The notes: a model not told the origin generated them from the letters alone. DNA of 64,000 nt from Octopus sinensis (GCF_006345805.1 NW_021831839.1:1-64000), one strand, 5' to 3'. Counted from the first letter of the stretch, positions 1-64,000 are shown. Program-made: numbers and translations.

Positions 1-332
1 AAATAGTTCCATAAGATGGGGAACAATTAGGTTGTCATAAGGGAGTCCAACTTTGATAGAAATAAGCATTCTTGACTGCTATTTCTATTTTTTCGGTATG
101 CGGTCAAGCAACCTGTTTTGCCTGTCCCTTTTTCTTATATACAATATATACTGAACTTTACAGAAGTTCCTGCCGGTAATCGGCTATATTTACATACCGA
201 ATTCTACCAGTAAATAATTGGGGTTTTTTCAAAAGCCTTTATAGAAATTATTTACTCTTATTATTATATTACTATTTGGATTTTTCACTCCCTTATGACA
301 ACCTAATTGTTCCCCAATTTATGGAACTATTT
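1..332. mobile_element. Inverted-repeat-bounded element (MITE/foldback-like), left end cut by the window start
   Basis: 1-45 is the reverse complement of 288-332 (2 mismatches) and an exact reverse complement of 932-976. Confidence 0.6.
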
Positions 333-1968
333 TTGTAATGCGCATGGCAAAATTTTGGAGGGAAGATTTATGAATTCAAACGTCTATGTAGGTTTAGCTT
401 TTGCTCACTTTCTTCAAATATTTTGATGTCGCATGGTCAGAAGGTTTGAGGTACGTAGCATTTGATAAATCTATGATAAATCTTTTTCAATGGAAAGCTG
501 TGCTGAAGAAGGATGTGAAATATATATGCAATGTATATGAAATATATATCAAAAATATATATGGAATATATATTCAATATGTTTATAATCCAGAACATGA
601 TGTTCACAGATAACCGCCAGACTTCGTATTCGTTATCTATTCCTTCTGTTTTGCATATGTGAATTACAGGGTCTGTCATGCCCGGAGTCCAACTTTGATA
701 GAAATAAGCATTCTTGACTGCTATTTCTATTTTTTCGGTATGCGGTCAAGCAACCTGTTTTGCCTGTCCCTTTTTCTTATATACAATATATATACTGAAC
801 TTTACAGAAGTTCCTGCCGGTAATCGGCTATATTTACATACCGAATTCTACCAGTAAATAATTGGGGTTTTTTTAAAAGCCTTTATAGAAATTATTTACT
901 CTTATTATTATATTACTATTTGGATTTTTCACTCCCTTATGACAACCTAATTGTTCCCCATCTTATGGAACTATTTTTGTAATGCGCATGGCAAAATTTT
1001 GGAGGGAAGATTTATGAATTCAAACGTCTATGTAGGTTTAGCTTTTGCTCACTTTCTTCAAATATTTTGATGTCGCATGGTCAGAAGGTTTGAGGTACGT
1101 AGCATTTGATAAATCTATGATAAATCTTTTTCAATGGAAAGCTGTGCTGAAGAAGGATGTGAAATATATATGCAATGTATATGAAATATATATCAAAAAT
1201 ATATATGGAATATATATTCAATATGTTTATAATCCAGAAACATGATGTTCACAGATAACCGCCAGACTTCGTATTCGTTATCTATTCCTTCTGTTTTGCA
1301 TATGTGAATTACAGGGTCTGTCATGCCCGGAGTCCAACTTTGATAGAAATAAGCATTCTTGACTGCTATTTTTATTTTTTCGGTATGCGGTCAAGCAACC
1401 TGTTTTGCCTGTCCCTTTTTCTTATATACAATATATATACTGAACTTTACAGAAGTTCCTGCCGGTAATCGGCTATATTTACATACCGAATTCTACCAGT
1501 AAATAATTGGGGTTTTTTTAAAAGCCTTTATAGAAATTATTTACTCTTATTATTATATTACTATTTGGATTTTTCACTCCCTTATGACAACCTAATTGTT
1601 CCCCATCTTATGGAACTATTTTTGTAATGCGCATGGCAAAATTTTGGAGGGAAGATTTATGAATTCAAACGTCTATGTAGGTTTAGCTTTTGCTCACTTT
1701 CTTCAAATATTTTGATGTCGCATGGTCAGAAGGTTTGAGGTACGTAGCATTTGATAAATCTATGATAAGTCTTTTTCAATGGAAAGCTTTGCTGAATATA
1801 TATTCAATATGTTTATAATCCAGAAACATGATGTTCACAGATAACCGCCAGACTTCTGTTTTGCATATGTGAATTACAGGGTCTGTCATGCCCGGAGTCC
1901 AACTTTGATAGAAATAAGCATTTTTGACTGCTATTTTTATTTTTTCGGTATGCGGTCAAGCAACCTGT
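42..1968. repeat. Tandem array of a ~645-bp unit (3 copies plus a partial fourth)
   Basis: GGAGTCCAACTTTGATAGAAATAAGC recurs at 42, 684, 1329 and 1894. Copies are near-identical. Copy 3 has two internal deletions and copy 4 runs into (TA)n. Confidence 0.97.
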
Positions 1969-1970
1969 TC

Positions 1971-1972
1971 TT

Positions 1973-1999
<27 letters not shown>
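1971..1999. repeat. (TA)n microsatellite
   Basis: Direct reading. Confidence 0.99.
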
Positions 2000-2003
<4 letters not shown>

Positions 2004-2028
2004 AATATGTTACATTACTCGGTAGTCA

Positions 2029-2091
2029 AGATAAAACTCTGAGTTTCAGATGCCGAAGTGGAAATCCACAACACCATCTCTTCGGTTATCT
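2029..2091 (-). ncRNA. Type I hammerhead-ribozyme-like motif (variant core) in a probable PLE terminal fragment
   Basis: Minus strand reads AGATAA-CCGAAGA-GATG...CATC-T-GAAA-CTC-A-GAG-TT-TTATCT. Stems I, II and III are in register. Deviations: U4C and an extra T before GAAA. Confidence 0.5.
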
Positions 2092-2409
2092 GGCTATTTG
2101 AAAACGCTAGGAAAAAATACCGTTAAATAAAGGGAAATTACTCTGTTATAACTCTGTTTGCTCGCATTTTTCGTCATAAAAATTATATAAAAATACATAA
2201 AAAATATATAAAAATATATAAAAATATATAAATTCTTCTTGGGACATAACATAGAAAGCATGTTCTGTCTGTTTTCTTTAGGGGACCAAAAACGTAACAG
2301 AAATTTAGTCACACGTGGGCATGATCCGAAAAGCTCTGTCCTTGTATTTAGACATGTAGTAGGGTCTAAGCTGCTTTTCCAGATAAGCCAACTCTCCATG
2401 TCGCATAGA

Positions 2410-4498
2410 CCGCACCTTCCGCTGCTGTTGGTATAGGGCTTACATCTGGCCAAAATCTTCCATTGTATGTTATAAAGGCAGCACTCGCAGAACCACCAAA
2501 GTTGGAAGAAGTTGCAATGGCTGTCTCAGTGTTGAATAATGGGAAGTTTCCGGGTATGGATGGCATACATGCGGAGTTGTTACAGTATGGTGGTGAGAAA
2601 CTTCTGCAGAAACTTCACTCTTTGTTTGGTAAGATATGGACTAGTGAATCTGTACCTGAGGACTGGAGAGATACAGTAATGGTGGTCCTGTATAAGGGAA
2701 AGGGCAACAGGAATGATTGGGGTAATTATAGGGGAGTATCATTGCTGTCTGTCGTAGGAAAGGTTTTATGCATGGTACTAAAGATCGTCTGCTGAAATAC
2801 GTTGCAGACTGTGTTCTTCAAGAAAGTCAATCTGGCTTTCGTGTGGGATGTGGCACTACTGATATGATCTTTTCAGCTAGACAGCTTCAGGAGAAGTGAG
2901 GAACAGGGTCTGGATTTGTATCAGTTTTTTGTAGATCTGACAAAAGCCTTTGATACCGTCAATAGAAAAGCATTGTGGAAAGTCCTCCAGAAACTTGGGT
3001 GTCCTGAAAAGTTCCTTGCTTTGGTTAGGTCTTTTCATGAAGACATGAATGGTAGGGTGAATGTTAGAGGGAAAATGTCGGAGGCCATTGCAATACAAAA
3101 TGGAAATAGGGGGATATCCTGGCACCGACTCTATTTGCCATATATTTTGCGATGGTGTTCTGTATTGCATTCAGAAACTACAGATACGGTGTTTACATCC
3201 ATTATCGAACCTCTGGCAGCATATTTAATATCAGGCACTTTGCTGCGAAAACAAAGGTATTTACCTCTATCATGAGAGACCTTTTGTATGCAGATGATTG
3301 TGATCTAGTAGCACACACAGAGATTGATATGCAACACATTTTTAATGCATTCTCAGATGCTTGCACTGCCTTAGGATTGACAGTCAATCTCAAGAAAACT
3401 GTTGTCATACATCAATCTGCCCCTGGTAAGCAGTATAGTGTACCAAATATCTATGTGTATGTTAAACGACTTGATGTAGTTGATCAGTTTGTCTACCTGG
3501 GAAGCACTATTAATAGATATAGCAATTTGGATGATGAAATTCCACATAGAATTAGGAAAGCAAGTGTTGCTTTCGGAAGGGTAGAAAAGCGCCTCTGGAG
3601 TCGCGAGACATATGCAGAAAGACAAAAAAAAAGTTGTACAAGGCATGTGTGCTCCCTTCTCTTCTCTATGACTGCGAGACGTGGGTCACCTATCGATACC
3701 ACCTTAAACAACTGGAACGTTTCCATCAGATTTGTTTCAGACGGATCTATGGCATCAAGTGGAAGGACCGCATCAGTGATCTTCAAATATTGGAAGGCTC
3801 TCGGTGTGAAAGTGTAGAAGCTCTTGTGTTAAAGCGAAGGCTCAGATGGAGTGGTCATCTGGTCAGGATGAAGGATTCAAGGATGCCAAAACAACTCTTT
3901 TATGGAGAGTTAGCTAAAGGAGAACAACCTCCACATAAATGAAAAAAAAAGGATATCTCTCCTGACACATGGGAGGACATAGCTATTGACCATAGTAGGT
4001 AGAGAAGAGTTGTGCATGAGGGGACAGCTACTTTTGAGAAATCTTGAGTTGGGCATCAGAAAGCGAGGAGGGATGTCAGGAAGAGCATTGCAGTGGCACT
4101 GCCAGACAGTAAAGATCTCCTTATGATGTTGAAATGCACTGTCTGTGAAAGACCCTGCCTCAGTAATGCTGGACTCAAGAGTCATCTTCGTAGTCATAAA
4201 GCAAGACCAATGATTGACTACCAGGCCACTGGTGGTGGTGCTACACACCATACTAATCATATCTTTCAGGCATGTGGAAGGGAGTGTGATTTGGCGGGAG
4301 GACTAAAACGACATGCAAAGGTACATGAAGCCCAATTACAACTACAGCCAGCATTGCCAATAAAGGTTTTAGCTACCAATTCTGTACAAGACATAGTAGA
4401 TCTTTAGCTGGACTGAAAAGTCACATTTGATCACAGCACCATTAACAACTAAGCCTCGTGCAATGGCCATACTCGATTACGAGGAGGCAGCCATCATG
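2410..4498 (+). mobile_element. RTE-clade LINE, 5'-truncated and frameshifted
   Basis: RT motifs FPGMDGIHAE, FVDLTKAFD, LLYADDCDL, YLGS, RLRWSGH. C-terminal C2H2 fingers (CTVCERPCLSNAGLKSHLRSH; CGRECDLAGGLKRHAKVH). Short-repeat tail near 4500. Confidence 0.93.
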
Positions 4499-4789
4499 TA
4501 TGTATGTATTATGTATGTATAATATCTTTACCTGTATGTATATAAACATTTACGTATATGTATGTGCACGTATTACTTGGTAAACTTCTTGATTGTTTTA
4601 CATATTTTGATAGCGCTCTTGATTACTTGTAATCTTTTGATTAGGTGTGTTCTTTCTGACTTTATGTGCTTCCAAAACCCTTGATAGAAATATAGAACCA
4701 TATTCTGGATCGATTAAAAGCAGATTTCTCATCCATTCAACTCAGATGTGTTCTCTTTTACTCATCTTTAATATTATGTTAACAACAAT

Positions 4790-4905
4790 GGCAAATACGA
4801 CTGGAGTCTGGTGCAGTCCTTCATCTCACCAGTCCTGGTCAAAACATCCAACTCATGCCAGCACAGACAACAGATGTTTAAATGATGATGATAATGATGA
4901 TGAAC
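4790..4905 (+). mobile_element. Decayed RTE-X 3' tail with (GAT)n end
   Basis: Similar to 62670-62777 (CTGGAG.CTGGTGCAG...CCAAC.CATGC.AGCA...AAA.GATGATG). Confidence 0.75.
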
Positions 4906-4989
4906 TACTGAGTGACTGATTACAAGTGTGTAGATCATTAAATCTGGTCGGTTAAGTTTACATTTTGTTAGTCTATAAGAACATTCCAT

Positions 4990-5560
4990 TAGGATTCTTT
5001 CATATTCTGTTGGATTATATTCTCCATATCTCAGTAGCTTCTTGTATTAGTATCCTCAGGATTATTATTTCTATGGAAGTTTTTTCTAATGATTTGGGTG
5101 GTCTATATCCTTTTTGTCAATTTTATTCCTCAAGCAGTTGTTATTTCTGGTTCTAGTATTGCAAAAGCGTATCCTTTAAAGTAAGAGTTAATATCTTGTT
5201 GTTAATAACTCTGGTTATCAGTGCTGGTGTTACTTTGAAGATTTCTTTGAACATAGCTGTGTATGGCTTTTTTTTGTGATGTGTATACAGCTTCTCTTCT
5301 CAAGATTTGTTGAAGTAGAGTTTTTCGACTTCTCTGGGTGTGTATCCCTGATCATAGGTCAGAGAATACTTTCTTAAAAGCTCCTTTCAAACTCTTATGA
5401 TGTTATCTGCCTCGTATATGTAGCCACAATCCATAGCTAAATTTCAACATCTGGTGGTCAGTAGAAGCTGTTGAAGGGATATGATGTGACATTCAAATGC
5501 TGTTTAAATTGATTCTAAGCATCTGCAGCTTTAATTTTATTTTAAGTAAAAGCAGTCTAT
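4990..5560 (-). mobile_element. Penelope-like element remnant (RT C-terminal region)
   Basis: Minus-strand peptides CGYIYEADNIIR, DQGYTPREVEKL and KGYRPPKSLEK resemble the region after the PLE RT core. Heavily decayed. Confidence 0.4.
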
Positions 5561-5689
5561 GTCAGTTTTTCTATAAATTAACAATTTGGTGTCTTCAACA
5601 TCAATAATTGAGATCTTATCTAGCATCTAGTTAAGAAGTCCAAATGTTGATATGAGTACCAGTATGGTTTACATATTAGGGGTAATGGC

Positions 5690-8600
5690 TACCCTGTTGT
5701 ACAACAGGACAGACAAAATACAATTCCTCCAGATTTCATGCTCTGCCTGGACAGGGCAGTGCATTTCAGCCATGGAAAACCCTCCGGACTGGGTATGCAT
5801 GGGTGAAAAAGTTACCCTCTGAGTTCAAGCAGAGGATAAAAAAGGTCACTTGCTTCGAATGTGGAAAAAAAGGTCACATTCGAAGCGATTGTGAAATAAA
5901 AAAGAAGAGGAGGAAAAGAAGAAAAAAAGATAAAAAAACTCTTACAGACACCAGTCCCCACAACTATTCAAAACATCCCCAAACCCACACCTACACTAGC
6001 TCACACAAAAACAAATGCTCCCAATCTCCCTGTTGTGGTGCCACCTCCAAACAAAGTAATGAAAAGACCCAACCCCAGCATACACAAACCCCCACATTAA
6101 TAAAAAAAACCCGCCTACCTGATTTCTGAGGCACCTTGTATTTCAAACACAACATCCCCAGACGACACCATGGAGATGTCCAAAGGGGAATTCACAACAA
6201 TTCGCAAACATTTACATGCACCTTCCCCACCCACATCCCCACGGGAAAAAAGACAACCCTACACCACAGATAACAAAAATAAGACCCCACTCCATCGCCC
6301 CAGAAAAAAACACAAAAGAATGAAGAAACAATTTTAATCGAATATGACTCTAAAGACAATTACTTGGAAGGACAAATTCCACAACACATTACGGTGAAAC
6401 TTTTGAATCTAAATGACACACATATGAATCGTGCCTGGATGGGGGAAAACCTATTCAGGCAGATGAAGGATAGGCATCTGAGAGGCATCAGGAGGGTCAA
6501 AGACCAACCCGAATGCCTGGAGAAGGACAGAAAGGAGGAGGCTGACTCACGTTTGGTGAGATTGGCCCCAGAATCTCCAAGTAAGGGTAAGTAGAGCCTT
6601 TGTTTTTTTCTCCCAGGTTTATGGTTTCACTTAACTTGGGGTGCTTAAATGTACATGGTCTGAGCTTGAAGTGGAAGCAAGCTTGCCTCCTCGATGACCT
6701 CAGATCACATGATATACATGTGATGGTTGCTACAGAGACCAAGCAGGACAGTTTGAAAACCTTCTTGCCCCTCCTGAATGGCTATGAAAAAACTATGTCT
6801 CCTAGCCAGACTGGAAGTCGAGGGGGTGTAGTAGTACTTGTCTGAAAAGGCTTGACTCTGCAGACAAGTACAGTCTATGTGGACTCTGAAGGTGGGCTGG
6901 TCGTTCTTGATATGAGGTACAGTGGTAGATCCTTCAGGTTGATCGGAATCTATGCACCCTGTGCTAGAGGATTGCAAACAAATTTTTATCAACGCCTAGA
7001 GACCTTTCTCATAACGTCAAAGACATTAATGGTGTTAGGTGACAATAATGCTCTCGTTGATGCACGCATTGACAGTGTTGGCTCAATTGATAGGAAAATG
7101 AACTCACGTCTCATAGATCTGCTTAAGCGATTTCAGCTAGAGGATTGTTACAGACTTGACCATCTGAATGTCCCAGAGTGAACCTGGATGAATGGCGATA
7201 GAAAGTTCAAGTCTTACTTAGATAGGATAGTGATAAGAGCTAGAGATAAGGCTAGCTTTATTTGTCCACATCTTGTTCAAGTATCCTACACGGACCATAG
7301 AATGGTTAAGTGTAAGCTGAACATAGATAGTGCAGTTAAGAGAGGATCCGGTTACTGGAAGCTGAACAAGTCTATTTTGACTTGTGAAGCATGCCGTAGT
7401 CAGATTAAGGAATTAGTATAGAGAGCGTTAACTGGCTCTGTGGTTAATAACTGATGGTTAATAACTGAATTAATGTTGCCAGATAAGCCCGTACGGTAGA
7501 AACCCAGTGTGGCAATGATGCCACAATTAGGTCTCTGACTGATGATAGTTGGAGTTCAGTCGAAAGACAGGACGAGATGTGTGAGGCACTTTACGAACAC
7601 TTTGCTGAGTTGTTCGGGATGAGTGGGAAGCTGGATCATGATGAGGCCCTTAGGGGCTTCCTGTCTGGTGGCCCATGTCTCTCGGTGTGAGAAGCTGAGT
7701 GCTGTGAAGGGTCAATCACAGCCGAGGAGGTGATTGAGGTGCTGGAAGGTGATCCCGGGCAGGTTGATCCGTGACAATCTCCATCTTCAATGTTACACCT
7801 TAGAGAGGGTAGGGAATCTTTCTGGCACAGGAGGGGCACTGGTACATTTAGACCAGTCTAAAGCGTTTGATAGGGTCGACCATCGGTACTTGGCAGTAGT
7901 CCTTGGAAAGGCTGGCCTAGGCCCAACCTTCCATGGTTGGATTGCTGCTTTGTACAGCAACATCGATTCTGCAGTCAAAGTAAATGGATTCTTCTCGAAA
8001 CCATTCAGGATCGAACTCTCAGTGCGTCAGGGGTATCCCCTGTCTCCGCTTTTGTATGTACTGGCTCTTGAGTGATTGCTGCAGAAGCTGGAAGCACTAG
8101 GAGGCACACCGAATGATCTGTGGTGTGGAGGTGGAGCTACAGTGTATGTGGATGACATCTCCATCATTGTGGTGGATGAGAGCCAGCTTCCAGTGGTGGA
8201 AGAGGCCATCAAAAGTTATGAGGTGGTGGCGGGAACAAAGGTTAACAAGGACAAGTCAGTCGGTTTGCAACTCAGCACGTGGAGAGGCAAGCCGATGTCG
8301 TCCAATAATGTTGTAGGGCATTGGACAGAAGGTCCTGTTAAGCTGCTTGGCGTCTGGTTTGGACCAGACCTCCAGATAGAGAAATATTGGAGTGAGGTAG
8401 CCAGTAAGGTGACTGCTCTGACCCAGACTTAGTCTGGGCAGATGTTATCCTTGCTAAGGGAGGTGGAGTTGGTGTAGATGTTTATAGCATCTGTTATCAC
8501 CTACCGTCTGACCATGGTGCCTTGCCCTGATTTGTGGCTGAACAAGTTGGAGAGAATCTTTTTCTGCTTTCTGTGGAAAGGAGGAAAGCCTCTTGTGAAG

Positions 8601-9718
8601 CGCTCTGTCTGCTGCCAGAAGCCACTGAAGGGTGAGCTAGGGATGCCTTTTCTGAGGATGAAAAATTTGTGTTACAGCTGAGGCACCTCTGGATTTACCT
8701 GGATGGAGAACAGGTGTGGTAACTGCACGTCTGGTTCTACCTTCCGAGGTTAAAGTCCTTAACAAACACTGGTACATGGATCAAGCAGAGACCTAAACTA
8801 GGGGATTGGCATTTGGAGTGACATAAGGCACTCTCGGGCAGACAATGCCGGCAGCAGAAGTTCCACCACAGATTTTTATAGTGGGTTAGAGGGATTAATG
8901 TCTGAAGACGCCTTGGGGGAGACCCTGGGCTACGATGAAAATCAGTTGATCAACCTGTTCAGGAGAACATTCGGGACAGGGTATCTGGATAATTACCAGA
9001 AATCCCTTGCTTGGCAGTGCTTCCATGTGGTGTTACTGGTTCGTGATAAGCTTTCAAGGCACGGAAGTGCCACCTCACCATCATGTTCGAGATGTGGGCA
9101 GGACAGGGAAACCATCTTGCAATGCATTCGTGGGATGTCCGCAATTATCGGGATTGATAGCTTTCACAGAACGACTGTTGTCATCGATGGGAAGAGTACA
9201 GCTATCAGCTGAATCCATCATCAAGATTGTGCTGCTTTCTTCTCTTAGCAGGGAAAGGAAGGCCTGTTTTTATGGTGTGGTAGCCATTTTAAAAGAAACG
9301 GTATGGAAGACACATGTGAAAGGGATTGTGATGGGTACTTTTGTATCTGACTAAGGGTTGGTCAAATTTTTTAGTTACCACCTCAACAGCAAGATCAGGC
9401 TGGGGAAGCAGTACCTGTCACGTGAGAAATTCGAGATGAGATGGAAGCCTGTGGTAAGAAAGCTGGGAGTGATTGGCACCAAGTATGTGGAGAGCTGGAA
9501 GAAAAGCAAAGGCCCCACCCTGATGTCAGATGCCTTTCTTTCGGTGTCACATTGCATAACGCAATGTATTTTATATTATTTTATTTTTAATTATTCGCCT
9601 TTTTCATATTTTTAATCAATTCATAACAACGCTTTAAGCTACTTCACTATTCTATGTTTGTCTGTCCTTGTTTGTCCCCTTTGTATTATGCCTACATGGC
9701 AAATTTATTGAAATAAAG
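5690..9718 (+). mobile_element. Tx1/L1-clade LINE copy 1, decayed, 5'-truncated, with internal deletions
   Basis: ORF1 zinc knuckle CFECGKKGHIRSDC. APE motifs (GCLNVHGL, ATETK, YLDRI, YTDH, GSGYWKLN). RT motifs (LDQSKAFDRVDH, RQGYPLSP, YVDDI). T-rich 3' UTR ending AATAAA at about 9713. Confidence 0.92.
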
Positions 9719-10092
9719 TAGCTTCCTTACCAACCACATGGTTTCTGGTTCAGTCCCACTGAGTGGCACCTTGGGCAAGTGTTTCTACTATAGCCTCAGG
9801 CCGACCAAAGCTTTGTGAGTGGATTTTGTAGATGGAAACTGAAAGAAGCCCATCGTATATATGTATATGTATATATATGTGTGTTTGTGTGTGTCTCCAC
9901 CAACATTGCTTGACAACCGATGCTGGTGTGTTTACGTCGCTGTAACTTAGCAGTTCAGCAAAAGAGACCGATAGAATAAGTACTGGGCTTACAAAAGAAT
10001 AAGTCCTGAGGTTGATTTGCTCATCTAAAGGTGGTGCTCCAGCATGGCCACAGTCAAATGACTGAAACAAGTAAAAGAGTAAAAAGAGTAAA
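9717..10092 (+). mobile_element. tRNA-derived SINE (CORE-like, octopus type), head slightly truncated
   Basis: B-box-like GGTTCAGTCCC, CORE-like GGCACCTTGGGCAAGTG, internal (TA/TG) tract, tail CAGTCAAATGACTG followed by (GTAAAAGA)n. Inverse homolog at 48425-48828. Confidence 0.88.
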
Positions 10093-10669
10093 AGTCATAT
10101 AAATACATACATAGAGCTGCAACTGCGTGTATGTATGTGTGCATGTGCGTGTGTATGTATGTGTGTGTGAGTGTGTACACTGATGGATTTCAGGGTTTTG
10201 CCTATAGAGGAGTTGATTACTTAATTTCACTGGAGTATAAATACCTTTAATGGCGATACTTTTAAAAAAATTAATTCAGTTCAATTAAAAAGCATGGGCA
10301 AGCAACACATTACAATCTACACTATAGTTTATGAAAAATATAATCTGTGCATAGGATATGCATTGCCCCTCCAATGCCTTTATTTTTCATTATATAAGAT
10401 AATTGCTTTGTTCATTTGTCTCTTCCTGGGTGGTATATGTACCAATCACCTGTGACTCAACACTTACTACATATTACATTCAGTGACAGCTGACAAAGTG
10501 AATATTCAGAAAAACAATCACATTTATCTGTGTAGTAAATATTCCATATTTTGTTTTATGTGGTATATTTGAGTCCATTCTTTGCCCTCAAAGTGAGCTA
10601 AGATTGTACTTCCTGGGTTCATGTCTGAACTAAGATTATCCTGTCTGGGTTCAAGTGCATTTAATCTAC

Positions 10670-11975
10670 TTATAGACAGTAGGTTGTTGCTGTTAACTAG
10701 ATGACCTAATTAGTAGAGGAGTAGGATGTTCTGAAAGCACAGTTGCTAAAATTAGAAGTGAGTGAAGAAACTTCTGAGAGCTATTACCTCTGTTGGTATG
10801 AAAAAGCGTCTCTCTCAGACTGATATTGTGCATGAACAGCAATGCTAAATGGTAGTGAAACATAGTCCTCGAAAGCAGAAGACATGTAAAGGTTGCAAAG
10901 AAATGAAATTAGCATGCTTTACCAGATGTGCAAAGTCAATATGCAATATGCTACAAAGTGCAAATCTGCTGAGAGAAAAATTGGGTATAAGAGTTATCCG
11001 ATGTAGTGTGCAAGGAAGAAGACTACACTGGTATGGTACTGTGATGCACATTGATGTGCTAAATGTAGATGGAATTTATAGAAAAGGGAAACCCAGGAAG
11101 ATATGGGATGAAGTAATGAAGATCGATTTCATGATATTGAGCCTCATGCAAGAGATGATAAAAACAGAGATGACTGGTGACTTGCTGTGCTCAAGAAGAC
11201 CTTTTTATCTCAACCAAAAAAATGAGATTCTAAAAGCGTATTATATACGCCTATAACCCTACAAAACATCTGTCCCGATCAAACCTTTTCTACAACTCAT
11301 CTTTATAACATCAGCCGCTTCATCACTCTTTTAATTATAGCACTATTTACTCAAATACTGTAATTACAAGAGAACAAAGCTGCACATATTTCATCCAACT
11401 TTTGTTTTTGGCACCACTTCTCTTGTCAACCATCTTTTATTCGCAATATTACCTCTTACCACTATATTTTCCACTGAATGCCCCATTAACCCTAAACAGC
11501 TTTGCATATTAATTTTGACTTTTATATACCTCTGTACAGTACTCACCTCTCTCTCCAACTCCACACGCTTCACATCATCTCTCTATTTCTCTCCACAACT
11601 GACCCTTTAAGTATTGCCACTTATCACCTCATCTTCCCTGATCCATTCCTATTTTCCTTCACTTCTTTCCAAACTGAAATTCAGAATTGAGTTACTTTGT
11701 GGCCTCATTAGTGACAATACTCTTAAAAGAACATCCAGTACACTCTGTGAAATGACTGGCAATAGGAAGGACACCCATCTGTAGAAACTGTCGTAAAAAG
11801 CAGACATTGGCATTCAACACAATCCTCTGGCTTATCAGATTCTGCCAAACAGTTCAACTAATGACAGCATGGAAGACAAACGTAAAATGACGATGATACT
11901 GATAATAATGATGGTGATGATGATGGGGAGGATGATGATGGTGATGATAACAATGATGAGGATGATGGTGATTTC
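10670..11975 (+). mobile_element. Decayed RTE-X LINE 3' part with expanded (GAT)n tail
   Basis: Peptide REKLGIRVIRCSVQGRRLHWYG...RKGKPRKIWDEVMK matches the C-terminus at 61396-62061. Tail motif at 11720-11890, then a GAT-rich run. Confidence 0.8.
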
Positions 11976-12149
11976 AGAACCGTCTGAAGGTAACCTAAGC
12001 TTCGCCGGTCTGTTTGATAAACGAGAGCCAGCTTTGAGATGCGGAATTGGGGATAGTGTAAAAAGAATAACTCCTGAAAATGAGAAAGAGGTGGGTGGAG
12101 GTGAACAAAAACGAAATTAGAGAGCCAAAAATAAAGACAAGAATTATGG

Positions 12150-12603
12150 TGTAGTGACACTTCTGTGTAAGTTTCAGTGCACATGCGCAGAATTGGATTA
12201 CCTCCGGTTGGCCACCAGAAGTTTCCTCATGCGCATGCGCAGGAACTTCAACCTGAAAGCGTGACCACTAAATCGGTCTTTCTAGCAGAGCAGAGCTAGC
12301 GATCGGACGTGGCTCGACTTCTCTCAGGGAACACCCTACGCACAGAGAAGCTCCCACTTCGAAGCGGAACGAACACCGTATCTTCTTGGCTCACACGAGT
12401 GAACATTGTAAACAGTCCTGTGGACTCGGCTGCCAGTTTCCCCACAAGAAATACATATGTATATGTTTTACCTGTGAACCGCAGAATAAACTACTATTGT
12501 TGTTATTGAAGACAGCCTGACTTTGGTTCCGTATCTTCAACTTGTATGTGACAAGATCAGACCGGACACCCCACCAGTGTTCCTGAACTCTCATCCTGTT
12601 ACA
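12150..12603 (+). mobile_element. Isolated LTR (probably Gypsy-type solo LTR)
   Basis: Begins TGTAGTGACA, ends GTTACA, has AATAAA at about 12486. Shares ordered motifs with the TSD-flanked LTR at 59500-60003. No matching TSD found (ATGG vs AGAG). Confidence 0.65.
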
Positions 12604-12629
12604 AGAGAAACAGAGAAAGAAAACAATAA

Positions 12630-15600
12630 TTACCGCTCTTTCTATCTGATCGGTCATGTTATTCTTTGCTCCGCAGTGAAAGATTGTTTTTGTGCTGAAA
12701 ATTGTGAAAATTTGCTGTTTTGGTCGTCGAGACCACTTCTTTTCTGCTGTTGCAGCAGAGTTTTGCTCTTCTTTCCCCCTTGTTTCAGGGGCGAAGCGAC
12801 GAAAAACATGAATTTGCCACCAATTTCTTCCGAGTCGGAGGAAAACTTTGAAAATTTGTTTGAAGGCATGAAGGCGAAAATGTGGGAGGAGGAAGGTAAA
12901 AGTAAAGAGGCGTCTCACGCGCGCATTACTAAAGAAGACGACAAGATGTCTAGCGAGGCTACTACACAACAGGAAAAGTCAAAAGTAAATTTTGCGAGTG
13001 CAGCAACTCGCCCCTGTGATAATATAGTTATTAACAAAGAAGAATTAAAGAAATACCAAGGTTTACTAAAAAAAAGGTGATAATGTGAAGTTGCTCCCTC
13101 CCAGTGAATTAATTTACGCGACGGAGAGAAGACGGTAATATACAAAACATATCATGTGAAAATAGAAAAATTGACTTCGTGCCGAGGGAAGCCATAGAAA
13201 AATGCTTGAGGCCGATATGGCAACAAACAAGTTATATAACGAGGGGTAGTCGCTTTGGCACTGTAGAGGTGCGTTTCCCTTGCGAAGAAAAAGCTAGGGA
13301 ACATTCACAAGGACATTGAAGTCGGAAGATGTAGTTCTCCTCCCGACTTATTTAGGAAAGAGAACTTCAAAAATAACGGTCACGGATATTCCACCCGAAA
13401 TAGATGTGGCCTTTGTCATAGCCGCTATTCTCTTAGGCAAAGAGGAAGAAATTGCCATTCTTCTGCCTAAGAGATATCGCCACATGAACTGGTTTGGACA
13501 AGATTTAGAGCTTGTGATCCAAGCAAACCCCTCAGACTTAGAAAAATTGCCCAGTTCCCTCACAATTGGAGAAAATACCTGCATGATGGTAGTAGTCGAG
13601 AGGAGAAAGCCATGATGTTACTAATGTGGCGAGAAAGGCCACATAAGGTCGAGCTGTAAGAAGAAGACAGCCAAAGAAAATGCTGCCGAAAAGGCAAGCA
13701 CGACGTCGAAGACAACAACCACACCGCTAGAAATAGCAGCCACATCGCGCACCCCAATTGCCGAAGTTCAGCCGACAGCGGGAGAAATCAACAACAACAA
13801 CGACGACGACAACATCAACAATAACATCCAGGAGTGGGTCACCGTAGCACCTTAAAAGGAAGACGGAAACGGAAAAACCCACCCTCTTCGGATACACAGG
13901 ACTATGCTCCGAGACAGACAAGCACACCCACACCCACAAATACAGTCGCTAACTCACACGTAGCCAAAAAAAACATACACACTGGAAAAAGCACACACAA
14001 ACACACACACCTACCACAAGCACACACACACCTACAAACACCCACGCTTCTACAAGCACACATACCCCCACAAACACACGCACACACACCCCTCCACAAT
14101 CGCCTAACATTAAAAAAAGAAACACCTTCACGGCGATAAATAAAAATAATAAACTATTAAGAGACCAAATTATTTTAATGAAATCGCCGAAAAAATATAT
14201 CGCAACAGATGTAAATAATACTATTTCTGAAAATGTAGAATTTTATACTATAGAGCCATCTGTACAGGCAATACGCAAAAAAAACTGACCTCGCAAAACA
14301 CAACACTCACAGACAGAAAAGATGAGGGTGAAACTACACCCTCTCTTCCGTTAAAACAGTAAGTTTTAAACTTTCGACTAATTTTTCACATTCTCGTTTA
14401 AACTCGGTTGTATAAATATTCGCGGCCTGGGGTCGTATTGGAAGCAAGGCTACCTCCTTAACGACCTTAGGTCGCATCGTTTGGATGTAGTGGTAATTAC
14501 CGAATCCAGACTGAGTGGGCTGCAGGCCTTTATGCCCCTTCTAAACGGCTACGAGAAATACGTTTCTCCCTGTCGACCTGGAGGGAGAGGAGGAGTGGCA
14601 GTGCTGGTCAGGAAAAACCTGGATTTAGAGATTAGAACTGTCTTTATAGATCCGGAAGGCAGGTAGGTTGTTTTGGATGTGACGCACAGAAGTGGTAAAG
14701 TGTTCAGGCTGGTCGCTGTCTCTGCTCCCTGCGAAGGAAAAGCCGGGCAGAAAGAGTATTTCAAAAGCCTAGAGAATTTTCTTGGCACGTCGAACACGTT
14801 AGTATTGCTAGGTGACTTCAACATAATTTGCGATGCAAGCGTAGATTATGTTGGCTCGAGAAAGAATAGGAGGGGATTACCTCACCTCAACGATATGTTA
14901 AGTCGTTTCGAATTGGCAGATAGATTCAGACTGGACCATCCAGACACTCCAGCGTGGACCTGGGCAAGAAACGACGGGGCGTCCAGATCTTACATCGATA
15001 GAATCATAACTAGAAGGAAAGATAAGAAAATACTTAGCTGTCCACAACACCATATCGTCAGCTACAGCGATCACAAATTAGTGACCTGTACGCTCGACAT
15101 AGATAGCATGTGTAGACGAGGTACCGGTTACTGGAAACTAAACAAGTCACTATTGGACTGTGAAGCCTACAGGAATCGGATTAAACAATTAGTAATGAGG
15201 GCGTTTACCGGATCCATTATCAACAACAAATGGTGGTACGCCCTGAAAAGAGCCATCAAATTTGAGTCAATTAGGTTTAGCAAAGAACTAGCTAGTGCTA
15301 GAAACAAAGTAGAAAAGGAACTAGTTAAGGCAATAGAAGAGGCAATGAGATCAGGCAGTGCATCGAAAGTGTTAGCGGCGAGGTTAGCACTCGACTAACA
15401 TCTCAAAGCTAAACATAAAGGGTGCATTGTCAGGGCTAAGATCCGTGCAATGAGACAGGAAGGGATCAACGCAGTCGGATGGGCCCGGGTGGTAGAGGGC
15501 CAGCATGGCAACAACTCAACCATTCGATCCTTGACGGGCCCAAATGGTCGATTAGTAAACGAACCCGAGGAGATGTGCAAGGTGTTTCATGATCATTTCG

Positions 15601-17971
15601 GCCAGCTATTCGGGAGGAGCGGCGAGCTGGAGCGCGGGGAGAAGCTCGCAGAGTTCCTAGCCGGTTCGCCGCGTCTATCGAGGCCGGACGCGGAATCTTG
15701 TGAGGCGCCGATCACAGCCAAAGAAGTCGAGGATATGTTGGCAGACTGCGGCGGGGACAAATCGCCGGGACTCGATGATCTGCCTTACGAACTCTATAGT
15801 AGCATGCCAGACTTGTTTGGGCACCTACTTGCATGCGTGTACACCAACTGGCAGCAGAACGGGAGAATTCCTAAGTCTGTGAGCCGAGGGGTGGTAGCGC
15901 TGTTAAGAAAGGACCCAAACAAGGGGGATTTAATTGATAATTTCCGGCCTATCACTCTGCTTAACGCAGAGTTGAAGATCTTGGCCAAGGTCTTAGCAAA
16001 AAGGTTGGCGCGGGTCTTGGGTGAACTTGTTGCGAGGCGCAAACTTGCGCCATCCCTGGAAGGACCATCCACGACAATCTCCACTTTCTACGCTATGCCT
16101 TAGAAAGGGTAAATAGGATTCCTGGCAAGAGTGGGGCTATGGTCCACTAGGACCAATCGAAAGCGTTTGATAGGGTGGACCATCAGTATCTGGCGGCGGC
16201 TGGCTTCGGCCCGACCTTCCGCGGATGGATCATCGCTTTATACAGCAACATCGAATCGGTAGTTCGGGTAAATGGTTTCCTTTCGGAGCCGTTCAGCATT
16301 GAACGTTCGGTACGTCAAGGGTGTCCTCTCTCCCCGCTTCTCTACGTTTTGGCCCTCGAGCCGTTGCTGAGGAGGTTGGAAACTATGAAAGGCACTCCGC
16401 AAGATCTTGGGTGCGGAAAGTCAGCTTCGGCGCATGCGGACGACATCACCGTCATCGTTTCCCGAGTCGAGCACCTACAGTGGGTGGGTGAGGCCTTAAG
16501 GGACTACGAAACGGTGGCAGGAGCGAAAGTCAACCGGGATAAATCGGTCGGCTTGCAACTCGGCACCTGGAGGGGCAAGACGATTTCTTCCGACAGCGTC
16601 GTAGGACGTTGGACGGAAGGACCGGTGAAAATGCTTGGGATCTGGTTAGGTCCAGATCTCCAGATAGAGAAGAACTGGAGCGAGGTGGCGAGAAAGGTGG
16701 CTCTCCTAACTCAGACATGGTCTGAGCGGAAGCTGTCCTTGAAAGGGAGGGCGGAGGTTGCAGAAGTGTTTATCGCCTCTGTAATCACTTACCGCCTGAC
16801 CGTCGTGCCTTGCCCTGATCCGTGGCTGAACAAACTGGAACGCATGCTCTTTCGCTTTTTGTGGAGGGGCAGCAGACCTCTTGTAAGGCGCTCTATTTGC
16901 TGCCAAAAGCCGCTGAAGGGTGGGTTAGGGATGCCGTGGCTAAAAATGCGCTCAGGCTTAGGCACCTCGGGATTTACCTGGACGGTGAGCAGGTGTGGTC
17001 TCCGTTTGTCAAGCTGTTATTTCCACAGTTCACATCGTTTAACGAACTGAACCCATGGATCAAGTGTAGACCGAGGTTGGGCATGTGGCATGCAGAGTGC
17101 TATCAGGCACTCGTGCTTCTTTCCCAGTCGGGCAACGCCGGTGGCGGGGGTACTACCTCGTTCTTCTATAGAGGGTTAGTAGAGTTTAAGTGTGACGACG
17201 TCCTAGGAGAAACTCTGGGCTTCGACGAAAATCAACTGGCCAGCCTGTTCCAAAGAACACTCGGTCCGGGGCCTATGGATAATTACCAAAAGTCCCTGGC
17301 CTGGCAATGTTACAAAGGAGCTTTACCGGTTCGAGATAAGCTCTTTAGACCTGGGTGTGCACCTTCGCCGGTTTGTGCAAGATGTCCTGCACGGAATTGT
17401 GCAATGCCCGAAGGTGACTGAACTCTGGGCTTATGTCGAACACCTGCTGTCGCATTCGAGAAGAGTACAACTGTCAAGCGAATCTGTAATTAAGATCGGT
17501 CCGCCGACCTTCCTGAATAGGGAGGAGCGAGCCTGGTTTATTTCGGTAGTTGCTATGGCGAAAGAAGTAGTGTGGAGGACGAGAGTAAAAGGAATTGCAA
17601 CAGGCCTGTTTATCTCCAGTCTCGAGCTAATCGACTTTTTCGTTTTCCACATGAAACGGAAAATAAGGCTGGAGAAGAAATGCCTGTCGCAAAGTGTGTT
17701 TCGTAAAAGATGGAAGTCTATAGCAAGTATGTTGCGAGTGAAAGAACCTGTTTTATCGAGAATGTAGAAAAGGAGAAATCGAAGTCTTCAGCGTATGTGG
17801 TTTGTGGGGTCAACCGTGTCCTCCGCTTCATTTTTTGTTATTCACTCATTCTCATTTAATTGTATATATTTTAATTGTTTGTTTATTCATACGTTTCGTC
17901 TCATTCGAAACCCTGACTCCAACGTTTGTTTGTCTCCTCTTTTTCTCAACCTTATGCTGAATAAAGAAATA
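12630..17971 (+). mobile_element. Tx1/L1-clade LINE copy 2, near full length, CpG-rich, frameshifted
   Basis: ORF1 from about 12808 with knuckle CY*CGEKGHIRSSC. ORF2 APE (GCINIRGL-like start near 14405, LLGDFN, YIDRI, YSDH, GTGYWKLN), RT (KSPGLDDLP, RQGCPLSP, HADDI) and C-terminal Cys motif. AATAAA at 17960. 5' boundary uncertain. Confidence 0.93.
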
Positions 17972-17990
17972 CTCTCTCTCTCTCTCTCTC
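17972..17990. repeat. (CT)n run at the Tx1 3' end
   Basis: Direct reading. Confidence 0.95.
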
Positions 17991-18239
17991 ATAAATCCTT
18001 TCATTCTTTATACGGTGGGATAGAAGTGAAAATAGAGAAGAAAGAGAGAAGAATAAATTACACAGAGAAAGAAAAGGAGGAAGTGAAAGTAGAAGAGTCT
18101 GAACGGACATACAACATTGAAATGCTATCAGCTTATTTATCTACATAACCTAATTGGTTAGACGATAATAGAACGATAGTAGAGTGAGGGTAAAAGAGAG
18201 AGAGAGGTAAACAACAAAACAATTGGTTGACCTAAAAGT

Positions 18240-18357
18240 TGTCGATGGCTATGTAAGCAAGGTAAAAATATATTCTGATCTTCTAAACGGGCTTGGTTTA
18301 GGTTTTACATCCGCGTTTACTCTATATAATGTAAATGTAAGGATATCATTGTCGTCG
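18240..18357 (+). promoter_or_regulatory. Possible promoter and non-coding first exon of the Ig-domain gene
   Basis: Strong donor CG|GTAAGT at 18358, two ATTGG (CCAAT) boxes at about 18154 and 18222, CpG-retaining non-repeat DNA. The start position is a guess. Confidence 0.3.
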
Positions 18358-18579
18358 GTAAGTAAATATTGTTTAATATTCATCTAAAGCTTGAATACAA
18401 GAAAACATAACTTGCTTTATAATTTCAACTGTCCAATTACAGAAGTTTAAGTTCATATTCGGTTTAAATTTGGAGGTTTTATGTCTATTTAAGCGCCTCA
18501 CAAAAAGCAGAGTAGCTTATTTAAACATGCACGCATAAAATGTGTAGACACACTGGTAAATTTTTACTGTTATCCGATA

Positions 18580-18610
<31 letters not shown>

Positions 18611-18694
18611 ATATTTACATGTATATGCGTGCATACATATATATTCTCTCTATACATTCACATAACACAACAGTATGTATATATATGTATGTGT

Positions 18695-18756
<62 letters not shown>

Positions 18757-18760
<4 letters not shown>

Positions 18761-19036
18761 AATATTAGGGAATGAATCCAAAATTACAGGGAAAAATCAG
18801 ATTTAGGGTTAAATCCATTTTATAGTAAAATATTATATAATATAATTCGAGACAAAACCACTATTTTAAAACCAAACAAGGAAAGACTTAATCAATACAT
18901 AAAATTTTAATATAAATTAAATAAACCGCCACTACAATTGTTTCATATCTGCTACCGACAATCTTCAGGTGGATTTTCGATCTTCTAATCAGTATCAAAA
19001 TTTGATACTGATTAGAAGATCGAAAATCCACCTGAA
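18757..19036 (-). mobile_element. PLE-type terminal fragment abutting (TA)n, ending in a fold-back palindrome
   Basis: Abuts (TA)n at 18690-18756. Contains a hammerhead motif at 18929-18972 and a perfect 36-bp-arm palindrome at 18964-19036. Confidence 0.55.
18929..18972 (-). ncRNA. Minimal type I hammerhead ribozyme motif
   Basis: Minus strand reads CCAC-CTGAAGA-TTGTC GGTAGCA GATAT-GAAA-CAATTG-TA-GTGG. Canonical core, GUA cleavage triplet, 4-bp stem I, palindromic stem III. Stem II closes with a T.T mismatch. Confidence 0.65.
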
Positions 19037-19044
19037 AAATTGAT

Positions 19045-19655
19045 ATCTTTTAATGAAATGTTATAAATATACTTCAGATGGTGCAGATTCTAGTGATATC
19101 GGCATTAGTTATAGGAAAAAATTTCCTGAAGGTGGGGAAGAGAGTTTCCGAAAATTTACAAAAGTCTGTTTTGTTTTTCTCATACCTTTCAGGAAACTGG
19201 GCATTTTTTCCCTTTTTTAATGAAATTTTCTATAAACACCATTCAGATAGTGTAGATTATGTTTGTATTGGAATTTAATATGTAAAAGAAAGTAAAAAAA
19301 GATATGGGCTTGCTCCCATTTATAATGACAAACAATTCTTATTGAACTTTCGAGTTTCATTTTGTGGTTTATATCAGTGTGTATTTGTGCGAGATCGCCA
19401 ATTACTCTTTCATTTTAAATACGATACAATCTTAACATACACTGTTTGAAAGATATTTATAGAAAATTTCCTCAATGAAAATCTATTTTACTGAAAGTTA
19501 GGTAGAAACAAAGCCAACTCGTATAAATTTTCCGAAACTGCTCTCCCGACACTCGGAAAAACTTTTTCGCAACAAGTTTCGATATAATCGAAGTCCACAC
19601 CTTCTGAATTCCAATTGTAAAGCATTTCATTCGAAAAAGTAAGTTATGAGGAAAC
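19045..19655. mobile_element. Degenerate MITE-like element with ~120-bp inverted arms
   Basis: 19045-19160 aligns loosely with the reverse complement of 19525-19640 (AATGAAATG...TTCAGA.GGTG...ATATCG...GTTTC.GAAAATTTA). Confidence 0.5.
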
Positions 19656-19686
19656 AAATCGGTGGTGGGGCACAGTTGTGTAGGTA

Positions 19687-19729
<43 letters not shown>

Positions 19730-19805
19730 CTGTTTATATCCGCCTAAAAGTTATAAATCGTGTTTGTGTGTGCATGCATATGTACATTAGAGATACTGTG
19801 CTACG

Positions 19806-19880
19806 ATGCGCATACAGTCTTCAGACGGATGTGTGTGACACACATACAGACACATATCCGTCTCAAGTCTGTATATGCAT
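19806..19880. other. Pre-miRNA-like hairpin
   Basis: 19812-19836 pairs with 19850-19874: 25 bp with 2 mismatches and 1 G.U, 13-nt loop, short basal extension. Confidence 0.35.
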
Positions 19881-19934
19881 ACGTTAGCTCAGTGACGCCA
19901 TTAGACACTCATCCACTGACCAGGAACTAAATTT

Positions 19935-20880
19935 GCTTGGGGTGTGCAAAGCAAAGTCCAAAAGTTTCTACGAACAAGATAGACTTTTCATTCTTAATAC
20001 CAAAACAGAAGTATAATAATAATGTTTTTATTATGGGGGTCGACTGAATAGGACCTGTGTGCTGGAGCATTCTCCTGATGAAACACGGCCCTCTTCATCA
20101 GTCTTCCTGGGCGTTTGGTCTTAGTAGCCTTTCATAACTGCCTTAGCAAGTTGGCATAGCACTCTCCATTGAAAGTGTGACCCTTATGAAGACAGTCAAT
20201 AAGCACAATGTCTTTTATATTCCAAAAAATCGGGGCCATAACCTTCTCTGTAGATGAAACAACCTTATCCTTCAGTGGAGCAGGTGAAGAGAGGTGTTTC
20301 TTTCCACTGCATGGATTGCTTCTTTGTCTCTGGCTCAATGTGATGAACCCAAAAACATCCTGGGTTAGGAAACAATCAAGGAAACGTGCTGGATCCACCT
20401 CAATGTCAGATGTTCTCGTGATCAACCTGGAGCATTTTTGATCGGGTGTCAGAACATGTGAGACCCAGCGAGCAGAAACCTTCATCATGCTATGTTCATT
20501 TTGCAGAATAGTCTCAACTCTCTCACAGGATATACTAACAGCACTGGGTATTTAATTTATAGTCAATCACCTATCATTCATCATTATGTGATGAACACAA
20601 TATCTTCCGTGGTGGCAGCAGCAGCTGCAGGACATCCAAGCCATGATTTTTCTGAAGACTATCTCTTCCCTTGCTAAATTTAGCTGCCACTTTTGTACTG
20701 ACAACAAGGCAGGAGTGTCAACCCTTAATGTATCATGTCTACATGAATAACATCGGCATGAATGTCCTTGAGTGCCAAAACCTTTCCCTGTAGGTACTTG
20801 ATTACAGCACGATGCCAAATTTTGTCTGTTTTCAAGAGAAGTTGCTAACAATTATTTTTGAAGTTTTCTCCGGACAGTCA
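19935..20880 (-). mobile_element. Mariner transposon remnant
   Basis: KVSARWVSHVLTPDQK, KVMAPIFWN, CYANLLRQL, FHQENAPAH. Many disablements. Confidence 0.88.
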
Positions 20881-22439
20881 GATATCATTATATCTGGAAA
20901 GAAACAATGCATTTATTAAATAGGAGAATTGAAATTAATGCAAGCAAGATTTCACAGCTCTTTCATCACTCTTTTATAGACAGCCTATGAAATTTTCATC
21001 CTACATTCGTACACATGGAAAAGTGTCTCAAAGCATTCCAAAAACTTTTCTGCATGCACTCATTTTAGCAAAGACACTTTCTACGAGGATGTGCAATGCA
21101 TTTTTATTATGCATTATGGCACTATGTGCTAGAGGGTGCTGTGTGATTGTGGTACAGAGCCTGTTCTTCAAATGGTGAATGTGTTGGATGTTTGCTCATT
21201 TGATGCTACAGACACAGGTGAAGACAGAATAAGCTGTGTTAGCATCAGCACTTGTAGCATACTAGAATGAAAAACAACATCAGAAGCTCTCCGTTTTTCT
21301 ACAATGTCACGTTGAGAATACTGACAGATTTTAGAATTCCTGGTTACGTATGTTGAAGCTGTAAAGTTTAATTAGTATTTGGTGGGGTGGGGGTTTTGAT
21401 AATGGTGGTGGTATGTGTACTTTGACATTGGCTGATACTGCTTGTACGAATTGTGCATCTTGAAACAGATGTGTTAATAGATTTTACTTTATTTACAGTT
21501 TGTAGATTTATGATAGTGCTGTGAGGTATACATTCAGATTGAGCTGGAGTTTTTTCTTTGGTAATTTTAAAGTTTATTGAAAATTTTAAAATTTGGTGTA
21601 TTGGTGCAATTCTCCACACTGAATCTCAGGGGCTAATTCACTTTTTCCAGAAATTAAAAAAAAAAAAAAGTTACAGAAGTTTAAAGTTTTATAATTTTTA
21701 TCCAGTCATAAAACAGAATTTGGAAGCTATAATTTTGTATGTTCCAGCACGTGATGTCAACTGTAAACAAATGAAATATTGACGAAATTCTGCTTTATGC
21801 ACACCATATAACCCCTCATAAATTTTTTATATTTCGGAATTTTCAGAAAATTTTTGTGAATTTGTATTCTACACACAAGAATTCATACAATTATGCAAAA
21901 ATGGAAATGCATTAGGAAATGTCTGAGGGATTGTTTACAAAGTATGATTTATTATGAAAGGAAAATTGTTTTAATATCTCTTATACAATTCCAAAATTGC
22001 ATGGCTTTCATGCCGGCTTTCTTGTAGACTAATTGAAACGAGAATGGCTGTTGGTCTACACATGATGTGATATTTGTCTTTAACTCTCCTTACCAAATAG
22101 TGCTAAATTTTCTATGTTCATTATGTGATCCACTCCAGAATGATAGCTATACATCATTGTAATCATCTTGACTGGCTCCAGTGAGTTGCAGGGCTGCATC
22201 ATGCTCCGTTTCAGCTTTGAGATCATTTCTCTGGCAGGATACCCCCTTTCTAACTCTAACCACTTTACAGTCTGTACTGCATGCTTTTTCATGCCACTGG
22301 CAGTTTTGAAGTTGCTAAGTAACTTGCAAGACAAAACAGAACAAGAAAGGAGAAGAAGAAAAACAGCCCTGTGTGACTTTCTACCCGGAACAAGCAAATG
22401 TGTGTTACTATAGAAAAGAAGCATGGCTACCCCACATTT

Positions 22440-23330
22440 AGATAAGGGTGGGTGACAGATGGTTGTGATGAGGTGCTAGAGCAAAACCTTCCAAGAGAAA
22501 GAGATAAAATGGGTAGTGGATCAGGAGGGAAGGAAGAGATGGTTAGAGATGGGTGTAGAAGGGAATGTAGGGAATGATGTGGAGAGGAGGTGTGGCTTAA
22601 GTGGAAATAGCATTATGGAGTGGGGTGTAAGTTGAGAGAGAAATAAGTGACTCAGTGCTAATGGATCAGAATGTAGAGGATGATGAACAAGGCACAAGAG
22701 CAGTGGGAAGAGGGATGTAGAGATACATAAGGGTGGCTATAGTGAGTGGGTGTGGTGCGAGAATGAGAGCAAGTATGAAGGGTGTTAAGGTAAAATATGG
22801 CAGAGAAGAGCTGGGGAACGGATGCTTGTTGAAAGAGATAATAATTAGAAGGAAGGATGGAAACTGAGGGAAGGCCATAATTGGTAACACATAGTGTTAG
22901 GGGATGTAATAGTGTCAAGGAGGGATTGATGTTGGGGAGCTGAGATGTGGGGATGTTTGACAGGGCCCAGCACAAGCAAGCATAACCAAGGTGATCTTAG
23001 GACCTTATATTTGCTGTGATGGATGGGTCTTATCAAGTATAATGAATCCCCAATCATTCAGTTCTTTGTCTTCCTGGGTCACCCTTTTCAACAAGTTCCA
23101 TCCACTTTAAATGACCAGCATTTCTTTATGCAACTGTTCTCATCCATTTACATCACATAACCAAACCAGTGCAGTCTTCACTTTTACATGCTGCATTTGA
23201 TTCCTTGTATGCCAGTTTGCTGTACATGAAACCTGACATTGCACATCCATTGGAGCATACTAGTTTCATTCCTCTCTAGTCTTTGCATGTCCTCTATATT
23301 CAGAGTCCACATCTCACCACATCATGATAG
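22440..23330 (-). mobile_element. Decayed RTE-X LINE 3' fragment
   Basis: Minus-strand peptide GEMWTLNIEDMQRLERNETSMLQWMCNV...RLHWFGYVM at about 23150-23320, followed by a C-rich UTR-like sequence. Confidence 0.7.
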
Positions 23331-23959
23331 TGTTGATGATGGGTGCTGGTGAGGAGCGTTGTGTTGGAGATGTAAGGGCAAGTGCGGCAGCATGGGCGGG
23401 AGCAGGGTAATGAGCTGGGTTTGGGAGGTTGAGTTAGGGAAGAAGCTGTGGACCAAGAGGTCTTGTAGGTTGTGGGCTCATTTGAAGGAGGGGAGGGGGT
23501 CAGTTAGGGAAGATATGCGAAGTGGAGGGGTCAGACTGGAGTCACCGTAAGGCTCGGAGAATGGTGCGTTGGAGAGGTAGGGTGGTGGGGTGGTAGGTGA
23601 GGAGAAACGGGAGACAGTGGGGCGGGTGCAGGGGGAGAGAGCAGATGCATGGTCCACAGAATATGCTCTGGCAAGGGCAGTGTGGATAGTGGTGAGGATA
23701 TATATATATATAAATGTGTTTATCTATCTGCCTGTTTGTGTGTGTCAGTTTATCTGTTTCTCTATCTACCTACTTACACAAACCCACCACAAATCACAAA
23801 AAATATGCAGTATATTGATTATGTTATCCTGTACTCTCCAGAGATGGTTGGTATGGAAGAAAATTTGAAAAACAGTCACCACATTTTCTTAATTACCTGC
23901 CAACTTAGAAGAGTCAGGCTTACATAATCAGGCTTTTACCTAACATCCTACTGAACCCC

Positions 23960-24200
23960 AGTGCAAAACCAATTTGTAAGATTGGCCACGATGGATGTAT
24001 AATATTTCAAATTTACAGAAAACAAAAGAGGAAGACAGGTGAGGGAACAACAGGTAGATGTATGAATTCAACGCTCAGGAAGAATGGAAAAGTCTTTGAT
24101 ATTTCAAGCTCATGCTCTTTGACAGAAAAGATTGAGTGGAGGAAAATGGAGAGAGAAAAAATGTGTAGGGATATATAAACTATACACTGTGATTTGTGTG
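23960..24200 (-). mobile_element. PLE-type terminal fragment, decayed
   Basis: Contains a CpG-decayed hammerhead-like string at 24090-24130 on the minus strand. Similar in style to other PLE ends in the window. Confidence 0.35.
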
Positions 24201-24479
24201 TGTGTGTGTCTGCTTGTCTTGACCTTGCACAATACTCATGAATGTGTCAGCATCATACATTTGGTGTTGCTCATTTCCAATCATCCACAAAAACATGTCC
24301 TGTCATGCAGAAAACATAACATTCTTGGAATCAAAGGAAGGTTGGGGAAAAGAGGGCCATCCAGTCAGAGAAAATCTGTCTCGGTGAATTCTTTCTCACT
24401 CATGTTAGTATAGAAATGTGGACATTAAAATGATGATGTTGATCATGAATTACTTCATATATTTGTAGACAATATTTAT

Positions 24480-25920
24480 TTGTTGTATAACCTGGTTTGG
24501 CCTAAATTATCCTATTTTAACTCATTGTTCTGGCTTTCCAGCCAATTTGAAAGTCTGTCCCAGTTTTTAATAATCTTGAAATATTTATTTGTTACTATCT
24601 TTATTATTTGACAGAAAGGTGCAAGACATTGGTGCTAATTAGTCTTACTAAACCCTAATGAAACACTTGTAGCAGGAACCCAGTTGAGACTCAAAATTAT
24701 AATCTTGTACTTCATTCATACACACGAAAAAGTCCAAATATTTAGAATTGTTCCTCCAGTTTCAAAAAAGAAGGAAACAGATGACCATTGGAAAACCAGA
24801 TTGTCCCTGGAGAAACTAACTAGTGACTGAGAATCTTGTGTTGAGACAAACTATGACATGTTCAAGTATTTATAATTGTTAACATTGGGCCTTATATTAC
24901 ATGCATTTTCCATGAGAAAGCCAGAAACACTGCAAAACTTGTTTGATTTAATTTGTCTTGCAAGTATCTCACCAAAAGTGGCTGCTAAAGAAGTTAATTT
25001 TGCTTTTCATACTGTTTCGCATGACTTGAATTTCAAAACATCTGACTGCTTATGAAAGATGATCTTCACACATTTTAGCCAAAGTTGCAGCTAGTCCTGA
25101 CAAAATGGGAACCTGTAAATTTTTATGCAAAATTTGGAAGGTGCTATATTGGCATTAAATGAAGCTGAGGTGTACATATTGTGCACAACTTCATGCCAAT
25201 TAATATCAAATAACTCATGAAAATATTAAAATATTTTCTAATATATACAGGTCATTTAATGTCTCTAAAAGAATTTTGTGACTTCGCCAGTGTGGGATAC
25301 AAAAACATAATACAACATGGTAATATATCAGCAGTTGAAATAATTCTTCACGTTTGTTCTAGCAGAATTCTGCTGGGACTGGCAAAACAGGAAGATATGT
25401 TTTTAGTTTGAATATGGATAGATCAATTTTTTCAAGAAACTGGAGTACAATACTAAGTAGCAGGAGAAAAAACTATGAATTTGTACCTCAAAACGGAAAG
25501 GTTTTGCAGAGAAACCAGGACAAAAAATTAGGAAAAGCATTGGAAAAGTGAAGAAAGAGTGTAAAAGGTTTTATGAAAGATGTCTCCCATACCTAACCTA
25601 TGGAAAGAGAACTTTAAACCAGCAGAAGACTGTTGTGGTTAGATATTTTGGCTAATTGTTTTACAGTCTACAGTTAAAATCAAAGGATTGAAAAGCAATT
25701 AGTAAACATTGGTCAGTTATTTGATGTGGCTGTTATTGCAAAGTCTTTGAGCTTCTAAAGCAGAAGTTTGGGCAACACAAAACTTTACGCATGTAAAATA
25801 GTGGCCAAATTATTTGCTCATTGCTAAGAGAAAATCTTAGTGCTGTAGTATGCATTCACTATCTACATAGTACTTTTGCACCAGTGCATATGTGGTCAGA
25901 AAAGAGGTGCAAGTTAAAGT
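24480..25920 (+). mobile_element. hAT (Blackjack-like) transposase remnant
   Basis: AAKEVNFAFHTVSHDLNFKTSDC, GVHIVHN (CxxH region), YFLIYTGHLMSLKEFCDFASVGYKNII, MWSEKRCKLKV. Heavily disrupted. Confidence 0.72.
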
Positions 25921-25970
25921 CAGTGGTTTTCTAATTACTAAATTAAACACCCACCTAAGCTGCTCAGATA

Positions 25971-26679
25971 TCTATATATATAAAACTCAACTTGTGTGTC
26001 TGTATGTGTATCTGTGTGTGTGTCTGTGCGTTTAACTTCCTGGCACATCTCCTCCTAGCCAACAAATCGTAGAACCACCAAAAATGGGTCACTTAAAGTT
26101 TAGGTGAATGTAAATTGAACTGCGCTATTTTTGTTCCGAAATTCATCTCGCAAGTGCAAAAATCGATAATGTGTTTGTTTAGGCCTTATCCCATGCATTG
26201 AATAGTGAACTTTACTCAGCTGTTTGACGTGAACTGTGTTCACCACGCGTGCAGGCATGTGTAAATTGCATGAAAAATAAAAAATCAAGATATAAAAATG
26301 AATCGCTGTAAACATTGTAGAAATTTGGCAAAGAAATGAATTTTCGGGATGTAGCCTGGAGGGTTTTTTCATATTAATCATTTGGACTTTGTGAACACAC
26401 CAATTGTTTTCATAACATTTTTAACGCTTTGAATTAAATGTGACCATTTTGCATTGTGTCTGCAGTTTGAATCACTTTAACCAAATTTTAGCAGGCCGGA
26501 TTTTTGATCATCACAATACATCGCCAGCGACTCCCTGAAACTCTCCCCTGAAATCCCCGTTGAGAGATCTATATATATAAAACTCAACTTATGTGTCTGT
26601 GTGTGTATCTGTGTTTGTGTGTTTAACTTTTGGATCTACCAAGTTTCATTATTAAGGATAGAAAGTAGTGTGTAGCAAA
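25971..26679 (+). mobile_element. Two truncated non-autonomous Helitron-type 5' ends
   Basis: A|TCTATATATATAAAACTCAACTT followed by a (GT/CT) microsatellite at 25971 and at 26568. No 3' CTAG found for either. Confidence 0.6.
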
Positions 26680-27067
26680 TCTATATATATAAAGCTGAAG
26701 TTGTCTGTTGTGGCAGGTTTGGTAGCCTTCAACTAACTCTATCTCCTTCGAGACCCTGCAGCACAAGTTGACCAAAATTGAGAGTATAATAGATGAAGGC
26801 TTGCTCTTCATTCTGTAGAAGATAAAATTCAAATCGGACCATGTTAACACCAAAAATTATTTACATCAAAAAGGTGCTTTTTTTCTATGAAAATCCCTAT
26901 TTTTTATGATTTTTGACTGCTGTGTCACTATTTTTCGGTGTATTTCAACTGGAAAAATGTTTACTTGAAGAGAATAACAAGTTGCATAATGCAAAATTTT
27001 TACTTTTCAAAAATTCCAATTCTAAAGGGTTGAAACAAACCCAAGCAACACCAGGTGATACTGCTAG
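26680..27067 (+). mobile_element. Complete non-autonomous Helitron
   Basis: A|TC at the 5' end, decayed 3' hairpin CCAAGCAACACCAGG, CTAG|T at 27064-27068, AT target site. Confidence 0.8.
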
Positions 27068-29189
27068 TTTTTGATAAAATTTAAAATATCAAATTTCCTA
27101 TGAAAATATTTCCAAAAGAACAGTATGAAAGTAGTTGGCAGTTGAATAAGATGTTACTTGTCAATAGAAACAGATAATTGTATACACTTATTCTATCAGG
27201 TAAAGAACTAGCTGCTTTGTACATCTGATTCCTGTCGCTTTGTCTCATACCCAGCTGTTAAACCTTCTAAGTGAGAAAGATCAATCATATATCTTACCAG
27301 TTCACATGTATCACTTCAGTACTTGCCAGGAATTGCCTTCATATAAGAACAAAATAGGCAGTTATGTTAATACATTTGCAGAGAAAAGTCCTCCAGATGG
27401 CCCACTCTTCTTTAACACCCATCCCATATGCTGTAACTCTTCATCATTCATGGTATTTCCACTGTCCCAAGTTTCAGTTCCTATAATCCTGGTTTCAATC
27501 TAAAAAAAAAGTGAGTCTACACTCACACACACTTGCACGCACAAACATATATAGTTTAAAGAAAATAAACGTTAAAAAGGTCAACGCAGGAAGAAAGAAA
27601 GTTCGATAACTATGTTATTGTTTTAATGCTTGTATATATATGTCATATATATATATATCATATATATAATATATATATGTATGTTGTTTAATGTACTTAG
27701 TATATATTTTCATATATTGAAGATATTATCTAGTCAAGTTTTAAAGCATGCCTATGTTTGGTGAAAAAAATGGAAAAAGAAAGGTAAAAAAGAATTAGTT
27801 ACATTCCCTTTGACTGTAGAATCATAAGGCTAGATGAGGCAGAATCATTGGAAGGGGTCTAAAGTGTACAAAACAGCTTCTCATTCTGGTGAGGTTGGTA
27901 TTCTCCAGTTTGCCAAAAGAAACTTTGCCATATGTTTACATTTGCTGAAAATTTCTGATCTGGAATTCAACAGTGTGGTGGAAGTTTTAGATCTAAAAAG
28001 GATGTGTAAAACTGCATAACTTTCATTTGTTTTATCCATTAACATATGACATGGATTTTTCTATAGTTTTCCACTTGATTGTATGTGGTGTGGAGTGTGT
28101 CGTAAAACCCATATATGGCTAGCTGACTTAGTTTTGTCCATGTGCCGGAAAAACATAGGTGTTCAGTGTGGCATTTTTTGAAGTTGCCTTTATACAACCT
28201 GATGTAATTCTTCTTTTTAGTTATGTTGTCATATAGTGTAACTGTAATTTCTGCTTCATATAAGATGAAGTTTATTGGGCACCCCTAGTTGAGTGGACAA
28301 CGAATGGACAAGCTTCAGAGTCTCAGCAGTTATAACTGGAAGTGGGCTCTTGGTGGTGGTTATGGATGATGATGCTCTTTATATTGGGGGCAGCAGCTTT
28401 ATGATAATTTATTTATCTGTTAAAGATCTTTCTGTACTTGTGATTTTCTGAGAAACGCTTATCTAAGAGAGAGAGAGGAATTTTTAAACTAAATTAGCTT
28501 TAACATTTTGGGAGAGTGAGGGCAAACCAAATTAATTTCCTATTCTAAGGTGCATCTTTTATTATTCATATTATTACTAGAAAAGTTGTAACATAAATTA
28601 TCTTTGAAGCTACCATTACCTAGGACATTTTCATAGTAAGAGGCTCATCAAAAATCTCTTTAGTGGAAGAGAGGTTAAATATCCTGCTATTAATGTTTAG
28701 CTATCAGGTTTCTAAACCTGGTAGCAAAACTGCTTGTGAGTGCAGTTAAGTTTCTTGTTGCGTTTATGATATGGTTTATTAGAGTGAAAGTTTAGATCTC
28801 GGGAAACATCTTAAAATTGACTTTTAACAAATCGGTCATGACTGTGATTTTGAGGCTTAATTGACTAAAGGTAGTGAGTATGATCATTGCGGCCATGAGA
28901 AATTCCCAATCCATTGTTTAGGTGTAGACCAACATTGTGGGATGGGGACATTGAACAATTCATTTGTATCAGATTTCTTAATCCATGGCTATCACTTACT
29001 TATCTACTTGCCCTCTTATTTCAGTCACACTCTTACTATCCTCTCTCACTCATGCTATTTCCCCCAACACTGTTCTGTCTAACTATTCAGCTGGTAAAGT
29101 CTCTTTCACCTTACAGTGTAGAAGGCAATCACTACTAAAATTTCACTCATATCATTCTATAAAGTGGTTGATGAGCTGTCTAGGATTAG

Positions 29190-29450
29190 TTAATAACTTA
29201 TATTACCTAATTAATGAAAAGGGCAGGGGATCAGAGAGCATAGTAGTAAAGGTAAGAACTGATTGGAAGAAGTTCAGAAAGTTATGACCTCTGCTGGCAA
29301 CAAAGGGTTTTTTTCTCAGAGTGTAAGATGGATTACATGATGCTTGTATATGAAGTGTGATGCTGTTTAAAAGTGAGACATGGGCCTCTTTGAGTGCAAA
29401 TTTATGAAGAGTAGAATTAAATGAACTGAACATAGTCTGCTGGATGTGTA
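29190..29450 (+). mobile_element. Decayed RTE-X internal fragment
   Basis: GSESIVVKVRTDWKKFRKL...KSETW matches 61520-61690. Confidence 0.7.
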
Positions 29451-32102
29451 ATAGTATACTATACTAGTGTAAGTATAGCATATACTATACTAGTGTAAGT
29501 ATAGTATCATATATTATGTTTGCAAAATGATATAATCTGACCTTGCCAGCAATTTATATGTGTGTACTGTTTGCCAGGAATGCGTTTAATATGTAAATTA
29601 GTCTATCCAGTTGTGTCACACTGTTGAACATATTGGGTATTGAAGCAATGTATCCATGGACTGTTGGTGGGTTAGATGTGGTATTAATGAAAGAGCAATA
29701 ACTCTTGAAATATGTAAATACACCCATTACCTTCATTTTCTCTCTTCAATTGCATTGTTTACATAGACATATTCATTCGCAAATGTTGTAACTGGCAGTG
29801 CTGATTCTGGAAAGCTATCACTATAAAGCACCATAGGAGGGAGACAAGTACAGTTTGACAATACAAGAATACACTGTTTGCTTTATCATTTTTTTGTCAA
29901 AATCATATTTCATTTGAAAGTTTTCTATGTGAACTTTCTTCTCATATAATTTGAATCAAAATCCGACTCATGGCATTTTATGCCATTTTCCTTCAATCAC
30001 CCTGGTATCTCCACCCATTCACAAAGTTTGTCCTTTTTTTTTTTTATTTTGACTACTGAAAGGTAGCTCTCATCTTTGTTCAGTGTGCTGGAGCACTATA
30101 ACTTGATTCTTTTGCAGACCATACTGTCATGAAAAGGACTTTTACTGCTTTATTTTGATATAAAAATCAATGAAAGTAGGTCAAATATTCCCTATGACAT
30201 ATAAAAGTGAAAATGTTATCATCAACTTTCACTTAGAAAATAGTACATTTTCTTCAAGATTTTTATGTCATAAGAAAGAAAAATTACTTGCCAGTTAGAT
30301 ATGATCATTGCTGAATCTGGCCACAGTATGGTGAAAAAGTGCAAAGTCAATAAAGAAAATGGTACACTGACACTACTAGTCTCTGTGGTGAGAGGTTAAA
30401 CAGAACACAAATCTGAGGTTTCAGAATCCAAGGCTCTGGTTTGGGCCAGTGTTTCAAGAAATGAACTAATTACTAAGTAAACATATTTCTATAGAAAAAT
30501 GCACTAAAATGAGCTGCTTCAGACTTCTAGAACCCATAATTAGCATAGAATGATTGTATTGTGAATCTTTATTCCCTCTTGTTGTGTAACAAAGTGTGAA
30601 GATTGATGTCTGAATTATACCTTGTGGATATTCTTGTACATGTAAATTTCATTGAGAAATATTGGTCAAATTTTGCAAACACAATTATATTGTACAATGA
30701 ATATTATTTTGTAGACTATTTAGGTTCAATATGAAGCATTTTCTTTCCCAATTTTGAATATAGTTGGATAATTTGTAGTAGTGTTTACATAGTCATTTTA
30801 GGTTTTTGTCTCTCTCTCCTACTAACAAGTTTGCTATGTTACAGATGTTTTTAATATCTTTAATTCAAGCTTTTAATGCTAAAGCAAGGAATTAGATTTT
30901 ACATTTTGTTTGTCTTTTAATCTGGGTCTACATGCAATTCTGAGAAAGGTGCCAGGTCATCATGTCATGTGCTAGAAGCAACAGCTAAATCTTCTGTAAA
31001 TCATACACTTTTTCATTTGAAAATGTTTTCAAAGATCATTTCATAACCCAAACGTTTCTCTTGTTTTTTTAAGTGCATTGTACAGAAAAAAGAGACCAAA
31101 ATCAGTCCAGAGGGGAGGAAAGGAGGTTGGAAAAAATCATAGATTTTCAATAAATTTTTCTATAACATACCTTGCCCTGTCATATCCAAGGCGGTGGTGA
31201 AAAGAAAATTGGAAAAATCCCCATCAAAATTCAGCTTAGATGGACATCCTGACCCCAACTCTGCTGCTTATAGCTATTTTTAATAGCCCATTAAAATTGT
31301 ATTGAAATGGTGTCATGATCCCAAATCTCAGGATTTATTTAGCTTGTATCTATTACAAATATGCCAAAACTCAAGTCCTTGTGACTCGTACTTTTGAATT
31401 TAGCTAAGTCTGAAAACCCTGAAATTGACTGTTTGTTACATGTAACAAAATAGGTTTTACATAAATATTTTTAAAATTGCTCCCAAAACAAAGTTTTATA
31501 TTCAAAAACCTGAAAAAAAATAGAAAGAAAAAGAAAGCCACCTATTTGTGTAATACAAGTTGGTTATCACCTCAGTTTCAAAGATATATTACAAAATGGT
31601 CAATTATTCATGTAGGCTAATTAGGCAAGATTTTAACAAATTCACTGGACACCCAAGTCATCATATCTCCTAAAATATTCATTCAAATTTCACAAATGAG
31701 GTATCAAAATGTTTGTTTTTGGATGCTCTCCAAGAAAATGTACAGTAGAAATTACATTTAAATAGTTTCAAAAATTCATAGTGACCCCTATAGAAAATCA
31801 TATTTTACTTGGATGTTCTGAGGTATTTGAAAGAGAGAGTGTAATGGAAGATGCTAAAGATATGACTAAACAAAACACTGTTTTTTCTTTGCATTTTTTA
31901 GATTAACTGTGTCTAGTATTTTTATTACTTATCCTCTATACTGCTCTTCCTAATTTCACCATGATAATACTTGCTCATGGGTTCCTGTTTTTGCAAAGAC
32001 AAGTTCCTATGATTTATGTTGAATTATTTTTTACACTATTATTTTGCATCACGGACTATTTGTAGAAATTGTTCCTATCAGTATTTATCATTTTCTTTGT
32101 AG

Positions 32103-32160
32103 ATAATGGAATTTAACCCGTTATATTTGAAATACTTGTTCCTTGCACAATGCTTCTGTG
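32103..32160 (+). CDS. Signal-peptide exon of a putative Ig-superfamily secreted or membrane protein (ATG at 32106)
   Basis: Acceptor TCATTTTCTTTGTAG, donor G|GTAAGT, ATG with A at -3 and G at +4. Encodes MEFNPLYLKYLFLAQCFC plus a phase-1 G. Confidence 0.62.
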
Positions 32161-32454
32161 GTAAGTAACAATATGTCTCTTATATAAACATTTTTATTCA
32201 GAATTTTTAATTGTCATAAATTTGTATCCACTGTAGAATTTAATCATAACTATTGCTGTTTGATCCTAAGGCCAGTGCTGATAAATTATGTTTAAAGGTG
32301 TTGCATATGTTGATATTTCATATTGTTTTTGCAGCTTCATTTTCCATTATTAAGGTGATAAGTGGTGATTTGAGGTGAATTTGGCTGCTATTTCTAGCAG
32401 ATTGACTTGAACCTGACTAGCCTACATCTATTTTCATGGCTACTATATATTGGC

Positions 32455-32602
32455 ACAGTTATAGAGCTTAGAAGTTTGTGTTCCAAACAACTAGCTTTGG
32501 GTTCAGTTTCACTGCATGGCACCTTAAGCAAGTATGTTATACTATAGCTCCAGATCAACCAAAGCATTCTGAGTAGATGTGGCAGATAACTGAAAGCCCA
32601 TC

Positions 32603-32605
<3 letters not shown>
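32455..32605 (+). mobile_element. SINE 5' half, same family as 9717-10092
   Basis: GGGTTCAGTTTCACTGCATGGCACCTTAAGCAAGT...GAAAGCCCATCAT then (TA)n. Confidence 0.75.
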
Positions 32606-32655
<50 letters not shown>

Positions 32656-32749
32656 TGAGAAAGCACGTGGTTGAATATATAGAAAATAGTAAAAAGTGAA
32701 AAAACTACAGAAGGCTTGTTTTAAAAGGTTAAAAAATATATTTAGTTAG

Positions 32750-34735
32750 TTAGTTAGTTAGTTAATTTGGCTCAAAAGCAAATAGCAAGGCCATGTAGGG
32801 GGACATGGAGTTAAGTACAGGGTGGTGTTCATGTAAAGAGTTCAGGCCACTTGAGGTCCAGGGAGGCTTTGAACAAAGCGGTCGTCGGCATCTTCACCAT
32901 CTCGTCTGGCAGCTTGTTCCACGGATCTGCAACCCGGACGGAGAAAGTTCCTCTCCTTCGATTGAGATGAAATCGTCGCAGGTAGAGCTTTTCGGAATGA
33001 CCCCGCAGCCAACGCTCCGGAGCAGGAGTGAAGAACAGCTCTTTCGAGAGGTTACACTTCCCGCTTATGATGTTGTGGGCGAGAATGAGATCACCACGGC
33101 GGCAGCGTTTTTCAAGAGAACAAAGGTCGAGCGTCCTCAGCCTTTCTTCATAGGACAAATTTTTGAGACCATGAACCATGCGGGTAGCCAGCCTCTGGAC
33201 TCTTTCGAGGTGCTGTATGTCTTTGAGGAGATAAGGAGAAGAGGCTTGAATCCCATACTCCAATATGGGTCTCACCAGCGTGACATAGAGTGGCAGGAAT
33301 ATGGCTGCTGTGAGCATTCCGAATGACCGTCGAATCAAAAACAGAATTCCGCGCGCTTTGTTGGCAGCATGGACGCACTGGGCCGAAGGCGAAAAGGAGG
33401 AATCCACCAAGATACTCAGGTCCTTTACCTGATCGGTCCTCTCCAGCAGCAGACGACCCGGCTCGAAATCAAGTTGAGTTGCAGGAGTAGAGCCGACAGG
33501 CAGATGACAGCACTTTGACACGTTCAGACACAGGTCCCAATCGTTAGACCACTTCCAAATTTGGTGGAGGCATCGACGAAGATCCTCTATACTACCGCGA
33601 GGAGCGACCAGTTTGATATTGTCGGCAAATAGAAGGGTGTGTTCCGTGAGGTCGTCGGGCAAGTCGTTTATGAAGACTAAGAACAACAAGGGCCCAAGCA
33701 CTGAACCTTGAGGCACGCCACTGCTCGCACTGGAGACGTTGGACCGTGAACCATTAACTTGAACTTGGAAGGAGCGATCTGAGAGGAAGGCACCAACCCA
33801 TCGTACAATATCCGGATGGAAACTATATGCTTGAAGCTTGACAAGTAGTAGGCGGTGGTTTACCGAGTCAAAAGCTTTGGCAAAGTCCAATAAAACGATG
33901 TCAACAGCATCACTATCATCGAGGATGCGCGTCACCAATTCTTCCATTACTAGTAAGTTGGTCAAGCATGATCTCTTCGGCACGAAGCCGTGTTGGGAAT
34001 CAGTGATCGAGGCTGTGTTTAGGAGGTGGAGCATCATACTTTTCTTAAGGATGGTTTCGAACATCTTGCTGATTATTGATGTAAGGGAAACCGGTCGGTA
34101 GTTAAGCGGGCCTTCGCGGCTCCCTTTCTTGAAAATTGGGCAGATTATCGCTGTTCTCCAGTCTGCAGGTATAACACCCGTCGCCAATGACATATTGAAT
34201 AGTCGTGTTAAGGGCTCGCAAATGACCGGAGCCAACGCTTTGATAACCAGTGGGTGTATGCCGTCAGGGCCGTGATCCTTGTTGACATCGAGGCCTTGAA
34301 TAACACGTTTGACTTGGTCCCGCGTGATGATCAATCGAAGCATTGGAGGTACCGATCTATCAAATGGAGGGGGTTCACGACCATCATCTTGTTTGAAAAT
34401 AGTTGAAAAAGCCTCAGCAAATAATTGACTCTGTTGATAAGGATCCTCAATCGATACGCCTGTTGAGTCTACCAACGTTGCAATCTGGTTGTTCAAGCGG
34501 GAATTCCGCTGGACATGGGCAAAGAAGGTTTTGGGATTGCTACTGGCATTTGCCGCGATTTTGTATTCATAACTGAAGCGTTCCTTCTTTTCAATTTTCA
34601 CGGCTCGGTCTCGTTGAGTTTTGTACACCTCAAAAGCTGCAGTCGAATCCAGATTTTTGAATTCAGCCCAAGCAATATCTCTGAGTCGACGTTCTCGTTT
34701 AACCTTCTTCGTCACCCAGGGCTTGTGTTTCTTCT
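32750..34735 (-). mobile_element. Young CR1-clade LINE, 5'-truncated, with an uninterrupted 628-codon RT ORF (32829-34715)
   Basis: LDFAKAFDSV, SGVPQGSVLGP, FADN (catalytic YxDD altered), LERVQRLATRMV, WNKLP. (CTAA)n tail. CpG-rich. Confidence 0.95.
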
Positions 34736-34744
34736 CCTTATCTC

Positions 34745-35250
34745 CTCAAGCTTCTTCTCCTTATCTCCTCAAAGACATACATCATCTCGAAAGAGTCCAG
34801 AAGCTGGCTACCTGCATGGTTCTTGGTCTCAAGCATTTGTCTTATGAAGAAAGGCTGAAGACGCTCGACCTTTATTCTCTCGAAAAACACAGCCACCGTG
34901 GTTATCTCATTCTCACTCACAACATCATAAGCGGAAAGTGTAACCTCTCAAAAGAGCTGTTCTTCACTCCTGCTCCAGAGCGTGGGTTGCAGGGTCACTC
35001 CGAAAAGCTCTATTTATGACGATTTCATCTCAATTGAAGGAGAGGGGCTTTCTCCGTCCGGGTTGAGGATCCGTGGAATAAGCTGCCGGATGAGATAGTG
35101 AAGATGCCGATGACTGCTCGGTTCAAAGTCTCTCTTGACCAGAAATAGCCTGAACTCTTTGTATGACCACCCTCCCTGTACATATCTCTCTGTCCCCCTA
35201 CATGGCCTTGCTTTTGCTTTTTGAGCCAATAAAAATTGAATTGAATTGAA
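34745..35250 (+). mobile_element. Older 3' fragment of the same CR1 family in opposite orientation
   Basis: About 85-90% similar by eye to the reverse complement of 32765-33245, with stop codons. (AATTG)n tail. Confidence 0.92.
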
Positions 35251-35257
35251 AAAATAC

Positions 35258-37662
35258 TCTGCCAGAACCTTGGACCCTACACTACAAAAATGTTTTGCTG
35301 TTTTTACCAAGTTTGCCCTCAGTAGCTGCCCAAACTCCTCTGCTGAAAGCTTCCCTGGAATTATATCAGGGAAGCTTTGTATACCACATCAATAGATACT
35401 TTCGGCATGAGAGAAAGGCAAAACCCAGATTGGTTCAGTGCTGAGCTCTCAGCTGGAAACAGTTATCGAAGCAAAGTGTGCAGCTCTGATGCAATACAAG
35501 AGTGATTCTTCTACAAAGTCACTCAAAGAACTCAGAAAGGCAAGAAATAAAACCCAACTGACTGCCAGACGCCATGCAAATAGGTACTGGCAGGAAATCT
35601 GTCAGAGTATCCAGTCAGCTGCTGACGGTGGTGACACCTGTGGGATGTATGCCGGTTTGAGAAGGCCCTCGGTCCATCCGCAACTAAGTCAGCCCCTCTG
35701 AAATCAACTACTGGAGATCTCATCAAGGACCAAATCAAGCAAATGGATAGATTAGTGGAGTACTACCAGGATCTCTACTCACGGGAGACCACGGTAGCTG
35801 AGTCTGCAATCGAGGATGTCAAGATCTTCCCAGTCATGTGTGAACTTGACAGTCTGCCATCTATAGCAGAACTCACCAAGGCTATTGACTCCCTAGCAAG
35901 AAATAATGCTCCGGGAAAAGATGGCATCCCCTCAGAGATCATCAAAACCGGCAAAAACACCATCCTGCTTCAGCACCTTCATGAGCTTCTGTATCAGTGC
36001 TGGGAAGAGGGTACAGTCGCTCAGGATATGCAGGATGCTAACATCATTACACTTTGCAAAAACAAAGGTGACCGTGGTAATTGTAACAATTACCGTGGAA
36101 TATCTCTTCTAAGCACTGTTGGAAAGACCTTTGCTCACGTTATCCTGTCCAGGCTACAACTGCTTACTTCTCAAATTTATTCAGAATCACAGTGTGGCTT
36201 TAGAAGAAGCAGATCAACTATTGACATGATATTCTCCATACTTCAGGAGAAGTCCAGACAGCAGAAAATGTCATTAGATATGGTCTTCATTGATCTGACA
36301 AAAGCCTTTGACTTGGTAAGTAGAAAAGTCCTCTTCATCCTGCTCCAATAAATCGGATGTCCACTAAAGCTGCTGGGGATCATCAAATCTTTCCATGATG
36401 ATATGCAAGACATCATACAGCACAACGATTCAACATCAGCCGCCTTCCAAATAAAAAATGGGGTAAAGCAAGGTTGTTCCTTGCTCTTATATTATTTGGC
36501 ATCTTCTTCTCACTGCTGCTGTCACATGCCTTTGAGACATCAGATGATGGAATCTTTCTGTACAGTAGAAGTGATGGGAAACTGTTCACTCTCTCGCGTC
36601 TGTGTGCCAAGACCAAAATCAAAAGTGTCCTGATCAAGGAAATACTATTTGCTGATGATGCCGCTCTGGTATCACACACAGAAGAAGCCTTGCAAAGGCT
36701 TATCAACTGTTTTGAGCAAGCATGTAGTGACTTTGGCTTAGTTATCAGCCTCAAGAAGACCAACATCATGGGTCAGGCTACATAGGACATCCCAAACACA
36801 CATATTGGAGACCACAGACTACAGGAAGTGGAGAAGTTTACTTATTTTGGCTCTACCGTCACCTACAACCTATCCCTTGATGCTGAGCTAAATATACGCA
36901 TTGGCAAGGCAGATGCTGTGATGGCCCAACTCTCCAAATGGGCATGGGACAACAATAAGCTGACCAAGACCACAAAAATGAAGATTTACCAGGCATGTGT
37001 ACTTAGCACTCTACTGTATGGAAGTGAGTCTTGGACACCATATACACGCCAAGAGCGTCGCCTAAATATCTTTCACCTGCACTGCCTCTGGAAAATCCTT
37101 CTCATCAAATGGCAGGACCATGTCTCCAACAAAGATATCCTCAAGCAAGCAGGAATACCAAGCTTGTTTGCACTCCTCACACAAAGACGTATGAGGTGGC
37201 TTGGACATGTTAGCCATATGGAAGATGGCAGAATCCCCAAGGACATACTCTATGGAGAGCTTGCTTGGGGCACTAGGTCTGTGGGAAGACAGTTCTTACG
37301 ATACAAGGATGTTTGCAAAAGGGACATGAAGGCCTGCAACATTAATATAACCAACTGGGAAGCAGTTGCCAGCAACCGTGGAGATTGGCGACGTACTGTA
37401 AAAGAGGGAACACAAAGGAGTGACATAGAGAGAGAGGAGAAATGGAAAAACAAGAAAAGATTTCAAGAAGAAACTATGACATTACAACCAGCCAGGCAAA
37501 GTCTTCGCTACATTTGTGGCACCTGCTTGAGGGATTGTTTGTCCAGTATAGGACTACACAGCCAAAGCAGGAGATGTATTAGGACATGAAATGTAAAAGC
37601 CAGACTAGATTATTTTATATGCAACTCCATTGTCTCGCGAGACTAAAAGGATGCCAACAACA
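35258..37662 (+). mobile_element. RTE (BovB-like) LINE copy A, 5'-truncated
   Basis: APGKDGIP, YRGISLLS, FIDLTKAFD, LFADDAAL, RMRWLGHV, C-terminal CGTCLRDCLSSIGLHSQ, tail GATGCC(AAC)n. Paralog of 57570-60510. Confidence 0.95.
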
Positions 37663-37734
37663 ATATATATGGATTTCGTAGACAGGAACTGAAACAAATC
37701 AACTGTATATATATATATATATGTATGTATATAT

Positions 37735-37870
37735 GTAAGTGTATGTGTGTGTCTTTGTGTTTCACCCTCATCACTGCTGTTCATTTATTTACATCCACAC
37801 AACCGACTGTTTTCACAAGAACAAACTAATAGAATAAGTACCAGGCTTATCGACATAAATAAAGCACTAG
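37735..37870 (+). mobile_element. SINE internal fragment
   Basis: ...ATAGAATAAGTACCAGGCTT... matches 9970-9990. Confidence 0.55.
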
Positions 37871-37924
37871 GCTGTGTCTCATATTTTTGTTTGCCCACTC
37901 AGTTGTATCTATCAATTTGTCTTT

Positions 37925-38067
37925 TTATGTGTGTGTGTGTGTATATCTATATGTATTTATGTATGTATGTATGTATGTATGTATGTATGTATGTATGTAT
38001 GTATGTATGTATGTATGAATGTATGTATGTAACTATCTATCTATATATCTATCTATCTATCTATCTA

Positions 38068-38122
<55 letters not shown>
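37925..38122. repeat. Compound (TG)(TATG)(TATC)(TA) microsatellite
   Basis: Direct reading. Confidence 0.98.
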
Positions 38123-38129
<7 letters not shown>

Positions 38130-38337
38130 GAAAAAAACCATCTTTTATCAATTCAAAATGAACAATTAAATTACACCCTTTAGAAAGTTACCTATAATAG
38201 AAATATTAACATTAAAATAGCAATAAAATGTCAATGATTAAGTAAATTGCTAAAAAATAAAATAATAATATATATTATATTGTGTGAAACTTGATTTAGT
38301 ACTTCTAAATAAGTTTTGGATTTTATTTCCTCAAATA

Positions 38338-38369
<32 letters not shown>

Positions 38370-38377
<8 letters not shown>

Positions 38378-39250
38378 TAACACCCTAATGGGAGCCTTAA
38401 CTCCCAAATTTTAGTAATTTCTTTTATGATCCAAAACTAGGTCAAAAGTACTGAATGAATCTTTATGAAATTTGGAAATTATATTCTATGCATAAGGGCC
38501 ATAAACCCCATGACAATTCATGTAATTTTGCTGTTGATGAAATTTTAATCATAGATATTAGACACAAATGAAGTAATATTTATAAAATTTCATCTTCTTA
38601 CAAGTTAGAAAGACCCCTCCATGGGGACTTAACACGCACAATTTTGTCATTTTATCTAAGCATAAATGAATACAGTTGTGCTCTTGGAAGCTGTAGGGTT
38701 ACCTGAGCATAAAAGATGAGCATTATTTATGGTGAGGAATCCTACATTGGGAGTGGTATCTACTAGGGTAGGATAGCTGACTGCTTATTGTGATGATTCA
38801 TCTTTTGGTTTCCTGTAGCTTTGCTCTCTTTTACAAACCCAGTGAACATATATTTCCTATTTCAAAGAAATTCAAGCAATAGATATAAGACCAAAGTTAA
38901 AAAGATTCTCAACAATTCAACTTCTCTGGTTGACATTAAGATGCCCACCCCCAATAGGGGCATTAACTCTCACATTTTAGAGCTCTATGACCTCCATTTT
39001 TCAGGAGCAAAATCCTTTTAACAGGTTCCATAAAACTGGAATTTTGGAATATGCGCATAAAAATCAGTAGTATGGGATACATGTGGCACAATTACAATTT
39101 TGTTTGTGTGTGTAAAGAGGCAAATAACCCTCATCTGCAATTTTGATGAAATTCGAAACATAGGTATTCCAGTTCATTACAGAAAATATAACAGAAAAGT
39201 CTAATTCTTCAATTGTGTGTAACTTGGGCAACGCCGGGTAACTCTTCTAT
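38370..39250 (+). mobile_element. Probable non-autonomous Helitron-type repeat
   Basis: Ends with a hairpin-like TTGGGCAACGCCGGG...CTTCTA, resembling the Helitron 3' ends at 27040-27067 and 56005-56035. Confidence 0.4.
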
Positions 39251-39304
39251 TATATATATACGTGAAAGAGCACAATTCAAGCGTGATTGTTACGAACATC
39301 GACT

Positions 39305-39560
39305 TACTGGCACCTGTGCCAGTGGCATGTGTTAAAAGATTTGAACGAGGTCATTGCCAGTACCGCCTGACTAGCCCTGTGCTGGTGGCACATAAAAAGC
39401 ACCCACTACACTCTCGGAGTGGGTGGCGTTAGGAATGGCATCCAGCTGTAGAAACTCTGCCAGATCACGAATGGAGCTTGGTGCGACCGTCTGGTTCACC
39501 AGCCCTGAGTCAAAATCGTCCAACCCATGCTAGCATGGAAAGCAGACGTTAAATGATGAT
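39305..39560 (+). mobile_element. RTE-X 3' tail
   Basis: GGCACATAAAAAGCACCCACTACACTC...CCAACCCATGCTAGCATGG...GTTAAATGATGAT. Confidence 0.85.
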
Positions 39561-40149
39561 ATATATGATATATATGGATATATATGATATATATGGATAT
39601 ATATGATATACATGGATATATATATATATATATATCCATTTATAAAGAGGCATTTTTCATCAATAAATTTCTCCCCCAACTAAATATGAACACACAACTC
39701 AATACAGAACACCACTAACTCTTCAATTGAAACCACTAAACCCTATACACTTCCTACACTACTCACATCTCTAAATCCAGAACTACTTACCTCCCTTACA
39801 AATAATCTTTTTTCTCAGGAACTATTAGACCTGACACCCTTCATTAACCGGTGTTATTCAAGCGATGAATAGTTTTGCGTAAACCATCATTTGTTTTGTT
39901 CTCTTACTTTATTATCATCTTATAATCATCTCATAATAAGGACTTTTATGACTCGTATTACTACCTCAGTCAATCTAAATGTATATATTTGTCGTTATCT
40001 GTCATAAATAGCCTTTTTCTATTTGCAATGTGCATTTTTGTTGATTTTTCTTATTTTACCCTTACATTTCCATGTGTATTTTTTATTTTCTTTCCGTAAC
40101 ATATTTCTACTATCCATATATATATATATATGTGGATATATATATATTT

Positions 40150-41716
40150 TTTCATTTTTTCATTTTATCTAGTTTCAGCTCACGAGCTGTGGCCATGCTG
40201 GGGCACCGCCATTTGGTGTTGCTACATGATTTTACTTCACGAATGCTTTTTAGCAATTGACATTTGGTGCATGAGAGAGTTTGATGCAGCTGCCCTTATC
40301 TGCACCTCCTGCTGTGATGTTGGTTCATCTGGGACACCTGATATGAAGAGGTCCCGCATTATTTTAAAGACATCTGCATCCACACCATGCAGGTCTCTCA
40401 GGTCCTTCGGGAGGATATTGAAGAGCTGTGGACCTTTGAAGCCCAGGCTATCACAGTATCTTGTCCTACATCTTGATGGCAAATTTGGAGTCCTTGGCCC
40501 TATGCAGTGGAGCCCAGTTCTAGTATTTGTGTAACTCTCAATGTGAAAGTTTGAGACAAGTCCTTCCAGGATCTTCCAGAGGTATATTATGGCATATCTT
40601 TATCGCCTACGCTCTAAGGAATAGAGTCTTAATCTCTTGAGTCTGCTTTCCTTGAAGAAAATAACTTGCTGCCTGACACCCAACATGGTTTCCAGCCAGG
40701 AAGTAGCTGCCTAACTCGGCTCCTACAACACAATGACTGGGTACTGAAACAACTGCTCAACCACTCAAATGTGGAAGTCATATATCTCGACTTTGCAAAG
40801 GCCTTTGATAAAGTCGATCATGGAATGATATGTCACAAACTGTGTGATCTTGGCATAGTTGGGAAATTGGGAGAATGGCTTCATGACTTTCTGAAGGATA
40901 GAAGTCAGGTGGCCACCTCCAATGGGGCCACCTCCAATAACATGCAAATAGTGAGCGGTGTTCCTCAAGGCACTATTTGGGACCACTACTGTTCATAATG
41001 GCCCTCTCAGACATGCCCTCATCCATGCAGGGAGCCACGATCACAAGTTATGCCGATGATACAAAAGTTTCACAGGTAATACAGAACCCTGAAGACACTA
41101 TGCACCTGCAATGTGAGCTGGATGAAATACAAATGGGCTGAAAAGAATAGCATGCAGTTCAATGCTGAAAGTTTCAAGCTTTATGCTATCAGCATGCAAA
41201 ACTAAATGCAATACTCAATAAATACACTGGACCTGGAGGGATTGCAATCCCAGAGGCACAATCAGTGTGAGACCTAGGTATTTACATGATTAATGATGCA
41301 ACCTTTCATGTGCATGTTGCTAAATTGGCAATGAAATGTAGGTGGCTGACCGGATGGATTCTTAGAGCTTTTAGAACAAGAGACCAGGAAACCATGACGG
41401 TCCTCTGGAGGACACTTGTCCTTAGCCACTTTGACTATTGCTCTCAGCTATGGTCACCAACCAGTGTCAAATTAATCACAGAATTTGAGGCAATCCAACG
41501 AAGCTACACGAAGAAGATAGCCTCTATATAGCATGTAAGCTATTGGGAAAGGCTCAAGAGATTAAGACTCTATTCCTTAGAGTGTAGGCGATAAAGATAT
41601 GCCATAATATACATCTGAAAGATCCTGGAAGGACTTGTCCCAAACTTTCACATCGAGAGTTACACAAATACTAGAACTGGGCTCCACTGCATAGTGCCAA
41701 GGACTCCAAATTCGCC
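40150..41716. mobile_element. CR1/L2-group LINE with an inverted 5' part: 3' end on minus (40150-40643), RT body on plus (40646-41716)
   Basis: Plus strand: LLPDTQHGF, YLDFAKAFDKVDH, SGVPQG, YADD. Minus strand: SLGFKGPQLFNILP...VPDEP and the 3' tail. About 165 bp is present in both orientations. Confidence 0.88.
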
Positions 41717-42500
41717 AAGGACCCCAAATTGAGGGGCTTCTTTATCAAAGTGTCTATCTGCATTTGCTTGTTTATTCGAATGTGTAGTTTCCTAGTAGTG
41801 CTCCCTACGTAGGGTGCCCCACATTTATTGCAGACGACCTCATATACTGCATGTTTTGATGTCATTGATGGGGCAGTTGGTGAGTGTGCACTCCACAGTG
41901 CTCCCTTAGGTATTTTTCCTTGATAGAGCTTTCTTCAGGGATAGACTGGTGTGTACCAGCTGTATGTTAAGTCTCTCCCTGCGGATGGATGTTGGGTAGC
42001 TGCTGATGTTCTGTCATCTAAGTAGGGCAGTCTAAGGAAGCATGTTTCTGATCTGATGTTATGGGCTTCTCTGTGTAGTTTACCCACTTTCATTATTCAC
42101 AGAGGCAGTCTTTTAGCTGTGGATGGTGGATAACCGTTGTGTGCTAAGTTCCTGAGGAACCGCTTCATGCTGATGGCTTTGTCACTTACTTCATTGCATC
42201 TGTCTCTTATGCATGTTATTTAATTTTGTATATGTGCAGTTTTGGCTCTGGTGGACCGGGCCGAATCATAATGCATGAATAGATTCCTAGTCACTGCTTC
42301 TTTTGTAAAGATTCATGTGGATGTAACCATCCTCTGTGATCCTGATTTGGAAATCCAGCAGAGAGAGAGATCCAGGCTTGTCTGGGTGTTCATTTTCAAA
42401 TTTATGTGACTGTCAATGTAGTTGAATTTTTCATGTATGGAATTTACTCCTTCCCGTGAAGGGTGAGCATCTCACATTATTCCATCTTTACACAACTACA
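41717..42500 (-). mobile_element. Penelope-like element remnant (RT thumb plus GIY-YIG)
   Basis: GSLSLLDFQIRI...LFMHYDSA and AVYEVVCNKCGAPYVGSTTRKLHIRI. Confidence 0.82.
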
Positions 42501-42789
42501 TTCTTTAAATACATATGTATTTATATATATATATATACTTGCTGACATAACCGGTAATTCCTAGGAAAGTGGGGCTTGTCCCTTTGTTCCATTCTCATAA
42601 TTGTTTCGCTAATCCATTAACAACAATACAAAGTATCAGTCTTACACAGGAACTTGTTTTTAGGAATTCCCAATAAGTTATGAATTCCCAAATTGTGAAG
42701 TCAGTTATGTAATAACATGAAATTAATTACCCGATAGTAAGATTTCAAACAAAGTAGCCCCAAAATGGCTTTAATACATTCCCAGAGTA

Positions 42790-44070
42790 TATAGAACTTA
42801 AGAGGAAGCACTGATAAGGTATGTATACTAAAATCATGAAGCATGTTATGTAAGGACAGGCTAATGAGATAGGAGATAATAACAATTCAAAGTAAATAAC
42901 TCTGAAAAAAGCTTTTGTGCATCTGCAGAGAATATTACCCTCAGCGGTGCTAGTGTTTACTTCGCAAGTTGTGAAATTTGTTTTTGTGATCTTGTTTGTG
43001 CTATAGTTTGCAATTTTGTCATAAACTGAAAGTTTGAACCAAGAGCCAATGTGAAATTTTGCGTTAAACTTGGGAAGTCTGCTACAGACATTGATCATGC
43101 TTTGGCAAGCTTACAGCGATGAGGCAATGAGTTGTATGCAAAGTTTCAATTAGTGTGGATGCTTCAAAAGTGGAAGAACATCCTAAGAAGACAGAGAGCA
43201 ATCTGGGTGACCTACCATGAATGTCTGCCTGTAAAATTCATCAGCTTGTGCATGAGGATCATCTGAAAGACAACATTGCTGATGCCGGTTTGTCATATTG
43301 GTTCATGGAGGCAATCCTAACATCTGAATTGAACATGTGGTGTGTCTTTGCCAAGTTTGTCTCCTGCCTGCTGACTACTGAACAGAAAGAACATCATGTC
43401 AAAGTCTGTCAAGATCTCCATTGGCAGGCTTCTGATGACCCATCCTTTATGTCAAGAATCATCACCGGTGATAAGAGTTGGGTCTATGGGTACAACCCTG
43501 AGATGAAGCAACCATCATCCCAATGGAAGAGGCCTTCATCACCATAACCAAAGAAGGTATAACAGATCTACAGCTCAATCAAGAGCATGCTCATTGTTTT
43601 TTCAACATCACCAGTATTGTGCATAAAGAATTCATCCCATAAGGCCAGACAGTCAATGGAGAATTTTACTGTGATGTTGTGAAGCATTTGAGGGAGGACA
43701 TTTGGCTAAACAACCAGATCTATTGAGCACACAGAAGTGGATTCTTCATGATGACTGCTCCCTATCTGAGTTCCTTGCCAAAAACAACATGGTATCACTC
43801 CCACACTTGCCCTATTTGCCAGGTTTAGCATCTGCAGACTGCCATCTCTTTGCCAAGGTAAAAATTTAGCTCAAAAGTTGCCATTTTAACACTGTTGTCA
43901 TGATGAAGAGTGAATCACACAGAAAGTGCTCGACTTGCTTACAGAAAATGATCTCCAGGCCAGATTCCAATAGTGGCAGGAATGTTGGGATCAGTGTATT
44001 GCTGTGCAAGATGACTTTTTCAAAAGAGATGCTGTTAAAAACTTAAGTAAACAAGTTATTTTTTTATTAA
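42790..44070 (+). mobile_element. Mariner transposon remnant
   Basis: ANVKFCVKLGKSATET, AKFVSCLLTTEQKEHHV, RIITGDKSWVYGYNPE. Decayed C-terminal motifs. Confidence 0.87.
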
Positions 44071-44073
44071 ACA

Positions 44074-45250
44074 CTAGCAGTGTAGCCTGGCTTTGCCAGG
44101 ATTAAGTTAGGATTATTAAGCTAATGAAGTTCGTTATTTCAAACCAAACTAAGTAACATCGATGTCATATTTGAGCGAAATCTGTTGAAATTGGTAAAAT
44201 TTTGGCTGAAAATGAGTTGCAGATGACTTGATTGGGAAATCCCATAAGGAATCGGTCTATTGATTTTTTTTCCCACTCATCGATCTTTTTTCGTTTTTAG
44301 AGAACTGAGAGTATTCAAAGATCCCATGACTCCTAAGTAAGGCTGGCATCAAGTTTGAACAAAATACATCAAATTCGGTAAAAGTTATGGTTGAAAATGG
44401 GGTGTAGCCAATTTTATTGGGAAATCCTATAAGGAATCGGTTTATCGATTTTTTTTTATTTTTTTATCCTGATTAAATGGAAAACCCCATGAGGAATCAG
44501 TTAATTGGTTTTTCATCCCAAATAGGACTTAACCGAACACAATATTGTTGATTCAAAAACATAAATATTTATTCTTTAAAGTTGGTTTTCACACCCAACT
44601 CAGTTCTGCAGAATCGGTGTCGTGATGGGAGCGCATGGGTTGATCAGGCTGCACATGCACATGTGATCAGGTTGCACATGTGATCAGGTTGCACATGCCA
44701 GCCCTTTGAAAACACCACCCCCATCATCTAACCCCCCTTTGCCCGTGGGTTGGGAAGCCTTCCAGCAAGGAAAATAGAATGCCCAAAAGAGCTCCCGCTC
44801 CTCTGTGTCAGAAGTGGTTACATTCAGATCACAACTAAGTTTTAAGAATATATATATATATACACACACACACACGATCATACACATATTGCATACATGT
44901 GTTTTGTTCAGATATATGTTCGTGTGTGTGTGTGTATGTGTGTGTGTGTGTTGCCCGTATATCGACAAAATACTTAACAAAAGTTTTAACAAAAACTTAC
45001 TCATAGCTAGAAGGGGACTTAACTCCTGTTGTAAACAATTGTGGATTTCTCCGACTTGAAAATTGCTAAAAGTTTTGGCTGAAAATTCATTTTTACCATT
45101 ATGCTGGTGCCTCTGAGAAAAATAAGTTGACAAAAATACAGCTAGGGTCATGATGAATGTCCTAAAATTGGAGCGACATGCATGCTATGTGGACATGCAT
45201 AAATTACATCCACGTACACACACACATCATGCCTTTTATATATATACAGA
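44074..45250 (-). mobile_element. Non-autonomous Helitron
   Basis: Minus strand starts A|TCTGTATATATATAAAA at 45250 and ends with a hairpin and CTAG|T at 44074. 44074-44840 is homologous to the reverse complement of 55300-56035. Confidence 0.75.
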
Positions 45251-45304
45251 TAACTAATCTGGGAACTTTTTAATACCATTCCCTACCTTTTAATATTCTC
45301 ATGT

Positions 45305-45520
45305 TTTTAAGGCGGTGAACTGGCAGACTCATTAGCACACTGGGCAAAATGTTTAGTGGCATTTTGTCCGGCTTTACATTCTCAGTTCAAATTCATCTGA
45401 GGTTGAGACTTTGCCTTTCATCTTTTCCAGGTCAATAAATAAGTACTAGTTGAGCACTGGGGTCAATGTGATCAACTTATCCCCTCCCCCAACATTCCTG
45501 GCCTTGTACCAAAATTTGAA
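45305..45520 (+). mobile_element. tRNA-derived SINE, second family
   Basis: GGCGGTGAACTGGCAGA (A-box-like), GTTCAAATTC (B-box-like), ATAAGTACTAGTTGAGCACTGGGGTC. Confidence 0.72.
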
Positions 45521-46060
45521 ATCAATATTTTCACTGTCTTCTTCATCATTCTGTCCGCTGTTAATTTTTGCCCAATTAAATATAATAAATAAAATCTTTT
45601 AAATTTTAAAACTAATGTGAATACAAATACAGATTTCACAGAAAATAGAACAAAATGGTAATCATTTGTGTTATTTAAATAAAGTTCAGGAACCGAATAT
45701 CTCTTCATATTTGAATGTGATTTCACATCCTAAAGTAGGTGTGTGCTTCTGATTGACATGTTTCTTTTACTTTCTCCTGATCAGATGATATGATTATAAT
45801 ATTTGAGTCATTGACAGAAAGTTAATGCCTTAGGCATTATCTATGATACATGGGTGTGATTCCTATTCTCTCTGAAATATTCTCTGTACATCTATTCACA
45901 TTTAATTTTAAATTATGCTTTAAAAGGAATTTTTCAATTAATCCTCTTAATTTTAATTTATTTCAAGTTGTTGTTCTTGCATTAGAAAAATTACTTCTTG
46001 GAATGACAAGGTAGCTATTAAATGATATGTATATGTGTTTTATATTTTCATTTCCTTCAG

Positions 46061-46330
46061 TTTCTCTTGGATTAATTGAGGGTGGCACAAAATTTACCAG
46101 GAAGAATCAACCAGTAACTTTTGAATGTCCTCTTGAAAAGCAAAACCTTAAACACTGGCGAATTGATAGATACATCATTAGCAGAACTGCTAAAACTGAA
46201 ACTTTGAAGCAAATGTGCTTCCTAACAATGTCAGGATCATAAACATCACACTTCTTCAAATATTGAGCAAATAATTGTTTGTGAAAGCACCACTGGTGAG
46301 AAGACAAGATTCATGCAAAACCATTATTCA
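46061..46330 (+). CDS. Ig-like-domain exon, frameshifted in this sequence (pseudogene or assembly errors)
   Basis: Acceptor TTTTCATTTCCTTCAG, donor A|GTAAGT, 270 bp. Phase-1 frame reads VSLGLIEGGTKFTRKNQPVTFECPLEKQNLKHWRID. The other frames give EANVLPNNVRIINITL and NIEQIIVCESTTGE. Confidence 0.58.
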
Positions 46331-46472
46331 GTAAGTACAAATATAAATCATTTGTATGTATTTTCCTGTCAATATTAATCTATTATGACCATGAAGAAGA
46401 AATATATTCTATAAACACTAACTTTGAGTTTCAGTCAATTCACAAAATATGTTGTAACAAACTATACTGCCA

Positions 46473-46633
46473 ATAATACATTGAAAGAATGTTCATTTTA
46501 ATACATGATGAAGATGATGATGATTTTTTTTTCTGTAAGTATTTTATCCTATATATGTTGTTATTATTGAAAAAGCTGAGAGTCATCATCATCATCTTCG
46601 TATCTTAAAATGAACATTCTTTCAATGCATTAT
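46473..46633. repeat. Inverted repeat with ~50-bp arms and a ~60-nt spacer
   Basis: CATTGAAAGAATGTTCATTTTAA (46479-46501) is the exact reverse complement of 46605-46627. Arms extend into (GAT)n and (ATC)n. Confidence 0.92.
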
Positions 46634-46724
46634 CTTTTTTTAGTGTGTATACTGGTTGGATTTCTGATTGTCATCAGAAATGTTATTCTTGAATATGCAA
46701 ACACGCACATACACACAAGTATAT

Positions 46725-48420
46725 ATTATCATCATCACCATCATCATTGTCATAGTTTAGCATCAATTTCCATGTTGGTATGAATGAGATGGTTTGACTG
46801 GAGCTGGCATGGCCAGGAGCTGTACCAGGCTCCATTGACTTCTTAGGTTGATAAGGCTGAGATGCTGGAGATGGTGAGGAGGAAACATGCGCATCATACT
46901 GAACATAGTAAATCATGCAGACAAACATGCAGACAAACATTGCACATCATATTGAACATTGTAACTTCATACCTTTCTAGTCTTTGCATGCCCTCTACAT
47001 TCAAGGACCATGTCTGCCTATCACGTGGCATTGCTGTTTGTGCACAGGCATCACACAACCTTCCTTTCTCTCAGAAAGAGAGACTTTGGTTGCCACTTGA
47101 GGTAAAAGATCTCTGAACTTTCTCCATCTTATTCTAGCAATTTCATTTCCTCTTCCACTGAAAATTAGGTCACCTAGCTAGCAGAAATTGCCCAGTACCT
47201 TTAGAGCACTCTTGGGCATTTGTGAAAATCCATTTCTTGTATTCTTGTAGATTTTATGACTCCTATGCATTTTCCACATACAGACACTAATTCTCTGTTA
47301 ACCTCCCTACTGTTTCCACTGCACCTGTTTGCATCCATTGCATACCCTGAATACGCTGAAATGAATTTCTGCCTACACCATTCTTACATACTGAGAAAAA
47401 CCATTTACCTGAAGTGAGTAGGGTCCTGTTTGTTTTCTTGTTTACAAGGCTTTGTCTTTGCTAACTTAACTTCAGGGCTCTTTGATCCAGGCTTTGCTTC
47501 CACACCTGAAACCTTTTTCTAGTTTTGTTACTGATTCTGCTGTGAGAGCAAGGTAATTTACATATAGTAGTTCTCATTGGCTTCCAGGCTTAAATTCCTC
47601 TGTTATGACCTGGAGGACAATTCTGAATAGGAGGTGGCTGAGGACTGAGCCTTGATGAACACCTAACCTACACTAAATTTATCACTGTGCTCATGACTAA
47701 TTCTAACATTATTTATAGCAACCCTGTACAATACCTGAATTGCTTTTCACAAGCGTCTATCTATCTCTAGCTTCCTGAAAGACCAGCATTTTACAGAGCA
47801 GGGTGCTCTGCTGAATGCTTTCTCCAGGTCAACTAATGCCAAGTACAACAGCTTATTCTTAGCTTAATATTACCTTGTACTCGCCTGACTTCTTCCATTA
47901 CTGTGCCAAACTGCATTTCATCTAGCTTAATTTGTTTCTAATTAATTGGGTTATTATTCTCTCCATAACTGTCATCACTTTGTCAAGCAATTCGAGACCT
48001 CTATAATTAATTCTATCTAGTGCATTTCGTTTACTATTTTAGTCACTGATTATGATCCTGGTATACCAGTCATTGGGGATTATACCTTCCTGAATAACCT
48101 AATAACTAAACAGTGTCTAGATTGTATCCAACTTTATAGATATTTTAAGCATCTCAACAGTGACTCCTGAGGAACCAAGGATTTTTCCAGTCTCTATATC
48201 TTTAATTACATTATATCATACTGCTGTCTATATGAATGGTTGGCTCCTCTGTTGGGTTCACATGATGGGGAGCCTCCTTTTTCTATTCATTCTCTACATT
48301 TAATAGCCCTTCACAGTTGCTCTTTCACACATTTTTCTTTTTCCTTCTAACCACTAACACTAGCATGCCATTATCTATCTGTACACATTTATCCCACAAA
48401 ATCTCAATCAATCTCTGACA
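46725..48420 (-). mobile_element. Decayed RTE-X LINE (RT, PHD region, tail)
   Basis: Minus-strand peptides YLALVDLEKAF, GVHQGSVLS, SGKWFFSVCKNGVGRNS, ARIRWRKFRDLLP. (GAT)n tail at about 46725. Confidence 0.8.
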
Positions 48421-48424
48421 CACT

Positions 48425-48828
48425 CTTTTACAATTTTATTTGTTTCAGTCATTTGACTGCGGCCATGATGGAGCAGTGCCTTTAGTTGAGCAAATCGACC
48501 CCAGGACGTTATTCTTTGTAAGCCTAGCACTTAGTCTCTCGGTCTCTTTTGCTGAACTGCAAAGTTACAGGGATGTAAACGCACCACAATTGGTTGTCAA
48601 GCGATGTGGGGGGGGGACAACACAGACACACAAACATTTAACACACACATATATATATACATATATACGACAGGTTTCTTTCATTTCCGTCTACCAAACC
48701 CACTCACACACACTTTGTCAGCCTGATGCTATAGTAGAAGATACTTGCCAAGGTGCCACACAGTTGCAATAAACCCAGAACCATGTGGTTAGTAAGCAAG
48801 CTACTTACCACACAGCCACTCCCGCACC
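48425..48828 (-). mobile_element. tRNA-derived SINE, full length, same family as 9717-10092
   Basis: Head GGTGCGGGAGTGGCTGTGTGGTAAGTAGC. Tail stem CAGTC-AAAT-GACTG at 48446-48459. Confidence 0.9.
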
Positions 48829-49074
48829 TGTGTAGCAATATGCAAAATCTCAAGTCTCTGATCTTCATACTGTAAGATATTGGCAAACCTCTTCCGTCTG
48901 CTTCTACCCTAGCAAGATAAATCTAGTACCTTGCTTCCCTTTTAGCTACTAATATGGTTCTTTGCTACTATCCCTTTTCCACACTTTCCAAACCCATTTC
49001 TTTTATAGCCCTGTCGACCTGATTGTTCCACCACCATATCACCTTTGATCTGGCAAAAGCTTTGCTCCAACCAC

Positions 49075-49220
49075 AAATCATCATCATCATCATTTCACAC
49101 AACTGGGTTGGATATTTGACAGGCTGGCTTGGCAGAAGATTGCCTCAGGTTTCACTAACTGTTTTGGCAGGGGTTTATGACTGGATGCCCTTGCTAACAC
49201 CAACCAACTTATAGAGTGAA
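49075..49220 (-). mobile_element. Decayed RTE-X 3' tail
   Basis: Reverse complement reads GTTGGTGTTAGCAAGGGCATCCAG...GATGATGATG. Confidence 0.7.
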
Positions 49221-50602
49221 CTGAATGGTTGGAGAAACGAAAGAAAGAGGCACTCAATGCATTTGACTACGAATACGTAGTTTGTTTTTCCCTTAATATT
49301 CGAAATATTAGATCTGGACATATAAACACTAAGTTATATGTTTTAACTTAAAATTTTTTAGTTCATAAAATATCTTTGAAAAAATAAGTATACATTTTAT
49401 TTAAGAAATAATGGTGAAATTCATATGATTATTGATTTTAAAAATATGTATTTCTAATTTTTTTTATTTAATTATAATTTAAGATACATACATTTATTTA
49501 ATTATTCTTATTATTATAATTATTATATGTGAACTAAAATCTAAAAGTATTATTCATGGTTGTTTTGTAAAATAGTTTGTAACGTAAAATATTATAGTAT
49601 AGGTAGTGAAAAGTTTTTTTCTTTTTTTCTTTATATACTATTGAATTTAATAATAATAATAATTACTTTGTTTATTCTATCAATATTACTTCTAGACATA
49701 AATTAATTTACTTATATAATAAGTTTAAATTATTTGTGAGTATATTTTTGAAATATATACAAAATACTATTGCAGGGTTGTGGCTGCAGCATTGTTCATG
49801 TAAGATATATTATAAGTGTACACATGTTTGTGTAGGGTTTAGTACATAGTTAGAATCATATCAAATTAGATGTTTATTTAATTAGTAAATAAATATATAA
49901 TTTAATTAATTAATGAATATAGATTAAATTATAGTAATTTAGCTTAACTTAAGTATTAGATGTATTTTAAGTATTTTTATTTTAATTAATTGGACTCATA
50001 TTTTTCCAGTAAAGATATACTATAGCTTGTTTAGATTATTCTCATAGTTAAAATATATCTTCACAGATAAATTACATATTTCTATCTATTTACCCTATTT
50101 TTTATGTTAGGTTTTTAACGTGATAATTGTATTATAAACACTTGGTCCTACTTAGTTTAATGGAATTTCTTTTATAAGAAGAATCATGTTTTAATTCTTT
50201 AAGAAATATTGTTTAATTCTGTTTGATTATTTATTGAAAATATGTATTTATTGTTATTATTGTTGACCTGAGGAGTGACTATACTTTTTAATTGAATTGT
50301 AATTGGATTGATTAAATCTAAATTTAAATTTAATTGTAATTCAAATTGAAGATATAGCCATGAAACGTACATAGTCTTTTTACTAATTATATACTGTTGT
50401 TTATTATTATTATATAATTTATTGTGATCTAGGTAAATGTTTTATCATATATTTTATTTTTTCTATATAGTATGATTTGCATCTATCATTGTTTGAATTA
50501 TATAATAATTGTTTCTTCTTAATTTAATAATATATTTTATATTGTGAAATTTGATTTTATACTAAATTAAATTTTTCCCTGTAAGTTTAGAGTTATGCAC
50601 CC

Positions 50603-50700
50603 TAATAATAATAATAATAACGATATTGTTATTATTATTATTATTATTATCATTATTATCATTATTATTATTATTATTATCATTATTATTATTATATATA
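50603..50700. repeat. (AAT)/(ATT/ATC)n microsatellite
   Basis: Direct reading. Confidence 0.95.
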
Positions 50701-51468
50701 TAATCAAAATAAGCAACAAAGATATCCAGAGATAATGCAGTATGATCATTTCATGCAACTCCATTTAATTGAACAATGCAATCATTACGTCAATTTTATA
50801 TGTAGAGCAATCTTTAGCTATACAAAGACAGAATTTAATTAAATTAGAACAGATGGACACATTAGTATAATTTTACCTAAAATCTCCAAGAAGTTAAGGA
50901 GATAGACAAAGAACATCTTGTACCTACAACAGCATAGTCGTAACTAAATTTTTTTCAAGAAGACACTGCCTGTCATTGATTTTTTGTTTTGTTGTTTTTC
51001 ATGGGTCAGTTTTAATTAATAGACTGGTTTATCTTATCCCTTGTATATTTAAGGCTGAGAGAAACAGAGGGTAGTATCTGTTTGGGGTAGGGTTGATGGA
51101 GTAAACAGACATTCTAGATGGTATAGACATAAAAATCAAGATTTATTAGAAGCAGTGTCATGAGATTTTGTAAGAAAAAACTTGAAACAAGATGTTAGCT
51201 GATAATTAAGGGGTCACCCACTAGCAGACCATTGATAATGAAACAGGGGAAGTCTTATAATGTAGTACTATAGTTGAATACTATAAAACAATGTTGCTAT
51301 ATTGTATACAGATAAAGTTATTCAAAAGATTATTAAGAAGAATATTGTAACAAAAGATAGAAATTTATGAATACTTTTGAGTATATATCAAACTTTTACC
51401 ACAATAGAGAGGGGAAAAGAAACTATATTAGAAATAGTTTAATATTTATACATATTGCATACTTAATA

Positions 51469-51992
51469 TAGATGTCTCCCCTATGTACATCATGTTCATG
51501 TCTTTACAAGCACCTTCTATGCATCTTCTGCTGTAAACTACATTTTGAGGTCTACAGTTAATGCCAGGGTTTGAAAAGTCAGGGAACTCCGTCAGATCAC
51601 AACTATGTAGGATATACCCCTTTGAGAATACCATATGCACCAATGATAACTGCATGGTATGTAGGATTAGCTCTGGCATTAACTGTAGACCTCGAAATGT
51701 AGTTTACATCATAAGATGCACAGAAGGTGCTTGTAAAGACATGAACATGATGTACATAGGTGAGACATCTAGTAGCATTGCAGAACGACTAAATGAACAT
51801 CTGAGACAATGTGATCACAAAAAACAGTCCTCCATACTCTACCAACATGCCAAAGACCACCATGGAGGCAACTTGGGTCAACTTGACATCCGCATCTTAT
51901 CTAAGCACCCAAAAGACCCAACACTCAGACAAATACGGGAGTACATCCTTATAAAGGAAACCTCCCCAATACTAAATAGGAAATATACATAG
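51469..51992 (+). mobile_element. Penelope-like GIY-YIG endonuclease fragment with an inverted 5' duplication
   Basis: CTNDNCMVC...NVVYIIRC...MYIGET...ERLNEH...RQIRE...ILN. 51469-51567 is the reverse complement of 51673-51771. Confidence 0.9.
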
Positions 51993-52259
51993 TAGATATC
52001 GTACCTCCATACCACAGTTTACACTGGAGATAATCAAACATGTTGGGAATGACTAATTTAACATGATTTGGTTTAGAAGGAATAGAATGTTACAAGTGGT
52101 TAGGTTTTGCTTTATATTTTTTTCAATGAGGTGAGTTTCCTTATTTAAATTGTTAGAAATGGTTAAGTTTTGGCTTATATTTTTCAATGAAGAAGGTTTC
52201 CTTATTTAATCTAACTTGTGTTGGTGTTCCAATGGTACATTGATAGAATGGAAAGATTA

Positions 52260-54000
52260 TAAATTGTGGAAGTAGTTGCTTTGCACATTACTCAATATGT
52301 TCACTAAAGGGTATCATTCTGTATTCTGGGAATGCAATCTGTTGTCGATGCAGAGTGCATCTGCATCTGAGCGATAATCCTGTGGACCCTATGTAGTTTT
52401 GGTGGCAGCCCAAGAATCTTATGGCATAAATCAGGTTTTCTGAAGCACAAGTAAAATTTGATTTGATTTTGAATTTTTGTCCCTCCTTGAAGAGGAATTC
52501 TGATCCTTCTAGAAGGTTTGGGCATGTTGTGCAATGTGGTCTACCACATTTCTTCACTTTTGCATCCGTTATTTTAGAAAATAATTTTGCCTTTGTGAGG
52601 ATCTTTTTTAGTGATTTCGGTTGTTTGTAGCTTTTAATGAGTTTATGTATATGTAAAATTTTCTTTAATTTGGGATCCTTATGTAGCATTGGTAAATTTT
52701 GGGTGATGATGGTGAAGGCTTCTTTGTTTCTGGGGTTGTATGTGGATATGTACGGCAGTTTTTTCGGTGAAGGTGTGTTGCTGTGTTGAACTTTTCTTAA
52801 GGTTTCTCTGTCAATTGTGTTGCACGTCTGATTCCATCCTCTATGAGTTGAACTGGGTAGTGTCTGTCAATTAGGGTGTTTTTGAGTTCTTGCTATTTAA
52901 AGTTTCTGGTATTTTGTTCTGACACTATTGTGCATATCCTTCTTGCAAGGTTGAATGGGATGTTTGTTTTGGTGTGTCTTGGGTGGCATGAATCAAAAAG
53001 TAGATATTGTTTGGCATCTGTGGTTTTGTAAAATATGTCCATTTCTGTTTTTAGGTTTATTTTTTTAATTAGTATATCTAAGAATGGAAGCTCCTTTTGG
53101 TTGTACTTCATTGTGAACTGTATGTTTGGGTTGATGCTGTTCAATAGGCTTTTGAAATTTAGGAGTTTATCTTTGTTTTCATTCCAGATTATGAAACAGT
53201 CGTCTAGGAAACTTTTTCAATTTTCTTTTATGTATTCGGAAAGGGGGTTTCCAAAGGTAGATAAAGATTCCTGGCATCTTATTACCTCCAGGTAGCTCAT
53301 TGTTAGGTTTGCAATGACTGGTGCTGCCCTAGTACCCATAACAAATCTGGATTTTGAATGGTAAAATGCATTGACAATCATGACGTGGTTATTTTGTAGG
53401 ATGAATTCAACCGATTTAGTTATGAATTTTTTACTGATCCTTTTTGGTATTTCTTCCGGAAATTGGTCCAGCCAGAACTGAATAGCCTCTATCCCATAAT
53501 TATGAGGTATACTGGTATATAAATTAACTACATCAAATGAAACCATAATTGTTTCTTCTTCTTGACTTTTTTTGGAAGGTGATTTAACATATCCAAGTCA
53601 CTTCTGGTATGGCTATTGATGTGTTTAAGGAGAATGACCATAAATAGACTTAGTCTGTGTGTTTCACAGGCTGGGCCAGCTACAATTTGTCGTAGTTTTA
53701 GGTCCCCTGGGTTTGGTGTATGTATGTACGTCTTTGGTGATTTTTAATGGTTTCATTTAGAAATTTGAAAAGAAAATATGAAACCGGTTATTTCTCCAAA
53801 AATTATGTTACTATACGCAAAATTTTATACATTTTTCTAACATAATGATTTAAATATATTCTTTAACCATATCACACCAGCCTTCTGTAGTTTTTTCACT
53901 CTTTTTTGTCTTTTATACATCCACCATGTGCTTTCACATACCATCTCTCTCACCTATATATAATACACGTGAGACTGGTTTATTCAGTTAGAAAACAAAA
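52260..54000 (-). mobile_element. Neptune-like Penelope element (RT, Cys finger, GIY-YIG) with a probable inverted terminal repeat at 53760-54000
   Basis: SFDVVNLYTSIP, MGTRAAP, LPFLDILI, SCHPRHTK, CGRPHCTTC, LIYAI...YIGST. 53850-53960 also matches an isolated fragment at 32651-32745. Confidence 0.88.
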
Positions 54001-54459
54001 ACCTAATGATGATGTAATTAGCAACTAGCACATTTTGTTTCTTAATTTCTGTTTGTTTTAATATTAAATTCTTTATTTCACTGTTATTTTCAGCCACAAC
54101 TCAATTATTTTTGTTTATGAATTCTCTGTATGTACTTTTGCTTTCTTGGTGATCAAAGCAAATCAAAGCAATCGATAACTTCATGCTGCAGCCGTTTTTC
54201 TTCCTATGTGATTTAAAGCATTTTTTGATATGTGGCTTTTCAAAATTAGAAATGAGTTCCAAACTGCTATTCAAGTTCACTGAAACTTATCTCCTGCCAC
54301 TCAAAACAACAACTCAAATGGGATAAAGAGTACACGCATTACAACAACAACAGCAAGTGTATATTTGTGTGTGTGTGCACGTGTCTGTGTGTGTGTGAGT
54401 GTAGACTTACAATATATCCTATTGTTAAGAAAATTTTACACAATCATTCAATAAAACTA

Positions 54460-56035
54460 AAATGGATAAAGAGTACACACTTTATCTGCCTAAACAGTGC
54501 AACGGGACCTGCTTCATAGGCAAGTCCCTGACGCCCCACTTTATTGAGGCCACCATTGTTACGGGGAACGGGAGTGGGGAAATGTTTTCATTTCAAGATT
54601 GCACCATTATCCTACGGGGTCAGACATACCGTTTAACATCTGCAGATTGCTATGTTTATCAACAAATCCCAAAGCTGAACACTATCAGTGGCGTCATCCA
54701 TTTAGGGGAGCCATGCTTTTCACATGGGCACTTTATGTGGCCTGCTCCCGTGTGGGGAGTAGAAACACTGCAGCTGATATGGTTATGAACAGGTGATACG
54801 GAAGCATTGGCCAGACATATTCTCAAACCATGGCAGCATGACTCATGGACTCTTCCTCTTCTTTATTGGACAATGCTGACTTCTGCAACAACAATGCTCA
54901 CTCGGCTGATATCAGTACTTGGTCAAGTTGCTCATAGAGTTAGGCTAGAAGGGCCAGGCCCCTTATTTTTTTGTTAAGGCTGTTGGTGAGTTTTCCTAAG
55001 TTACTCCACTCCGGATCCCCAATGCAAACCTTCGAATCAACCTTCTCCAATGCAGATCTCTAATGCAACCTTATCCAATCCAAATCTGTGAGTCAACCTT
55101 TTTCACTGCAGATCTCCAATGCAAACCTTCGATGCAACCTTCTCCAATGCAGATCTTCAATGCAGCCTTCTCTAATGTATATTTCAATACAGCCTTGACT
55201 GATAGTACCCCTAGGAGGAGTTAGGACTAGATTGGAATTAGTCGCTGCCTTTTAGAGGCTCCCAGTCCCCCTTTTACTAGATTAGCTTAGGCTTAGGTTA
55301 AGGCTTACTTGTGATCCAAACATAACCTCTTCTGACACAGAGGATTGGGAGCCCTTTTGGGCATTCTATTTTCCTTGCCGGATGGGCTCCCATCCCATGG
55401 CCTAGAGGGTGGCAGGTTAGATGATGGGGTTAGGGTTCGAAAGGGCAGGCATGAGCAACATGATCACCTCTGCCAGTCAAACTCCGAACCAGTGTGTTCC
55501 CATCGTGACAATGATTCTGCAGAACTGGATTGGGTATGAAAACCAACTTTAAAGTATAAATATAGATTTTTTGAGTCAGCAATGTTGTGTTCAGTTAAGT
55601 CCTATTTGGGAAGAAAAACCAATAAACTGATTCCTTATGGGGTTTTCCATTCAATCAGGATGAAAAATCAATAAACCAATTCCTTATAGAATTTCCCACT
55701 AAAATTGGCTACACCCTATGTTCAACCATAACTTTTACCAGTTTTGTTCGGACTTGATGCCGACATTACTTAGGATTAATGGGATCTTTGAATGCTTTAA
55801 CTCCCCCCCACCAAAAAAAATTAAAACAATCAACGAGTGAAAAAATTGATAAAATGATTCTTTATGGATTTCCCAATCAAATTGTCTGCAATCTATTTTC
55901 GGCCAAACGTTTACCAATTTCAACAGATTTCACTCAAATTTGACGTCTGTGTTACTTAGTTTGGTTTGAAACAAAGCACTTGATTAGCTTAATAATCCTA
56001 ACTTAATCCTGGACAGCGCTTGGGTATACTGCTAG
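54460..56035 (+). mobile_element. Helitron with a RepHel helicase C-terminal remnant (54490-54790) and an internal minisatellite (55020-55190)
   Basis: CNGT...KSLTPHFIEATIVTGNGSGE, IHLGEPCFSHG, LYVACSRVG (Pif1-like motifs V and VI). 3' hairpin and CTAG|T at 56032-56036. 5' end not identified. Confidence 0.8.
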
Positions 56036-56139
56036 TATATATATATATATACTTCAATAGATATATATACTTCAATACATATATATTTGTATACACACAC
56101 ACACACACATACACATATATATATGGGTAGTGGGTAGTG

Positions 56140-59100
56140 ATTTTCTTCCCTACTTCAGGGAGTGATGACCCAGCCTGACACAAGTCCCAGGCGCAGCTGG
56201 CACCGGCTGACAGTAATTGGTATGGACCCCTATCCAGGGTTACAGAAAGGAGACAACCTACAAAGAAATCCGGAGTGGAGCACCGAAGGTGGTTTAGTGT
56301 TCGACTTGACACTCTTCCGACAGCTCCTGCAACCAAGCTGGTGTCAAACGTAATGCTCTGCACTCCTTGGGCTATGTTAGCAAGGTCGAGAGAGGAATCC
56401 TGATGATTGGGCTACCCAGGATTTTCTTATTTCTAGCCCAGGCCTACGCAAAATTGGAGAGGACACTTCGGTACTGCTGTAAAAAGTGGCAGAAAAAAAA
56501 CACGGGAGGTAGCAGTCACGAGTGATAAGTTCATTCAGATTGGTGTAAGATATGGGCGCTACGGGTTACCTCTGACGGTGGGAGGGAGTCCCGTGTTCCA
56601 TTGGTTAGCTACTGCCCACCTCAAGCTGGGTAGTCCCCCAGTTAATAAGGTGCTGACCCACCACAGGCTGCCTGCTTCATTGGGTGCTTGGAGCTAAGAG
56701 TTTGACTTGAAAAATGGCCTGCAACCTCTGCACCAGGCAAACAACTAAAAGACGAGAAACCACCAGTCCTGCAGTTAGCAAGCTGGAATGTCAGGACTAT
56801 GTGCCCTGGCATATCTAATGACCTACTCAGGGTTGAAAACACATGAAAGGTGGCCATCATTGACCGTGAGCTAAAGAGACTTAACATATACATTGCTGAA
56901 CTGCAGGACACAAAGAACAGGGTTTCCCTTTCTTTTGGCAGGGAAGTGATCCAGAAGAACCTCGTCAGCATGCTGTTGGCTTTGCAATGAGAAACTCATT
57001 ACTCTCCTCAATTGAACCACCATCAGGAGGCACTGAGCGTATCCCCTCACTGCGCTTCTCGACCTCTTCTGGCTCAGTACATTTACTGAGCATCTATGCT
57101 CCCACTCTCTACAGCTCAGAGGAGACCAAGAACCAGTTCTACAAAGATCTCAACTGTGTCATTAGAAATATACCAACCAATGAAAACATCTACCTTCTAG
57201 GAGATTTTAGTGCTTGCATGGGATCTGACCACGATTCGTGACCCATTTGTGTTGGACACTTTGGTATTGGCAACGTGAATGACAATGGTCAGAGACTACT
57301 TGAATTTTGCACATACCATAACCTGTGCATCACCAACACATTCTTTGCCAACAAGACATCCCACAAGGCATCTTGGAGACATCCAAGATTTCACCACTGG
57401 CATCAGTTGGATCTCATCATTACACGGAGATCCTTTCTGAATTCTGTTCAACTGACCCGTAGTTACCACAGCGCAGATTGTGACATGAATCATTCACTAA
57501 TAAGAAGCAGGGTGAGGATTCTGCCTAAAAATGTCCATCACTCCAAGAAAATGGGCTGACCATGCATTAAAACTGCCAGAACCTCAGACCCTACACTGTA
57601 AAAATGTTTTGCTGTTTCTATCAAGGTTGCCCTCAGTAGCCACCCAACCTCCTCTGCTGAAAGTAGGTGGAATTATATCAGGGAAGCTTTGTATACCACA
57701 TCAATAGATACTTTCAGCATGAGAGAAAGGCAAAACCCAGATTGGTTCAGTGCTGGGCTCTCAGAGCTGGAACCAGTTATCAAAGCAAAGTGCACAGCTC
57801 TGATGCAATACAAGAGTGATTCTTCTACAAAGACACTCAAAGAACTCAGAAAGGCAAGAAATAAAACCCAACTGACTGCCAGATGCTGTGCAAATAGGTA
57901 TTGGCAGGAAATGTGTCAGAGTATCCAGTCAGCTGCTGACAGTAGTGACACCCGTGGGATGTATGCTGATTTGAAGAAGGCCCTCAGTCCATCCGCAACC
58001 AAGCCAGCCCCTCTGAAATCAACTACTGGAGATCTCAAAAGGAACCAAAGCAAGCAAATGGATAGATGGGTGGAGTACTACCAGGATCTCTACCTAAGGG
58101 AGACCACAGTAGCTGAGGCTGCAATCGAGGATGTCAAGATCTTCCCAGTCATGTGTGAACTTGACAGTCTGTCATCTATTGCAGAGCTCACCAAGGCTAT
58201 TGACTCCCTAGCCAGTAACAAGGCTCTGGGAAAAGATGGCATCCACTCATAGTTATTCAAAGCTGACAAAAACACTGTCCTGCTTCGGCACCTTCATGAG
58301 CTTCTGTATCAGTGCTGGGAAGAGGGTACAGTCGCTCAGGATATGTGGGATGCTAACATCATTATGCTTTACAAAAACAAAGGTGACCGTGGTGATTGTA
58401 AAAATTACCATGCAATATCTCTTCTAAGCACTGTTGGAAAGACCTTTACTAACGTTATCCTATTCAGGCTACAACTGCTTACTTCTCAAATTTATCCAGA
58501 ATCACAGTGTGGCTTTAGAAGAAGCAGATCAACTATTGACATGATATTCTCCATACGCCAACTTCAGGAGAAGTCCAGACAGCAGAAAATGCCATTATAT
58601 ATGGCCTTCATTGATCTGACAAAGGCCTTTGGCTTGGTGAGTAGAAAAAGCCTCTTCATTGTGCTCCAAAAAATCGGATGTCCACTAAAGCTGCTGAGAA
58701 TCATAAAATCTTTCCATGATGATATGCAAGACACCATACAGCACAATGATTCAACATCAGCCGCCTTCCAAATAAAAAAAAAACGGGGTAAAGCATGGTT
58801 GTGTCCTTGCTCCTACATTATTTGTCATCTTCTTCTTGCTGCTGCTGTCACATGCCTTTGAGACATCAGATGATGGAATCTTTCTGTACAGTAGAAGTGA
58901 TGGGAAACTGTTCACTCTCTCGCGTCTGTGTGCCAAGACCAAAATCAGAAGTGTCCTGATCAAGGAAATACTATTTGCTGATGATGCCGCTCTGGTATCA
59001 CACACAGAAGAAGCCTTGCAAAGGCTTATCAACTGTTTTGAGCAAGCATGTAGTGACATTGGCTTAGTTATCAGCCTCAAGAAGACCAACATCATGGGTC

Positions 59101-60488
59101 AGGCTACATCGGACATCCCAAACATATATATTGGAGACCACAGACTACAGGAGGTGGAGAATTTTACCTATCTTGGCTCTACCATCACCTACAACCTATC
59201 CCTTGATGCTGAGCTCAATATACACATTGGCAAGGCAGCTGCTTGATGGCTCAACTCTCCAAATGGGCATGGGACAACAATAAGCTGACCAAGACCACAA
59301 AAATAAAGATTTACCAGGCATGTGTACTTAGCACTCTACTGTATGGAAGTGAGACTTGGACGCCATACACACGCCCAGAGCATCGCCTAAATATCTTTCA
59401 CCTGCGCTGCCTCCGGAAAATCCTTGGCATCAAATGGCAGAATCATGTCCCCAACAAAGATGTCCTCAAGCAAGCAGGAATACCAAGCATGTTTACACTT
59501 GTAAGGGGAACTGGTTGCTTCTTTACACTTTTGGGGTGCAACTTGGGTGCAACACAATTTCCTTTCTTTTTGTTTCTAGAAACTACCAGTCAGGAACGAA
59601 AAGCAAGTTGAAAAATATATATAATTCTTTATTTTCTGGTTTCAACAATGAAACACGATGGTATGCTGGTATCCACCTAGTTCAACACAGCAAGGCTGAA
59701 TTCAAACGTTTGTAAGCTTTACAACAATTCAGCAGCAGAAGAACAGGTTAAATCCTAAGCGTCTGGGACAGGAGAATAGGTTGATTACACATATGAAAAT
59801 ACGTCCTTTCTCTTCGATCGCCGTGCCTCAAGTCCCCGAACGCTATTAAGGAACGCTATGGAATTTATTCTTCAGTCTCTTGCGCATGTGCATGATGGAA
59901 CTTCCTTATGCCTTTCCAGAAGGTTCTAGAATGTTCCAACCCCGCACACGCACACTGAAGAATGACGTTGCGTGTGCGCACACTGGAACATGATGTCACT
60001 ACACACTCCTCACATAAAGATGCACGAGATGGCTTGGACATGCTAGCCATATAGAAGATGGCAGAATCCCCAAGGACATACTTTACAGAGAGCTTGCTAG
60101 GGTCACTAGGTCTGTGGGAAGACCATTCTTATGATACAAGGATGTTTGCAAAAGGGACATGAAGACCTGCCACATCAATATTAGCAACTGGGAAGCAGTT
60201 GCCAGTAACCGTGGAGATTGGTGGCATACCGTTAAAGAGGGAACACAAAGGAGTGACAGAGGGAGAGAGTAGAAATGGAAAGACAAGAAAAGACATCAAC
60301 AAGAAACTATGACATTACAACCAGCCAGGCAAAGTCTTTGCTACCTTTGCGGCACCTGCCAGAGGGAGTGTTTGTCCAGGATAGGATTACACAGCCACAG
60401 CAGGAGATGTATTAGGACATGAAATATAAAAGCTGGACTAGATTATTTTATGCGCAACTCCATTGTCTCCCGAGACAAAAAGGATGCC

Positions 60489-60510
<22 letters not shown>
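56140..60510 (+). mobile_element. RTE (BovB-like) LINE copy B, near full length, interrupted by an LTR
   Basis: 5' UTR, APE (ASWNVRT, IYAPTL, LLGDF, HWHQLDLI, CDMNH), RT (FIDLTKAF, LFADDAAL), C-terminal finger, tail GATGCC(AAC)n then (TA)n. Confidence 0.95.
59500..60003 (-). mobile_element. Solo LTR (Gypsy-type) nested in RTE copy B
   Basis: 504 bp, TGT...ACA ends, 4-bp TSD CACT (59496-59499 and 60004-60007). The uninterrupted site is seen in RTE copy A at about 37170. Strand inferred from AATAAA position. Confidence 0.9.
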
Positions 60511-60539
<29 letters not shown>

Positions 60540-60595
60540 TTCAAGACATATATATTTGTATATATATACATATATATATTATACTTGAGTAGATA

Positions 60596-60654
<59 letters not shown>

Positions 60655-60659
<5 letters not shown>

Positions 60660-62777
60660 GATCAAGTAATGAAGGTTACGGAGAGGGTCATAGCCCAACT
60701 AATTAGAGAGAGAGTTAGTTTAGATGAGATGCAGTTTGGGTTCGTGCCAGGGAAAAGTACCACTGATGCTATATTCCTGGTAAGGCAGCTGCAGGAGAAA
60801 TACCTAGCCAAAGATAAGCCCCTGTACCTGGCTTTTGTTGACATGGAGAAAGCTTTTGATAGGGTCCCCCGATCCCTTATCTGGTGGTCAATGAGGAAAC
60901 TAGGGATAGATGAATGGCTGGTGAGGACTGTGCAAGCCATGTACAGAGATGCCGTAAGTAAAGTTAGGGTTGGCAACATGTACACAGAAGAATTCAAAGT
61001 AGAGGTTGGGGTCCACCAGGGTTCAGTACTCAGCCCCCTCCTATTTATCATAGTTCTCCAGGCAATTACGGAGGAATTCAAGACAGGTTGTCCCTGGGAG
61101 CTCCTCTACGCTGATGACCTTGCCCTTATTGCTGAGTCACTATCAGAGCTGGGGGAGAAGTTCCAGGTGTGGAAGGAAGGTTTAGAATCGAGGGGCCTTA
61201 GAGTCAACCTAGCTAAAACCAAAGTACTAATAAGTAGGAAGGTAGACAATCCACAAATGTCTTCAGGAGATGGCCCTGCTCGATCTGTAGAAAAGGTGTA
61301 GGTAGAAACTCTATAAGATGTACCCAGTGTAAGCTATGGACACATAAGAGGTGCAGCAATGTCAAAGGTAGGCTAACCGGGAAGATAGTTTTTGTATGTG
61401 GCAGATGCTCAGGAGCGTTAACCTCCGAAAATCTGCAGAAAATAACTTCCGTCATTTTCCAGGGGAAAAACTAGAAGTAGTTGATAGCTTCCGTTATCTA
61501 GGTGACCAAGTCAGTAGTGGGGGTGGGTGTGCTGAAAGTGTAACTGCTAGAATAAGAATAGCCTGGGCAAAGTTTAGGGAGCTCTTACCTCTGCTGGTGA
61601 CTAAAGGCCTCTCGCTCAGAGTAAAAGGCAGACTGTATGATGCGTGTGTACGAACAGCCATGCTACATGGCAGTGAAACATGGGCCGTGACTGCCGAGGA
61701 CATGCGTAAGCTCATGAGGAATGAAGCCAGTATGCTCCGATGGATGTGTAATGTCAGTGTACATACTAGACAGAGCGTTAGCACATTGAGAGAAATGTTG
61801 AACCTAAGAGGCATCAGTTGTGGTGTGCAAGAGAGACGATTGCGCTGGTATGGTCATGTGGCGAGAATGGATGAAGATAGGTGTGTGAGAAAGTGCCAAT
61901 CCTTAGCAGTTGAGGGAACCCGTGGAAGAGGTAGACCCAGGAAAACCTGGGATGAGGTGGTGAAGCACGACCTTCGAACTTTAGGCCTCACTGAGGAAAT
62001 GACCAGCGACCGAGACCTTTGGAAATATTCTGTACGTGAGAAGACCAGGCAGGACAAGTGAGCCCAGCCCACTTATGAATGCCTTTCCTCCCTTGGACAC
62101 AAGACCTGTTGAGGCAAGCGAAGTCGATATAGAACCTCATCCGACGACAGGCACCCATGCCAACCCCCTTGCTTGCGAAGACATGTTGGGGCAAGCGAAA
62201 TCGAAATCGAATTGAACCAGCCAGGATCCCTGGTCTGGTGGTACGTAAAAAGCACTATCCGACTCGTGGCCTATGCCAGCGCCGCCTCCACTGGCTTCCG
62301 GGCCGGTGGCACGTAAAATACACCAATCTGACCGTAGACAGGCACCTATGCCAACCCCCTTGCTTGCGAAGACATGTTGGGGCAAGCGAAATCGAAATCG
62401 AATTGAACCAGCCAGGATCCCTGGTCTGGTGGTACGTAAAAAGCACTATCCGACTCGTGGCGTAAAAAGCACTATCCGACTCGTGGCCGATGCCAGCTCC
62501 GCCTCGTCTGGCTTCCGTGCCGGTGGCACATAAAATACACCAATCCGACCGTGGGCGTTGCCAGCCTCGCCTGGCACCTGTGCAGGTGGCACGTAAAAAG
62601 CACCCACTACACTCACGGAGTGGTTGGCGTTAGGAAGGGCACCCAGCTGTAGAAACACTGCCAGATAAGACTGGAGCCTGGTGCAGCCTTCTGGCTTCCC
62701 AGATCCCCGGTCGAACCGTCCAACCCATGCTAGCATGGACAACGGACGTTAAACGATGATGATGATGATGATGATGA
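60655..62777 (+). mobile_element. RTE-X LINE, 5'-truncated, with a PHD finger in ORF2 and a repeat-expanded 3' UTR
   Basis: FVDMEKAFDRVP, GVHQGSVLSP, LLYADDLAL, FRYLGD, GSETW, RLRWYGHV, GRGRPRKTW. Two -1 frameshifts. (GAT)n tail. Confidence 0.95.
62148..62487 (+). repeat. 191-bp tandem duplication plus a 27-bp re-duplication in the RTE-X 3' UTR
   Basis: CAGGCACC.ATGCCAACCCCC at 62148 and 62339. CGTAAAAAGCACTATCCGACTCGTGGC is repeated back to back at about 62434 and 62461. Confidence 0.93.
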
Positions 62778-62835
62778 TATATATATATATAATATATATA
62801 TATATATATGTATATATATGCATATATATATGTAT

Positions 62836-63228
62836 TGTGCCAAATTTTGGCATTGAAAGCTACACCAATGCCAGAACGGGATGACACTGCATAGTGCCAA
62901 AGATCCCAGCAATGCCATCACACTTCAGGACCAGTTACTGCAACAGCCTGTTTCAAGGGCCCACAGCTTTTTAATAATCTCCTAAAGAGTCTGAGGAACT
63001 TGCACAAAGCAGATGTAGGTGTTTTTAAATCAAAGCAGGACCTCTTCCTAGTGAGAGTTCCAGAAAAACCTACCTTATGGCAATAGGTGCAAATGAGGGT
63101 AGCTATATCAAACTCCATTCTTCACCAAGTGCCACATATTAGACGAAGTTCTTCGCAATAACAGTGTAGCACAAAACGGCGGTGCATCAGCATGGCTGCA
63201 GCTCTGAGCTGAAACTAAAGAGAAAAAA
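62836..63228 (+). mobile_element. CR1/L2-group LINE 3' end, same family as 40150-40643
   Basis: VPNFGIESYTNARTG...FKGPQLFNNL...RVPEKP and tail CAGCATGGCTGCAGCTCTGAGCTGAAACTA. Confidence 0.85.
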
Positions 63229-63261
63229 ATATATATATATACATATATATATATATATGTA

Positions 63262-63644
63262 TTTGCGAAGACATGTTGGGGCAAGCGAAATCGAAATCGA
63301 ATTGAACCAGCCAGGATCCCTGGTCTGGTGGTACGTAAAAAGCACTATCCGACTCGTGGCCGATGCCAGCACCGCCTCGACTGGCTTCCGTGCCGGTGGC
63401 ACATAAAATACACCAGTCCAACCGTGGCCGTTGCCAGCCTCGCCTGGCACCTGTGCAGGTGGCACGTAAAAAGCACCCACTACACTCACGGAGTGGTTGG
63501 CGTTAGGAAGGGCATCCAGCTGTAGAAACATTGCCAGATTAGACTGGAGCCTGGTGCAGCCTTCTGGCTTCCCAGAACCCCGGTTGAACCGTCCAACCCA
63601 TGCTAGCATGGAGAACGGACGTTAAACGATGATGATGATGATGA

Positions 63645-63648
<4 letters not shown>
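63262..63648 (+). mobile_element. RTE-X 3' UTR copy, 5'-truncated
   Basis: Near-identical to 62363-62777 without the re-duplication. (GAT)n tail. Confidence 0.92.
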
Positions 63649-63678
<30 letters not shown>

Positions 63679-63701
63679 CATTTGTGTGTCTGTGTATATA
63701 T

Positions 63702-63741
<40 letters not shown>

Positions 63742-63812
63742 CTATCTATCTATCTCTATCTATCCATATATATATACACACACACATATATATATATATT
63801 ATATATACATAT

Positions 63813-63882
<70 letters not shown>
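63649..63882. repeat. Long (TA)/(CA)-rich microsatellite
   Basis: Direct reading. Confidence 0.98.
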
Positions 63883-63884
<2 letters not shown>

Positions 63885-64000
63885 TTCAATACAGCTTATG
63901 AGAGGTAATGGTGTCAATAAGACCAAAAGGTGTCTGGGTAATGCTGAGTAATTGCTATGGATAGATCATAGTTAAGCTCCAGGGTTGGTGATTATGCGAA

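What the first reader, a model, noticed from the sequence alone, without database searches (positions are those of the whole stretch)
32103..46330. Hidden Ig-superfamily gene: signal peptide and Ig exon joined across a 13.9-kb TE-filled intron
Seen: neither exon stands out in the ORF track, but phase-1 splicing gives MEFNPLYLKYLFLAQCFCVSLG-LIEGGTKFTRKNQPVTFECPLEKQNLKHWRID. This has a hydrophobic leader ending S-L-G, a B-strand V-x-F-x-C, a C-strand Trp, then a V-x-I-x-N-x-T stretch and a second Cys. Known: Ig-domain exons are typically phase 1-1. I do not recognise the family, so it may be a divergent lineage-specific receptor or secreted protein. No further exon was found before 64000.
Basis: partly seen in the sequence, partly recalled or inferred. 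Interest (0 to 1): 0.7.

Follow-up and report, generated by a model that had tools for sequence, protein, structure and literature searches.

The report
Octopus single-Ig-domain gene, frameshifted here
The two exons are real and match a three-exon octopus gene for a small secreted protein made of one immunoglobulin-like domain, copied from the front end of a family of large multi-Ig membrane receptors; in this window three single-base gaps, most likely assembly errors, break its reading frame.

Summary
ATG 32106-32160 (donor G|GTAAGT) splices in phase 1 to 46061-46330 across a 13.9-kb intron full of reverse-transcriptase fragments. The frame-corrected peptide matches three 113-aa RefSeq "uncharacterized proteins" of Octopus sinensis (E 2e-60). 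The best is LOC118761327, whose contig is collinear with the window at 98.7-99%.

The window's exon 2 lacks three single bases present in all three O. sinensis copies. They lie in a 45.3-49 kb patch where differences private to the window are mostly small indels, so assembly error is likelier than pseudogene decay.

Pfam does not recognise the domain. Four other lines support an Ig fold:
- It is homologous (E 1e-27 to 1e-7) to the N-terminal domain of octopus proteins with up to eight Ig domains, a transmembrane segment and a tyrosine-motif tail.
- Cys41, Trp51 and Cys93 are invariant.
- The exon is phase 1-1.
- An AlphaFold model (pLDDT 80, about 84-95 across the domain) finds Ig domains in Foldseek.

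Unexpectedly, exon 2 diverges 3-5 times faster than its flanking introns among the copies, mostly by non-synonymous changes in residues 23-69. The gene is an uncharacterised, lineage-specific IgSF member. Expression and function are untested.

The parts
31800..32105 (+). Upstream region conserved with a distant paralogue; candidate promoter / 5' UTR
   Evidence: Window 31800-32218 aligns at 76.5% to O. bimaculoides L004 9659-10113, which spans exon 1 of LOC128247863. An in-frame TAG lies directly before the ATG. No promoter function was tested.
32106..32160 (+). Exon 1 (coding part): MEFNPLYLKYLFLAQCFC plus the first base of Val19. This is most of the signal peptide. Donor G|GTAAGT, phase 1.
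   Evidence: The 18 encoded residues are 100% identical to P0001-P0003. Residues 8-27 are the only hydrophobic stretch of the protein.
32161..46060 (+). Intron 1, 13,900 bp, filled with LINE/reverse-transcriptase fragments and simple repeats
   Evidence: RVT_1 at 32832-34745(-) with E 2.7e-30, at 35635-36348(+) and at 40633-40995(+). (TATG)n at 37926-38120. In the O. bimaculoides relative the same intron is only about 3 kb.
46061..46330 (+). Exon 2: end of the signal peptide (SLG) plus the whole Ig-like domain. It is 270 nt here but 273 nt in all three O. sinensis copies, where it is phase 1-1.
   Evidence: There are 0 substitutions and 3 one-base gaps against L001. Homologous to D1 of the multi-Ig proteins.
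46200..46201 (+). Frameshift 1: one base missing between these positions (GAA[T]ACTTTG in L001)
46258..46260 (+). Frameshift 2: the A-run is AAA here but AAAA in L001, L002 and L003
46310..46311 (+). Frameshift 3: the T-run is TT here but TTT in L001, L002 and L003
46331..49008 (+). Intron 2 (2,678 bp). The first ~130 bp are highly conserved even in distant paralogues. Contains a SINE-like repeat at 48422-48806.
   Evidence: conservation; repeat copy at 9716-10089, minus strand.
49009..49022 (+). Exon 3 (coding part): completes Thr110, then Leu-Ser-Thr and TGA (49020-49022). Acceptor cttttatag|.
   Evidence: Conserved in L001, L002 and L003. The segment 48828-49036 resembles dispersed repeat copies in L004, so the exon looks TE-derived.

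Best explanation
The locus is the counterpart, in this assembly, of Octopus sinensis LOC118761327. That is a three-exon gene whose intact form encodes a 113-aa precursor.

The precursor has a ~22-residue signal peptide (exon 1 plus the first codons of exon 2) and one ~88-residue Ig-like domain (exon 2, phase 1-1). It ends in a 4-residue tail from a small TE-derived terminal exon. There is no transmembrane segment, so the product would be a secreted single-Ig protein.

The gene arose by duplication of the 5' module (promoter, exon 1, intron 1, exon 2) of an octopus-specific family of multi-Ig type-I membrane receptors. These receptors have up to 8 Ig domains, a TM segment and a tyrosine-motif-rich tail. 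The window's domain corresponds to their membrane-distal domain D1.

Shown:
- exon structure and homology;
- Ig-like fold, from a predicted model plus the invariant Cys/Trp/Cys;
- absence of D2-D8 exons from the window;
- whole-unit duplication of ~20 kb;
- exon-2 divergence exceeding intron divergence, with a non-synonymous excess.

Inferred:
- secretion;
- action as a soluble recognition or decoy module for whatever D1 of the parent receptors binds;
- diversifying selection on the face formed by residues 23-69;
- that the three single-base gaps in the window are consensus errors of the assembly rather than real mutations.
For: - Homology of the spliced peptide: E 2.3e-60, 96% identity over 94% of the query, where the mismatches include my guessed frame junctions.
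- Collinearity with the LOC118761327 contig: 98.7% over 30 kb.
- Exact reconstruction of the three CDSs from three exons with AG/GT boundaries in L001, L002 and L003.
- D1 homology to P0004, P0006, P0007, P0008, P0009 and P0010, E 8.6e-27 to 1.1e-7, over profile positions 1-110. The later domains of those proteins are Pfam Ig_3, I-set, C2-set_2 and ig.
- C41, W51 and C93 are invariant, and the N-I-T motif (N80, I81, T82) is invariant or nearly so.
- AF2 with a 10-sequence alignment gives pLDDT 80, with 10-residue block means of about 84-95 over residues 31-110 and nine strands. Foldseek finds TCR alpha chains, CD226, obscurin Ig58 (TM 0.62 on the target) and viral Ig-family glycoproteins.
- The only hydrophobic stretch is residues 8-27.
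- No D2-D8 exon was found in the window or in L001-L003.
- Assembly-error argument: window versus L001 shows 143 gap events against 174 mismatches in 30 kb. Window-private indels are about 0 per kb at 26-38 kb but 5-14 per kb at 45-49 kb, mostly one-base deletions, with few private substitutions. Exon 2 has 0 substitutions and 3 gaps.
- Constraint and diversification: there are no indels in exon 2 among the three O. sinensis copies, while the flanks have several. Exon p-distance is 0.095-0.114 against 0.011-0.037 in +-300 nt of intron (Fisher p 6e-7 to 1.4e-4). dN/dS is 1.4-2.0 overall, and pN is 0.17-0.19 in residues 23-69. Variable sites by codon position are 21/13/9.
Against: - No transcript evidence could be consulted. 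The only records of the three proteins are the RefSeq genome models, with one contig each.
- No sequence profile sees an Ig domain in D1.
- Foldseek E-values are only about 1e-3, and the list also includes a few non-immunoglobulin beta-sandwich proteins (T4SS outer-membrane core, S-layer SbsC).
- dN/dS above 1 from three sequences is also what relaxed constraint plus gene conversion could give. pS in the variable block is itself raised (0.09-0.11, from 2.5-3 changes).
- Intron 2 of a full-length relative is 21.5 kb, longer than the 17.7 kb of window left after exon 2, so more distant Ig exons cannot be excluded.
- The terminal exon lies in repeat-like sequence.
- The three gaps could still be real mutations in this individual.
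Confidence: 0.6

Rival explanations
1. The window copy is a genuine pseudogene. The gene is intact in the RefSeq O. sinensis assembly but has been inactivated by three real one-base deletions in the genome this window comes from.
For: All three O. sinensis copies keep a 273-nt open exon, while the window has 270 nt with three frame changes and an early stop. Exon 2 is no better protected from window-private indels than its flanks: about 3 are expected at the local rate and 3 are observed.
Against: There are zero substitutions in the exon and almost none private to the window nearby, whereas indels reach 5-14 per kb and are mostly one-base deletions. This is an error spectrum, not a mutational one. 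L003 shows a similar private-deletion patch elsewhere, at 41-45 kb, as expected for unpolished long-read consensus in paralogous sequence.
Confidence: 0.2
2. Exons 1-2 are the 5' end of a full multi-Ig transmembrane receptor gene whose remaining exons lie beyond position 64000. On this view the TLST* exon is an alternative or artefactual terminal exon.
For: In O. bimaculoides LOC128247863 the D1-to-D2 intron is 21.5 kb. Family gene models span 45 kb to 779 kb. The exon-2 donor and phase are the same as in the full-length genes (F|N versus F|T at a phase-1 junction). Exon 3 sits in repeat-like sequence.
Against: Three independent RefSeq models all end in the same conserved mini-exon. No D2-D8-like exon lies in the 17.7 kb after exon 2 in the window, nor in the 10 kb after the gene in L001. 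The duplicated unit shared by the three copies runs only about 270-400 bp past exon 3 in the pairs involving L001 and about 1.2 kb further in L002/L003.
Confidence: 0.2
3. The 113-aa models are non-functional relics of partial segmental duplications that the annotation pipeline turned into genes. On this view the excess exon divergence comes from short-tract gene conversion with other family members, not from selection.
For: dN/dS >= 1. Whole 20-kb units are duplicated at 89-99% identity, with mosaic patterns indicating recombination or conversion. The terminal exon is TE-like. No transcript-derived copies were found in the protein collection. pS is also raised in the variable block.
Against: Neutral decay predicts exon divergence equal to intron divergence, not 3-5 times higher. 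Framework residues (Cys, Trp, NIT, the C-terminal half) and all splice sites are kept, and no indel or stop occurs in three copies although the flanking introns carry indels. No donor for conversion is visible among the family members at hand.
Confidence: 0.25
4. The Ig-like pattern is a chance product of picking favourable pieces from three reading frames.
For: Three frames are needed in the window, and Pfam finds nothing at E<=10.
Against: Homologues are found at E 2e-60 to 1e-7 in three Octopus species, with the frame intact.
Confidence: 0.01

Closest known systems
Octopus sinensis LOC118761327 (113 aa, RefSeq 'uncharacterized protein'; contig VCDQ01000950.1), with sister copies LOC115232233 and LOC115230241
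   Same: Same three exons, splice sites and flanking sequence. Collinear with the window at 98.7-99% over 32.7 kb. Exon 2 is identical apart from three one-base gaps.
   Different: The window's exon 2 is frameshifted three times. Upstream and in intron 1 the window resembles the LOC115232233 contig (L003) more than L001, so it is a mosaic of the two. It is unresolved whether these are alleles or paralogues.
Octopus multi-Ig transmembrane proteins: O. sinensis LOC115212116 (1220 aa), O. bimaculoides LOC106874545 / A0A0L8GVD7 'Ig-like domain-containing protein', LOC128247863/4, and O. vulgaris CAI9722592
   Same: Signal peptide and domain 1 are homologous (34-54% identity). They share the same exon phase and conserved intron flanks around the D1 exon.
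   Different: Those proteins continue with 3-7 further Ig domains, and the longest have a TM segment and a tail with repeated YxxM / YVxV-type motifs (the motif reading is mine, from the sequences). The window gene stops four residues after D1.
Canonical Ig domains with solved structures (TCR alpha chains, CD226, obscurin Ig58)
   Same: Predicted beta sandwich, with a Cys on strand B, a Trp ten residues later and a Cys on strand F. TM-score is 0.42-0.52 on the query and 0.62 on obscurin Ig58.
   Different: No detectable sequence-profile similarity. The Cys-Cys spacing of 52 residues and a short C'-D region fit an I/C2-like rather than a V-type domain. The set assignment was not tested further.
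Gene families in which exons evolve faster than their introns (conotoxins, snake three-finger toxins and PLA2; some immune-type receptors), and diversified invertebrate IgSF molecules (snail FREPs, amphioxus VCBPs). Comparison from general knowledge, not tested here.
   Same: Near-identical introns and signal peptide flank a hypervariable stretch of the mature domain, with a non-synonymous excess.
   Different: Only three to five sequences are available. No expression, tissue or ligand data exist, and there is no fibrinogen or chitin-binding partner domain.

Membership tests
Immunoglobulin superfamily (Ig-like domain) | Two-sheet beta sandwich of 7-9 strands | tested here: met
   The AF2 model from a 10-sequence alignment has mean pLDDT 80, with block means of about 84-95 over residues 31-110, and nine strands. 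Foldseek PDB and BFVD top hits are mostly Ig domains, at E about 1e-3 to 2e-4 and TM 0.42-0.62. This is a predicted structure, not a solved one. The 3-sequence model was uninformative (pLDDT 38).
Immunoglobulin superfamily (Ig-like domain) | Conserved strand-B Cys, strand-C Trp, strand-F Cys, and an L/I-x-I-x-N-x-T E-strand motif before the F-strand Cys | tested here: met
   C41, W51 and C93 are invariant in all 10 family sequences; N80 and T82 are invariant and I81 nearly so. Disulfide geometry in the model was not inspected.
Immunoglobulin superfamily (Ig-like domain) | Match to a curated Ig-clan sequence profile (Pfam ig, I-set, V-set, C2-set, Ig_2, Ig_3) | tested here: not met
   No Pfam hit at E<=10 for the corrected peptide or its pieces. 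No Pfam hit covers D1 in the relatives. A family-profile search against PDB sequences gave 0 hits at E<=10. hhalign of D1 against D2-D8 of the same proteins gave probability <2%.
Immunoglobulin superfamily (Ig-like domain) | One domain per exon with phase 1-1 boundaries | tested here: met
   Exon 2 is 273 nt and phase 1 to phase 1 in L001-L003. The D2, D4 and D5 tblastn matches in L004 each form a separate genomic block of 255-318 nt. In the window the exon is 270 nt with three internal gaps.
Octopus multi-Ig transmembrane receptor family (LOC115212116 / LOC106874545-like) | Homologous signal peptide plus D1 | tested here: met
   hmmsearch E 8.6e-27 to 1.1e-7 over profile positions 1-110.
Octopus multi-Ig transmembrane receptor family (LOC115212116 / LOC106874545-like) | Further Ig domains, a transmembrane segment and a cytoplasmic tail | tested here: not met
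   tblastn with six family proteins finds only exons 1-2 in the window and in L001-L003; the other hits are TE-derived. The RefSeq model stops four residues after D1. Exons beyond position 64000 cannot be excluded.
Secreted protein | Cleavable N-terminal signal peptide and no membrane anchor | tested here: inconclusive
   The only hydrophobic stretch is residues 8-27, with S20 and G22 at positions -3/-1. The same N-terminus heads proteins whose longest members carry a C-terminal TM segment (P0007, P0009). No signal-peptide predictor was available.
Pseudogene | Disabling mutations that are real in the genome | tested here: inconclusive
   Three frameshifts are present, but the local excess of window-private one-base deletions without substitutions points to consensus errors. 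Raw reads are needed.

The most novel reading that the evidence does not exclude
The 113-aa genes may be a young, octopus-specific family of secreted single-Ig recognition or decoy proteins whose ligand-facing half (residues 23-69, roughly strands A' to D) is being actively diversified. The cause would be positive selection or targeted short-tract conversion, while the signal peptide, framework and even the introns stay nearly identical. That would be an invertebrate, germline-encoded hypervariable Ig module spun off from a cluster of tyrosine-motif-bearing multi-Ig receptors, and a candidate immune-type or self/non-self recognition system in cephalopods.
Probability: 0.25. Interest if true: 0.65.

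Novelty: new member of a known kind. Interest (0 to 1): 0.4.

Why it matters
Cephalopod immune and cell-recognition receptors are poorly known, and this family carries only 'uncharacterized protein' labels.

The finding shows that a reader of raw sequence can recover a two-exon Ig gene split by a 14-kb TE-filled intron that no ORF scan or Pfam search would flag.

It also links small secreted single-Ig genes to a cluster of large multi-Ig receptors with signalling-type tails. In addition it reveals an exon evolving several times faster than its own introns, a pattern usually tied to arms-race or recognition functions. If expression is confirmed, the family would be a tractable entry point into octopus-specific recognition biology.

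Practically, it flags patches of one-base deletion errors in paralogous regions of these assemblies, which can turn intact genes into apparent pseudogenes.

Tried and rejected
- Pfam on the corrected peptide and on each frame piece at E<=10: nothing.
- phmmer of the peptide against PDB sequences: only a spurious RESC9 hit at E 0.49. A family-profile search against PDB: nothing.
- hhalign of the D1 alignment against alignments of D2-D8 from the same receptors: probabilities <=1.7%, uninformative with such shallow alignments.
- AlphaFold with only the three close copies: pLDDT 38, unusable.
- A second copy of the gene, or D2-D8 exons, in the window: none.
- Exon 1, 2 or 3 as part of a repeat within the window: no; only a SINE-like element 200 bp upstream of exon 3. 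Exon 3 does resemble dispersed copies in the O. bimaculoides locus.
- The search for homologous proteins with the family alignment added only one fragment, P0013.
- The DNA of the O. sinensis 1220-aa gene and of the O. vulgaris gene could not be fetched, because the gene ranges (779 kb and 144 kb) are too long.
- Three literature searches found no description of this family.
- Chance ORF: rejected.


Full report
**1. What is in the sequence**

The window is AT-rich eukaryotic DNA littered with LINE-type endonuclease and reverse-transcriptase fragments, mariner remnants and (TA)n/(TATG)n arrays.

- An ATG sits at 32106, with an in-frame TAG directly upstream. It opens 55 coding bases, MEFNPLYLKYLFLAQCFC plus one base, ending at a consensus donor G|GTAAGT.
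- At 46061, behind a pyrimidine tract and CAG, a 270-nt exon begins. It ends at TCA|GTAAGT.
- The frame then hits a stop. The V-R-I-I-N-I-T stretch is in a second frame, IVCESTTGEKTRF in a third, and the last residues are back in the first.

**2. It is a real gene, already modelled in a sister assembly**

The corrected peptide retrieves three 113-aa RefSeq proteins of Octopus sinensis, all labelled 'uncharacterized':

| Protein | Locus | E-value |
|---|---|---|
| P0001 | LOC118761327 | 2.3e-60 |
| P0002 | LOC115230241 | 3.3e-50 |
| P0003 | LOC115232233 | 1.9e-48 |

The contig carrying P0001 (L001) is collinear with window 26205-58914 at 98.7-99%.

In L001, L002 and L003 the coding sequence can be rebuilt exactly from three exons with AG/GT borders:
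- exon 1, 55 nt;
- exon 2, 273 nt, phase 1-1;
- a terminal piece of 14 coding nt, ag|CCCTGTCGACCTGA, giving (T)LST and stop.

The window has this third exon at 49009-49022 behind cttttatag. That exon and its acceptor lie in sequence that resembles dispersed repeat copies in another octopus locus, so it looks like an exonised TE fragment.

**3. The three frameshifts**

Relative to L001 the window's exon 2 has no substitution. It lacks one base at each of three places:
- GAA[T]ACT, between 46200 and 46201;
- A4 reduced to A3, at 46258-46260;
- T3 reduced to T2, at 46310-46311.

At the second and third sites L002 and L003 carry the same base as L001. At the first they differ in sequence but keep the extra base, so all three exons are 273 nt.

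Over 30 kb, window and L001 differ by 174 mismatches but 143 gap events, which is far too many indels for biology.

I polarised the differences with L001 and L003. Window-private indels are about 0 per kb from 26 to 38 kb. They rise to 5, 12, 10 and 14 per kb in the 45, 46, 47 and 48 kb bins, mostly one-base deletions, with few private substitutions. L003 has its own private-deletion patch at 41-45 kb.

This is the signature of unpolished long-read consensus in paralogous sequence. The exon carries the number of indels expected from the local rate (about 3). I therefore read the frameshifts as probable assembly errors (about 0.7) rather than pseudogene decay. Only raw reads can settle it.

**4. 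Is it an Ig domain?**

Sequence profiles say nothing:
- Pfam at E<=10 finds nothing.
- A family profile against PDB sequences finds nothing.
- hhalign against the other domains of the relatives is uninformative.

A full HMMER scan of 1.84 billion representatives found octopus proteins whose first ~110 residues match the whole query, at E 8.6e-27 to 1.1e-7.

These relatives are 400-1220 aa long. Pfam finds Ig_3, I-set, ig and C2-set_2 in their later domains. By eye, P0007 has eight Ig-sized units followed by a transmembrane segment. P0009 adds a long tail of repeated tyrosine motifs (the motif reading is mine).

So the window's domain is D1, the membrane-distal domain, of a lineage-specific multi-Ig receptor family.

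- In a 10-sequence alignment C41, W51 and C93 are invariant, as are N80 and T82 of the N-I-T motif (I81 nearly so).
- With that alignment AlphaFold gives pLDDT 80, with block means of about 84-95 across residues 31-110, and nine strands. The three-sequence run gave pLDDT 38.
- Foldseek returns TCR alpha chains, CD226 and obscurin/obscurin-like Ig domains from the PDB, at E about 1e-3 and TM up to 0.62 on the target. From the viral library it returns herpesvirus and adenovirus Ig-family glycoproteins.

Together with the phase 1-1 exon, this supports IgSF membership. The caveat is that the sequence-profile criterion is not met.

**5. Architecture and origin**

No D2-D8 exon is present in the window or in L001-L003. 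The only hydrophobic stretch of the 113-aa product is the N-terminal leader, so the predicted product is a secreted single Ig domain.

The three O. sinensis loci share the whole ~20-kb unit, TE-filled intron included, at 89-99% identity. These are therefore segmental duplicates, or divergent haplotypes, of a 5' gene module.

In the O. bimaculoides relative LOC128247863, intron 1 is about 3 kb and the D1-to-D2 intron is 21.5 kb. Conserved blocks surround exon 1 and exon 2 even at this distance. Because 21.5 kb exceeds the 17.7 kb left in the window after exon 2, a distal continuation of the gene cannot be ruled out (rival b).

**6. An unexpected pattern**

Among the three O. sinensis copies, exon 2 differs at 9.5-11.4% of sites. 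The 300 nt of intron on either side differ at 1.1-3.7% (Fisher p 6e-7 to 1.4e-4), and the exon has no indels while the flanks do.

- The differences crowd into exon nucleotides 10-150, which encode residues 23-69. The second half of the exon is as conserved as the introns.
- Nei-Gojobori dN/dS is 1.4-2.0 overall. In residues 23-69, pN is 0.17-0.19 and pS is 0.09-0.11.
- Variable sites fall 21/13/9 on codon positions 1/2/3.
- Against the more distant paralogues (L004, L005), the exon is again more diverged than its flanks.

Neutral decay would give the intron rate, and purifying selection would give less. The excess therefore points to diversifying selection on one half of the domain, or to short-tract conversion from unseen donors. 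With three to five sequences this is a lead, not a result.

**7. A second oddity**

The window is a mosaic. Where L001 and L003 differ, it follows L003 from 26 to 40 kb and L001 from 40-44 kb and from 46 kb onward. It has only about 0.1% private substitutions. It is not resolved whether L001 and L003 are alleles or recently converted paralogues.

**8. Verdict**

This is a genuine, lineage-specific IgSF gene, modelled but uncharacterised in RefSeq. It is most likely intact in reality and most likely encodes a small secreted Ig domain derived from the front of a multi-Ig receptor.

It is a new member of a known kind. Its main interest lies in the fast-evolving exon and in the uncharacterised receptor family it belongs to. 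No literature on the family was found.

Noticed in passing
window 45300-49000 (also L003, corresponding to window 41000-45000): Patches where one assembly carries 5-14 private small indels per kb, mostly one-base deletions, and hardly any private substitutions. Neighbouring sequence has none. These look like unpolished long-read consensus in paralogous DNA and can create false pseudogenes.
   Followed up: yes
window 26205-49400 versus L001 and L003: The window is a recombinant-like mosaic of the two O. sinensis contigs: L003-like at 26-40 kb, and L001-like at 40-44 kb and from 46 kb on. Only about 0.1% of substitutions are private to the window. Alleles versus gene-converted paralogues is unresolved.
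   Followed up: partly
window 48828-49036 and 49104-49222: The terminal exon with its acceptor, and a segment just downstream, each resemble several dispersed copies in the O. bimaculoides locus L004 (68-76% identity). The copies of the exon-bearing segment are all antisense. The last exon therefore appears to be TE-derived.
   Followed up: partly
window 48422-48806 (+) and 9716-10089 (-): Two copies (81% identity) of a ~385-bp SINE-like element that carries a long spurious ORF (HTLLQFYLFQSFDCGH...).
   Followed up: no
window 35259-37586 and 57573-59499: Two copies (~92% identity) of the same LINE reverse-transcriptase segment, one inside intron 1 and one downstream of the gene. A further LINE with endonuclease plus RT lies at 14382-17764, with RT fragments at 2409-4404, 7734-8429 and 60597-62058.
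   Followed up: partly
window 51549-51989 (+): An ORF with a GIY-YIG nuclease domain (E 6.8e-9), suggestive of a Penelope-like retroelement. Reverse-strand ORFs at 52291-53597 have no clear Pfam call.
   Followed up: no
window 20135-20551 (-): Mariner-type transposase fragment (Transposase_1, E 1.1e-9). A similar-looking but unconfirmed fragment lies at 43221-43544 inside intron 1.
   Followed up: no
P0009 (O. sinensis LOC115212116), cytoplasmic tail residues ~800-1220: The tail has roughly ten repeats of an acidic unit such as EPRYLPMKHPDM(N/D)DVYVSVSRKPD, containing YxxM- and YVxV-type tyrosine motifs. This suggests a signalling receptor. The gene model spans 779 kb and encloses another Ig gene, so it may be chimeric.
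   Followed up: no
P0004 (O. bimaculoides LOC128247863), residues 381-446; window 47946-48098 (-): The C-terminus of this RefSeq model is TE-derived (RT-like) and matches TE copies in the window. The model is probably a truncated or chimeric annotation.
   Followed up: no
window 62133-63621: Repeated ~100-aa pseudo-ORFs on both strands (…AKTCWGKRNRNRIEPARIPGLVVRKKHYPTRG…) indicate tandem or nested copies of a repeat, flanked by long (AT)n arrays at 60502-60654 and 63647-63882.
   Followed up: no
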